64,000 nt of DNA from Mytilus edulis (taxonomy: Eukaryota). This document shows positions 1 through 64,000 of this stretch, one piece after another (within the stretch, counting starts at the first letter, position 1; each line of letters begins with the position of its first letter). The notes under the pieces were generated by a model that saw only the letters and a list, made by a program, of their open reading frames with translations, searched no databases and was not told the origin of the DNA. The position numbers and the translations under genes were made by a program. Location of the stretch: assembly GCF_963676685.1 (NCBI RefSeq), contig NC_092352.1, forward strand, positions 44,144,001 to 44,208,000, in the 5' to 3' direction.

Positions 1-1
1 T

Positions 2-1527
2 ATCAAACATAAACTAAAAGAACTAGCCAAGGAATTTGTTTTTGTCCCGGCAGATAAAGCTGCTAATAATATTATTATTGTTTGACGTAAATTTTACATT
101 GAGGTTCTGAAAAAGGAAATCACCAATTCACCAACATTCCAACTGACTCTATTTTCAGAAAACGAAATCTGTAACAAACATAAACTTTTAGCCACTGCTT
201 TACAAGCAGAGCCAAATACAATGAAAGTCCCAACTATGTATTGGCTTCCGAAGCTACACAAAACCCCTTACAAATATAGATTTATTTCGTCTTCAAGCCA
301 TTGTTCAACTACTAAATTGTCTATTCTTCTTACCAGCACACTTGGTACAATTAAAAACCTGATAATAAATTGTTCAAATAAGGCCTTCGAAAATAGTGGA
401 ATAAATTACTTTTGGAGTGTCAAGAACTCGTTGGAAGTACTTGATAAATTGCATGCTTATATTGGTGATTTTGAATCTGTTCAAAGTTTTGATTTTTCTA
501 CCCTGTATACCACATTGCCTCACATTCTCATTAAGAAAAAATTCACACACCTAATTAAATGGGCATTCAAAAAATCAGAATGTGAATATATATGTTCAAA
601 CTCTTTTGGGTCATTTTTTAGTAGCAATAACAAAAAAACTATGTTAATTGGACATGCTTTGATACTATATATGCCCTTGAATTTTTACTAGATAACATTT
701 TTGTTCGCTTTGGGGATTCCGTATATCGTCAGATTATCGGAATTCCAATGGGGACTAACTGTGCACCACTTATTGCGGACCTGTTTTTGTATTGTTATGA
801 GTTACAATTTATGACAAAAATAAGCAAAGACCCATCGAAACAACATCTGATAAACAAATTTAATAATACTTTTAGATATTTGGATGATATTTTGGCTCTC
901 AATAATGACGACTTCAGTATGTATATTAATGAAATTTTTCCTGTTGAACTTACTTTAAATAAAGCTCATACTAACAATGACCACTGCCCTTTTCTCGATC
1001 TTGATATCTATATCGCTAATGGAAAGCTGAATACTAAAATTTATGATAAAAGGGATGATTTTTCATTTCCTATCGTTAATTATCCGTTTTTAGATGGTGA
1101 CGTTCCCTTGTCACCATCTTACGGTGTTTATATATCTCAACTTGTACGATTCGCTCGTGTATGTAACACTGTTTTAGATTTTAACGAGAGAAATTTATGT
1201 ATTACTGAAAAATTATTACACCAGGGTTTTCGATATCACAAACTAGTCAAAACATTTACTAAATTTTATCATCGGTATAAAGACATCATTCGTAAATATA
1301 GCTCAACATGCAGACTTCTAATACGTTCAGGTATTTCACATCCAATTTTTTATGGTAATATTCTTTATAAAGCACAAAGGTGTCAGTATTCACCTCAGAA
1401 ACTTAAAAAACCTTTGAATAGACTTATTAAGAAGGGATATAATTACGATACTGTTGTCAAGTCATTAAAGATTGCATATTTTGGCGTTAATATTGAGTCA
1501 CTGATAAGGTCTTTGCATCGGAACTAA
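2..1527 (+). CDS. PLE reverse transcriptase, 5'-partial; in-frame TGA at 83-85 (putative Sec); 1-nt frameshift at about 629
   Basis: Frame 2 reads IKHKLKELAKEFVFVPADKAANNIIIV*RKFYIEVLKKE straight into ORF 221-691. From 631, frame 1 reads QKNYVNWTCFDTIYALEFLLDNIFVRFGDSVYRQIIGIP into ORF 748-1527. Confidence 0.85.
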
Positions 1528-1574
1528 ACACATTTATTCTAAAAACAGTTGTTGGCATGACACGGGTTATGTTC

Positions 1575-1647
1575 TTTTCATATATGTTATGATGGTATGA
1601 TACTAAACCCCTAACGGGAAGGATTGTGCCTGATGTTCATATGATGA
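1575..1647 (+). promoter_or_regulatory. SECIS element (type II) in the PLE 3' UTR
   Basis: ATGA 1589-1592, 12 nt, AAA 1605-1607, apical ministem CCC/GGG, TGAT 1631-1634. Upper stem GGTATGAT/ATTGTGCC; lower stem CATAT/ATATG. Confidence 0.8.
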
Positions 1648-2031
1648 AATCATAATCTTTCAGTCAGTTTAATTGAAGTCTGGAGCTGGCATGTCAGTTA
1701 ACTGCTAGTAGTCTGTTGTTATTTATGTATTATTGTCATTTTGTTTATTTTCTTTGGTTACATCTTCTGACATCAGACTCGGATTTCTCTTGAACTGAAT
1801 TTTAATGTGCGTTTTGTTATGCGTTTACTTTACTACATTGGTTAGAGGTATAGGGGGAGGGTTGAGATCTCACAAACATGTTTAACCCCGCCGCATTTAT
1901 GCGCCTGTCCCAAGTCAGGAGCCTCTGGCCTTTGTTAGTCTTGTATTATTTTAATTTTAGTTTCTTGTGTACAATTTGGAAATTAGTATGGCGTTCATTA
2001 TCACTGGACTAGTATATATTTGTTTATGGGC

Positions 2032-2100
2032 CAGCTGAGGGACGCCTCCGGGTGCGGGAATTTCTCGCTACATTGAAGACCTGTTGGTGACCCTCTGCTG
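2032..2100 (+). ncRNA. Putative four-way-junction RNA motif in the PLE 3' region
   Basis: Closing stem CAGCTGAGGG/CCCTCTGCTG encloses three hairpins, one with a C(UCCG)G tetraloop. Covaries with the copy at 17026-17094. Confidence 0.55.
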
Positions 2101-2504
2101 TTGTTTTTTATTTGGTCGGGTTGTTGTCTCTTTGACACATTCCCCATTTCCATTCTCAATTTTATATAAAATATAAACATCAACTGGACGTTATTGATAG
2201 ATATATGCTCGGTATATCTGTTTGGGAATCTTGATGTTCAAGTACTCTGGCACTGGGTGACTTTTGGTTTTGGCAATAATGTTGCAACTTATAGCGTATA
2301 AATTTATCTAAATCTTGATTATTTTACTATGATTTAGAGATAAAATTAATACATGTACTAGTAAACAAATTTTAGAATAAAAGTTTAAGTCCGAATGGCG
2401 TTCAAGAGATGCAGTCTGATGATTAAAAAAATTAAGAACTTACAAATTGCATTTTAAAAAAACACATCAACATAAAATGTGATTGGAATGAATTCTGTAA
2501 CAAT

Positions 2505-2805
2505 GGGATATCACCAGCTCAGTAGTCATCATTTTTGTGTTGACGTGACTTATCATTAATATAGCCACATCATTCATGTCATTATGAATTAATTGGTTCA
2601 CAATACTTTAAATTTTCGAAATACAAAGGATGTTCGACCTAGCAATAGATGACATTAACTGAATTTTGCAACAACAAAAACGCAACTTTGGGTCCTCAAT
2701 GGTCTTCTTTTTTTTTTTACTTTTTTTATTCGAGAATCACTAATGAGTCTTTTGTAGATGAAACGTACAAAATGGTAATAATCGTATCAAAGATAATTTT
2801 ATTTA
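2505..2805 (+). mobile_element. Degenerate hammerhead/retrozyme-type repeat
   Basis: Same body as 14142-14376 (GGTCCTCAATG...). Core decayed: CTAATGAGTCTTTTGTAGATGAAACG. Confidence 0.6.
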
Positions 2806-2913
2806 CAATTCAACCAATTTTAAAATAAGCATAAAAAGAAAAAGAATAACGATGTTTTTATAACTACCATCATCATAACAGATAATTGTATTTTTATTAT
2901 TTTCATCTTGAAG

Positions 2914-4020
2914 CCGCGGAAAAACAGAAAGACCAGACATGGAGATGGTGGAGAAACAGGGGCTAGTGATATGATGTTAGAAACTCTAGAAAATCAGGTG
3001 TCTGAGACTAAAGATATAATGTCAACAAATATTATAAAGATGCACGAGAGGGAGGGTAAATTAGAGGATCTGGAATCTAGAGCTGGAATTCTGGCGGAAC
3101 AGACGGTAAATTATAAATTATAAATTTGATCCTTTAAAGCTTTAATTTCACTCTTCTTCATGGTTTCAGTTAGATAAACACTACTATAAGTAGAAGCAAA
3201 TGAATTCGGATCAAAAAGAAAATATGTTGATAGGTCGGGACAATAGCAACGCAATTAGTCTAAAAGTGGGGTAACTATCAAAAAAGAACAACTGCACATT
3301 TTCTGATCTCTCGTCCATGATGTTAATATCTTTTTTCAACGGGTTGCAATTGTTTATTCACCATGTTACTAAAAATACCCGTATAAGCTTTAACAGACAT
3401 CGGTACACGCTTTTGAATTTCGAGGCAAGGGTTTGGCTTTATAAATATTTTGATATGAGCGTCACTGATGAGTCTTATGTAGACGAAACGCGCGTCTGGC
3501 GTACTAAATTATAATCCTGGTACCTTTAATAACTATTAAGTTGAAGAAACAAATGTCTGCTATACTCAAAAAAAAATTATTGATCTTTCAATGAAGTTCT
3601 GTTGACGTTATGTAATTTTTAAAACTTATATACATAGCCACTGTAATTGTTTACTAACTTAGTGTGTTTAATAAAATATTAAGATATTACATAATTTGTT
3701 CTCACCCAACTCTCAATGTTTGTAGCATTATAACATCTGCCGATTAATCCCAATACTTGGTGTTGGTTTTTATTAGATTATTTGAAATGTTTGTTTTTGC
3801 TTTGAATATGATAATTTTTCAATTGAAAAAACTTTTTTTATTTTTATCTATTTTTTTGCAGACTGCCGAATTTAAAAAGCTTGCAGTAAAAACTCGACAG
3901 AAAGCTAAAAAGAAGTCTAAAAGAATGACTTATATTTTCGTCGGCGTTATAGTAATTGCAGTAGCACTTATAATCTTAATACTTGTTTTGTATGGAACTG
4001 GTGCTTTAGGTGACAGCTAA
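2914..4020 (+). CDS. VAMP/synaptobrevin-like R-SNARE (exons 2914-3105 and 3862-4020; first exon or start not located)
   Basis: LENQVSETKDIMSTNIIKMHEREGKLEDLESRAGIL resembles the synaptobrevin motif with a zero-layer Arg. Phase-0 GT-AG intron 3106-3861. Basic linker and C-terminal TM helix IFVGVIVIAVALIILILVLY. TAA at 4018-4020. Confidence 0.8.
3460..3501 (+). ncRNA. Type I hammerhead ribozyme (intact core)
   Basis: Stem I CGTCA/TGGCG; CTGATGA; stem II GTC/GAC; GAAA; palindromic stem III ACGCGCGT; GUC cleavage triplet ending at 3496. Confidence 0.88.
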
Positions 4021-5162
4021 TGTGATAAGAAGTGAAGCATGATTTGTGATCATCGAGTAATTATCTTATTATTTTGACAACATATAATATTTCGCAAACA
4101 AGTCTATTGGACAAAAACGTTAATGGTAATAAACAAATTGGGTCCACCTGCCCAAATAAAATATCATAATTTCATAACTCATTTTGGGTTTAAAAAATCA
4201 CAAATTTTCACAAAAATATTTTAATTTGAATGCATTTGCATTTAATCAGTTACAGGCAACACATTTTTGTGAACAATTTTTATAGTTTTCGTACTGTGAA
4301 TTAATATCCTTTTTGGGATACTGTAAATTTATATATGATTGCGGAGTTTTTATAAAATGCGGATATTGCGACTGGATGAGAATCGCAATAATAAGAATAC
4401 GCATTTTTATGTCTGACGCATATATCTGTATGTAATTTTTTCTGAATCGAAATAATCAATTTGCATTTTTGTCCATTCTTCAAATTCTTAGTAATAAATG
4501 AACGCTTTAATGTCTTAATTCAAATTTTAAGATCCTATAGAAAGACGTTTAACTTATTACTAATTATTTGGGCGAGTGGTACCAACTTGTTTTTTTTCGT
4601 ATTGATAATTCGTGAGTTCAACCAAAAGGTAAAACGTAAATACTCAATATAACTCGATTATACTGCCATAGTTCTAGTCAAATTCATTTCTCTCGCATGG
4701 TCGTTCATTTTATATAATTTAAATAAACGCATTCATAAAGACCAAAGATTTCTTCTATTACCACTGACAAGTCTTCCAACAATGCTTGAATTTTTATGTT
4801 TTGTCTAAGCACAAAAGTCACATTATGCTTTACTGTAAAAGAGTATGAGTGTGATGTTTAACTAAATTATTTATTGTATGTACTGGTATATATTTCATTT
4901 ACATTACTTCTGTTCAATTTGCTATTTGTGTAATTGGAATTTTCGAATTGTCATGCAGAGATTAATCGTTGTGCATTTGTTTTACTCATTTGAATATAGG
5001 ACCAATGTCGTATTTATTTTTTTGATAATTAGTAAATGATGAACACGTGTGGCTTGTGTTTAATGATTGAACTTAAAAAGTATCTACAATGTGTACATGA
5101 TACGCAACGTCATGCAACCTATAAGCCATAACGTTGTAAAAACTTAAGAAACTTGTGATGTT

Positions 5163-5290
5163 TAAGGAATGACTGTCATAGGTGTTCTGTCTATGAAGAA
5201 ATAAAATACAAAATTTTGTGTAAATTGAAGTGTCACCATATTTTTTATGTTATTTCGAATAAACAGACACATATGACAGTCGTTCCTTAT
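5163..5290. repeat. Degenerate palindromic element
   Basis: TAAGGAATGACTGTCATA ... TATGACAGTCGTTCCTTA inverted arms. Confidence 0.55.
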
Positions 5291-5525
5291 AATTTAATTC
5301 GAAACTCCATTTTTCGCCGACATAATTGATGACGTCACGATCACATGACAAAATCATGTCTATGCATGAGCTGGTAGACATCACACTTGTATGCCAATCT
5401 GAAGACGCGTTACATTTAAAATTAAATCATTGTTTATTCACTAAAATGAAAACACTCTTACATCGTTTTTAGATCCATTATTTACGTTGTCGTTATTTCT
5501 CATACGGTTTAAGAGATTGATTAAC

Positions 5526-5845
5526 TGTTTGTGTTTAACGCCACTTTCAGCATTATTGGCTTTGCCGTCAGTTTGTATTGGTAGAGGAAGCCGGAGTGCC
5601 CAGAGAGAACCAACATCGGCTGCAAAATTGATAATCCTTTTCAATTAAGATTGGAATAGAACGCATCTGCCACGTGCGGGATTCGAACTCACAACGTCAG
5701 AGTTGACAAATCTGCTTAAAATACAGATAATATGGCTTTAAAGCAAAACTTGGACACATTATCTGTATTTTAATCAGGATGCTGTGTTGACAGGCTTGTC
5801 GTTTTTTAAGATTTATTTACTAGTTAACTTGGCCATCGAGGCCCC
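5526..5845 (-). mobile_element. tRNA-derived SINE interrupted by a small inverted-repeat insertion (5712-5777)
   Basis: Minus strand: A-box-like GGGGCCTCGATGGCCAAG at the 5' end and B-box GTTCGAATC (5680-5688). Body shared with 22505-22745 and 57950-58170. Confidence 0.7.
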
Positions 5846-8222
5846 GTTCATTAAAGAGACGTGAATTATTTATCAAAATTGCATTACTGTTGTAGCAATG
5901 TTGTGTTTAAGTTATGATGAATTATCATATTTGACTTTAATCATTGGACACATTGTACTTGTACCGTAAGGATCCACCACATGTTTTCACTATTTTGTGT
6001 AAGGATTGTATAACTCTGTAATGTGTCAACTGTAGAACATAAAGGCACGGGACGACATAAATTCGACAAAACGTCAAGGAAAAAAGAGTCACAATTTGAT
6101 TTTGAGATATATTTGCGTTTGGAGAAGATTTTTTTTGTGCGTGTTTAATGTGATATTGAACTGTCCCTTTACGTCATTGTTTATCTTTTTTAGTTTTTAG
6201 TTCTATTATTAAATAATAATAAAAACAAATGTTATGCAATGTTTTGTCTTGTAACTTATTTGACAATGTACTTTGTTTAGACGTTACGCACGTTATTGCG
6301 TCAATGCCGTATAATCAACCAGTTCACACTAATAAACAGCTTTTCTATAAAGTCATAACAGTTTAGTTATATTAAATTTATATCAATAGACAAGACAGGT
6401 AAATACTAATCCAAAAAATAATACAAATTATTTTATCCTATTTTACAATATTCTTAAATAAGGACAACATATTGACAAAACGTCAAAAATATGCGTGTCA
6501 GACGTAACAAACATTACAAATAATAAATTTAGCAGGGGTGTTTGTGTTCTTTAAAACATTGTTATATCCGCGAAAATTCGAATGAATGATATGCTTTATA
6601 TATACAGTATTACAATATTACTGAATTTGCGTTACTGTAACGACCAACGCTATGTTTTTGGCAAGAACAAATAGTGTTCATTATGGTCAGATTTAGGAAA
6701 ATGTAAAGTTATTAAAATTTATAGGCTTTAAAATATAAGATTATTAAAAATTTCGTTTGAGTAAATTATGCTTAAAAAAGTACATATATAGACCATTTCA
6801 AAATCGAATTTTTGCAGAACTCACATCACATATAAAAATGCAGCGGCTTCTGGCAAATGTCTTGCACGATGTCCAATATCGGATTTCGCCGCTTTTTACA
6901 AATAAACTGTCATTTGCGACGTTATTTATTGAAAATTTAGATTTGTTTCATTCTAAATAGTGCGTTCCCGTAATTGTACTTTAACTCTACAAAACAGCTT
7001 CATACGTTTTGATAACTTGCGTAGTCAAAACGACTTCATATTTAAAGAAATGAAATGTCTTGAAAGTTTGTCCACTGGACGTTTTCATACGTTTTCAACG
7101 TTGTTGATTCGGCCGGGACGCTATTTATGGTGGATCATCTGTATATATTTCCTCAGATAGTATTTTCATTGTATTCATATACTATCAAAATGACCACCAG
7201 TATATAAAAAAAATCCGATGACTGAGGTTGTTCGTTTATATGAGTTTCTTCAGTTGTGAAAAAGTTGTGTATTACGAGAGAATAAAAAATCATCTTTTTC
7301 AAATTTTCAAATTTGGGAAAGGTAAAACTGCGGTTTTTGTTTATGTCTCTGCAATAAGACTCATATGTTTAGAACTTGAAAACGAAAATAAAATTGGGCA
7401 TGAAGCGTGGCTATATACCTCTCCATGTCATACAAAGCTTGTAAACATATGAGAAGAATATAATTAACCTTTTTTTCTGACAATCGTTTCATTTCTTAAT
7501 CTAATAGTTCCATAATTAAAGAAAGTCAATTCAATTTTATAAGCAAGACCCGTTTAACTTGTAATTCCCGATATTTTTTTTAATTAAAGCAAAATATATA
7601 TCTTCTTTCTTTTCGGATCTAAATTGGGGAAAATTGCATTTTATTACGTTTTATGTCAATTGGTCTCTGATACAGAGTTGTTTCATTGGCACTCATCATA
7701 CCGTAATATCTTTTCATTTCATATAGACTTATGCATTACCAAAATACGATGTATTTTGTTGCTTGTAACTTACGTTAATTTCAGTGGGTAATATTTCATG
7801 CATATTCAGTACAACCAAACATTAAGAAGTCACCATATTGATGTGCAAAACAAAAATTGCGTAATAAAAAATATTGCCAATAATCAATAATCGCCGTAAA
7901 CCGTAAAAATTTGACGTTACCATTTGAGACGCAATATCGTACGTAACGTCTTACAGTTCATGCTAAAAAGGCAGCTTTATAAGTTAATATGAGGTTAATA
8001 TCCTACTCTTGAATGTTACACTCTTCTTAACAAACAAAAAACAAGTTGCAAAACAAACATCAATATTTATTGTGGACTCCCCCATGCAGCTATCTGCATT
8101 GTTCTCTTAACTTTTACATATAGCATATTATCATTATTATAATTATTATCATTATTTAATTTACGTGTATCTTGTATTGGTTAATCAGCAATAATTACGA
8201 TTTAACATGAGTTTTATTTACA

Positions 8223-8590
8223 AACTAGAGGCTCTACGAACATGTGTCACTCACCTAGATGTGTGTGCATATTCAGCAATTGACACTCTTCAACATTGTG
8301 CACTAGTATAAAATTCATGACAAATTCTTTTTGTTGATCTTGTATTAATAATTCTTTTTCTGTTGACAGTTTCTTTTTTCTGTTATGTGCTCTAAACATG
8401 AAAAGCGTAAAAAATAATGTCAATCACTCTTATGAAGGGCCTACTAACGATATCTGTAAAACCTTGACGTTTTTTTGAAGGTCTTGGGTAATTTTTGCTA
8501 TTCAAAGTGTTTATCTATCTTTTATAGTTTTCCAGATAATAGGCAGTAAAATTCAATGTTGATAAAAGTCGTCATTAAAGAGCGTAAGAT
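8223..8590 (+). mobile_element. Degenerate Helentron-like element fragment
   Basis: Begins AACTAGAGGCTCT...GTGTCACTCACCT, like 46853 and 47240. Confidence 0.5.
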
Positions 8591-10524
8591 TCAAAAATAA
8601 TAAACGGTGCACATCCATATAAGAAATAAGGATATAGGGAGGAAATGAAAGATATTTTAGTTCATATATATTTATGAAAGCAATATCGGAAAAGAAATGT
8701 CAGTCAAATGCATTGCTATATTTTCAGAAACATGTCGTTCTACGTGGGTAAAATTTCCAAATCTCTCATTTGCGTATTTGAAGCAATAGAAAGGGTGAGC
8801 TGCTAAAGTCTACATGAGTATTGACTATATTATATACCGAAAATGCGCCCTTCAAAAACATTTAATGTTTCACAAATAATACATGGATACAAAATAATTT
8901 TTTTCTTAAACACTGCAAAAATTTCATTCTGATAGATATAGTGTTATTATCATAAAGTAAACAGCGTTGAAATGAAAACATGGTAAAGCAAACATCAAAT
9001 ACCCTAAAAAAAAATGTTATAACATACTATAGTGCCCCTATTACAATTATTTCATACAACAATGACACGTTAAAAAACGCTTTTAATATTGATTTAACAT
9101 ATCATATATAATGAAATTCAAGAAGAGTCAATAAATAAATTGTCTTTTATTTATCTACACAGTGAAGAAATATGTTTTAGATACAAATTTATATATGGTT
9201 TACCCGTATATCTTTTAACAGACAGGGAATTTTCATATTTTTAAATAGAACTTATTCCACATTATGCAACATATACTTATCTATAAATAACACATACGTA
9301 ATTATGATAAGTATCTTCCAAAAAAATATTTGATTAAATTGATTATTAAGTCATTGAATACTGGAGGATGAGTCAGAGTGTTGCATGGAGTATCACAGAG
9401 CATAACCTTGGCACAGTAAGTGACCTATTCCCCAAATAAGAACACTGTCTGTGAATTGTGGTTCTCAGCATTGTGTACGTAGAAATGTCATAAAATTAAA
9501 TGAGGAAGTTGACTTTACTTACAGTGCGAACACGCAAATAAGGTGAACGGAGGAACAGAACGAGTAATGGAAGGTCAAGAGTAACACTTAATTCCCCCTT
9601 CGACTAGTGCATAAAAACATTACCCATTTATACTAGATATATAAACGAAAAATTAAATCATCAATGTCAAAAATATAACCGGGAAAGGATTTGCGGGTAC
9701 AACTACCATTGCTTTTCAAATTGTTGTAAAAATCGAATGAAAGTAAGAACATTGTACTCTCCACTTGCTATATAATTATCGGTAGGGATGAGCCGCTGGA
9801 ATAGGTCACTTTTTCATGCTCTATGATATATGAAAAGGGTGAGAAATTCAGATTAAATTTATCAATAGGTTGATATTACCACTTGCTTGATTATATCATA
9901 AATATCTGAAACTAATCAGATGTCCGTATTTATTCTTGATGCAGTTAAACCACAGTCGTAAATGAATTTAAGTTATTTGTCAAACCAATTAAACTCTATT
10001 TATTCTGATGTGGTATTTCCACTGATGCCAGTGATAGATGCAATAAATCCAACTATTTTGACATTTGCACCTTATTAACATTCAAGGGTTTGTATACATA
10101 AAACATGATAACACCTATTTAAAGAAATTCCATTGTCCTTTACGATGAACGGCAATGAAACTATTTATCAGTTTTCAAAATAACTTAGAATGTCACTTTC
10201 TTTTTCCTCACTTACTTGAGAATACGAACTTTGCGTAAGAAAAATCGGGTCCCACTCTAACAAATCTATATCATCCATGGTCGTAATGCGGATTTACTTT
10301 TAATATAACTGGACAATGATAACACACTTTTATATCTTAATTAGTGAGTTTTATTTTAGTGAATTATTTTCACCTTATTTGCATATACATTATAATTTAA
10401 ATGTTAGGCGTGGTTATAACCAAAATAATTTGAGCAGAATCTCCCACTTTAATGATCGGTAAGATAGGATAGAAATTTCTGCAAAATTGTAAAAAAAAAA
10501 ATATTTTTCGACGGTATATAAGTC

Positions 10525-10684
10525 AGATAATGCATATTTTAAGGTTTTTCTTGTCGTAGAACACACCTCGGGGTGTCAGGACTGCCCAAAGAAAGACCTC
10601 CCTTCGGTCGGTCTTTCATTTGATCAATCCTGACACCCCTCGGTGTGTTCTACGACAAGAAAAACCTTAAAATATGCATTATCT
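10525..10684. repeat. 160-bp near-perfect hairpin element
   Basis: AGATAATGCATATTTTAAGGTTTTTCTTGTCGTAGAACACACC followed by its reverse complement; CTTCGG at the centre. Confidence 0.85.
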
Positions 10685-11720
10685 ATAACTTAATTAATAT
10701 TTAAACATGTTAAAATCAGTGAAGATGTTACACTCTGGGGTGATATTACATTTATCTGACCATAGATGTAATACCATCTATGATCTGACCTAACGTCTTT
10801 TATATGTATTGTATTTTGGATGTGACGAATTTATTGGAAAAGAAGGTGATATTATTGCGACTATTTTTTTTCTTAACAAGAACGTGATGATGAGCGGGAA
10901 AAATATTGAAATATATCTATAGGTCTATTTTTTGTTAATTAATATATGGCAAGGTATATATTTTTGATTAACAAAATATATGAAAAGGGTGGGGTACTTG
11001 ATGTCTGAGCTGCTCGACCCTACCAAAAAAAGTTTGAAGTGCCCCCCCCCCCCCCCCCGAGACATTGTATAATATTTTCTCTCTCTTTATGCACAGGTAA
11101 CCACTTCTTTTTGCAACGTTTTTGAGTCATCGTTAATCACCTGTTTTTTTATTTTTAAATACTATCTAACTAGGTTTTTCCGTTAAGTTTTTGCTTGAGA
11201 CTTTTTTTCTCGAGCTTGGACACTATTTCTTTAAAACTGGTAAGTTGTACTCTAGTTTCATTGTATTCGTGTTCAATACTCATTTCTTAACAGTTTGATT
11301 ATGGTTCGGTTATAGACTCAAACATGTATAAATTCTTAGAAACCATATTTTTGTATGTTGGCAAATCTAAATATTTGTAGAATGTTTTTCATGGTTTTTA
11401 AAGGTTCATTTTCACCTGTATGGTTTGGATTATGTTAAATTCACGTATGGGTTTCATTGGCATAAGTGTGATTTTTCAATTACGCGCGTGGACTTATTTG
11501 TGTAGAACCGTTTTCTACCCAGCTGGCGTGGGCCTTCACACCTAAATTAATCTATAGTTTATTTTATTATGATGCTATTTAGGGGTTGAGTATGCGTTTT
11601 CTAGGGGCTTTCCTGTATAATCACATTCTCATTGTTTTATAAATTGACTTTATATTGCGTCTGGTGTGTATTACATGATCAAGCTTGCCTGCGCACAGTT
11701 CTATGTCTAGTGTTTTTACA

Positions 11721-12075
11721 AAAGGTGAAACCAATATTTACAGGCGAGATAGTTGTTATTATTTCTAAAACGGTAGGAAATCTTTGTCCCGTTAAGTTGT
11801 TGTTAAAATATAAACAATCAGCTAATATTGACTGATTGCAGCAAAAATTTCCACTTTCATATACAAGGGCACGATCGATTTTGCTTGAAGCTCATGAATC
11901 TTTAGGATTAGATCAGAGTAAATTTGGTTTACATAGTAAATGAAGTGTTGCTGCTTCTAGTGCAGCAAATTTGGTTTTTCAGTGAGATTACTTAAAACTC
12001 GTAGTTGTTTGGCATCTGATGGGTCTAAATATAGTTACATTAAAGATAATATACAATCACAAATGGCAGTTTCAA
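11721..12075 (+). pseudogene. Tyrosine recombinase relic of a DIRS/Ngaro-type retrotransposon
   Basis: Broken translation: KGETNIYRR..VIISKTVGNLCPVKLLLKY..PLSYTRARSILLEAHESLGLDQSKFGLHSK*SVAASSAANL..SERLLKT..ASDGSKYSYIKD, matching the YR FGLHSLRSGGA..HGRW..Y pattern. Confidence 0.75.
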
Positions 12076-13138
12076 TCTTCGTAAAATTGATAATTGGGAA
12101 GTTGAAATTGTCCCGTTTGTCAAAGATATTAGTGTGTAGTCGTCCATTTGCGTAAATATTGACGAAAAGGTTAAGGTATAATGTATAAAGCTGACTGAAA
12201 CACAATTATACAGTGATTGGACATCATCAATACATCTGAAAGTGAAATTTAAAAATTCCAGAAAGTGCTTTTCCTCTTTGTCTTGTAGAAGGGTTCTGAA
12301 TGAATTTTGTTTATTACGTGTACAAAAACAAATCGGTTAGTGAGCACAATTAGTTCCCATTTGAATACCGATTGTCTTTTAAAATATCAATCCTCAAAAC
12401 TCAACAAATATATTTTCGATCAGAGTCTAGCATTTTGTCAAATTTATTTATGATTACCTTTATTTAAAACTTTGTTTAATGAGATAGTGAAGCCGATTAT
12501 TTAATTGACCATAAGAAAAAATAGTGTAAAACGTAGTAAAATCGAAAGTTTAATTTCGTGAAGTTTTGGTATCTAGTATAATAACGGTATATTTTGATCA
12601 CTTTCTTTAACATGTTTAATGTTAATACAAATAAAAGAAGGACCGATCCTTTATAATTCAAAATGAGGGTAAAGAATATGCATGGTTTCCAGTTTTGCTG
12701 TAAATCCTTTTGTGAGTAATCGTGTTACATATGAAGACTAATCTGCTTGAACAACGACATATAGTTGTCGTGCAAAGAGGATAAAGTATCTTCATCTTCC
12801 TGATTCTTGAATACATAGATGGGTTATCTGGTATATCAATTAAAAAAAGGAGAATTTTCATAAATCAAAGGATAACTTACAAACAATTTGCAGCATATAA
12901 TTATACTTATCCATAATTCTGATATGACGTGTTTCAGTCGCTTTGTAAACAACACTGTGATAAAATTCTCGATATATCTATACTTAGCACAGACTCATAG
13001 ATATTCATAATAATGGTTGTTACAATATACTTCCCACGTCAATCTACATGAATTAGAACCTATTTGCAGACTCTTTGCCGATTTTATTGATTTAAAAAGT
13101 GCAATTAAAAAAAGACAAAATAACTGTTATTCGTATTC

Positions 13139-13448
13139 GTCGTAACTACAATCCTCTTCCCTTTCATGAATGTGACCTACCGAATTAGACCATTTACCGG
13201 ATTTGTTATCACATAAGCAACACGACGGGTGCCACATGAGAAGCAGGATCTGCTTACCCTTCCGGAGCATCTGAGATCACCCCTAGTTTTTGGTGAGGTT
13301 CGTGTTGTTTATTATTTAGTTTTCTATGTTGTGTCATGTGTACTATTGTTTGTCTGTTTGTCTTTTTCATTTTTAGCTATGGCGTTGTCAGTTTGTTTTA
13401 GATTTGTGAGTTTGACTGTCCCTTTTGGTATCTTTCGTCCCTCTTTTA
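13139..13448 (+). mobile_element. 3' terminal fragment of a second PLE family
   Basis: Near-identical to 18851-19158, which directly follows PLE RT coding remnants. Confidence 0.75.
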
Positions 13449-13648
13449 TTCGGATGCATAATAAAAAGCAGTAATGTACAACAGCTCGGAGAAATCAACA
13501 AAATAAAAATAAAAATATAATTCCGCGAAAGTCTATTATTTTTTTTTTTGGCGCATTTGAGTCATTTCAAAACATGACGTCATACAAATGAAACCGCTTA
13601 AGTTGAAAGTTTTCTGTTACGTGAACCATCGAAATTCGTGTGTAGACA

Positions 13649-14065
13649 GATATAGGCAGATGTGGTGTGTGTGCCAATGAGACAACTCTCCATCTTAATA
13701 ACAATTTAAAAAAGTAAACCGTTATAGGTCAATGTACGGACTTCAACACGGAGCCTTGGCTGACACCAAACAATAAGCTATAAAGGGCCCCAAAATTACT
13801 AGACATAAGTGTAAAACCATTCAAACGGGAAAACCAATGGTCTAATCTATATAAAAAAAAAACGAGAAACGAGAAACACGTATAGATTACATAAACAAAC
13901 GACAACTACTGTACATCAGATTCCTGATTTAGGACAGGTGCAAACATTTTAATGGATCCAAACCTTCTCCCTTTGTTTTAAACAGTAGCATAAAATCACA
14001 ACATAGAAAAATACACGATAAAATATCAATTGGCAGGCTTAACTCAATCAAAAAACGTACATTAA
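13649..14065 (-). mobile_element. Non-autonomous PLE-like 3' terminal repeat
   Basis: Minus strand carries CCTGTCCTAAATCAGGA (compare 1904-1920) and the end GTTGTCTCATTGGCAC..CCACATC. Related ends at about 7675, 24735, 30190 and 45940. Confidence 0.55.
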
Positions 14066-14141
14066 TATTGTATTAAAACTGATTTTTGAGGTAGGTTTTG
14101 TTTTATTTTCTATTCTACTGCATTATTTGCATATTTACTCA

Positions 14142-14376
14142 TTTCAAAATTTTGAATATTTGAAATACTAAGGCTTTTCTACCTCCGGCATAGATAACCT
14201 TAGCTGTATTTGACAAAACTTTTAGAAATTTTGGTCCTCAATGCTTTTCAACTTCGTACTTTATTTGGCCTTTTTAACTTTTTTGGATTCGAGCGTCACT
14301 GATGAGTCTTTTGTAGACGAAACGCGCGTCTGGCGTATATACAAAATTTAGTCCTGGTATCTATAATGAGTTTATT
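14142..14376 (+). mobile_element. Retrozyme-like repeat carrying a hammerhead ribozyme
   Basis: Body shared with copies at about 2505, 19260 and 26100. Confidence 0.75.
14294..14335 (+). ncRNA. Type I hammerhead ribozyme (intact core)
   Basis: CGTCA-CTGATGA-GTCttttgtaGAC-GAA-ACGCGCGT-C-TGGCG. Confidence 0.88.
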
Positions 14377-14660
14377 CAGCAAGTCAACATGGCAGCTCCT
14401 TGGCTACGAAATGTTATCTTTGGATTTGATGGAAGCTTACGAGAAAATCATGTAAATTAAAAATGGCAAATGTTGGGTTTGAGAATTTGAAGAATTAAAC
14501 AGTTTTTTCTAGCGGTTATTCACGAAAGAACCCATGCAAGCTACGGATTTATTAAGATATTTGAGCTTTATCTAACAGGGAGTAAAAAAGATCAGCCACA
14601 CACACACCAAACCAACCCTCGCTTCAGTATTCTAATGACCATAGTTGTCCTATTAGAATC

Positions 14661-14822
14661 GAAATAACTCATGGAAGCCATAGATTGTTGGAAATTTACA
14701 CATGACCTGGGTCGTGATATTCGTTATTTTTATCCCTCACTAACGCTGAGGATAAAATTCGAATATCACGGCCCAGGCCATGTGTAAATTTCCAACAATC
14801 TATGGCTTCCATGAATCATTTC
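14661..14822. repeat. Long hairpin element
   Basis: TCATGGAAGCCATAGATTGTTGGAAATTTACACATG ... CATGTGTAAATTTCCAACAATCTATGGCTTCCATGA. Confidence 0.85.
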
Positions 14823-15459
14823 TTAAATAATGCATACGTAATAAGTATGACGTTATTATAATTACCCTCCAAATAAACTATTTGATGAGATAAATGAGTC
14901 GTACGACTGATGTTGATCAGAGAGTATCCTCAAGGAATATCATCATAAGTATCCTCTCCAATAGAATTTGCATGGAATATAACGGAGCATTACTCTAACA
15001 CAGAAACGTAAATTAGACCGACGGGAGATGAACGGTCAAGTGATATCCTTAATTCCGCCTTCACCTAGCGCCTACGAAATATTACCCTGTTATACCAGTA
15101 CGAAAAAGAAAATCGGTGTTAAAGTATGATTTTATTTTCCCTAGTAAGGAAAGTGATAGCGGGAAAAGATTTTATGTTAACAAGTTCGAATGTATTCAAA
15201 AGTGTTGAGAAATTGAGCAAAAGTTAGTATTACATATTTCCTCACTCCTTATTCACAAGTTACCATTTTTTATTCTGATAGTTCCTGGGTCCATTACTGA
15301 TTAAACTGGGAGAACCAAATTAGGTTTGAGAAGAACCACTTCTGGTAGAGCAATATATTAACACAACTAATATATAATGGTAAGTAAAAAAAATAATATT
15401 TCCTTATGTACTTGTACATATGTTCTTCATTTTAGTTTATTTCGGACACAATTATTTAA

Positions 15460-16340
15460 GTAAATAAAGGCAACAGTAGTATACCGCTGTTCAAAACTCT
15501 TGGACAGAAAACAAAAATCGGGGTAACAAACTTAAACTGAGGGAAACACATTAAATATAAGAGGAGAACAACGACACAACATTAAAATGCAGCACACACA
15601 GAAACAGACTAAGCGTTAGACAAAATCCTACATGAATTTGGGATAGATAAATGCCGTGACAAGTCTTATAGTAATGTGAATTCACACTAAAAAATAAGAG
15701 AAAACAAACGACACAACGGAAACACAACGTTAAAATGTAACACACACATAAACGAACTATAATATAACAATGGCCATATTCCTGACTTGGTACAGGTCAT
15801 TTTTAAAGGAAAAATGGTGGGTTGAACCTGGTTTTGTGGCATGCCAAACCTCCCTCTTTTATAGCCACGTGAAATATAACATTAGAATGACAACACAACA
15901 TTACAGGACTACAATAAAAATAAATAGGAGGACACAATTAACAAAGAAACACACGAATAAAAGCTAACAAAAGGCAGCAAGTTTAAAATTTTAATACGCT
16001 AGAAGTTCATTTTGTCCACACAAGACTTACCAGTGACACCAAGATACAAAAGTTTGAAAGCCGAAACAAGTACAAAGTTGAACAGCATCGAGGACCAAAT
16101 TTTCAAAAAAGTTGTGCCAAAAACGGCCAGGGTTTTCTGTTAGGTACCAGAACATCCCAATAATTTAGGATAATTTATACTTTTGCAAACAGTAAATTTT
16201 ATAAAATGGCTATACAAAAGATATACATGATAAAACTGAAGTATAAACTAATTACAGGAAACAACCGAAATACATTACATAACCCGACAAATGCATCACA
16301 AAAAATAGACACATACGAATAAGTCAAAACCTCAACGCTA
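15460..16340 (-). mobile_element. Composite non-autonomous element: degenerate hammerhead unit plus PLE-type 3' motif
   Basis: Minus strand reads GTCACTGGTAAGTCTTGTGTGGACAAAA (mutated HHR core, about 16010-16037), then CCTGTACCAAGTCAGGA (about 15779-15795). Confidence 0.6.
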
Positions 16341-16377
16341 TAGTAAACATGTTCCAGACAATATGAGTATTTTTATT

Positions 16378-16757
16378 ATACGCACATGGTCATGACCATA
16401 TGCGTATTTACTTATGGTCCTACCATACTTGTCTGGCTTCGGTAATTAACGCGGCGAACGTTGATTAGTAATTTCGTAAGATGTCATAGATTTAGAGTTT
16501 GAAAAATGAAATTGGGCTCAGATAAAAATTAGGTTATTATTTTAACGATATTAATGAAATAAAATGAATTTTTACTCACCTATATTCGAAAATGTAAACA
16601 AGATAAGGAATTTCAGTTAATAGCTTGTGCCGATTTTGGTTCAACGAACGAGCTGTGTCTGTTAAGGAAGTTTGATTTTATAATCTAAATACTTACATGT
16701 TCTGGCCTGGTAGTAATCAAACGAGTATATACTCATTTGGTCAAATCATACGCGTAT
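16378..16757. mobile_element. MITE-like element with palindromic ends
   Basis: ATACGCACATGGTCATGACCATATGCGTAT at the left; a related decayed palindrome ending ATACGCGTAT at the right. Confidence 0.4.
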
Positions 16758-16875
16758 TGTATATCTATAGTAATTATTTATTTTAAGAAATTTTTATAGT
16801 TTCGTTATTATAATGCCATTTGTATCACTGTCGTGAAAACGACAAAGATCTGTATAAACTTTAATTCATACTCAT

Positions 16876-17160
16876 AACCCCGCCGCAATTATGCAGCTGT
16901 CCCAAGTCAGGAGCCTCTGGCCTTTGTTAGTCTTGTATGATTTTTAATTTTAGTTTCTTGTGTATAGTTCGGAGTTTAGTATGACGTCCCTTATCACTCT
17001 ACTAGTATACATATCTTAAAGGGGTCAGCTGAAGGACGCCTACGGGTGCAGGAGAATCTCGCTACATTGAAAACCTATTGGTGGCCTTCGGCTGTTGTCT
17101 GCTCTGTGGTCGGGTTGTTGTCGCTTTTACATATTCCCCATTTCCTTTCTCAATTTTATC
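16876..17160 (+). mobile_element. 5'-truncated copy of the Naiad 3' region
   Basis: Aligns by eye to 1883-2166 (AACCCCGCCGCA...CTCAATTTTAT). Confidence 0.8.
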
Positions 17161-17534
17161 ATGCATTTTTAATGGTTTACCTACTGAGTAAACTTGTCAT
17201 CTTAACACATGGATTATCAAGAACAAATTTGAAAAAATACTATAAGAACCGATCCAAAAAGGGCGATACGCCGTATTTGGTTTGGCAAAATTTGTGCATT
17301 GCGTAGAATAATTGATTGTTTTATAATTTTACAAACCCCGTGGTTTGGAGGTTTTAAACGAATTGAAAAGGAAATAAACTTAAATCAGATTTGTGGTCAA
17401 GAGTTGCTGTTAAAGAAAAGCGAAAATAATTGAGAACTTTAAAATTATTTTAAAAATACGTCAAAGGAAAATGGAAATGAAATCAATTTTGTAAAATTAT
17501 GGTATCACGAGCTTATATTTATATAAATAAAGTC

Positions 17535-17620
17535 GTCATAGATACCAGGATTTAAATTTTATATTTGCGTCAGACGCGCGTTACATCTCCAAAAAAATTA
17601 TCAGTGACGCTCGAATCCCA
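17535..17620 (-). mobile_element. Degenerate hammerhead repeat fragment
   Basis: Reverse complement GAGCGTCACTGATAA...CGCGCGTCTGACG. Confidence 0.6.
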
Positions 17621-17869
17621 AAAATGTATAAGTCAGCTCTTATTTTTTAGATGAATTATCATTGATATATGGTCATTAGTACAAATTAACTGTTTACAAA
17701 ACTGATTTTTTCGAGAGAAAAAAAAAAAACAGTTGAAGGCTGTTCTACCTTAGTTGTATGTTGCTAAACCACTCGGAATTAATAATCTACAACTTTATAC
17801 TTTAGTTGACATCTTAACTTTATATAGATGAATCGTATAAAATTGTAATTCTAGTATCCATGATGAGTT

Positions 17870-19158
17870 GATTTACAGTATAAAGAAAGATAAGAAGTTA
17901 GCAATATCCTTTAACTTTACGTTCCGCTATATAGATGATGTTCCCTCACTAAATAATACAAAATTTGGCGACTATGTTGAACGAATCTATATCATCGAAC
18001 TAAAGATAAAGGAGACTACAGATATAGCTCATATATTGACTTACATCTAATAATTGACAATGAGGGTCGATTGAATACAAAACTTTACGACAAAAGAGAT
18101 GATTTCAGCTTCCCAATTGAGAAATTTACATTTCTATGTAGTATCATTTCAGCAGCACCTGCATATGGAGTATATATCTTCCAAATGATACATTATTCCC
18201 GTGCTTGTATTTCCTATCAGGAAGTACAACACTAATTCATGGTCCCATTGCTTGCTATGTTAAATTCCTCCGTTTTAAGCAAGCACGCCTCTTTTGTTTT
18301 AAGTTCCAATAAAGTGGCAATCATTGCATGTCAAAGCAATACTTTATGGTGTTCTGTACCTAAAAAATCAACAAACCTTTAATGTCATATAAGAAAGAAC
18401 TGGTTCCCGGAACTTCGGATGTACCAAAACAGGTACTTCAGATCTGACTAACAGACAAAATGTACCCTCTTTTTTAAAATTTGGTGCAGTTTTTTTTATA
18501 TTCAAATTAAAAGACCAAAAGTGTTCTACAATGATCACCAGTCTTTCAGCTTTCATTTAATACAAAAAAAACTAAATATTCTACGTATTTTGAAAGTCAC
18601 ACTCATGCGTAGGAACTATTTTGTGTTAAATATGTACTACTTTCTGGTATGTGCTTTCTGGCCGGGCCCGAATTAGTGGTTTTACACCATCATGATTTCC
18701 TTGATATAGGATGCTACTCAAAAGGATGCTATTGAACCAAGAGTTGATGAAATTGAAATCATCCCTTCCTAAATTTTACGGACGCCATTACGAGTTGGGT
18801 GACCGTCATGGAATTACCGTTTCAAAGATGATATCAGATATGTTCCTTGTGTCGTAACTACAAAACCCTTCCCTTTTCACGAATGTGACCTACCGAATAA
18901 GACTATTAACCGGATTTGTAATAACATAAGCAACACGACTGGTGCACATGTGGAGCAGGATCTGCTTACCCTTCCGGAGCACCTGAGATCACCCCAAGTT
19001 TTTAGTGGGGTTTGTGTTGCTTAGTCTTTAGTTTTCTATGTTGTGTCTTCTGTACTTTTATTTGTCTGTTTGTCTTTTTACTTTAAGCCATGGCATTTTC
19101 AGTGTATTTTGTATCTATGAGTGTGACTCTCCCTCTGTTATCTTTCGTCCCTCTTTTA
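17870..19158 (+). pseudogene. Decayed 5'-truncated PLE (second family): RT C-terminus plus 3' UTR
   Basis: FNFTFRYIDDV, RLNTKLYDKRDDFSFPI, PAYGVYI; after an insertion, LKSSLPKFYGRHYEL. Contains frameshifts and stops. Confidence 0.8.
18220..18688. mobile_element. Non-autonomous DNA transposon nested in the PLE
   Basis: Imperfect TIRs GGAAGTACAACACTAATTC / GAATTAGTGGTTTTACACC. ATCA duplicated on both flanks; removing the element rejoins the RT. Confidence 0.7.
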
Positions 19159-20929
19159 CTTTTGATCGAGGTTTCCTTCCCGATGATAATACAATCCCAG
19201 TAGTCAGTGCTCTGTTTTAACATATATAAGCATTGATATGGTCCATGTTGTTTGACAAACTTTGCATTTTTCAAAATACTGAGGCTGTTCCACACTGTAA
19301 TAGATAGCCTTAGTTTATTTGACAAAATCCTTCAAAATTCACGATCCTCATAGCTCTTCAACTTCGTCTGATATTTGGTCTTTTTCACTTTTTAAATTTG
19401 AGTGTCATTGATTTCTAGACGGAACGAGCATATAATGTAAGAGAGGAACGAAAGGTATCAGAGAGACATTCAAACTCATAAATCGAAAACCATCTGACAA
19501 CCCCATAAGAGAGGAACGAAAGGTACCAGAGAGACATTCAAACTCATAAATCGAAAACCATCTGACAACCCCATGGCTAAAAAAAATCTAATTGGTATCT
19601 ATGATAATTGCAATTACCAGTTGTTTTATAGCTACTTTTTTAACATACAATAAAAAAAGAAAAGTTTGGAAAGCTTTTAATGGGACACATCCTTGGATAT
19701 AAAATCTGATTACACTTGCTATTTCAACATTCTATGTGAGAAACAAAACTCCACCAAACAAACCCCTTCGTTCTATAAGATTGCAGTTTGCACGCCACTT
19801 CCTTAACTAGGCTTCCGAATTAAAGTGTCGATGATTCAAAAGGGACGTGGCTTCGTACTTCGAAAAAGACGACGAGAGAAATCCGGTTAAACTTAGCATT
19901 CATTTAAGAGAGTGTAAGGCCGTGTTCACACCAAACGCCGTGTACAGTAAACATGTTTACATTTGGTTTAATGTAATGTATTACCAATGTTATTACAACT
20001 GATCGGACGGAGCTTATGTTTTAATTTGCATAAGGATAGTCTATTTAAAGATGTGTGTGAAAATGATGATTGTCGTTATAATACTTATTGAATTCTAATT
20101 ACTAATCAGTGTCACCAAACGCATATACAAAAGAACTGAATGTATGATATGGGGCGATAATAAATGGCCAAAAGACATTAAATCCAAACATTCATGCAAG
20201 GTCAACTTTACCAGAGTAGGAACTTCCGATCCTAATATTTTCTCTTTCGCCTTGGTTAAGTTAAAAATGCGATACTAAGATGGCGGCGGCGACACAAACA
20301 ATTTGTTAAAGTTTTTATAAATATGTTAATAAATACGAAATGACGACTGATCTGATGATACCATTTGTGACTAAAATTCACGCACCATTGGTATCAAAAC
20401 AAGTACTAATAAACCAAAATAACGCTTATAAAAGAGTGGTGAAAGATCGAAAATAAACTGAAAATGCCATGGCTAAAAAAGAAAAAGACAAACAGACAAA
20501 TAATAGTACACAAGACACAACATATAAATTTCATGAGTCTGAATTGCATTTCTCGAAAACGATTTATGAGGGATGCTCAAACCTAAATGTTGAAGTCAGA
20601 AATATATAACATGATGAAACGTTAGCAGATGTATGACCAAGAGGGACCAACTGACCTAGATAATAAATGACCATTTATAAACCAATCTGTCAGTTAGCAA
20701 CAGCACAATTATGGATTGTTGGTGATATGTATAAACAAAATGATTATTATTAAGATAAGTTGACCCTGTTCTATGTATGTCAATTTGATACATCTTTCAG
20801 TTATGTGGAAAATTCCATGGTTTGAGATATCTGGTGATATTCTCAGGCTGATACTGACTTGTCAATCTTTTGCCGGCCATTCATATTGCTTAATCATTAA
20901 TATTGGTAGGAAAACCCAACTAATTCCAG

Positions 20930-21810
20930 TCCGGTAGACGATAGAGAGGCAGGTTGTAATAAACCGATGTTAGAATATGTACAAAATCAGGTGATAAATG
21001 TAATAGAGAGGGAGGGTAAATTAAAGGATCTGGAATCTAGAGCTGATATTTTGTCAAGCCAGGCGGTAAGTTTTACATTGAAAAGTGATAGCTTTATTTG
21101 ATGATTTATACGTCAATTCAAACAGGTCTTAGTTAAAGACAACAGTTTTCTACAATTAAGTCTCAGTTAAAAAAAACTGCTATATCATCATATGAATAGA
21201 ACACGTGTAAATATATTTAGACAATAGTAACTCAAGAATCTGAAAGTGGAAATAGTTAACGAATGATATACAATAAACCAATTACTGATCTTTTACCAAT
21301 GGTATAATCTATTTCAATTGTGATTTAACGCGTTGCAATTCCTTATACATCATGTCAATAAAGACACATGTTATAATATAAGATATCGGCACACACTTTC
21401 CATTTGCGAAACTTTACAAATCTTTGTTCAACAAAGTATATCATAGTTTGTTTTCGAGCTGAATTTGTATGGCATATTTATAACTTGGCGTTAACCGAAC
21501 AACACTCAGTCAATTATTAATTTGGGATATAAAACTATCCCCGCCCCAGAACCTTCAGTATCATAATCACTACCGAATACTTTAAGTACTATAGTATATG
21601 TTGTTTCTTTGAACTATTGAAATGTTTTTCCCTTTGCAACATTGTCTAATTTAGTTTATTCTTTTTCAGGCTAAATTTGAGATTTCAGAAGAAACTCGGA
21701 AGTCTAATAAGAAGACTTGTAAATGTGTCTGCATTATAGTATAACAGTACCTTTAATGATTATCTTAATACGTCACATAAGTGATGTTTTTTAGCCTACA
21801 GTCTAAGTGA
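20930..21810 (+). pseudogene. Degraded VAMP-like paralog
   Basis: MLEYVQNQV-INVIEREGKLKDLESRADILSSQA | AKFEISEETRKSNKKTCKCVCIIV*. Exon ends at 21065, next starts at 21670. 11-codon deletion in the SNARE motif; TAA at 21742-21744 within the TM region. Confidence 0.72.
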
Positions 21811-22504
21811 TAAGACTGAACATAATAGTGGATCATGGGGTAATTATACAGATATATCGTCAACATGGTCTAATAGAAATGATAAAATATATTTATAAAG
21901 TCAAAACTACTCGCCCAAATGAAATATAACACGTATTTACTTCCATAATTCTGGTCACCTTTATGTATTTTGCGTCGTTGTTCTTTTAATATAATTTATA
22001 TTTAGGCGAATCCCCACTTTCAAGTCTCCCAACATTTCTTGAACCTTAAAGTTGTGACAAAGCTCAAAAGTCACAGTGTGCCTTACCTACAAAAGAAACG
22101 AGTGTGCTTTTTATTTGGGTATACTTATTGTGATTTAATTTGATATTTTACAAGGTACTAGCGTATATTTTTCATTTACATAACTTCTGACCATTTACCA
22201 GGCAATCTTTTAATTGTATATATTTTTTGAATTTTGAAATTGTCATCCAGAGCTTAATAGTGGTACATTTGCTTAACTCATTTATATATGTTTCAATTAT
22301 CAGTGATGAATAAGTGTTGTATGTTTTTTTAAAGACTAAACGTTGTGTACTTAAAATGTGTACATGACTTGCTACTTCCTAGCTGTAAAATCTTAAAGAA
22401 TTCTGTGATATTGTTTATTCTTTAATATAATGTTGCGTCGTTGAATTATCCATTGCTAACGGTGTAGTTATTCAATCTGAACGTTATGAAGATTTTAGTA
22501 ATTG

Positions 22505-22745
22505 ATTGCTGGTGTACAACGCCATTTTCTATTGCCGTGGAAGTCAGTTTCTTTTATTGGTATTGGAATTCGAAAGCTTGCAATTAAATGGAGAGCACCA
22601 CCTTTGACAGAAAAACTGGCCATCCCAGTTAATTAAGATTAGATTCGAACGCTCCTTCCAGGTGCGGGATTCGAATCACAGCGTTGATAGGCTAGTTATT
22701 TTGTTCTAGTCATGAAATACTTCAGTCACTTGTTCACCGATTTCC
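22505..22745 (-). mobile_element. tRNA-SINE copy in the duplicated VAMP segment
   Basis: GTGCGGGATTCGAATCACA, homologous to 5674-5692. Confidence 0.6.
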
Positions 22746-25215
22746 CTGTTTGTAAAAAAGACTATTTATAAAATATATTGTATTGTAATTGCTTTTCACT
22801 TGATAATTAAAAAGGTTGTAAAAACTTGAATTTTTTTGATAAATTGAGTTTCATAGTACATTAGTCCGGCGGCTACAAGCATATTTCAGACGAATTGTGC
22901 ACTTCCTGCTACAAGCATGAAATTTGGCATAGGACTTCCTCAATTATTACTCTTTTAATTCAGATAGGGAGGCATTTGAAAAATTTGTAGCAGGAGGTGC
23001 ACAATTTTTCACAAAGCCGCCGTACTACATGTACGTCATGTACAGTACAAATCCATTGCATGCTTATGCTACTTTCTGAACGATGACAGACGAAATTGAG
23101 ATTCGCTGATATGTCGAATGCATCACAGAAATGTACGGGACAAAAGAAATCAGATAAAACAGTACAAACAGGGAGTCGCAATTCCGATTTGAGAATAGAT
23201 GTTTCTGGAAAACACTTATAGGAATAAAACACCATAGTTTAAAAAAACAATTAGGATTTATTTTGACTAATTTATTAAACATCTTTGTTAACACAATGCT
23301 GATGCACATTTATTCATTTTTATGATGTCTTTTTCATTTTTAGCATGGCGTTGTCAGTTTGTTTTAGATTTATAAGTTTGACTGTCCCTTTGGTATCTTT
23401 CGTCCCTCTTTTATTAAACTAAACAAAAAGCAAACGTTGTCGTATTTAACAATTGTAAACTTATTGATTGTGACTGTTTGTTATGTAACTGTTTGTGCTA
23501 TAAATTTGGGGACTTCATATTGAACTAGTAACATTTTGGTCTGTACGTTCTGTCCTCTGACTTTTATTTTGTACCTTTGACTTTTTTGACGATGAAGTTT
23601 ATTTTCGTTTACCTTTTGTCAGATCCGATGTGATTTGGACATTTGTTCCATCAATGCCAGTCTGGTTGAAACACTTCCTTTGTCCACGTTTCGTTTACCA
23701 AGATTTGAAACCTTTTTTTTTTATAGAATCTTGTTTTACTAATATCTCCTCAGCGACGTGTGTACTCATAGTTTAAATTTGGATCTGATTGAGTTAATGA
23801 TTTGCCATTGATGGTAACTATATTTATAATTGTGCTCATATACAGATTTGAACAAATGCAGTATTTCAAGGCAATATTTTGAATAGTGTGTTTGTCTTTG
23901 TTTTAATGTGTTAGTTATAGAGTCTATTAATGTCTGGTGTTATGGTTGTATTTACAATGTAAAACTATAAAACACCAGATGATTATTGACACGTATTTTC
24001 ATGATAAGATCTTAATATATGGCTTTTAAATGTTGTAATAATTTTTAACCAAATAAAAATTTACAAAATAAAAATCAGCAAATGTGTTATTTATATTATA
24101 CTTATACTATATTGCCACTATATGTGGTGTTCTCAGTACAGTAGCTACTGCAAAGCAGTATTGTTTTAGTTACAATTTTAAAGTTTAATTGAAAACAATA
24201 TGTTAGTTTAGTATTTACAGAACTGTAAATTATATATAATTCCCTGTCGCTAGGTTGTTTAGTGTATTTCAACAAGCATTTGAAAACTTACATTGAAAGC
24301 AAAATGAAAGTTGCATACAGATTTTAATTAAAAATCTGTAAACAAGATTCAAGATTCAAAGTTTTATTATCCTCAGACACAACAGTGTACAAGAGGTCAC
24401 AAATTGCACGATACCAACAGTTAAGAATGAAATATAACGGTAGTTCTTTTCACCACCGAACACCACAGAACACACCAAAAGTTTATTATTTGTCTTTTAT
24501 TGTTAAAACTGAGACTTAAATATAATATTCAAGTTTTAGTTCAACAAATCAGAAGATTAAGAGTTCAAATATCTACAGAAAACAGAAAGGGAGAGTCTAT
24601 AAAACTCCACTTTTTAAACTCCGCAGACCCCCATGATGGACAAAAGTTTCCTATTAAATCATTGACAAATGGTCGTTAAAGAAATCTGATGTACATATTT
24701 ATTTGCTGCTACTCATATATTTACAAAAAATAAGAAAATGTGGTATAATGCCAATGATAGAACTCTCCACCAGAGACCAAATGATACAGAAGTATGCAAC
24801 TATAGGACACCGTACGACCTCCAAAAGATCATTACTTCTGCAAATAAAAAAGGTAAATATGCCGAAGTATACTTACTGGGAGTGTGGTAAGATGATTAGA
24901 TCTGAATATATTACTTTTTGATAACATTTAATGTAAATTCGTCATAGATAGTCTGAAAAAAATCAACAACATGCATGATCTTTTGCAATGCCACCATATT
25001 AGTATCGAAAGAATGTGTATGATAATTAATGTTTGTAGCTTTGCTATTTAGTTATGTTTGGTTTGATTGATAACACAATCAGTATTTGTACCGATTAAAA
25101 CAAAATACACTGTTGAATCGATGCCATTTTAGAATGCGTTCATGTAAAGGATCTATGAGTTCACATTGGTCGTATTTAAAATATGATTTCTGTAAACAAC
25201 ATCAGTGTTAAATTT

Positions 25216-25765
25216 GGAGTAGGTCCGGTAAGGGCCGATTTTGGCCTCAAATTTCAGGTTCATCTGACGAAAGATTTCGGACACTTTCACTTAAGTGTCT
25301 ATGTCGGTTGATTCAATAAGTTCATGTGAAATATTTTCACTGATTTAGTTATTAAAACGCTCCGATTTAAGCCTAAATGTGAAAAATCTATCAAATATGC
25401 CAAAAATTTCACTTTTCAGATAGTTTTATGTCAAAAATGAAGGGGGATGCATCTGTGTTCATCCTCAGCCCTTATATATGTTATGTACTATCATCACATA
25501 CAACTTGCATTTTAATATTAAGAATGAAACCGTCTGAAATTTAACTAAAATGCTAAAATTGTGACGATTTCAATAATTTATAATTTTTCATAATGACTTA
25601 ATGATGCTAGTTCCCGATATATGTACATTGTATTGATAAAAACAGCCCATATTTATGTAGCAGAAGAATTCTACTTTCCAATAAATTACTGAAAGCTTAC
25701 GTTTAACAATTGTGTAAAACTGCTATATTTTGGGGCCAAAAAGGGGTCTTACTGGACCTACTCCT
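25216..25765. mobile_element. Non-autonomous TIR DNA transposon (possibly Kolobok-like)
   Basis: TIRs GGAGTAGGTCCGGTAAG..TTTTGGCCTCAAA / TTTGGGGCCAAAA..CTTACTGGACCTACTCC. Confidence 0.7.
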
Positions 25766-26089
25766 TTAGATGGGATATCCGGTTTGTTAAATGTTTGTTT
25801 ACGGGTGCATTAAAAGATCGTGCAAAAACCAATTTATTGTCGAAAAGCGCTTTTCATACAGAAAAATTGATACCACTCATGTTATTATATTACGGTAAAA
25901 AAAAATTATCAAGTTTACGTTTGGCTGATATCATTTGATTTGGACATAATATTCACGGTTATTGGTATTTTTTGTAGCTTTTTTTTGTGTGTTCAAGTCT
26001 GTTTCTCAGATGCTATCAGTAATAAGTGAAACAGTTTTGTATAGAATAATTGTACTTGGTGAATTATTCCGTCAGATAGGATTCACCTG

Positions 26090-26672
26090 ACTTTGAGTTG
26101 TCACTGATATGGCCATAATTATAAATTAATTTTGGAAATTCCTAGGCTTTTCTGCCTCAGGAAAAGATCACCTTATGGTGCAAATTTAAAATGTCATGAT
26201 TCTGCATGGGATCTTTGATGAGTTTATTATGCTGCATTTGACAAAACTTTTCAGAATTTTTTATTATCAATGCTCTTCAACTTCGTACTTCATTTGGCAT
26301 GTTTACATTTTTCATTTGAGAGTCACTGATGTGTTTTTGCAGACGAAAGCGCGTCTGGCGCAAATACAAAATGTCAATCTTGATAACTATCGGACGACTT
26401 TATTAACAACCAGGCACTGGGTCGATGCCACTGCTGTGCGATATTTTCTTCCCCAATGGTATCACCAGCCTAGTAGTCAGAGTTGACATGAATTATCTTT
26501 TATACGGTCACAATTATAAATTATCTGTTTACAAAACTTTGAAGTTTTGAAATACTAAGGCTTTTCAGTACCTCATGAATAGATCACCTTTGATCTATTT
26601 GGCAAGACTTTCAGGAATGTTTGGTCCTCAATGCTCTTCAACTTTTTACTTTAATTGGCCCTTTTAACTTTT
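26090..26672 (+). mobile_element. Partially tandem retrozyme-like repeat with degenerate hammerhead
   Basis: Body occurs twice (CTAGGCTTTTCT / CTAAGGCTTTTC; CAATGCTCTTCAACTT). Core GTCACTGATGTG...GACGAAAGCGCGTCTGGCG is damaged. Confidence 0.65.
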
Positions 26673-27301
26673 CAAAAAAAAGCCTGGTTTCCCTCTTTTC
26701 CATGAAAACTTTGTTTGCTTATTGAAGGAATCACTGGATCATGGCTGGATCCGTTACTGGTAGGCGAAACATTTCACGAATGTTAATGTGTAAATTTGAC
26801 CAAAACAACGCAAATATATATGTAAAATGTATCATATTTTTAGGTGCATGTACTTCAAATGAATAAATAAATATTTTTTTTCTATTCATCAGATTAATTG
26901 TTAAATGAGGACATTTTTTTATCTGTTTCCTTCTTCCTTCTGGCTTTCTTTTATCCGATATTTTAAATTACAAGTGTACGTGGCTAAGTGTAGCACGAAA
27001 TTCAAACACACTCAAACAATTAAGACAATTGGAACGTTTTGCATATTCCTAAATACTTTTTTTTCTGCATGGTGTGGCCATTTTTCCAATTCTCAGTTAA
27101 TATATGTCCTTAATTGTATTTTTGTTTCAAGTTGAGTATTTTGTTTTTTAAAAGAACAGAAGCTATTTTCTATATGTATGCATAAACACTATAAAACAAC
27201 AACAGGTGAAAACAAAACAAAATTTTAATAATAAAAATAATAACCAATTAACTATAAGTGAATAAAAGAATAATAAACAAATAAATAAGTAAACAAAAAA
27301 A

Positions 27302-30300
27302 TCAATGGCAAACTGTATCCCGGTCTTCGGTATTCTGCCTACAGCAACAGCAGCAAAGTCGTTTGAACCATTTCCTAAAACGCTGAAATCTACCAGTAAA
27401 ACCCGTGTGAACTGGTATTTCAGTCGGATCTGATTTGGTTAGTTCATGGAGTACAAATTGGTTCATTGATTCAGCGACTTTATGACTTGTGGACTTTGAT
27501 ATTGTTGTCTCATGTGTTTCTTTTGGTGGAGTAAAAAATGGCTTTAGTCTTGGTCTGGGTGTTTCTTCAAAATCACTGAGTGTGTACCATTCACTGTTTG
27601 ATGTTCTTGCTGTATCTGGTTGGTCTAAATAAAAAAAAAAGGATAAGAATAAGTTTTAACATTAAGTTGTGTTGTATTTGAATCAATACAAAGTTATTGG
27701 TCAACCCTAGACCACATGACAAATGGTTCTAGAATAACCAATCTTGATACGCTTTAGACCAAAAGTTTGTCGGACAGTCGAAATGAAAATTTTCAAATTA
27801 TCAAATCCCCAAAAACGGACATCATCATTTTTTTAATGAAGGAGGTTGCAACCATGATTTTATTACAACGCATAATTTATAAGCTTAAATCATGCTTTAA
27901 ACGTAAAAGCTTCAATTGGATTGAGAGTACCATTCCGTTAGCTGTGCATGCACAATACTTTTGAAGAATAGACTTCACCAGATACGCTTTTCAAATAACA
28001 AAAATAAAACACAAAAAGCAGTGTGTTATTTAGAATATGTTTAAAAATAAAAAAATAAAATATTATTTGTCAGTATTTATATCTGTGCAAAAGGTGACTT
28101 GTTCAAATTTTTCAAGTGCCCATATATCATGGTATTGTTCGACAACAACACACGAGAAGATAAATATTGTTGAAGAGTTGTTACGTAAGTAAAATGTTTG
28201 TAGTATTATTTAAGTTGTTACCTTCATCTTTCTCTTTGTTATCGTTCAACAGGGACAAATCTAGCTTTAGTTCTTCTGGGTCTACAGGCTTAGTGCTTAT
28301 ATCAGCTGTCGTCGATTTGCTTCTCTGAAAGAAAAAATATCAATTTGAATACTATTTCTTCATCAAAACAAATTATCAATTGTATTTTAATTTTAGAAAA
28401 TTTTACATTGTCAATGCTATTAAGGTAACATGAAAGAAATGGGATAGGAGTATATACAGTTATACCTGTATTGATCTGAGACACGGGATATATAAAGCAG
28501 TAAAATTGAATTACGGGATATATACGGCAATCAAATGAGATACCGATATATGACAATAAAAATGCTATCAACCAATACAATATAAAATGCTATCAAGCAA
28601 TACAATAAAAATGTTATCAAGCAATATTATTTAATCAGAACTATAAGTTCCATAAGTCAATAGATCTAGAATGTTAGCTTCCACTAAACGTTTGTTCTTC
28701 TGTGTATCTTGTGAACTAGTATGTGGTAGAACCAGTATCGGATTTTGGTATGCCGAGACATATAATTTAGTGCCAGAAATTAACATGTCAGAGTCTCTAT
28801 ATATATATTTGAATCAGTACTCTCCATTCTTTTCTTTATAAGAAATATTTTTAAAGTATCCCTCCGCAAATACATAGTTTTCACTTCAAAAGCTCTCTCC
28901 GTCTTATTTTCACCAACAAGTTTCCATTTTGTGGTGCTGTTTTTCTTAACATGGAAAAGTATTTTTTTTTTGCAGTCAAATTTGTGTTTTAAGCTTCTTA
29001 AAAGAGAACATTAAAATGAGTATATTTCATCAAACAAGTTCTCTCATATCATATATTTACCTTGAAAATCCTGTTCACAAAACTCCTAGCGGAGCCTGTT
29101 CTCTTTACGTCATTGATTCTGTCGGTCTTAAGTATTGCTGCATCACTACATGTTCTTATGCTGATATGACCTATTGAATTAAATGTAGTAGTTTAAGTAT
29201 TTCAACCTTTGTATTTGAGTCACGTGTTTAAAACATAATTAACAGTTTTTAAAAAGATTTTCTGCTGACCCTTTGTAGATCAAAATTGAGTAAGTAAAAC
29301 CTATGGGGTTTCGGTCGCCTAAATACCTTATTTTCGTCCATATCATCTATATACTGATTTTACTAACTCTCTAAGGATACGTAAAAAGGGGGTGGGGCAT
29401 AAGCTAATTTATCGCATGAAGGACTTTTCTTTCCCAGTTATGGATAAAAAATAAACAATGTAATAAATAACAATGATAGATGACGGTAGATTTCAAACCA
29501 ATATAATAAGCGCGGTTTTTAGAGTTTGCTTTCCTATATTTCTCCTAATTTTTTAACATGTTTCTTTCTTTCAAAATAACTCATATATACGATATCAGTT
29601 GCATTAAGAATTAAGATTTAATGCTTTAGATTAATGAAATAAGAAAGATGCAGGTTTAATATATAATAATATAGAGACAACTATACAATTTGGAACAATC
29701 CTCATATAGGAGTAAAATAAGGAAAGGAACATGCAACATGCATGACGACATAAAATAGCGAAAATGAAAAAAATCAATCTATAAACAGTGTATGGAAATA
29801 CAAAGAACAATACCACCTTAAAACAGCAACAAAGACCAACCACATAAAAAAAGTTCTATACGTTACCTTACAGTTTAAATTAATCTTAAGGCATGAAAAT
29901 ATAATGGTAGTATAGTTACTACCTTTGTTTGTTCGTCATGTGTATAAAATACTCTATTGTATAAAAATAAAAAAGTAAAATTTATATTTAGTTTCGCCGT
30001 GAACCTTTTTCATCTGTTGATATTCAGCTGAGCTTCCAAATTAGCTATTGCTTGCTAACTTAGACATTTATAGTTACTAATGCCGGCTTTCATATCATAA
30101 CAGTAATATTGAGAACATAAATTAGAATTTCATTTCTTCTAAAAAAATGTTCTTCAAACTTACTGATATATTTAGCGTATATAAAAAAAGATGTGGTATG
30201 ATTGCCAATGAGACAACTGTCCATACGAGACCAAAATGACACAGAAATTAACAACTATAGGTCACCGTACGGCCTTCAACAATGAGCAAAGCCCATGACC

Positions 30301-33300
30301 AGATTATAAAAAATTTCAGCTTGACTTATTTTTTCGCCAAAAAAAATAATAAAAAATATATAGCGTCTGTTATTGTTTTTTGTTTCCTAGTACACGTCGT
30401 TACTTTCAATATTACTATTTCACAAATAACTTGTTATAAAACTCACTATTTTCTCTATTTTCATCTGTATCCGCTCTGGGGTTTGTAGCATGTGATAGTT
30501 CAAGTTTTCGCTGGAGATCTTTTTGTTCTTCGGTGAAAGCTTTCACTCTCTCGTGGAGTTTTGAGACTGAAGATTTAAGCATTATATTGTACTCAGTATT
30601 ACTGCTGCTTGGATACTTGAAAATAAAAAATAAAAATATTTAATTAGCATTTACATTGTGTAATTCACTAGACACTTTCTTTTCTACAAAATCGAAACAA
30701 ACATTCTAGAAATCAAGTGAATACACCTAGTCATGAATGAACTTTTTAACAATTTACATACATTTTGTATGTATTATAAAATCCAAAAAAATACCATTAC
30801 CAACACCTGTGACCAACAACGAATCGTCTGAATGCGATCGTATGGAACAATTATATAATGGTTCAAACTTCGTACCAATATATATTGATTTATTGTTTTC
30901 GTCATTTATTTATGTTTTTTAAAAAGGATGCAAAATTATAGTATATTTTTAAATACCAGATGGTACTGCTCTTTTGATGAACCTGGTTCGTATGAGGCCG
31001 ATAATGGACTAACTGCTGGTGTATGAAACTCCTGAAACATTTTCCTGATCTGTTCCTGTCTTTTTTTCTCTCGTCTCCCCTCTCTTTCTTCTTTCCATAT
31101 TGTTTCTCTCTCAAATGCTTCAACAAGTTTTTTTCGCTCTGCATCCCTAACCGATTGGAAAAAGGCTACACGGTCCTCCTCAATAGCTGTTTCTTTTGTA
31201 TCTAGTGCCTGATTTTGTATAATCTCCTCTATTCGAATTATTGGTTTGGCTTGGACGTCCTGAATTTCTGCTTTTTCCACTTATTCTTTCATTGTTGCAG
31301 TAAGTCTCTCAAACTCTTTGGTTCTGAAATCTCGAAAGAAAGCAACTCTTTCGTCTTCACTCGCTGTTTCTGTGTTTTCTGCTTCAGCGTTTTGTTCTGT
31401 CGTGGTTGCATTAAGTCTCTCAAACTCTTTGGTTCTGAAATCTCGAAAGAAAGCAACTCTTTCCTCTTCACTCGCTGTGTCTGTGTCTATTGTTTGTTGA
31501 ACGGACATTGCATCTGATTCCATTTCGCTGCAAGCAGAATGCAATACAGATAGGATAAACCCGCTGAAGTTGCGTTCAAAGATCGCGCTATCTTCATCCA
31601 TACCTGCAAATGGCACAACGATATATTAATTTATAAAAGGCCAGGCTGACGGCCAAAAAAAACCGCCATATTATAACACAACTTTACGTAATGGTGTGAT
31701 TGTCCCATGTTAATTTGACAAAGATTCGATTATCCAAGTCGGATTAATAACAAAAAAATCAGTTTAATTTTATATTTCATATTTCCAGCATTTCCTAAAT
31801 AGTATATTCGAAAATTTTCCTTATATACAGAAGTATAAATCTAAAGCGTGCTTGCTCCATGGTGCCGAATATATAATAACAAATTCTTTATTTAAGGAGG
31901 GTAACTCGATTATAACTAGTCTAATTTTCATTGAGGCCCTCAAAAATTTTAATTCTTTGACCGCCGAACTTTGAATCACGCTACGTTCCATTTTTTTTTA
32001 AGATTTATATTTTTTCTTTGATAACGTCAAAAATGGATATAAGTTAAGTCTAACAACTTGTATTGCCCTAAAATCGAGAGTAATTGTGTAATGCCTTCAT
32101 TATGTTAGGCGTTCAAACTTTCCTGAAATACCAACAAAAAAATATATTCTTTTTAATGCCACTTATCTATACGGAGTGGCTATTTGTCCGGCTAGCCGGA
32201 CGAATAGTGCCAGGGATATTTGTCCGGCCATTGTAATGCGCATGTCATATAAAGTGCGTTCGGAAGTGCGTGTAACATTATCTTCAGTAGCACACAGGGG
32301 AGGCGTGTAATCTGATCACTGATTTTCAATTTTTAGATCATGGCTGAAATATTTGTGATAAATTTTGCAGTTTTCGGAATTGACAATGGAACATGATATT
32401 ATGAACTTCCAAGAATGATATAATCTTATGAAAGGGACTCTAAAAAATTGAAATCACAAGGAAAATGGGAAATAAAAGATAATTATATATATTTAATCGG
32501 AGAATTAGTTTTACAAAATTATTCGATTCGCTACAGCTGTGTTCAGGTGGAAAAGATGTTCAAAGCAAGTGTAGTTAAAAAAAGGCCTTTACAATTGCAG
32601 GTCTAAATGAATGAAATTTAGCTTAGTTATAATCCAAAAATTAGTCTTGGAAGACAAGAAAAGAAAAGAGAACTTTAGGAAAAGGAGCACACTGTGACAC
32701 CCGACACCCTCACGTAAATAAAATAAAAAAAACAGTGTTTTTTACTCTTTTTTGGGGGGGGGAGGGGGGTGGGGGGCATTATATAAAAATCTCTCACCTT
32801 TCACTCAAAATATGGATGACTTTATGTCAAGGGGTCTATAATTCTCTGTGACAGCTACAGACATAATAATTTTGTACCTTTTTCAGCTAGACAAAATCTA
32901 GCCTTTCCGTTAACTTAAAATGCACGAGTCATACACTACGTACCCAAGTTTGTTTTACAAGTTAACTCTTCTCTCTTCTTATATAAAAATATGGGATATA
33001 TATGATTTTACTCTAATTATTCGTTATCCACATTATACTAGTAATTGTTAAGGTTTTTCATATCTTCATAAAGCATTAAATGCAAAACTAAATCGTAATA
33101 TATAGTATCGTATTACTAAAAGTTAAAAGTAGCGTAGACAGCCAAGGTGAAAACGAGGAAAGGGTGTTCAACTATATGAATAAAAATATAGTTTAACCCT
33201 GATATTTTCCTACAGTATGCGCAAAGCTGAAGAGCACACTAACAAAGCATTTGAAACCAATCTTTATATATACAAGTAGTTATTTTGAAGCACGAACAAC

Positions 33301-33517
33301 CGGAAGATGTTGACTGCATCTTGTGACATTCGCAACCATTACAAGTTTCCATTGCATATGTCGAAAAAGATATATTCAGAAAGATGCAGATGACATGCAA
33401 TAGTGCAATTTCCAAAATAAGAATTATTTAATATCAAGATATATCCCAAATGCAAGAATACAATTTCTAAAATAAGAATAATTTATACTTACTCAACTCT
33501 TTCATTTCCTGATTCAT
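27302..33517 (-). CDS. Uncharacterised protein (about 458 codons) with 37-aa repeats and C-terminal Cys cluster; in-frame TAA at 31281-31283
   Basis: Phase-consistent GT-AG exons 33517-33493, 31603-30957, 30615-30447, 29170-29061, 28324-28222, 27624-27302. Ends RFQRFRKWFKRLCCCCCRQNTEDRDTVCH*. The first exon is the least certain. Confidence 0.7.
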
Positions 33518-34319
33518 CTTCTAGGTTATACGCTGTTCTTTCTTTTATCTTCGTTCTCTGTGCATAAAATAAATATAAACTGATTCGCTCGACAACAACG
33601 TTGCTACTGAAGATATTATGACGTCCGACGTCAATCGAAGTCGTCACTAAGTTTCTCCTTACTTCGCGACGGAAAGAGCGCTTTGAATATATGGAATAAG
33701 AAATACACGGTGATGTTTTCTATAGATTTAAATGCAGTTTTGAAAATTGTAAGCGAGGAAAGCGGAAAAAATATAAATTATTAAAGCAGTAAAAACAATT
33801 TATACATGATCTTACGATTCATTTTCTGAAAAATCGGACGATCATTTTTGAGTTATCTTTCTTTTAATGTCAATATTTAGCGAAGTGCGCAATGTTTTGG
33901 GTGTTTTCTTCAAAATTATTATTGAGAAAAACAATTTGATTATCATTAAGACAACCTTACTCATATATCAAATTTATAGAAATGGTAAATATACCCTTTA
34001 AAGATGTTATTGACCATTGTGAAAAATCTTGAATACAGATATTTTCTCTTTTTGCGGTGTTTGTTAAAATTTTGCAAGTCCCAAACCCCTTAAAACCATT
34101 CGCTAGATAGGACCTACAAATAACTTGATGTGCATGGTCGGAATCGTCAGTATATAAGGCTACCATACTTATAGTTTTACAATACTTTTGCCTTTTATTG
34201 GTGATTTTACCCATGTTTTGCATTTTTTGCGATAACTTTGACAGATAGAAATCAACTATTCCTTACAAATTCTCCACCTCGATCTTCATGAAAATCTACA
34301 ATTTGATAAAGTTATGGAT

Positions 34320-37300
34320 TATAAGATAAGATAAGATAAGAAAACTTTATTTTGATTCGGCATAAGTACAAATAAGCAACACAAGCTCTAAGGAGCTTTT
34401 GACCGAATATAAAAACATATAAATAACATATAAAAACAGTGCATTAATTGAGACATATAAAACAACCTGTAATACAAAGTTGAAATCTCACATACATAGC
34501 ATGAAATTAAAATAAGCAACAAATTATCGAATGAAGTAAAAACATGCTAGACCAGATCAACCAAAAGCAGCATAAATAATAAACAGCTCAAGAATTATCT
34601 GCAAGCAGAACAGCGACATTCCAAACCGTTCCAGGACTGAACAAGACTTTTAAAATGTGAAAAACTGTTTTCAGTCCTGAAATGGGTTGGAAGGCTGTTC
34701 CATAATGTAGCAGCAGCAAATTTGAACGATTTTTTTTTACCGTAACGGGCTGACTTGACCTGTGGAATTTCAAGAATATTTACATACCTGAAAGAATATT
34801 TAGATTTTTTGACATTCACCAAATTTTGTAAGCACACAGGAGCTATGTTGTTAATTATTTTAAAAGTTTCTAGAGCCATTGTTCTTATCCGTCTGATCTG
34901 CAAGGAGGGCACCTTAGGTTTAAGTAAGAGGTCCTCGTAAGAGCTGGTAAAACCCTCATATACAAAACGGAGTGCTCTTTCCTGCACCTTTTATTGTTTT
35001 TTGGAATTTTTCTCAGTGCAAAAATGCCATGCCAAAGGGCAAAAATTAAATTTCTAAGAATAAAAGTATGAAATATAGAAAGTTTACGAAGTCTATCCAA
35101 ATCTGAGCCTAAACGTTTTAAAACATTTAATTGCTGTGATGCCTTCCTACAGATTGAGCTGATATGAACATCAAAGTTTAGCTGGTAGTATATTTCTATG
35201 CCTAATAATTTTACTGTTTTTTTACATGTAAGGTTCGAATTTTAAATATGTATAGATGGGTTCTTTTCAAAGGTCTTTTTGCCAACAGCCAAAACTTGAA
35301 ATTTGTCAGGATTTGCTTGCATATTATTCACCCTGAACCACTCAATAAGTATTTATGAATCAGATTCCAAAGTTGATATTAATAAATCGAAATCTGGAGT
35401 ACAGAAAGAAAGTATTGTCATCTGCATAGTTATATAAACTACCATTTTTAACATAGATAAATATCATTTATAAATATGTTAAACAATAAGGCCCTAGTAT
35501 CGAACCCTGTGGTACGCCTTTATGGATGTCAGCCCAACCACTCAGAACATTGTTGACTTTAATTTCATGTTTTCGATTAGATAAATAAGAGCAACTGCAT
35601 TGGGGGTTAAACCATATGCTGATAATTTATCTAGCATAATATTGTGCGACAGGCAGTCAAAAGCCTTAGAAAGATCCATTATTACCGCTGCAATGTACTG
35701 GTTTTTATCAAGAGCTTCACGCCAGTCTTCTAACACTCTGAGATGTGTGGTCTGACATCCATGTCCACATCTAAATGCACAAAAAAATGGATTTAATATT
35801 TTATCAAAATAATCAGTTTCATATAGTTCTTCAAAGATTTTGGAAAATATGGATAAGACGCTAACTGGTCTATAATTTATTTTTAATAATGGGTCACTCT
35901 TTTTATGAAGGGGGGTCACTTGGGCTTCTTTATACTTATCGGGGAAACAGTTATTATCAATTGGCAAATTTACAAGAGTTGCCAGCTGTGGTGCAATATA
36001 AGATTTACATTTTTTTACTATTTTTGCTGGAATACCATCAGCTCCTGTAGCCTTCTTTATGTTTATTTTATTTTAAAAAAATTTCAACATTATCTTTAGA
36101 TACTTTTTTAAACTCAAAAACAGAATTATGTTTTCTGTTACTTAAAATTTCTTTTATAATACTTGGGTGATTTGAGGGGTCATATACCACATCTGCTCAA
36201 ATTTTGTCTGCTACTGTGGAGAAAAAATTATTAAAAACATTTAAACATTCATTTGAACAATTTACAATTTTGTCAATTTCACATAATAAAATTTTTTGCT
36301 CTCCAAAGTTCCCCTCTTTTTCCAAAAATGGTTTGACTGTTTTCCAAAAATCGCAAGATTTTGACCCACCAGAGCAACGTTCTAAAAAGTATACTTTTAT
36401 TTATTTTCTCTTTACCTTTGTTACCAAATTTCTTTGTTTTCTAAATTTCTCCCATTTTTTGTCACTCCGATTTTTAGTTTATTGTGAATAAAGCATTTGT
36501 TTTCTATATATGGCCCCTCTCAGTTCTTTATTCATACATGGAAGTGGTTTATTTCTTTGACCCCTAGATTTTACAGGTGCATGTTTATTTAATATGTTTT
36601 TAAAATCTTCTTCATAATCATCATATATACTTTTTAAATCTTTCTCAGTACATTTTTCTGAAATCTTTATTTTCTGTAAATCATTTGTAAATTCATCAAT
36701 ATCAAAAGTTTTGTAACTTCTATATGTTACATCCCTGCATTTTTGTGCAGGTAAATTCCCTTTCACAACTGTTGAAATAATATTGTGACAGTCACTAACA
36801 CCATTTGGACTTTTTATTGTTTTAAAACACAAATTCTTTTTATTTGTAATAATAACATCTACAAGGGATGGGTTACAACCCTTTTTAAAACATGTTGGGC
36901 CTTTAACCAGTTGGGACAAGTTGAAAATATCAAATATATCATGTAGAGTCTGAGATTTTTCAGCAGACAACATATCAAAATTTAGGTCACCAAAAATAAT
37001 AATATTGGCATATGACACAAAACATTTATCTAGTGATTTTGTAAAATTTTCAATAAAGTCATAATTTTTCATGGATGGAGGCTTGTATGCTCGAGGCTTG
37101 TATGCTCCCATAACAAGCCATTTGGCATAATTTATATAAATTTCATAGCAAATATTTTCAAGTATATCAGATTCGAAACATTGTTTTCAACTTTATCTGG
37201 GTAAGTAAGCCACCGCCATACTGATTTCTGTCACGCCTTTGTAATTTATATCCTTCAACTTGAAATAGGTTGTCTTGAAAGTTGATTCGGCAATCATCAG

Positions 37301-37400
37301 TAAGTCAACTATATTATCTGTGAGTAGTTTTTTTACCTCATCAAATTTGTATCTGAGACTGTTAATGTTAACATATGCCGCAATAGTTTGGTGATTTTTT
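34320..37400 (-). mobile_element. Decayed CR1-group (CR1/L2/Crack) LINE: APE endonuclease plus RT
   Basis: NINSLRYK, GDLN and SDCH (APE); NYRPVS, DLSKAFD, GVPQGSILGP and NYADD (RT); C-terminal WNGLECRCSAC; (CTTAT)n 3' tail at 34320-34340. Many frameshifts. Confidence 0.9.
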
Positions 37401-37429
37401 TTGTTGTTTTTTTTAATTTTGTAATAATG

Positions 37430-37755
37430 GCAAAGAAGAAAAGAGTGCACAAGCTGAAATGTCTCGCCTTCTTTACATTCCATTGATTTTATGATGATAG
37501 TCCTAAATATAAAGCTTTACTACAACTATCACATAAATGAACCATGATCTAAGAAATGAAGTTTAATGGTCGTCCCCTAAACATATTCCATTGGAACCTT
37601 GGAATATATATATATGTCTCTGATCTAAACTTATTATTTTATTTTGAATACAAATTATATGCAGGACAAAGTCTTGGTATAAAGCTGGCATTAAAGGTAG
37701 CGCCTCTCTCATATTACCATGTCTATGTAATTAAATGCACTTTTCTTTTTTCAGT
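37430..37755 (+). mobile_element. Helentron-like 5' fragment
   Basis: AGAGTGCACAAGCTGAAATGTCTCGCCTTC shares GTCTCGCCT with the element at 53112. Confidence 0.4.
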
Positions 37756-37757
37756 GT

Positions 37758-38232
37758 AAGTGACCATAATTTGGAAATTGAAATAGGACGCTATAAAAAA
37801 AATTCTAAGAGAACACAGACTGTGCAAAGTTTGTAAAATTTTAGATGAAAAAGAACACTTTTTCCTTCATTGCAAAATTAACAGTAATGTTAGAAATCCC
37901 CTTATAAATGCAATTAAAACCCATAATCCTAATTTTAACCAGTTTGACTCAAACTCTAAACTTAAAACTATTCGAGATCCAAATAAAAATATTTTGTTTA
38001 AGTGTTGTAGACTATATAAAGCAATCTATGGAATTGCAAAAATAAGGTCCACATTGGTCAATTATATACTTATAGTATACATCATTATACATGTTATTAA
38101 TATCTACTTCACTTGTTTAAAACATTTGTCATGTATTATGTTTCATGTCAATTGTGTATACATGGTAAAATTATGCATTTTAACCGTCAGGTATCACTTT
38201 TTTTGCACAATAAAAACATGTTTACTTTGAAT
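37758..38232 (+). mobile_element. 3' end of a non-LTR retrotransposon (CCHC knuckle, RTE-X-like)
   Basis: SDHNLEIEIGRYKK..REHRLCKVCKILDEKEHFFLHC, then AATAAA at about 38209. Confidence 0.65.
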
Positions 38233-38408
38233 TATAATTTTGAAAACTAAATTATAAAAATTGACCTGATATTTTGGTTTTATGCATACTAGACTAGTTT
38301 AATAATGAGTGAAATTTAAGTTGACTTGATTTTCACTGTAGCCTTGTATATAGCTAATACGGCCTGAGACATATACGGTCATACATGTATATATATGTCT
38401 CTGATACC

Positions 38409-38492
38409 GGTAGGTCTTTTCACCACCTAACACCACTGAACACACCTGGTTTTAGGGGTGTTCGTCGGTGTACGGTGGTGAAAAGACTTACC
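38409..38492. repeat. Hairpin element
   Basis: GGTAGGTCTTTTCACCACC ... GGTGGTGAAAAGACTTACC. Confidence 0.7.
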
Positions 38493-39567
38493 TGAAATAT
38501 AATAGATATACAGTGATATTGTATAATTACTAGTAACACAATTATCCACCATTTAACAAAGAACTGGGATGCATAGATAAAGGGCTTTGTATTGATGTCC
38601 GTCAAATTGCACTATTTTTCAAGGTGGGACCAGGTATTTGTAGTCAAATTTTGTTGTACAGTAATCACTTGCCATGCCATTCCAAAGTCATAACCACCAA
38701 AAACACTGTTAATGTCGTATGAGTGATAAGTGGATATGTGGAGATCTGAAACAGAAAACAAATTCACCAATAAATTGCCAAACATATTGAGAATATTAAT
38801 AGCAATTCTCTGTAACCACCAACCAAGTTGCGGCACGCATACTCTCAGATTTTCTTGAAAATTGGTCTGTTGGTAGCTATCGATAAACTAACAAGAAAAA
38901 TGTTGACAAAAAATTTGATTATGCCCCCGTTGCCATGGTTACGGGTCCCCTTTGATTTTACCTCAAAAATGCATATTTTGAGGATTAAAAATGACCCATT
39001 TTAAGCAGTTATCATGCATACATTTCAAGTTTTATGAATATTTTGACTATAATTAATTAAAATATAACACTTTATGAGTAAGATGAAAGATACAATTTAT
39101 TTCTGACAAAAGGGAAAGAAGGGGGCAGCACTGGTTCAAATAGAAGAATTTTCAATGTATTCAAAAAAGGCAAATTATAGGCATTTTGCATGACATAATT
39201 TTTACTATTAACCAGAAATAGTTTAACAGATGATTTGATATTTATTTGCATAAGGTCAATTTCTCTCTGACTCGGCTCATATATTAACGAAAGGACTTTT
39301 CCAAACATTTCCTGTAACTTGTTAAAGAATAATTAATGCCTTCAAAATATTTTTAAGACAAACCATCTGACCATCCAGACAGATGATGTAGACAGTATAA
39401 CAAGTCAATAGTTCATAAAATATTTTATTGTGATGCTAAATAGCAAAATATAATGAATCTATTTATCAACAGATAAAAATAACAATTTTACAAAAAATAC
39501 AAACATTTACAAAATATCTGTGGTCATATATATTGGTCCCTTTATTGAAATAAAAATTGTATACTAT

Positions 39568-39688
39568 AGGGTTATTGCATGAATATTGGGGAATATTGTC
39601 CCGAGTAGAATTTTATATTGCACGAGCTTGCGAGTGCAATATATGTTCTACGAGGGACAATATTCCCAAATATTCATGCAATAACCCT
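39568..39688. repeat. Hairpin element
   Basis: AGGGTTATTGCATGAATATT..GGAATATTGTCCC ... GGGACAATATTCCC..AATATTCATGCAATAACCCT. Confidence 0.8.
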
Positions 39689-42098
39689 TTTATTGTATAG
39701 CAATATAATATTTGAGAGTAAAAATTGGTTTAAACTAAGATTTTGTCGTTGATGACGTCATGAATTTTGAAGATTTATTGCACTGGTGCAATATTAGAAT
39801 TTATTGCACGCTAACTTTTGGTTACGTTCTGTGGGAAATATTATATTGCTATGCAATAAAACTTCTTATTTAACAATTACATAAAAATCTAATGATGCAT
39901 ATAAATTTAATATTTTAAAAATTCAATTGTAGGCCTTAAAATACAAAAAATGCAACTACCCATATTTGATTAATCAAAGTGCTTCCTTTCCCCCATTTAA
40001 TATAAATCTGAAAGTGAAAGTAATTTTCTTTCCTTTTTTATAGATCTTTTTCTCAAAATAGAAAGCCATTAATTTAAAACTATAATATGAAACAATATTT
40101 TCTACTGATTTCAGGCATGCTGATTTCCAAAAATGATTTTTAAAAAAGGCTAATATTTACTATCAGACTATAAATGATACATTGAAGAAAACCAAATAAT
40201 TAGAATCAACTTGTAAAAGCACTTTCACTGTTTATATATTTTAAAATTTGTCCTGCAAACATTATCATATTTATTCAAATTTCCAATTATTTGAAAAATT
40301 TCTTTTTTCATGGCACTGAATTGAAACACTAAATACATATATACAGATCTAATATCTATTTGTGCACAACCTTTATGGCATCTTTATGACAATCAATTAA
40401 CGTGAAACATCAGTAATTTGTTATATTTTAACTACTCATCAAGTACCTAACAAAATTTATCTGTAAATAAAAAATTGATTTATAATAAGTTACTGAAGTT
40501 CCTCTATAAAATTACCTGAATATAAATCACTGTAACAGTAGTTATACATACTATTTAAAAATACATAAATCTAAAATTTGTGTGTCCAAAAGAAGACTGA
40601 AAACTGAGAAAAATAAATGCAATAATAATTCAGTGAATTTAAACTACAAGCATGCATTTGCCTGTTCCAGTCAGAACCACAAGAACAATCAGATTATAAC
40701 AAATCTTGTGTAATTTACCACTTAACTCATTAGCAATTACATGGAAAACAGAAAGAAACAAGGGGCCCATTTCTCCCTTTGTTCTGCCGAGTTTCCTCAT
40801 TCTTGGTAATTTCATTGTGTGTACCCCAAAATGAAAATAATATCACATTATTGGCTAAATTTCAATTGTTTGGGATGCTGTTTTGCCAATCACAGGGTTT
40901 TGGGGTAGGCCTTCATAAATATTACCCAAAATGCATTTGAATAGATTCTAAAATGGCAAAATCAAAGCTGTCTCATGTTCAGCATTCAGTGTAGTATACT
41001 CTATTGATGATAGTTTTTAGGTACCAATTCTTACATGAAAAATACTGAAACATATTGGTTGACATTGGGATAAAGTGTAAGATAGAAACAAAGAGACAGA
41101 ATTTGACGAGACATATAACAACTGAAATGGGAATACTTTATCTTGATTGACAGCCAAGCTTCGTATATTTTCTGTTCTATTGCTAATTTTAAAATCAATA
41201 TCAACATCAATGATTGAATTACAGTTCTCCAAACTGCATTAAGATTTTGCTAAAATACTGAATAGTTCATAAGCAAGACAGGTAAGTCTAATAACATAAA
41301 AATACTGAGTATGTGTGATAAGCTAGCTTTATGGTGACTATTATAAAACAAAATTTGAATTGGCACAAAATTGTTAAATTTAGTTGATAAAGATAATAAC
41401 AAATATTTTATATTTTCTCTATATTGAAATATAAATTCTTATGTTACCTACTTCGAAAATCAACATCTTAATGTTTGTGCACTATTTTAGGGGGAGGGGA
41501 CATTTTTAAACACAGGCTACCATGTTTATTATAGAGTTTATTTTTTTACTTGAAACCTGTGATTACATTTAAAGCTACTCCCAAATATTGTTTTAAGCTA
41601 TTTCAGAAATGATAAAACCTGGAGTTATAGAGGCACCTCTATAAAGTATATAATGAGTGGCTTGACATTTAACTTTGAAGTACGCAAAGATGGTTAAATA
41701 ACCAATTACAATCTTATGTACGGTAAACTTTGACAAATTATGCCTTCCTACCCCTAGTTTAAATATTTCTTGATACATAAACTTCATAACTTGGAGAATC
41801 TATATTATTTAACCAGACTTTATCTTAACATATGTAAAATACAAACATAAACAAAAATAAAAATCTACAGAAATATGAGACAAATATTCATGATTGATTC
41901 AATACTTTACTCTACAATTGTTTGTGTATATGTTATGAACCCTCTATAATTTTGTACAGAATTTTTGAACAAGTTGTCGGTATTTTTACTTCTTTCCCCA
42001 GGTAGTACAAGTTGATCTTTCATAATAAACAAGCATTGCTTTTGACTCATTATTTTCTATACTTAAATATAAGAGTAATCCTATATGGCATAAAGCTA

Positions 42099-42188
42099 CA
42101 AAGATAACAACAGATTCAAAGATAACAACAGATTCAAAGATAACAACAGATTCAAAGATAACAACAGATTCAAAGATAACAACAGATT
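42099..42188. repeat. 18-bp minisatellite, 5 copies
   Basis: (CAAAGATAACAACAGATT)5. Confidence 0.95.
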
Positions 42189-44768
42189 GTGTTAGATTCT
42201 ATTTGTTATGTTTTGCTTATTCCAAATTTTAGGTCCACCAAATATCTGTTGGTGTCCTAATAAATCCTAAATGTTCTGTATAAGACTGTAGAATGAAGTC
42301 ATGTTTATATTACACTGATGAACGCTTAAATCAGAGAGTGTGTTTATGTTATCCATTTCAGTTAAGAAATTTGCAATACACACACAACTTGTACAACCAT
42401 TCTGTACAAATTATAATTTGAACATAACCACCCTTTGTACATAATATCTAATACAGGCATTTCATATAACATATTGACAGATAAAAACAATAATACCTAC
42501 TAAATGATCTTATATAATTTTAGTCACTATAATACAGTAAAAATCAACATAAATGTTTATAGCAATAAAAGTTACTAAAAAAAGACAATAACCTTAATTT
42601 CTAAGAAAAATAAAAATAAGTTCAGTCTGTTAGAAATATATCAAACAAATACTACATTTGTAAACATGAACATAATGTAAACAAGTAAGCCATTTAAGAC
42701 TGGGTTGAATTTGTTTTGAGTATTGGGAATACTATTCCTTAAGGGAAAGCCTTGCTAGTGGTATATTTTGAGATTGGCCTGCAAATATGCTGTATGGACT
42801 ATAGAGTTTTCTATGCCCATAACTTAACATGAACTGGATGCAAGATTATATCAATCACTGAGGATATGTGTATAACCTCATTGGTTGATATCTTTGGCGG
42901 AAGTACATGTGATACATCCTCATTCTTTCAATATCCATGTGGTGGTTGGTTTAAGGGCTATGTTTGGTCAGGCAATACATATTGTCTGTTTGGGTTGGTG
43001 AGGTCTATTTCTCTGATGTTATCACATCATATACGATAATCTCATGTGAAAGTTAAAATATAGATTCTACCACTGCAATGAGTTTGATACTTATATATTA
43101 TTGATGGGTTTTCAAACCATACAGAGATTCTCAGCTACAATCTCAACTAAGGCAACAGCCCTATGGTGAGATGTGGCCGAGAAAAGTACTAAAGCTTGAA
43201 AGACCAAGGAAAAATACACAGTATAGCTATAAAGTACTTTTCCACTCTGAACAGTTAAACTGATGAGATCAGTGATATATTGATTCAGTAGAAAATCTGT
43301 TTCTAGATTGACTTTTAGATAAACTTTATCTTGCTTTCAATAATCTGCATAAAGAGTTATTTCAGACAGGTCATTCTTTTTATCATGATATTCCAATAGC
43401 AAAATCAGGGGAAAGCAAGAAAATTTTACTTTAAAATTTAATTTTGAACAATGGAGGACTGAAATAAAGCAAACCATGTGCTGATTACAAAAAAATAATC
43501 AACTGGTAGAGGAAATCATAAATCAGTTAATAAAGTGTTAACTGTCATGGAAATTATAATGAAAAATAAAATAAAGGACAAATTCACAATAAAAATATTG
43601 TATTTTCTCATTATAAAACTTTAGTCACAACTTTATTTTGATGAATGTGATATGAAATTTTACATAAAATTAAAAAATTTAAATGAGATCAGAACACAAC
43701 CAATTAATCAATCAATTGCACTTCACATTTAAGCACCAAACATCAACTCTGAAATTATTTTTTTCTCATTTGCAGGATCAGCATTTTTTTTCCAAAACAT
43801 AAAGTAAGTGCTCAGTTTTACAACTGTAAAATCTGCACAAAAATGAAGACATATTTTCTTCTTCCTAACTATGTTACCTTCAACATTGTTTACAACAAAC
43901 TGGAATGTATTGCAACAATAATGTTAACTACTATATTTCAATTTTAATTTTCCTTTTAAACTTTACATTTTTTCCTATATCAAACTTCATCAAAACATTA
44001 TGCAGCAGCTTTAAATGTCGATATCAAATAAAATAAGTATCCATTATATCCAATACCCATTTAAAGTAATTTTGAGGCGCTAAGCATCTGTATTAGGCTA
44101 CAACTACTGCAAACCAACAGCTTGTTACTTAAATTCTTTTAAAATGCTGGATGTGTGCCAATTCTGACTATATTTTTGCTTCACAAAATTTGTATTAACA
44201 GACATTATTCAAGTCTGTCATACTTCCACTCTTTGTTATTTGTGCAAATAAATCTGTTCAAATTAGTATACTGTAAAATTTATACTGTTTGTTATATCTT
44301 TTTCATCATTTTTATCATTACGTATTAATCTTTAATTTTTGCACACTTTTTTCAGCATACAGTTGTCTAAAAAATATTGGGTTTTATTTAATTTGGATTT
44401 TCCAAATTACCTCCATTAAAAAACATGAAGTGTTTTCAAAAATTATTACAAAAGGATAAAAATACTTGTAAATACTTTTGAAACATAGATACAAAATCAA
44501 TAATTTTCAATAATTCAAATTATAAAAATATAATCTACTACAATCATTTCATGCCAATATCACAGATTATAAAATTTATCATTTACAAATGTGTCAAAAA
44601 GTTTTCATCTTTTGTTGATCTCGTTGAAATTGTTCTGCTTTGTGCATGATACATTTACAAAAAGACTTGAATCTATAGTATAAATATAAAGTCTTGCAGC
44701 AGCATTTCAGCAACAGCACTATAGTTATATCTGAAGCCAGTAGGTATAGGTGAACACTATATAACTGG

Positions 44769-47700
44769 TCACCATCTTGGCATGTCTACACACTGAGAAA
44801 GGTATGGATACAGATGACAGTGAACTGTTTTAAATCTGAAAAGAAATGAGAATAAGAACACAATCTCAAGATATACCAGAAAATTTCAAAACATTGCTGA
44901 AACTATTATTGGTGTTCTTCATCATTTCTGTTTTAACAAGTAAATGAGATGCACAGATCTTCTTGTGCTTTTTTTTTTTTTAATTTACCTATATATATTA
45001 TTATGCTTTTTCAACTGACAATGTTGTTTTCTTCCATTTTTCTTCCATTTTAACTATTTCTAATACTGTTGATGTCATTTTCATGATAACTGTAAGATCA
45101 AAAAATTATTGCGTTCAGTTTTTATTATAAATTTAAACGAAAGGACAAAACTAAACATTAATTATTGCAATTTTAAACGAACGGACAAAAATGCAACATT
45201 GATTATTGCAATTTCAGGAAAAGCTGCATACAGATATATGTAGCAGATATTAAAATGTTAGTTATTACTATTGTGATACTCCCTTAATTGCATTATTCAA
45301 AACCTCATTTCTAAATTCAAAGTATCAATATATCTCATTATCATGATTATATTGAAAAGTTCAGAAAAAGTTTCAAAGGGAGATAATTATATAACTCATA
45401 TACAAGTATAAAACTTTATGATACTACATCGATGCACAGTAACCATATTTTGTAAATATTGTAGAAACTGATTTTATGTTTACCTTGTTGGATCTTTTTC
45501 ATGGCTGTACCCTTTTACATCTATCACATTACTGTTAAAATAACTTAAAGTCAGCTGAAAGAAAAATACAACTACTGCTATTGACTATGAATAATTTGTC
45601 ATTGCATAATGGCAAAATTTGTTTACAATGACAGAACAGTTCAATTAATCCTAATTAGCTGTATTGCTCATCATAAAATTAAATCAAATTCATTGAAAAT
45701 TTAAAAAAAAAATATAATTTTGATTGACAACTCCTTATTTTCTTTAGAATTTCTGTTGTTAATGTTAGAGATCTTTGATAATCTCTGATAATTTAATCAC
45801 AACATTTCACCAAAACTTTGCACTTTAAGTTCTGATTGATTTAGGCAATTTGAATTGATAGTTCATAGAGTGTCTTTTAATGTTGTAATATTACACAACT
45901 GTCTTAGGTGAGTGTGAAGGTTTTAATAAATTGTAACTTTGATGGAGAGATGTTTTATTGGCACTCATACCACATCTTCTTATTTAGCAGTACTGAAAGT
46001 AATGCAACTTTATAGAAAATTTCATTAATCTATCACTAGTAGTTCTAATTTAACTAACTTAAGCAACAAACCCAACAATTGTTGACACTGCTAAGGATGA
46101 CGACGCTGCTGCAACAAAAGTAACGAGTGTGTATGATTGCTGTCAGTGACTTTGGTGTACATACCTGATCAGAGAGTTGATGCTGAGGAATCCTATGTAG
46201 TCCCTCTAAGTGGGAATGAAATTCTTTAATTTTTGTTAATGGCACTTTCAATAGATGATCTGAAAAATAAGATGATTTTTTTTTTTAATTATTTAATTTT
46301 GCATGTTTGAATACTTCAGAAATCACCATACTAGACTTCAATATTATCTTGCAACTAAGCAAATCTATACAGAAAAGACAATTTTGAATTCAACAGCTAG
46401 TCTAGCAATGTCTATTTTTAGCTAATTTCTGTAATATTCTGTAATCATTAGCAAAAATGTAAAGATAATGGAAGAAACATAGATATTGCATTCTGGTCTC
46501 ATGTTAAAAATTAATAATACTGTAAGTCATGCAAAAAAACTACCATAAATAAAATACATGAATAATATGCTTATTATACAAATAACGAAGTACATTTTTG
46601 TACTTAAATCTGTTTTTATTGAAATCAATTTATATTTTAACATAAATTTAATTTCAGTAATCTTTTAAGAAGAAAAAATCATTATATATGCATTACACAT
46701 GTAACAAGTTATGGTTGTTGAAATTCAAAGAGAAAAAGAATTTCAAAATTTCTGAACTGTTAGATCATGTTTAATTATATGGAGTTTAGCAAATAAAACA
46801 TGATAATCAGTTAAAATTATTAATTATAGATCGAAAAAACACCACTTATGTTAACTAGAGGCTCTTAAGAGCATGTGTCCCTCACCTTGGTCTATGTGCA
46901 TATTAAACAAAGGACAGGGATGGATTCATGACAAAATTGTGTTTTGGTGATGGTGATGTGTTTGTAGATCTTACTTTACTGAACATCTTTACTACTAACA
47001 ATTTTCTCTATCTATAATACACTTGGCCCTTTAGTTACAAAAGATAATATTTTGTAAAATTTTTCAAAAATTTACCAAATTAATGAAAATTGTTAAAAAT
47101 TGACTATAAAGGGCAATAACTCCTTAAGGGGTCAACAGACCATTTTTGTCATGTTGACTTATTTGTAGATATTACTTTGCTGAACATTATTGCTGTCTAC
47201 AGATTATCTCTATCTATAATAGTATTCAAGATAATAACCAACTAGAGGCTCTAAAGAGCCTGTGTCGCTCACCTTGGTCTATGTGAATATTAAACAAAGG
47301 AAGCAGATGGATTCATGACAAAATTGTGTTTTGGTGATGGTGATGTGTTTGTACGTCTTACTTTACTGAACATTCTTGCTGCTTACAGTTATCTCTATCT
47401 ATAATGAACTTTGCCCAGTAGTTTCAGTGGAAAATGTTAGTAAAAATTTACAAATTTTATAAAAATTGTTAAAAATTGACTATAAAGGACAATAACTCCT
47501 TAGGGGGTCAATTGACCATTTCAGTCATTTTGACTTATTTGTAAATCTTACTTTGCTGTACATTATTGCTGTTAAAAGTTTATCTCTATCTATAATAATA
47601 TTCAAGATAATAACCCAAAACAGTAAAATTCCCTTAAAATTACCAATTTAGGGGCAGCAACCCAACAACCGGTTGTCCGATTCATCTGAGAATTTCATGG

Positions 47701-50700
47701 CAGATAGATGGCTTGATAAACACTTTTACCCCCATGTTAGATTTGCTCTAAATGCTTTGGTTTCAGAGTTATAAGCCAAAATCTACATTTTACCCCTATG
47801 TTCTGGTTTTAGCAATGGCGACAATCTTGGTTGGTTGGCTGGGTCACCGGACACATTTTTTAAACTAGATACCCAAATGATGATTGTGGCCAAGTTAAAT
47901 TAAATTTGGCTCAGTAGTTTCAGAGAAGATTTTTGTAAAAGTTAACAAAATGACGACAACTGACGATGACGACGATGGACGCCAAGTGATGAGAAAAGCT
48001 CACATAAAAATTAACATAATCATAAAGTCATTAGAATGAACCCAACTGAAAAAAGCATGTACCAAAAACTTTGAAATTATTCTATTTCATTCAACTATAC
48101 ACAAGTGTTACTTGAACTTACTTCTTAACCATGTTAACCTAATAAAACTAAATACTCCCACTATTTAAGCCTAATAAAATTGACAATATTAAACTGTAAA
48201 ACCAAAATGAAACTTTAAAATATACAAAACAACATCTACTATTGAAGAAAATGTAAGAAAATGTAAATAATACTCAAACAACATTAACAGTACTAAATAC
48301 AAATGATAATAAGTCTAAAGAAATGAAGATCTTTAAATTTTCAATCTTAAGTTCCTCCTCAAGACTTGTTAAACTCTCATACATTAACGTATTAAAGGTA
48401 AGTATCTTAAACAAGAGGCTCTCAAGAGCCTGTGTCGCTCACCTTTATTTGCCAATGCTTTGTAAATCATGTGAAATAAGGTTAAAACATAATTAATGGT
48501 ATTAGATATTAGATGTTATCAGATACTATAATGATATCTAAGATAATAACCAAAAATTTTCTTAAAATAACCAATTCACAGACAAAAACCCAACAAAACG
48601 TTGTCAAATTTGTCTGAAAATTTATGGGTAGATAGATCTTAATCTGATGAACATTTTTACCCCCTGTCAGATTTGCTCGAAATACTTTGGTTTCATAGAT
48701 ACATGCCACAATCTACATTTTACCTCTATGTTCTATTTAAAGCCATGGTGGCCATCTTGCTTGGTTGGCCAGGTCACAGGACACATTTTTTAAACTAGAT
48801 ACCCCAATGATGATTGTGGGCAAGTTTGGTTCAATTGGTCCAGTAGTTTCAGAGGAGAAGATTTTTGTAAAAGATTACAAAATTGTATAAAAATTATTAA
48901 AAATTGACTTTAAAGGGCAATAACTCCTTATGGGGTCGACTGACAATTTTATTCATGTTAACTTATTTGTAGATCTTACTTTGCTGAACATTATTGCTGT
49001 TTACAGTTTATCTCTGTCTATAATTATATTCAAGATAATAACCAAAAACTGCAAAATTTCTTTAAAATTACCAATTAAGGGGCAGCAACCCAACAACAGG
49101 TTGTTGGATTTGTCATAAAATTTGTTGGCAGATATATCTTGATCTGATTAACAATTTAACCCCCTGCCATATTTGCTCTAAATGCTTTAGTTTTTTTCAG
49201 AGAAATAAGCTAAAAACTGCATTTTACCCTATGTTTTATTTTAAGCCATGTTGGCCATCTTGGTTGATAGGCTGGGTCATTGAACACATTTTTAAAACTA
49301 GATACCCTAGTGATGATTATGGCTAAGATTGGTTAAATTTGGTCCAGTAGTTTCAGAGAAGAAGATTTTTGTAAAAGATTACAAAATCGTATAAAAATTG
49401 TTAAAATGGACTATAAAGGGAAATAACTCCTTCCAGGGTTAACTGTCAATTTTGGTAATGTTTATTTTGTAGATTTTACTTTGCTGAACATTCTTGCTGT
49501 TTACAGTTTATCTCTTATATAATAATAATATTTAAGATAACCAATAACGGCAAAATTTCCTTAAAATTACCAATTCAGGGGCAGCAACCCAACAACTGGT
49601 TGTCCTATTAATCTAAAAATTTCAAGGCATATATATCTTGACCTGATTAACAATTTTACCCCCTGTCATATTTGCTCTAAATGCTTTGGTTTCAGAGATA
49701 TAAGCCAAAATCTACATTTTACCCCCATGTTCTATTTTTAGCAATGGCAGCCATCTTGATTAGTTGGCCGGGGCAATAGACACATTTTTTAAACTAGATA
49801 CCCCAATGATGATTGTGGCCAAGTTTGGTTAAATTTGGCCCTGTAGTTTCAGAGGAGAAGATTTTTGTAAAAGTTTACGGACGCCGGAAGACGGATGACG
49901 ACGGAAGCCAAGTGATGAGAAAAGATCACTTGACCTTTTAGGTCAGATGAGCTAAAAAGTAAAAAAAAAACATTCCCCAAACATCATTTATATCTAAAAG
50001 AAGCAACTGATTTTTTCAATTGATGCAACATATGATGGCATATTTTTCTTGTGGTGTACAAACATAGATAAATGTAAAATTCTTTAAAAGTATAGATTAT
50101 TTAGATGGTGTTGAAATATACAAAATTCTTGGATTTCCTGTTTAGCAAATTGGAAAAGATGTGTAAATGGATTGTCGATTAAAAGATTTATAAACAGGTA
50201 ATAATTTTTTTATAAATGAGTGCAAGTGAGTATTAGAATCTACTGGTACCCTATTCAAATTATTCTACCACCAACTGTACCAGGGATTTCAACTGGAGTG
50301 TTTACAAAATGCAATCATAATAAAAGTATAAAAAGCTTTTCCAAAGTTTAAAGACAAAAAGATCCAAAATAAAAGAAAAGCAGTCCAACTTAAGTTGAAA
50401 GAAGAAAGGATCCTCTCAAAACAGGTTGTAGAGTAAAAATAAGAAATTTCAGTTTTATTAATCATATACCCCTTAGCTTTACATCTAGACTGGGATCATA
50501 TTCTGGTATTAAATTCTCCTGTTGCACACATAAAATATATTTCATTAAAATATGTAGTAGTTTTCAATTTTAGTGATGACTTCCCTATCTGTTCAATGAT
50601 GATTATTTTAGGATGATGAAATACATGTAATGATAAAACAAGTGAAACTGCGAGCTACTGCTCACTGATGATACCCCCGCCGCAAGTGGATAATATTAAT

Positions 50701-53700
50701 AGTGTAAAAATATGCAAGTGTTCGGTAAACAGGAAGTTGTCAAGTAATGAATCTGAAAACGCATCACACGGTATAGCTGACTTATATAAATCCTGAAACC
50801 AAATTTCAGAAATCCTTGTATTGTAGTTCCTGAGAAAAATGTGACGAAAATTTTTAACTTGGTTATCATGTGTAAAATCATACAAGTGTTCGGTAAACAG
50901 GAAGTAGTGGAGTGATGAATCTGAAAACGCATCACACGGTATAGCTGACTTATATAAATCCTGAAACCAAATTTCAGAAATCCTTGTATTGTAGTTCCTG
51001 AGAAAAATGTGACAAAAATTTTCAACTTGGCTATCATGTGTAAAATCAGACAAGTGTTCAGTAAACAGGAAGTAGTGGAGTGATGAATCTGAAAACGCAT
51101 CACACGGTATAGCTGACTTATATAAATCCTGAAACCAAATTTCAGAAATCCTTGTATTGTAGTTCCTGAGAAAAATGTGACGAAAATTTTTAACTTGGTT
51201 ATCATGTGTAAAATCATACAAGTGTTCGGTAAACAGGAAGTAGTGGAGTGATGAATCTGAAAACGCATCATACGGTATAGCTGACTTATATAAATCCTGA
51301 AACCAAATTTCAGAAATCCTTGTATTGTAGTTCCTGAGAAAAATGTGACGAAAATTTTCAACTTGGCTATCATGTGTAAAATCATACAAGTGTTCGGTAA
51401 ACAGGAAGTTGTCGAGTGATGAATCTGAAAACGCATCACACGGTATAGCTGACTTGTATAAATCCTGAAACCAAATTTCAGAAATCCTTGTATTGTAGTT
51501 CCTGAGAAAAATGTGACGAAAATTTTCAACTTGGCTATCATGTGTAAAATCAGACAAGTGTTCGGTAAACAGGAAGTTGTCAAGTGATGAATCTGAAAAC
51601 GCATCACACGGTATAGCTGACTTATATAAATCCTGAAACCAAATTTCAGAAATCCTTGTATTGTAGTTCCTGAGAAAAATGTGACGAAAATTTTCAACTT
51701 GGCTATCATGTGTAAAATCAGACAAGTGTTCGGTAAACAGGAAGTTGTCAAGTGATGAATCTGAAAACGCATCACACGGTATGGCTGACATATATAAATG
51801 TTGATACCAAATTACAGAAAGGGTGGATGTGTAGTTCCTGAGAAAAATGTGACGAAAGTTTCATGGGACGGACTGACTGACTGACGGACGGACTGACGGA
51901 CGGACTGATGGACGGACGGACGGACTGACAGACAGACAGAGGTAAAACAGTATACCCCCCCTTTTTTAAAGCGGGGGTATAAAAAGATAATGTTAAAGCA
52001 AATCACTCAGGTACTATAGAAACATTTATTTTTGTGGATACCAATTTTTGTTGATTGAAGAAACTTTGTCTTTTTTGGTTATATTCAATTTTGTGGTTTT
52101 TTGCTCAATTCTGCATAAAAGCCTAACGAAAATGTTTATATCTTTAACTTCAGGTTAACCTGTATCAATGAAATCCACAAAAAATGGTATACCACTTAAA
52201 ATAATGAATTCACAGTAACTAAATCATGTAAATAGTCAAAGTATGAGACACTGCAGAATAATAAACAAGATTTCAGTTGAAACTATTAAATAAATAAACA
52301 ACAAATGAACAACATGCAGTAAACTGAAAATAAAGCCAACATTAAATTTACAGACATAAAACACATGATAAACAACAGCAAACAACTTCACTGTCAGCAG
52401 ACTTACTATTCCTTTTCCTGTTCTAATAAATTCAATAACACATTTATATTTAAATTCATATTTAGACAATATAAATATTTAAATTAGAAAGGTGTCCAAC
52501 AAGTTTGTACAGTATCACAGTGTCTACAAACAAATTTTGTATGGTTCAGATGAAGAATTTCTTATGAATTTGTGTTTAAAAGTTTCATTAGTCCTGTGTT
52601 GATTTTTGTGCATTTTCTTAGTTAAAGGTATAATAGGAACTAAAGAACAGCATCAAATACATGAGCATGTCATCATGTTCATAATCAAACTTGCCAAATT
52701 TCTGTTTTAGAATTTGTAATTTAACCTAATTGCTATTATTTTGCAGTTGAGTGATAGAATTGAGAAATGTAATTGATATTTTCTGAAGATAGCAAGTTTA
52801 TTTCAATTTTAAAATTTTATTTAACAACTTAATAGACGATTAGTTTTTAAAATTGATTGGTTATCATATAAACAATGATAATTTGAAAGCAAGCTTGAAA
52901 GCTATTCTAGATTGCAATATGCCGCGTTTTCATCCTAAATTGAAAATTATATTGAAATAAAAGAAGAAGTGTCTGAGGACACAAATGCCCCATTCAAGCT
53001 TTGCAATTTTCCAATTTAAAAGAAGGCATTTCTTTAAAATGGCAAATGACTTGCTACCTAAAATCCAACTATATCTGTGTTTTTGTTCTTAGCATTGTGT
53101 AAGAGTTTCAGAAAAATTTGTAAGGGTTCTGCGGAACCCAGTGTCTCGCCTATTTTTGCTGTAAATTGCAGACTCAACAACAATGAGGGAAAAAATCAAT
53201 AAAAATATTCCTCTTGTTACATGTACTATTTTATGATTGCAAGAAAATCTAAGTCCATTTAAAAGTAAATTACAGAAAAAACTGAGTAATCTTTTTACAA
53301 ATTTTACTTCTGGATACAATATTATGATCATAAATAAGCTTCTGTCCAAGTTTGGTACAAACCCAGGATAGTTTAAGAAAGTTATTAAAATTTTTAAAAC
53401 TTTAACCACAGAGTGAATGTAATGGTTCCCTGGAGAAAAACTAAGTCCATTTAAAAGTAAAATATGGAAAAAATGGATTTATTTATTTACAAAATTTACT
53501 TCTGGATACTATCTTATGATCATAAACAAGCTTCTGTCCAAATTTGGTACAAACCCAGGATAGTTTAAGAAAGTTCTAAAAACTTTAACCACAGAGTGAA
53601 TGTAATGTTTCTCCGCAGAAAAAACTAAGTCCATTTATAAGTAAAATATGGAAAAAATGGAATTTTATTTTTTCAAAATTTACTTCTGGATATTATCTTA

Positions 53701-56700
53701 TGATCATAAACAAGCTTCTGTGCAAGTTTAGTACAAACCCAGGATAGTTTGAGAAAGTTATTAAAATTCTAAAAACTTTAACTACAGAGTGAATGTTTTG
53801 TTTCCTCGCAGAAAAAACTAAGTCCATTTATAGTAAAATACGGAAAAAATGGAATTTTATTTTTACAAAATTTACTTTTGGATACTACCTTATGATCATA
53901 AACAAGCTTCTGTCAAAGTTTGGTAGAAATCCAGTATAGTTTAAGAAAGTTATTAAAATTTCAAAAACTTTAACCACAGAGTGAATATTTGTTGACGCCG
54001 CCGACGACGCCGACGACGACGGAATGTAGGATCGCTTAGTCTCGCTTTTTCGACTAAAGTCGAAGGCTCGACAAAAATTGATGAGACAAACTAAAGTCAG
54101 ATAGCATATTGTCATGGAAAGCATAGAAGACATAAACGGTTAAAAGGGAAGATTCAACTGATGGTGTAATCATAGGCTTCACAGGCATTCTTTTTTTTTG
54201 TATTTTAAATCTGTTAGAGTAATTTTTTTAATTTTTTTTGGTACTTTTAATGTATGTCATGTATGTACAGAAATGAGAATTATTGATTTTTGAGACACTT
54301 ACTAATGATATATCCCACAGTACAGTCATCTGGTAACCTTATGGCGTCTCCTGTCGTCTGTATCCTTCCTCCTCTGAAAATACAGAGTTAAAATTAAACA
54401 TACTAAGAATGAATATCATTTTTATGGTGATCATTTAGTCAAATCGACGATCTATGTTAGAAAATATTCTTAAAAAGTCTTAGTCAAATAGGTAGTAGAA
54501 CGTCAATGGAACAAAATTTGTCACAATGTTTGACATGAGTATATGAAGCTTGGTGCTATATATATATATGTGGAAGCTATCACTTCAAGTTGTTCAAAAA
54601 ATGACAGAAATGTGTCATATAGAGGTAAATCCGAGTATCATATTCCTCTGAAACAGCAGTAAAATGATAAAGTACTTTAGTCTGGTTACTGTCATAATGA
54701 TCTTCAAACATCTTTAACCCTACAAACAATTCTTACTTATTATCGAAAACTAGGACTCCTGAAAATTTCAGAATCTCACCACTGAAAAATTCTTATTTCA
54801 ATTTTTGATGGTCCTAAAAATTGATCCATACAAATAACATTTAAAGGTATATATCTTACCCAGCATGTGGTACCATTTTATCAGCTAGACCTCTGCTTAC
54901 ACAGAAACCTGCACCTCCAGTTGCGAACCAAAATGCCAACTTTTGCTGTAATATAAAAGTTTTATAAATAATCTACCATAAAGGACATATAGACTATACA
55001 TGATGATAATCATCCATATATTTCTGTTTTTAAAATGTTGGATTGCTTAAAGCTTTGTAAAGCTTTCCCAATTTAATAAACAAAATACTGATTTTTTATT
55101 AGATTTCACATCCAATTTACTACACATGAGGCTAGATTTCAAGTCTAAAAATATGCGTGATTTTCATGGTCATTCTTGGTTTTAGTCAACTAACGTCAAT
55201 ACAAGTTCAAAATAAATTTTAAATCCAAGCAATTCAAAAGAATATAATAGTGGCAATATAATTACTCCTGGGTTAGCTCTGTCTAGTACTTCCATTGGAT
55301 GACTTATACTTGGTCTGCCTAAATACCAGTTATCACTGTGGTTATACTGCTGCAGAAACGCAACTAAAGCTGGTACATTCACATAGTTATCATCATCTAC
55401 ATGACAAAACCACCTGCAAAATTTTTAATAAAGTGTTAACATATTGTGTTGTAGATAATAGTTACAAAATGCTTTATTTGTTGTAGAATCATTTACACGA
55501 CAAAACCACATGCAAAATGTTTAATAAGTGTTCATATTGTGTTGTAGATATGTTACAAACTGCTTTATTTGTTGTAGATGCGTTATGTGTTGTAAATAAA
55601 AGCTACACAATTCTAGTGATGTGTTATATGTGATGTAGATAAAGGTTACACAATGTGTAATGTCATATGTGTTGTAGATAAAAGTTACACAATGTGTTAT
55701 GTGTTGTACAAAGTTACACAATGTGTTACTGTACATGTACATGTTATATTGTAGTTAAAAGTTGCACAATGTGTTGTGTACATGTTATCTGTTAAAAGTT
55801 AAACAATGTGTTGTGAACATGTTATCTGTTAAAAGTTACACAATGTGTCAGTGTATAACATGTATAAACTATACACAATTTGTCACATGTTGAAGATACA
55901 AGTTACACAATGTGTTCTGTTTACAAAATGTGTCACTTGTTGTAGAAGAAAGTCATACATTATGTGGAGTATTTTCTTTTTTTCTTCAGAGGAATTAATT
56001 CTCTGCCATTTTGGTTATCCCTGTTCTCCTTTTAATGTATATTTAGCAGAATTTATCCAGTTGAAATGTGAGCTTTAAGTATTTGGTAAACATGGAATTG
56101 ATGACTGATTGACTTCAAAATGTATCACATGCATGGTACCACAAGCTCACATGATTGATTTAATTTTTGTTAATATTCAGTGGCAAATATTTTATTCATG
56201 TTCAGGACGAGAAGAGATTAACAATTAATACAATCGGGTCCTGTTAAGAATGATGTCTGGGATGAAGGGGAGTGAAATTTGGGCTATCACTAGAAAATGC
56301 AGGTATATGTAAATTGCTTAGGGACAGATATTTTGCGCAGGCTAAAGGACACCCAACTCTGGCAAGCCTGGAAGGGTTGTACCGCTTGTCAGAAGAAGAC
56401 CCAAGTGACCGTATTCCTATCCCCCAGCCAACCTTAGGGTCAAACAAGTTCACATGAAGCTTGATATCAAATTTAAGGAAAATGATAGATAGTTCTTAAG
56501 AAAATATGATGATAATGTCATACATGGCAATAAATATTATCTTCATATAGTCCTAAAATAGGCAGTTTATAATGTTAATTCAATAAACAAAACATTCTTT
56601 GAAATGGAATGTTTCAGGTTAGGTCAGTGTAGATGAAACAAATTAATCTTGATTTGCTGTTAATCATTTAGAAAGTTATCAACTTATTTCATCAACTGCA

Positions 56701-59700
56701 TGTCCTAATTATTTCTTTTTTAATTATACCTTTTTTTACTTTCCATGAAGATGTCATATTCTCTAGCCATCTTACAGCACAATCCTTGTCTAAAATAGAA
56801 AAAAGAATATTGGATCATTTTTGTGGATAGAGTACATGGAGTATTAGCATTGAATAACATTATATATATACCGGTATAAAACCTTTATTATGTCCACGTA
56901 ATGTACCTCAAGTTTTATTGGAATTTAATGGAAGGTCTATTTCTTAAGAATGCTTTAATGAGGACAGGAAAATCCTTTAGTGTCAAGCATCAAACGCCCC
57001 CTTTTCATTATGGTAAGAGTCAAAAGAGGGTGATATTTTTTCATCATTTGTCACAACAACAGTCCAGTTACTAGACGTGGATAGCATTAACAAATATCTT
57101 TTTTATTCTATTTATTTGAAATTTGAAATTTAACAAAAATTTAACAAACTTTTTCTGTAAATGGTCATGTGGATTATCTTTTCCCACCCTGATTTAATAC
57201 ATAATACATGAATATATGAGTGCACCTGCTGATACCTCAAGTAGTTAAAGTTAGCTTACAAAAACCAATAATGTTTAAAAGATGGTTTTTATAACAATTC
57301 ATGTGAACCTTCTATGACACATAAGTACATTGTAGATCAATGTTTTTATCATTATTTGAAAATGTTATTGTATTAAAATGATTTACAAGTGAACAAATTC
57401 ATACTTTCTTTTCACAATAAACTAAGAAGTCAAGTAGACATGGTAGATGGTTATTTTCATATGTTTTTGTGCTCAACCCAGTCATGCCAGTATTTATGAC
57501 TTGTGAATTTCCTGTAAAATTAAACAATGCACAACAACTGAAAATATTTTCACATTATTCGATGAACACTCTCTAACAGGGAGGTAACTTGATAACCACA
57601 AATGATAAGTTACTAATTATATATAACAGGCAATATGCAAAGTTCAGTGATAGTAAGTTTCTCAGGGTCCTTTCTTGTTTTAAAGAAATTAGTCACACGA
57701 TATTATCAGAAAGTAAGGAACTATACATCATTTGCATGAAATATCAGTAAAATTTTAGGTAAACAAAAATTCACATGACCCTAAGATTTCAGAAATGTAA
57801 TTAATAAGAAGGTGAAAATTAGAAAAGTGTATTCTAAGTGCAAACCTATTATAGTCTTTCCTTCCACATCATTTGACTTCAGCAATACAAGGCAGATGCA
57901 AAGGAAAATATCAATGTTACATAATTTTATCAGATTTAACTTAGTAAACTGATTGGTGTTAAACACCACTATCAGCACTTTGATGCTATCGAGTGATGGT
58001 CAGATTTTATCGGTGCAGGAAGCCAGTGCCCAGAGAGAACCATGCCACCAGCCTTTGGTAGGAAAACTTACAATCCTAGTCATGTGGGACTAGACCTCAC
58101 AACATCAGTTCTGACAAGCTAATAGTACAGTAGTATTACTACTTAGACCATTCAGCCACTACCACCCCCATGATTTCATCAACCACCCTTTTTATTGATG
58201 CTGAAAAAACAACTTTCTCGGAAATCCTATTTCACTAACAAAATACTCTAAGAATCTGCGGCTCTTTTTGCAATAAATCTTATCAGTAAAAATCCTCACA
58301 AGTCCAACACATTTCAGTATAACTTAAACATATTTAATTGTAAGATGTTTAAAGGAAAGAGTCACAGGCAAAAGAATGCCACTGGTTGAGTGGTGGATTG
58401 TTGTGACTAATAGGGATAAATCTTAATGCCAGGGGATTATAGGTAAATCTACTATATAAACTTCTATTATAGAGAAATATCTTTGTTGCATTATATGTAC
58501 ACCTCCTAAAGGCAGGTCTTGGGATTCTGAACTAAGTGATGGTTTGTACAGTAATACACTATGAAAAATCTCCCTAGATATTAAACGGTAATATACCAGT
58601 ATTGTTATCTTAAATCACCAGAAAATGAGTAACCATCTGTGTGGTTATTGTAATTTACTCTAAACCCAAAGGGGTGAATTTTACTGAATCATCCTGTGCA
58701 TATTGCACAAGTTATATGTGGGTCAACTGGGATTCAATGACACATAAATAAAATGCATATACAAGCAGTTTTTGTATCACTGGTTTATTGTTTCAGTTTG
58801 AAGACAAATATTTATCATTATCAAATAATTTACCAAAATGTAGCTTGCAGCCTGTAATTATTTTTCAATCTCTTTATAAATCTTTTTGAAATAGTCATTT
58901 TATTTCAATTATGTCTTAATCATGATAGCTCAAAGGAAAAACTTAAAATTTAATCATACCTAAAACAAATTATACACGATTAAGATGTAAATCACAGACG
59001 GATAGGTGTGGCTGATCTTAAAACAATAGTACAACATGTTTCTGTCCTACAAATGCTAACTGTTTTTAATATCATTTATGTTTCCATTATATGAAACAGC
59101 ATGCAGAACTTTAATATAGATGATATTTTAAGCTTTTTTAGAACAGCAGAAAAAGTGTCTTACTCTTAGCAAAAATGGCCACTCTCCAACATTATAGACC
59201 AAAATTAAGAAAATTTTAATTCATGACCAAAATTCTGACTAAAAATTAAATGTAACAAAATCATCTTCATCTGAGGGGAATAAGTTTAACTATAACGAAT
59301 GGGCTGACAATATACACAACTTATTTGTAAATCTTGTCATGCTACCATAAACCCTGGAATAATTCTAAATTTCAGATAAAAAATTTCACACTTTTTTTTC
59401 TGAAAACTTGACAACTGTAACTATTGCAATTTCAACTATTTTCCAAGTAAGAAAAAAATTACAATACACTGAAATTGTGTTCTCAAATTGCATAAAGAAT
59501 GTTGATTTAATGTAGTTGACATTTCTCTGATCATATTTACATTTCAATCTAAGTACTTACCTGTAATGTGAATCTGCACAAAAAGTGTTGATGAAATGAT
59601 CAGCTTAAAAAAAGAAAATAGAAAGATTATGCTAATAATTTTTTTTTTTCTTCAGACATGTCAGATTTTTATTTTAAATTCAAGTTGGTCTAAATAAAAA

Positions 59701-62700
59701 GTAACAAGTTTAAATGTTCAACATTGTCTATTCGTTTGTATACAGATGTTGACAAACCATCAGATTGAAATACCCCAAAAAATAAATGAATCCATAGTTC
59801 TAAGAACTTTATCAGGTTTATATTGAATAATCTTAAATTTAAGTTACCATATGATTACATATATGATAAAAGAAAATCTCATCATTTTAATTGATATACA
59901 TGTATATAAGTATCTTTGTTCGATATAGAATAACTAATCGAAGAATTCAAATAGAGAAAAATGACTAATCAAAGAATTCAAATAGAGAAAAATGTTCAAA
60001 GAGTGACCGAACAACACATTAATTCATGAATGTGCGTAGCACATGAGTTAATTATCAGTGTTGTTCGGTCGCAAGTCGATAATTTTTCAATATTTGAATT
60101 CTTTGATTAGTTATTGTTTTGAATACATTTGCAAATGGCTTTTTTTAAAGAAATTAATGTAAAACTTGTAAGGAACGATATCTTTTTTCTACGCATTCAC
60201 AATTTGTTTTGATTCGCCGTTATTGACGTCTTTACAACGCCTATTGTTTTATGACGTCAGAGAGTGAAATAACCATGTTTATTTCACATGTGAAATTATC
60301 GGTTTTTATTTAACTGTGAAATCAATGTAATTCATTGCAACCAATGTAATAATGTTGTTTATTCATTTATAAGCAAAATAACAGACATACAAAAATGTAC
60401 TTGTATTTACATCAATCAGTGTTTCGACAAAATTGTGTATACAGCTTTGGTAAGGTGCAATATTGGACTGACAGATCTGTCAAATGTGTTGTACTATCAA
60501 GACTACAATTTAAGAATGGTTAATTTGAATTTATTGAAAACAAAGGGCATCTGAAAGATTATTCAAATACAACACTTAAAAGGGTGTACCTGTTTATAAT
60601 TCAGCATAAATTTAAACACATTCATAGGTTGTTGTACAATAGTAGAACTTCCCTCAATACAAGGGGGCTAGCTAGCTAACATACATGTATGTGTATGAAG
60701 TGAAATATCATTGATTCATTGATATACATGTACCACAAAGATTACGAGTCTGGAACATGTTGCATGTACATGTATATGCAATAGTATTGGTATGTACATT
60801 TGTACATGTAGGTACAATTTAACCATCCACATGTACCTTAAGCTTATAACAATCAGACATAAATTTAAAGGGAAGCTGGCATTAATCCAATTTGAAAGAT
60901 GAGGAACAAAATGATCAGACAAGAGGTTATCTCCCCTTAGGACAAAGATGTACTTTAAAGAGAGTTTATATGTTCTATTACAGTCATGAAAGTGATGAGA
61001 CAGCATTCTTGTCTGACTGGAAAAATGTACTGAAATTAAACTTCTTTCATGATCATCATTAAACCTCTAACTTGCTGACATATCATATCAGACGTCACAT
61101 GTACAGTGTTGATACATCAAACCTCTAACATATACTCTGAAAATTGAAACTGTAAGCAAATTCTAAGGTTTCTTTCAATTAGCATGATTAGTGTTTTAAT
61201 TTAAAAGTCTTTGAAGTTGATTTGTTGATAAACTTAAGGGAAAAAAGCATTTTGCTTAAGATTAAATTACATTTGGTATGTTATTGTTTATCAGCATACA
61301 TGTACTTCATTGTATCCCAAAATAATTTGTAAAAAAAAAGATAAAAAATCATAGTAATTTTTAAACTCAAACTTCATGTATGTAACATTTACATGTATAC
61401 CATGTATACCTGAATATAGAAAAACTTACCATGAAAATTTTCTGGAATGTGTGAATCATTATCTGTAAATATATAGGTCTGAAAAGGAGAATATATAGAA
61501 CTGTTATCATGTACTAGAATGAAACAATACATCTTTTTCATGACATAAAAGCTGGATGTATTTTGTGCATCTAGCATATATACATGTATACAATGACTTT
61601 TATTATTATGTCATGTATGTAAAACTATATTGATTATAATTTAAAATTAAATCTACAAATTTAATAATTTTCCTATACTTTAAAGATATTCATGTAACTT
61701 CATTATCCGTTTTCTGTATAAATTCATATTTTTTTCATTTTCTGTTTATACATGAATTTGTATTTCTTTCATTTTCTGATTCATTTTAATAAATTTTGAA
61801 CATTTACCAGGCATGTACATCATTCATCATGTTCATGTCATTCAGAATTTCTGTTTAGCATTACAAAATTTTGTATCAAGCTAGAGTTGTCATTGATATC
61901 ATCATGATCAAACTAATTTATAAAATCTTACACATGTAATTAACAACTGACAGAATGTGAGAAAATACAATGACTACTAACACTTTTAAGTGTAAGAAAC
62001 TTACAATATGATACATGTATATACAACGTTAACATGTATGGCATTGGGATAGTTTTAATTTTTAGAAAACTTAGATTAACATGATTGAGTCAAATCTTTT
62101 TTCATTTTTTTTTCTGTTAACCATGTTAACTGCAAGTTTTTTTTTGTTTTTTTTTTAATTTATCATGTTTATGTTTCACTTGAAACATCTAGTTTATATC
62201 ATGTAGCTATTAACATACATTTGTGTTTTATGGTCCAATATTAAAACATTTAACATGGTCATATGGTTAGATTTTCAAAATACCCTAAGAGTTTATTTTT
62301 TTTATGAAAACAAACAGTCAGAGATATAACTCTATAGGGTTATTACAGAAAATAACTTGCGTGTGTTATTACAGATACTTTTCCTTAAATTTTCTAAATC
62401 TGTAATAACATATGTTTGTTATTTGTAAAATTATTTAATCTATAGTGGACTCTAGGGAACTCTTGAGACTTTGCGCAGAAACTAAATGCATAGCCTTGCT
62501 AATTAATTTTTAAATTGAATTAATACATTTTTGATTAACCATGGTTAATCAATGAGACAAGGCTATTTAGGAATTAACTTAGCTGTGATAACAAGGCTCA
62601 GTTATTATAGGAATGTTACTTATTATATAAGACACTTGGGAATTACTGAGAAACATGCGCAGAACCTCATTACATGCTCTGGTCATTATTTCTTACAATA

Positions 62701-64000
62701 AATTAAAATACATTGTAATTAAGCATGATTTATGTCTGAGCAAATGCTTTGAAGTGATATAGAGAAGCTGTGATAACACCCTTTAGTTATTACAGGCATA
62801 TTTTTTCTGTAATAACATATAGGTGTACTATTCAAAATTGGAATACTATGAACTGTTACATCTTTCAATAGTTAAGTATACATAAAGACAATAGTAATAT
62901 CAATAGAACTTGTATACATTTTAACTAAACTTATGAAGTATATTGTCCCTTTGAAACATGTAACATACGTATGTTATCACATTTCTTTGATTTTTTAGTC
63001 CACAATAACAAATGTATGTTATTTTCCTGTAATAACCCTATAGAGTTATATCCCTGACTGACAAACAAACATGACAAAGTTTAATTTTGGACCCTTTGAC
63101 CTCAATGTCAAAATGAATGTGGACTTATTTGGTACAATAGGGCGCAAAATCAAAAATCTAAATGAACAAAAGATGAATGGTACGATTCAGCATACCAAAG
63201 AATCCCATATTCAATTTTATTTGAATCCCATCAAACACAGTTTTATTTCGGACCCTGATTTGGATCAACTTGAACATGTTGAATACTGCACCCAAAATCA
63301 GAAATCAAATGACATGTTTAAATTCAGCATACATTGTATCTAAATGCATCATTTATAAAACAGCAAGAAATTTCATGAACTACAATGTAAATGGTGTGAA
63401 CCATCTGACAATACCGGGTACCATTTCCTAAATGTTGTGACTACTAACCATAACCAAGGATTTGAAATTTCCCTATACAAATCCTTGACATGACTAAATT
63501 GTGAGTTGGATCGGGTATAAAAAGATCCAAACTTTTATTCTTAAATGACTAATAGAGGGTTATAATTGCCTATGTACATTTGCTACTTATAACTATGGAC
63601 AGAACTGTGCCTATTATTGCTTATAATGTTTTATGTTTCATTACAGATGACCGTGGTCATTGTTCTACATTAAAGACATGTGTGAATAAATAGACATTGT
63701 TCTTATTTAACTAAAATGTGTGCAAAATTTCTGGATCCTTGGTTTTGATTATGAACTCTGATTTGACCATGTTGACTGTTTGGAAAAAAGAACACGACTT
63801 TCAATTCTATCCAAAATTGATAGAAATCATCGTCTAAAAATTTCAGATCCTTGCACAAACAATTACTGGATATTGATATTTCTACAAAAAGAGGTCATGG
63901 TAAATTATAAACATCTCCAGTCATAAAAAAGTATTTATCAAGTACCATGTACATTGTATATCAGAAAATCAAGATGCTCACCTCATCCTTAGCTAAAGGA
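44769..64000 (-). CDS. fng: Fringe beta-1,3-N-acetylglucosaminyltransferase (Notch modifier), 5'-partial
   Basis: Phase-consistent exons 64000-63982, 61478-61430, 59603-59561, 56789-56730, 55413-55266, 54945-54860, 54373-54303, 46259-46165, 45554-45484, 44835-44769. They encode [53 protein letters not shown] and [14 protein letters not shown]. Confidence 0.95.
46853..48003 (+). mobile_element. Two nested or tandem Helentron-like (HINE) elements
   Basis: 5' ends AACTAGAGGCTCT at 46853 and 47240; 3' (GAC)n then CAAGTGATGAGAAAAGCTCAC. Confidence 0.7.
48410..49957 (+). mobile_element. Helentron-like element with internal tandem repeats
   Basis: 5' AACAAGAGGCTCTCAAGAGCCTGTGTCGCTCACC; three internal units; 3' hairpin TGACCT/AGGTCA followed by TGAGCTAAAAA. 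Confidence 0.75.
50637..51985 (+). mobile_element. Helentron-like element carrying a 168-bp tandem array and (GACN)n microsatellite
   Basis: Sub-terminal ATACCCCCGC (50671) and 3' hairpin TATACCCCC..GGGGGTATA. Units start at 50716, 50884, 51052, 51220, 51388, 51556 and 51724. Confidence 0.85.
53112..54077 (+). mobile_element. Helentron-like element with about 185-190-bp tandem units
   Basis: GTCTCGC near both ends, about four units, a (GAC/GCC)n tract, and 3' hairpin TTCGACTAAAGTCGAA. Confidence 0.75.
55414..55960. repeat. Degenerate tandem repeat in a Fringe intron
   Basis: Recurrent AAAGTTACACAATGTGTT / TGTTGTAGATA units. Confidence 0.7.
57950..58170 (-). mobile_element. Degenerate tRNA-SINE copy
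   Basis: GGAAGCCAGTGCCCAGAGAGAACCA, as at 5586-5611. Confidence 0.55.
59929..60115. repeat. Hairpin element
   Basis: AATAACTAATC..GAATTCAAATA..GACCGAACAACAC..GTGCGTAGCAC..GTGTTGTTCGGTC..TATTTGAATTC..GATTAGTTATT. Confidence 0.75.
62315..63060. mobile_element. MITE with about 40-bp TIRs
   Basis: CAGTCAGAGATATAACTCTATAGGGT / ACCCTATAGAGTTATATCCCTGACTG; ACAAA on both flanks. Confidence 0.85.

What the first reader, a model, noticed from the sequence alone, without database searches (positions are those of the whole stretch)
2..1647. Retrotransposon apparently encoding a selenocysteine reverse transcriptase (in-frame UGA plus its own SECIS)
Seen: the only stop in the N-terminal RT frame is TGA at 83-85, in VPADKAANNIIIV*RKFY. 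About 60 nt after the true TAA lies ATGA-N12-AA-N25-GA with a paired upper stem and CCC/GGG apical ministem. Known: this position is usually Cys (NN..VCK..Y) in related PLE RTs; the 3' fold matches a type II eukaryotic SECIS; Sec-encoding Naiad PLEs have been reported in spiders and clams. Inference: the element hijacks host Sec machinery, so full-length EN-RT is made only on UGA recoding, which could tie transposition to selenium supply. If the host is a mussel this may be a further, possibly independent, occurrence; I cannot confirm novelty. This copy also has a 1-nt frameshift at about 629.
Basis: partly seen in the sequence, partly recalled or inferred. Interest (0 to 1): 0.9.

Follow-up and report, generated by a model that had tools for sequence, protein, structure and literature searches.

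The report
Selenocysteine-coding Naiad retrotransposon, dead mussel copy
This is a broken, front-truncated copy of a very abundant mussel jumping gene (a Naiad Penelope-like element) whose intact copies need four UGA codons read as selenocysteine, helped by their own SECIS hairpin, to make their endonuclease-reverse transcriptase; such elements were described in clams and spiders in 2021, so mussels are a new host, not a new principle.

Summary
TGA at 83-85 is the only stop in the frame, TAA is at 1525-1527, and a SECIS-like hairpin lies at 1579-1643. Rfam SECIS_1 scores it 32.3 bits, just under the cut-off of 35, and it is the only such hit in the 64 kb. A 1-nt deletion sits at 628/629.

The window copy starts 488 bp before the window and ends at 2164. 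It is dead: it begins at about codon 331 and is frameshifted. Full-length copies (about 3.9 kb) have a 1002-codon ORF with four in-frame TGAs and a TAA stop. The TGAs sit at the second Cys of the CX4CxxC finger, the Cys before GIY, the first CCHH Cys, and DKA+8.

- All copies checked keep TGA (11-13 for the first three sites, 30 for the fourth).
- Public relatives overwhelmingly have Cys there.
- Two subfamilies 8% apart share all four TGAs, with dN/dS 0.11 in every segment, including two Met-less stretches between TGAs.
- The host has tRNA-Sec genes.

So this is a selection-maintained Sec-encoding Naiad. It matches Craig et al. 2021 (clams, spiders) and adds mussels.

Sec insertion itself is inferred, not shown. 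Other agents of this scan reached the same reading on other copies in this genome.

The parts
1..2164 (+). 3' 2.65 kb of a 5'-truncated Naiad PLE copy. The copy begins 488 bp before window base 1, at about ORF codon 331, and lacks the endonuclease part with the first three UGAs.
   Evidence: blastn to a full-length copy: positions 1237-3890 match L001:1011-3663. The 3' end ...TTCTCAATTTTA| is sharp and shared by 49 copy ends with unrelated flanks.
2..82 (+). ORF codons 495-521, ending in the DKA motif region (FVFVPADKAANNIIIV)
83..85 (+). In-frame TGA (ORF codon 522, the fourth putative Sec codon), 8 aa after DKA
   Evidence: TGA in 30/30 independent copies. Of the first 100 of 1409 genome matches, 99 are TGA and 1 is TGG. 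Cys in 88 public relatives.
86..1524 (+). Reverse-transcriptase part of the ORF (480 codons in unbroken copies), here broken by a frameshift
   Evidence: 3231 public homologues at E<=0.001. Full-length relatives carry N-terminal GIY-YIG plus a sub-threshold RVT_1 match.
628..629 (+). Site of a 1-nt deletion (A-run, codon 704) that shifts the frame in this copy only
   Evidence: Pairwise alignment to a full-length copy. Other copies are 1700 nt against 1699 nt over the same span.
1525..1527 (+). True stop codon TAA
   Evidence: TAA in 31/31 copies.
1579..1643 (+). SECIS-like hairpin in the 3'UTR, with a ministem (type II form): AUGA 1589-1592, AAA 1605-1607, ministem 1609-1611/1616-1618, GA 1632-1633
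   Evidence: Rfam SECIS_1 32.3 bits, gathering score 35. The same hairpin scores 41.4 bits in a copy where one A>C change closes an A.G mismatch, and 30.9 bits in subfamily B. The core motifs are unchanged between subfamilies.
1528..2164 (+). 3'UTR and tail of the element

Best explanation
The window holds a dead copy (5'-truncated, one frameshift) of a young, high-copy Naiad-type Penelope-like retrotransposon of a mussel-like genome. The full-length element is about 3.9 kb and has one ORF of 1002 codons: an N-terminal GIY-YIG endonuclease, a KR-rich/CxC/GxKY linker, and a reverse transcriptase. The ORF is interrupted only by four UGA codons, at codons 55, 86, 97 and 522, each at a conserved cysteine. 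Inferred mechanism: the SECIS hairpin about 50 nt after the TAA recruits the host Sec machinery (SBP2, eEFSec, Sec-tRNA). The four UGAs are then read as selenocysteine and the full-length EN-RT is made. Without recoding, translation would end after 54 residues. Shown here: the anatomy, fixation of TGA in all copies examined, Cys in homologues, purifying selection across all inter-UGA segments, a SECIS-like fold, and host tRNA-Sec genes. Inferred only: that Sec is the residue inserted, and how efficiently.
For: - **Stops.** All four internal stops are TGA and the terminal stop is TAA.
- **Fixation.** TGA in 11/11, 12/12, 13/13 and 30/30 copies at the four sites. 130/130 best endonuclease-region matches carry TGAs: 3 in nearly all, 2 or 4 in three of them. 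73/74 RT-region matches carry at least one.
- **Positions.** The sites match conserved Cys in relatives: 36, 48, 57 and 88 C. They also match the sites published for Sec-Naiads.
- **Selection.** Subfamilies A and B are 91.7% identical and both have unbroken 1002-codon ORFs with the same four TGAs. dN/dS is 0.107 overall, and 0.068, 0.055, 0.114 and 0.106 in the four segments. The p-value is 8e-51 overall and 4e-6 for the part upstream of the third UGA. That part includes two Met-less stretches that cannot be made by re-initiation.
- **SECIS.** It is the only SECIS_1 hit in the window, on the sense strand, in the 3'UTR. One copy variant scores 41.4 bits, above the cut-off.
- **Host.** Five tRNA-Sec genes score above the Rfam cut-off.
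- **RNA.** RNA-seq reads cover the whole element.
Against: - The majority SECIS scores 32.3 bits, below Rfam's gathering score of 35.
- The SECIS is no better conserved between subfamilies (60/65) than the rest of the 3'UTR (90%). One A/B change turns the first helix II pair G-C into A.C.
- RNA reads lie on both strands in similar numbers, so they do not show the element's own transcript.
- There is no protein-level evidence.
- Pfam finds nothing in the ORF pieces themselves.
Confidence: 0.87

Rival explanations
1. The UGAs are read through, but not as Sec. Near-cognate tRNAs (Cys, Trp, Arg) or another recoding signal would insert the residue, and the SECIS-like hairpin would be incidental.
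For: The SECIS score is just under the Rfam cut-off. The hairpin is no better conserved than the neighbouring UTR.
Against: Four successive low-efficiency read-throughs would give almost no full-length protein. All four sites are Cys positions, for which Sec is the natural replacement. The hairpin has AUGA, AAA and GA at canonical spacing and is the only such hit in 128 kb searched. The same design is published for Naiads.
Confidence: 0.06
2. The UGAs are real stops. The family would be non-autonomous and copied in trans by another Naiad's protein.
For: Most copies are truncated, which is typical of PLEs. No protein evidence exists.
Against: dN/dS is about 0.1 in all segments between two subfamilies that both carry the four TGAs. 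No TAA or TAG occurs in 1002 codons of unbroken copies. The stops fall only at Cys codons. No Cys-type sister family closer than about 80% was found in this genome.
Confidence: 0.04
3. A-to-I editing turns UGA into UGG (Trp) in the transcript.
For: A few public relatives show W at these columns.
Against: Trp cannot replace metal-binding Cys. No A>G change at the four codons is among the 40 best-supported differences shown, but 308 rows were hidden. The W residues more likely reflect TGA translated under code 4; this could not be verified.
Confidence: 0.01

Closest known systems
Selenoprotein-encoding Naiad PLEs of clams (Naiad_Mmer, Naiad_Scon) and Stegodyphus spiders (Naiad_Smim, Naiad_Sdum); Craig, Yushenova, Rodriguez & Arkhipova 2021, PMC8557442
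   Same: - N-terminal GIY-YIG endonuclease plus C-terminal RT, with multiple in-frame UGAs at conserved Cys.
- UGA at the Cys before GIY-YIG and at DKA+8, as in all four published families.
- UGA at the first CCHH Cys, as in the clams.
- UGA at the second Cys of the CX2-5CxxC finger, as in Naiad_Sdum.
- SECIS in the 3'UTR, and very high copy number in a bivalve.
   Different: - The host is a mussel-like genome, which is not among the four published Sec families.
- The combination of four sites is its own.
- The hairpin has a ministem (type II form in the Rfam alignment), whereas the paper reports type I.
- It starts 51 nt after the stop, rather than 1-21 nt after or overlapping it.
- No phylogeny against the published families was possible because the supplement is not held.
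Cys-type Naiad PLEs (public relatives P0002-P0004 at 76-80% identity; full-length P0128, P0148)
   Same: Collinear ORF with the same motifs: CxC, GPKYR, PADKAANN, and the RT core. P0128 and P0148 have Pfam GIY-YIG at the N-terminus.
   Different: They have Cys where this family has UGA.
Selenoprotein P of bivalves (processive multi-UGA recoding; Baclaocos et al. 2019, as cited in PMC8557442)
   Same: Several UGAs in one ORF are decoded with a 3'UTR SECIS in a host known for processive Sec insertion.
   Different: It is a host gene, not a mobile element. I took this from the paper's discussion and did not test it here.

Membership tests
Naiad clade of Penelope-like elements | GIY-YIG endonuclease placed N-terminal to the RT in one ORF | tested here: met
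   IIY...YVGETGR core at codons about 91-111, upstream of the RT. It is collinear with relatives whose N-termini hit Pfam GIY-YIG above the cut-off. Pfam is silent on the UGA-split pieces themselves.
Naiad clade of Penelope-like elements | CX2-5CxxC and CCHH Zn-finger-like motifs in the endonuclease | tested here: met
   C-HAKK-U-LT-C and U-NKPG-C ... H/H, with UGA replacing one Cys of each motif. Relatives have Cys there.
Naiad clade of Penelope-like elements | KR-rich block, CxC motif and GxKF/Y motif between EN and RT; DKG modified to DKA | tested here: met
   RKKRSHGSRTNRNQRKFR; SCNCSNSEY; KGPKYR; VPADKAANN, against the motif list.
Naiad clade of Penelope-like elements | 3.4-4.4 kb body, frequent 5' truncation, partial tandems (pLTR) | tested here: met
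   The body is 3890 bp, 5' ends vary and the 3' end is sharp. Tandem copies lie about 4.03 kb apart. There are 7837 SECIS cores against 1409 sites of the fourth UGA.
Naiad clade of Penelope-like elements | No canonical hammerhead ribozyme inside the element | tested here: met
   No Hammerhead hit falls inside any full-length copy; the hits lie in the flanks only.
Naiad clade of Penelope-like elements | Insertion bias for (TA)n or other microsatellites | tested here: inconclusive
   The 3' flanks are AT-rich and often start with T or TA, but are not clear microsatellites.
Naiad clade of Penelope-like elements | IFD insertion between RT3(A) and RT4(B) | not tested
   No reference alignment was available.
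Eukaryotic selenoprotein gene | In-frame UGA aligned with Cys (or Sec) in homologues | tested here: met
   Four of four sites.
Eukaryotic selenoprotein gene | SECIS element in the 3'UTR | tested here: inconclusive
   There is a full-length SECIS_1 alignment with the AUGA/AAA/GA core. The majority form scores 32.3 bits, below the gathering score of 35. One copy variant scores 41.4 and subfamily B scores 30.9. SECISearch3 was not available.
Eukaryotic selenoprotein gene | Coding constraint continues downstream of the UGA | tested here: met
   dN/dS is 0.06-0.11 in each segment.
Eukaryotic selenoprotein gene | Host has the Sec machinery | tested here: met
   Five tRNA-Sec genes at 77-79.6 bits against a gathering score of 47. 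SBP2 and eEFSec were not searched.
Eukaryotic selenoprotein gene | Sec shown in the protein | not testable with these tools
   Needs 75Se labelling, mass spectrometry or Ribo-seq.

The most novel reading that the evidence does not exclude
Sec-coding Naiads may not be four odd families but a large, old and still active branch. The evidence has four parts. First, this mussel family (two subfamilies under purifying selection) has scattered about 7,800 SECIS hairpins through the genome. Second, dozens of public relatives at 37-75% identity have ORFs that end or restart exactly at the DKA+8 codon. Third, some relatives show W, possibly TGA translated under code 4, at further Cys columns such as the first Cys of CxC. 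Fourth, the ministem (type II) SECIS, unlike the published type I, would fit a separate SECIS history in mussels. The dispersed hairpins could also seed new host selenoproteins or compete for SBP2.
Probability: 0.35. Interest if true: 0.65.

Novelty: new member of a known kind. Interest (0 to 1): 0.5.

Why it matters
Selenoprotein-coding transposons are known from only four families in one paper. A selection-maintained family of thousands of copies in mussels shows that the strategy is neither a curiosity nor a decayed state.

- It warns annotators that 'stop-ridden' Naiad ORFs in bivalves can be intact.
- It gives an abundant natural system for studying multi-UGA recoding.
- About 7,800 SECIS-like hairpins are spread through the genome, which is raw material for new selenoprotein genes.
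- Any dependence of transposition on selenium status is testable but has not been shown.

Tried and rejected
- **Pfam on the four ORF pieces:** no family. The GIY-YIG core is split by UGAs, so I used full-length Cys-type relatives instead.
- **Whole-genome RF00031 search:** only 130 of about 47,000 candidates were scored. The one hit was a copy of this same family, so the search gives no background rate.
I therefore could not see the organisms, 3'UTRs or codons behind the public relatives, including whether W stands for TGA.
- **Cys-type sister family in this genome:** none found. The best matches to P0003 are this family at 80%.
- **The paper's supplement** (Naiad protein sequences) is not held, so there is no phylogeny and no test of 'independent origin'.
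- **SECIS covariation:** the five A/B differences include two G.U-to-A-U changes but no true double compensatory change, so I claim no covariation support.
- **RNA reads:** both strands are covered about equally and depth rises towards the 3' end. This fits many truncated copies inside other transcripts or DNA carry-over, and is not proof of the element's own mRNA.

Full report
**1. Observation**

Frame 2 of the window reads ...KEFVFVPADKAANNIIIV*RKFYIEVL. The stop is TGA at 83-85, and there is no other stop until the frame breaks near 629. The continuation in the +1 frame runs to TAA at 1525-1527.

Rfam's SECIS_1 model aligns over its full length at 1579-1643 on the same strand. The score is 32.3 bits against a gathering score of 35, with E=0.0011 for 4 kb. 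The parts of the hairpin are:
- AUGA at 1589-1592
- 12 nt to the AAA at 1605-1607
- a CCC/GGG ministem at 1609-1611/1616-1618
- the 3' GA at 1632-1633

A scan of the whole 64-kb window on both strands gives no other SECIS hit at E<=0.05. The MFE fold is -20.1 kcal/mol, z=-2.05.

**2. What the copy is**

The window is G000:C9:44144001-44208000 in a 1.37-Gb assembly. Its repeat copies sit on 14 large contigs. Earlier notes of this scan call the genome Mytilus; I did not verify the species.

The stretch 2-1700 has at least 2858 first-look matches in this genome, and the best 40 are 96-100% identical. All copies share a sharp 3' end at window 2164 (...TTCTCAATTTTA|) with unrelated flanks, and their 5' ends vary.

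Full-length copies are about 3890 bp. Some sit in head-to-tail tandems about 4.03 kb apart.

The window copy starts 488 bp before the window, at about ORF codon 331. It has a 1-nt deletion in an A-run at 628/629 (codon 704) and 29 substitutions against one full-length copy. It is therefore a dead copy.

**3. The full ORF**

In full-length copies the ORF has 1002 codons. It is interrupted by exactly four stops, all TGA, at codons 55, 86, 97 and 522, and it ends in TAA. The contexts are:

| Codon | Context | Position |
|---|---|---|
| 55 | SIDKC-HAKK-U-LT-C | second Cys of the CX4CxxC finger |
| 86 | ETDIT-U-RTNSIIY | Cys before GIY |
| 97 | YLLT-U-NKPGCGIQYVGETGR | first Cys of the CCHH finger |
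| 522 | PADKAANNIIIV-U-RKFY | 8 aa after DKA |

The linker carries the Naiad diagnostic motifs listed in the paper: a KR-rich block, SCNCSNSEY (CxC) and KGPKYR (GxKF/Y).

Pfam finds nothing in the UGA-separated pieces. Full-length Cys-type relatives have Pfam GIY-YIG above the cut-off at the N-terminus and a sub-threshold RVT_1 match further on. No hammerhead ribozyme lies inside the element.

**4. Are the TGAs fixed?**

In independent copies the four sites are TGA in 11/11, 12/12, 13/13 and 30/30, and the stop is TAA in 31/31.

A 35-nt pattern around the fourth site finds 1409 places in the genome, against 0 for the control. Of the first 100 listed, 99 have TGA and 1 has TGG.

All 130 best matches to an endonuclease-region relative carry TGAs, three in nearly all of them. 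73 of 74 RT-region matches carry at least one.

**5. Homologues**

The RT piece has 3231 public homologues at E<=0.001. The middle piece has 2758 in the representative library.

| Site | Residues aligned in relatives |
|---|---|
| first UGA (codon 55) | C in 36, other in 3 |
| second UGA (codon 86) | C in 48, W in 1, other in 5, gap in 1 |
| third UGA (codon 97) | C in 57, W in 1 |
| fourth UGA (codon 522) | C in 88, W in 6, S in 1 |

In addition, 7 ORFs end exactly before the fourth site and 46 start within 12 aa after it. The length window of the search favours such fragments, so that count is biased.

The closest Cys-type relatives (P0002-P0004, 76-80% identity) read NNIIIVCRKYY. That family is not in this genome.

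**6. Selection**

A second subfamily (B) is 91.7% identical in DNA. It also has an unbroken 1002-codon ORF with the same four TGAs.

Nei-Gojobori counts between one A copy and one B copy give 150 synonymous and 73 non-synonymous changes. dS is 0.29, dN is 0.031 and dN/dS is 0.107 (p=8e-51).

| Segment | dN/dS |
|---|---|
| Met to first UGA | 0.068 |
| first to third UGA | 0.055 |
| third to fourth UGA | 0.114 |
| fourth UGA to stop | 0.106 |

For the part upstream of the third UGA, p=4e-6. The 30- and 10-codon stretches between the first three UGAs contain no Met, so they can only be translated by reading through.

This is the strongest evidence here that the whole ORF is made as one protein while carrying the UGAs.

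**7. SECIS across copies**

Of 41 copies, 26 have the majority hairpin and 7 have the B form. The rest are single changes.

One copy has an A>C change that closes the A.G mismatch in helix II. It scores 41.4 bits, above the cut-off. Subfamily B scores 30.9 bits.

The five A/B differences spare AUGA, AAA and GA:
- two turn G.U into A-U;
- one opens the first pair of helix II (G-C to A.C);
- one opens the top of helix I;
- one is unpaired.

The hairpin (60/65 identical) is no better conserved than the 3'UTR as a whole (90%). It is therefore compatible with function but gives no covariation proof.

A 40-nt SECIS core pattern occurs 7837 times in the genome, against 0 for the control. That is 5.6 times the number of fourth-UGA sites and reflects 5' truncation.

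**8. Host and expression**

Five tRNA-Sec genes score 77-79.6 bits against a gathering score of 47.

Three raw-read RNA-seq runs and one metatranscriptome cover all 30 bins of a full-length copy. Depth rises from about 5-90 over the ORF to several hundred at the 3' end. Both orientations are about equally represented, so the reads do not prove the element's own transcript.

None of the four TGAs is among the 40 best-supported differences shown, but 308 rows were hidden.

**9. Comparison with what is known**

Craig et al. 2021 (PMC8557442) described Naiads and reported four Sec-encoding families. Two are in clams and two are in Stegodyphus spiders.
- All four have UGA at the Cys before GIY-YIG and at DKA+8.
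- Clams add the first CCHH Cys.
- Spiders add CX2-5CxxC cysteines.
- All four have grade-A type I SECIS elements, 1-21 nt after the stop in three families and overlapping it in Naiad_Mmer.

The mussel element has the three clam sites plus one finger site. Its ministem (type II form) SECIS starts 51 nt after the stop.

The paper lists mussel Naiads but not as Sec families. No later paper in the held library reports them. The novelty class is therefore a new member of a known kind.

Whether the transition was independent of the clams could not be tested, because the supplement is not held.

**10. Earlier notes of this scan**

Sixteen notes in this genome describe the same family on other pieces. 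Three follow-up agents reached the same reading. I tested the claims myself, and they agree with my results.

**11. Limits**

Noticed in passing
window 3459-3502 (+) and 14293-14336 (+); also L039:2372-2415(-), L039:2672-2715(+), L056:5407-5450(-): Type I hammerhead ribozyme motifs (29-34.5 bits, gathering score 34) sit in a roughly 105-nt dispersed repeat (window 3431-3537). The repeat recurs in many fetched loci, several times close to Naiad copies but outside them. It may be retrozyme-like or the pLTR of another PLE.
   Followed up: partly
window 17841-18208 (+) and 12046-12423 (-): Diverged PLE-like RT fragments, 31-52% identical to this element's RT, presumably remnants of other families.
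   Followed up: no
G000:C7:74815896-75374462 and C1:49149863; C10:14401393-14442259: Four equally scoring tRNA-Sec genes lie within 560 kb on C7, and one more lies on C1. Separately, C10 carries a tandem array of about 895-bp units, each with a sub-threshold tRNA-Sec-like hit (45.9 bits, probably another tRNA).
   Followed up: no
public proteins P0162, P0108, P0104, P0079, P0087, P0090, P0092, P0127 and others: W appears at conserved Cys columns: the second and third UGA sites in P0162, DKA+8 in six proteins, and the first Cys of CxC in twelve. This may be TGA translated under code 4, which would mean more Sec-Naiad lineages and further Sec positions. The DNA could not be fetched.
   Followed up: partly
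junctions of tandem copies, e.g. L053:4863-4936, L033:3201-3274: The same roughly 74-nt sequence (TTTTTTACAGAGTTTG...) follows the 3' end whenever another copy comes next. It is either a 5' extension of the unit or the 'tail' described for PLEs.
   Followed up: no
whole genome: There are about 7,837 copies of the SECIS core against about 1,409 copies of the fourth UGA site. That is a very large pool of orphan SECIS-like hairpins.
   Followed up: partly

What the first reader, a model, noticed from the sequence alone, without database searches (positions are those of the whole stretch)
2032..2100. Covarying four-way-junction RNA in the Naiad 3' region
Seen in two copies (2032-2100 and 17026-17094). 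The 10-bp closing stem shows a compensatory G-C/A-U swap (GAGGG/CCCTC vs GAAGG/CCTTC). One hairpin loop changes UCCG to UACG but remains a C(UNCG)G tetraloop. A second hairpin is CGGGA/TCTCG, followed by an invariant linker CTACATTGAA and a third hairpin ACC-N4-GGT. Known: Naiads were described as lacking canonical hammerheads. Inference: an undescribed functional RNA, such as an alternative ribozyme, RT-recognition signal or tRNA-like cloverleaf.
Basis: partly seen in the sequence, partly recalled or inferred. Interest (0 to 1): 0.7.

Follow-up and report, generated by a model that had tools for sequence, protein, structure and literature searches.

The report
Bulged RNA rod in Naiad tails
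The tail of a very abundant bivalve jumping gene carries a conserved RNA fold, predicted to be a long bulged stem rather than the proposed four-way junction, at a fixed distance from where copying starts, so it likely tells the element's enzyme where to begin, while self-cutting is more likely done by a twister-like fold just upstream.

Summary
The repeat is real, and it is a conserved structured RNA, but probably not a four-way junction.

It lies in the 3' end of a selenoprotein-type Naiad retroelement, with about 100,000 copies in this genome (estimate). Ten lineages, 69-98% alike in RT where measured, keep its length, a GGGGC leader, a GGU/RCC helix, a capping hairpin and a UUGAAG bulge.

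Across lineages the long-stem (rod) core stays paired in 29 of 42 changed cells (null 14-18). The rod is about 7 kcal/mol more stable in the main families. His compensatory swap is a single two-step event, A-U to A·C to G-C.

No Rfam or tRNA match was found. The bulge lies 93-98 nt from a fixed 3' end and always accompanies a terminal hairpin. Best reading: a clade-specific RT-binding and start-positioning domain (0.5, untested).

The hammerhead substitute is more likely a P5-twister-like fold at 1843-1928, which this scan had already noted on other DNA. In passing: twister-less Naiads carry a strongly covarying, uncatalogued pseudoknot (window 13214, 18927), a better new-ribozyme candidate.

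The parts
1..1527 (+). 3' part of a Naiad RT ORF, broken by a frameshift near 631-691; in-frame TGA at 83-85, at the Cys eight residues after the DKA motif (likely selenocysteine)
   Evidence: intact relative L201 (98% aa) has a 1002-aa ORF with 4 TGA at Cys positions
1579..1643 (+). SECIS-like element 51 nt after the stop codon
   Evidence: Rfam SECIS_1 32.3 bits, gathering score 35, E 2e-4
1843..1928 (+). Type-P5 twister-like fold with P1 replaced by two palindromes; predicted cut between 1883 and 1884
   Evidence: Rfam Twister-P5 match 1853-1919, 23.4 bits, gathering score 37.6, E 0.0023; pseudoknot letters change together between families; cut site inferred from recalled twister numbering
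2027..2031 (+). Conserved GGGGC leader (first G is T in this young subfamily)
2032..2100 (+). Bulged rod: P1 2032-2041/2091-2100, P1b 2043-2046/2086-2089, P2 2049-2053/2079-2083, capping hairpin P3 2054-2068, 3' bulge 2069-2078
2073..2078 (+). UUGAAG box in the bulge, 93 nt from the element's 3' end
   Evidence: invariant in 16 of 16 rows of A2; last letter differs in one old single copy, L421; spacing
2113..2146 (+). Terminal hairpin with UCWUU loop (inner stem 2125-2128/2134-2137)
   Evidence: co-occurs with the rod
2164..2165 (+). Fixed 3' end of the element, the inferred reverse-transcription start
   Evidence: 37 of 38 terminal copies in the unselected sample end within 0-2 nt; flanks differ
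16875..17160 (+). Second, 5'-truncated copy (subfamily B), beginning at the predicted twister cut; rod at 17026-17094 with private mutations
13716..13791 (-). Homologous rod of family E (RT 69-70% identical to the window's)
   Evidence: model R1 49.8 bits
30249..30327 (-). 5'-truncated family D copy holding only the 3' half of the rod
   Evidence: model R1 24.6 bits

Best explanation
The 69 nt are predicted to fold into a long bulged stem that, with the terminal hairpin behind it, likely forms the site on the Naiad RNA where the element's own EN-RT protein binds and is positioned to start reverse transcription at a fixed internal point about 65 nt downstream. Shown: location, fixed 3' end, constant spacing, pairing kept across lineages, invariant bulge box, co-occurrence with the terminal hairpin. 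Inferred: protein binding, and a role in choosing the start site. In tandem arrays the RNA runs on into the next unit, so it has no free 3' end or tail at that point and a start site has to be marked internally.
For: Fixed 3' end with variable 5' ends: main matches end at 2164-2179 in 59 of 60 loci; the 60th is the window's own place. In the unselected sample 37 of 38 family-A copies end within 0-2 nt. Tandem junctions L013, L021, L201 and L202 run straight into the next unit. UUGAAG lies 93, 96 and 98 nt from the end in families A, E and D, while the twister lies 282-301 nt away. Motif length is 72-76 nt against spacers of 104-122 and linkers of 21-34. Rod core: 29 of 42 changed cells paired (null 14.2-18.0, p at most 0.0002) and 17 of 26 double changes paired (null 9.6, p about 0.002) over 5 lineages. 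Pair 24-59 is paired in 16 of 16 rows with four pair types. G-U cells outnumber A·C cells 23 to 9 in the rod table, which favours the + strand RNA (my count). All 30 twister-bearing copies with the terminal hairpin also have the rod: 28 by pattern, 2 by eye. L447 holds three tandem copies of exactly the rod unit, as a template jump across its foot would give (one case). Precedent: the PLE PAc starts RT internally at a stem-loop downstream of its ribozyme, within the RNA stretch inferred to bind the protein (PMC11167929).
Against: No binding or RT data exist. The motif is absent from 96 of 100 outside Naiad-like loci, including about ten twister-bearing families with at least 280 nt after the twister, so it is not universal. 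Lineages are related: with one per clade (F, D, E) the rod core gives 17 of 25 paired (p 0.001-0.005), but double changes are 9 of 16 (p about 0.08). An earlier, narrower test found rod-only double changes no better than null: 5 of 10 versus 4.3. Sequence identity in the motif is no higher than in the spacer. The rod is not the lowest-energy fold in 4 of 16 real copies (C5, C3, D, E3). The A·C mismatch lineage transposed well: 3 of 13 unselected copies versus 1 of 13 for G-C.
Confidence: 0.5

Rival explanations
1. The rod works in the leader of the twister-cut, uncapped RNA. In a tandem array it lies about 150 nt after the predicted cut and about 380 nt before the next ORF's AUG, and would aid stability, translation or splicing control.
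For: Tandem geometry. Ribozyme-led leaders of R2 and L1Tc are thought to act like an IRES (PMC6765202 passages). A splice-acceptor-like tract lies 10-12 nt past the 3' end in families A and E, and PLE 5' UTR introns span this boundary (PMC8557442 passages).
Against: The spacing is constant to the 3' end, not to the twister. No spliced reads or piled read ends were listed across the tandem junction, at depth of about 10-25.
Confidence: 0.17
2. The rod with its UUGAAG bulge is a second, undescribed self-cleaving ribozyme.
For: A small invariant core in a covarying scaffold; retroelement ends are where ribozymes occur.
Against: A twister-like fold is already present upstream. No Rfam ribozyme matched at E up to 10. 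The 30 5' ends that fall inside the motif are spread out, with at most 2 at one place within a family. RNA reads show no piled ends. These negatives are weak: the PAc hammerhead also left no read ends.
Confidence: 0.1
3. The conserved boxes act as DNA (pLTR promoter or endonuclease site) and the stem is incidental or a cruciform.
For: pLTRs hold promoters (PMC8557442 passages); the conserved letters are short boxes at fixed spacing.
Against: Strand asymmetry of folding and the G-U excess on the + strand; many internal mismatches, which suit RNA better than a cruciform.
Confidence: 0.1
4. The reader's four-way junction is the working fold, or a switch partner of the rod that forms on protein binding; or the stem is a weakly selected relic.
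For: The UNCG-position hairpin remains formally pairable in all ten lineages (93.8% of cells) and carries UNCG loops in the A-C clade. The whole-structure score of the four-way model also beats its shuffles, because it shares P1 and P3 with the rod.
Against: The third hairpin is broken in E, F and F2 and has no two-sided change. The first has one in three, and that one is a private change in a single old copy. The four-way fold costs about 7 kcal/mol in the main families. RNAalifold picks the GGU/RCC helix of the rod.
Confidence: 0.13

Closest known systems
Internal RT-start stem-loop and protein-binding region of the Penelope-like element PAc (Frangieh et al. 2024, PMC11167929)
   Same: Structured RNA downstream of the pLTR ribozyme; genomic copy ends coincide with a fixed internal start; AT-rich targets.
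   Different: In PAc it lies inside the ORF start, is AC-rich, and gives two start sites and a tail. Here it is non-coding, a 69-nt bulged rod plus a terminal hairpin, one end dominates, and nothing is tested.
Naiad PLEs, selenoprotein families of clams and spiders (Craig et al. 2021, PMC8557442)
   Same: N-terminal GIY-YIG-like region, CxC, DKA with UGA eight residues on, SECIS after the stop, 5' truncation, tandem pLTRs, no canonical hammerhead.
   Different: The passages I read describe no 3' RNA fold other than SECIS, no twister, and no selenoprotein Naiads in mussels.
3' UTR recognition structures of R2 and other non-LTR elements (R2 protein binding to both UTRs in PMC6765202; LINE/SINE 3' stem-loops recalled)
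   Same: Clade-specific 3' structure presumed to recruit the RT for target-primed reverse transcription.
   Different: No sequence or Rfam match; the start here is internal to a read-through RNA rather than at a free 3' end.
Type-P5 twister ribozyme, Rfam RF02684 (for 1843-1928, not for the finding itself)
   Same: Core letters, both pseudoknots and the permutation match.
   Different: Below the gathering score; P1 is replaced by two palindromes; cleavage untested.

Membership tests
Naiad PLE (host element) | N-terminal GIY-YIG endonuclease, CxC linker, C-terminal RT in one ORF | tested here: met
   Seen by eye in the 1002-aa ORF of L201, 98% identical to the window's piece; Pfam gave no hit at E 0.001
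Naiad PLE (host element) | DKG motif changed to DKA | tested here: met
   DKA with UGA eight residues on, in the window and L201; criterion from PMC8557442
Naiad PLE (host element) | 5'-truncated copies and tandem pLTR arrangement | tested here: met
Naiad PLE (host element) | Placement in the Naiad clade on an RT tree with reference families | not tested
   No reference sequences fetched
Four-way junction as proposed | UNCG hairpin and ACC-N4-GGT hairpin kept by compensatory change across lineages | tested here: not met
   0 of 7 pairs with a two-sided change in A2; third hairpin broken in 3 of 10 lineages
Four-way junction as proposed | Favoured fold | tested here: not met
   Third-hairpin probability at most 0.01 in 16 of 16 copies; about 7 kcal/mol penalty in the main families
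tRNA or tRNA-like cloverleaf | Cloverleaf detected by ARAGORN or the Rfam tRNA model | tested here: not met
   0 genes in 8 loci; no tRNA family at E up to 10
Known small self-cleaving ribozymes (for 2032-2100) | Match to an Rfam ribozyme model | tested here: not met
Known small self-cleaving ribozymes (for 2032-2100) | Site-specific self-cleavage | not testable with these tools
   Indirect signs absent
Retroelement RT-recognition structure | Conserved structure at a fixed distance from the RT start, never lost in mobile families of its clade | tested here: met
Retroelement RT-recognition structure | Bound by the element's protein and needed for initiation | not testable with these tools
   Needs purified protein
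Type-P5 twister (upstream element) | Rfam score at or above gathering | tested here: not met
   23.4 and 21.8 bits against 37.6; the genome-wide family search rang nowhere, controls included
Type-P5 twister (upstream element) | Core letters and covarying pseudoknot T1 | tested here: met
   Rfam alignment; T1 reads CCC/GGG, CCT/AGG, ACC/GGT and TCT/AGA in different families
Type-P5 twister (upstream element) | P1 helix | tested here: not met
   The region is skipped by the model and holds two palindromes in each family

The most novel reading that the evidence does not exclude
The UUGAAG-bulged rod is a new small self-cleaving ribozyme, or a telomerase-like template-boundary element through which a TERT-related RT fixes an internal start on an endless tandem RNA. 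Naiad tails would then carry a two-module machine, a dimer twister plus an RT ruler, interchangeable with an uncatalogued pseudoknot RNA in sister clades.
Probability: 0.15. Interest if true: 0.8.

Novelty: new variant of a known kind. Interest (0 to 1): 0.42.

Why it matters
How Penelope-like elements choose an internal start for reverse transcription is open; only one element has been studied in vitro (PMC11167929). This domain gives a defined test substrate, supported by covariation, in a clade with intact ORFs and about 100,000 copies, and it concerns the retroelement RTs closest to telomerase. It also redirects the search for the missing Naiad ribozyme to the upstream twister-like fold and to the pseudoknot of twister-less Naiads.

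Tried and rejected
Rfam at gathering level over the whole window gave 0 hits; E-value scans of the motif gave only chance-level hits. ARAGORN found nothing.

The genome-wide Twister-P5 search was uninformative, as controls were silent too. A pattern for a guessed subfamily found 0 matches. The viral collection held no relative.

No RNA holder was listed on record. Four raw RNA runs show both strands about equally and mostly flank read-through, with no piled ends at the twister cut or in the motif and no splice joint at the tandem junction. They say nothing for or against function.

Hammerhead, HDV-like, hairpin, twister-sister, pistol and hatchet fits, Pol III A/B boxes, a T-loop and a hepadnaviral-epsilon analogy were compared by eye against recalled consensus features and did not fit consistently across families. 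So did loop-loop pairing of UUGAAG with the terminal loop or tail. These are not tool tests.

Homology to the pseudoknot of twister-less Naiads (a shared GGGU/ACCU-type helix): model R1 did not hit it.

Dropped before counts: L111-L140 copies of one D variant and L401-L420, which share flanks and look passively amplified; and copies with more than 6 gaps or not assigned to a family. Energies of F, F2 and E are distorted by missing insert columns, so one search was used for energies. Pfam did not recognise the ORF.

Full report
SETTING. The window comes from a 1.37-Gb animal assembly, probably a mussel (inferred; earlier scan notes on this genome say so). Window 1-1527 encodes the 3' part of a reverse transcriptase. 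A 98% identical metagenome contig, L201, holds a 1002-aa ORF with an N-terminal GIY-YIG-like region, a CxC linker and a DKA motif, with four TGA codons at Cys positions. A SECIS-like element follows the stop (32.3 bits, gathering score 35). These are the marks of selenoprotein Naiads given in PMC8557442 (passages). The finding lies 65 nt before the element's 3' end.

OBSERVATION. Both copies and most listed letters are there, and both fold better than shuffles on the + strand (z -4.57 and -3.31). Copy 2 breaks the second hairpin by a private change, and the linker is not invariant beyond these two subfamilies. The minimum-energy fold is not a four-way junction but a long stem, capped by a hairpin, with a 10-nt bulge on the 3' side. 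The two folds share the closing stem and the capping hairpin. They differ in whether GGU at 2051-2053 pairs locally or with ACC at 2079-2081.

FAMILY. Genome searches and 1.264 Mb of unselected DNA (the window, 200 kb beside it, and twenty 50-kb blocks) gave 187 hits to the 3' domain, 101 of them reaching the start of the motif. That scales to about 110,000 motif-bearing copies; the sample is not random. Ten lineages were resolved: A, A4, B, C1, C2, D, G, E, F (metagenome contig L203, RT 81% identical) and F2 (one old copy). E has an intact ORF 69-70% identical. The two arms of the stem align without gaps. A GGGGC leader, the GGU/RCC helix, GRG/CUC in the capping hairpin and UUGAAG in the bulge are kept. 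The motif is 72-76 nt long while the spacer varies from 104 to 122, but its identity between families (0.48-0.74 for distant pairs) is no higher than the spacer's.

ROD VERSUS JUNCTION. On 16 real copies the rod has 17 of 28 pairs with a two-sided change and 80.4% of cells paired; 0 of 500 shuffles reach it, and slid controls give 38-54%. The junction model also beats shuffles, through the shared helices, but its two own hairpins have 0 of 7 pairs with a two-sided change. RNAalifold chooses the rod's GGU/RCC helix, whose outer pair is formed in 16 of 16 rows in four types.

A held-out test took the fold predicted from family A and scored other lineages. The rod core kept 29 of 42 changed cells paired (null 14.2-18.0) and 17 of 26 double changes (null 9.6). 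With one lineage per clade it kept 17 of 25 (p 0.001-0.005) and 9 of 16 (p about 0.08). The third hairpin is broken in E, F and F2. Against this, a first and narrower version found rod-only double changes no better than null (5 of 10 versus 4.3) and junction-only single changes above a null that ignored transition bias; with transition bias that excess fell to p 0.09-0.17. The UNCG-position hairpin stays formally possible everywhere, so a switch cannot be excluded. Forced folding puts the junction about 7 kcal/mol above the rod in A1, A3, B, B2, A4, C1 and C2. The rod is the lowest fold in 12 of 16 copies. Lineages are related and no phylogeny-aware test was run.

A tree of 36 copies (14 G-C, 8 A·C and 14 A-U, drawn from 16, 8 and 30; midpoint root, with older families all A-U) nests G-C copies inside an A·C grade inside A-U copies, with weak support at the inner forks. 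The unselected sample holds 9 A-U, 3 A·C and 1 G-C. It is one two-step event, and the mismatch was tolerated.

WHAT IT IS NOT. No Rfam family at gathering level in the window, only chance-level hits on the motif, and no tRNA. Model R1 found the motif in 4 of 100 outside Naiad-like loci, L201-L204; many of the others lack a full 3' end, but about ten twister-bearing families with at least 280 nt after the twister lack it too. In this genome a second twister-bearing class has other 3' ends. So the rod is clade-specific. Eight paper searches listed no description of it. The supplements of PMC8557442, which mark hammerhead-core remnants, were not read, and subscription journals and repeat databases are not covered.

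THE RIBOZYME QUESTION. The same elements carry, at 1843-1928, a fold that matches Twister-P5 below the gathering score (23.4 bits; 21.8 in family E). Its pseudoknot letters change together between families, and two palindromes stand in place of P1. I saw this before looking up earlier notes; the scan had already reported it on other DNA, and one note lists an unknown fold and a terminal hairpin behind it. Three of 60 loci, copy 2 among them, begin at 1883-1884, the predicted cut, and 2 of 38 unselected copies begin within 3 nt of it; this is a slight hint only. Nothing comparable is seen inside the rod: 30 5' ends are spread over it. Four RNA runs show both strands and no piled ends, which is uninformative amid so many passive copies.

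MECHANISM. All solo copies stop at 2164/2165 before unrelated AT-rich DNA, while tandem copies run on into the next unit. The template RNA therefore has no natural end there, and the start must be set internally. This has been shown for the PLE PAc, where RT starts at a stem-loop downstream of the hammerhead and cleavage is not needed (PMC11167929, parts 1-2 of 4 read). The bulge lies 93-98 nt from the end in three families. The rod accompanies the terminal hairpin in 30 of 30 twister-bearing copies that have the hairpin. One copy carries a triplication of exactly the rod unit. I infer that rod and hairpin form the protein-binding and start-positioning domain, with the stem as scaffold and GGU/RCC plus UUGAAG as the read-out (0.5). 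Rivals: leader function in the cut RNA (0.17), junction switch or relic (0.13), second ribozyme (0.1), DNA element (0.1).

PAPERS SEEN. PMC8557442: passages. PMC11167929: parts 1-2 of 4. PMC6765202 and PMC11620745: passages. bioRxiv 10.64898/2026.07.22.740005: part 1 of 5. Others: search listings only.

VERDICT. A real, uncatalogued, clade-specific 3' RNA domain of a Naiad retroelement; fold corrected to a bulged rod; function likely RT positioning, untested. New variant of a known kind; interest 0.42. The pseudoknot of twister-less Naiads noted in passing deserves its own follow-up.

Noticed in passing
window 13214-13316 and 18927-19028 (+); L222, L223, L225, L226, L228, L229, L230, L233, L234, L237, L241, L264: A different Naiad clade (RT about 45-50% identical) carries, right after its ORF, a conserved pseudoknotted RNA: an invariant GGUG/CACC helix, a palindromic hairpin, a crossing 5-bp helix, and conserved GCUUAC and CCGG boxes. 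In 11 aligned sequences 97.4% of cells are paired, 8 of 14 pairs change on both sides, and the covariation score is 0.666 with 0 of 500 shuffles (the structure was derived from this alignment). None of the 12 outside loci has a twister. No Rfam ribozyme match; no earlier scan note found. Strong candidate for a new or rearranged, possibly dimeric, ribozyme.
   Followed up: partly
window 1843-1928 (+): P5-twister-like fold with two palindromes in place of P1, shared by many Naiad families here and in outside contigs; already noted by the scan on other DNA.
   Followed up: partly
window 83-85 and 1579-1643 (+); L201, L202, L204: Selenoprotein-type Naiads in this genome: 4-5 in-frame TGA codons, mostly at Cys positions, plus a SECIS-like element. 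The paper passages read name only clams and spiders.
   Followed up: partly
L013 1500-1485 (-); L201 135-150; L204 55-70: A pyrimidine tract ending in CAG lies 10-12 nt past the element's 3' end at tandem junctions in families A and E, like a splice acceptor at the pLTR boundary; no spliced reads were seen.
   Followed up: partly
window about 15420-16300 (-); L081-L110: An abundant family with a decayed hammerhead-like core followed by a twister-like fold and a different 3' end; it may record replacement of a hammerhead by a twister.
   Followed up: no
window 3448-3503, 14282-14337, 2723-2778, 26309-26364 (+), 17553-17631 (-): Type I hammerhead-like repeats (family D14), probably retrozyme or PLE derivatives; read by eye, not found by Rfam at gathering level.
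   Followed up: no
L447 1062-1294 (+): Three tandem copies of exactly the 78-nt rod unit inside one element.
   Followed up: partly
L111-L140 and L401-L420: Dead Naiad fragments that share flanks and have been amplified passively inside other repeats; they mimic subfamilies.
   Followed up: partly
L281-L300: Naiad RT sequences sit in contigs filed under bacterial genomes and MAGs; probably animal host contamination.
   Followed up: no
L235, L238, L240 (after the RT match): Three metagenome Naiad-like ORFs appear to run on past the RT into a further long coding stretch, by eye cysteine-protease-like.
   Followed up: no
window 50655-51860; 46850-49880; 53239-54010: A 168-nt tandem array with open frames on both strands, and several longer-period repeats typical of rolling-circle or MITE-like elements.
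   Followed up: no
window 35542-37186 (-): Fragments of a LINE-type element with endonuclease-like and RT-like frames.
   Followed up: no
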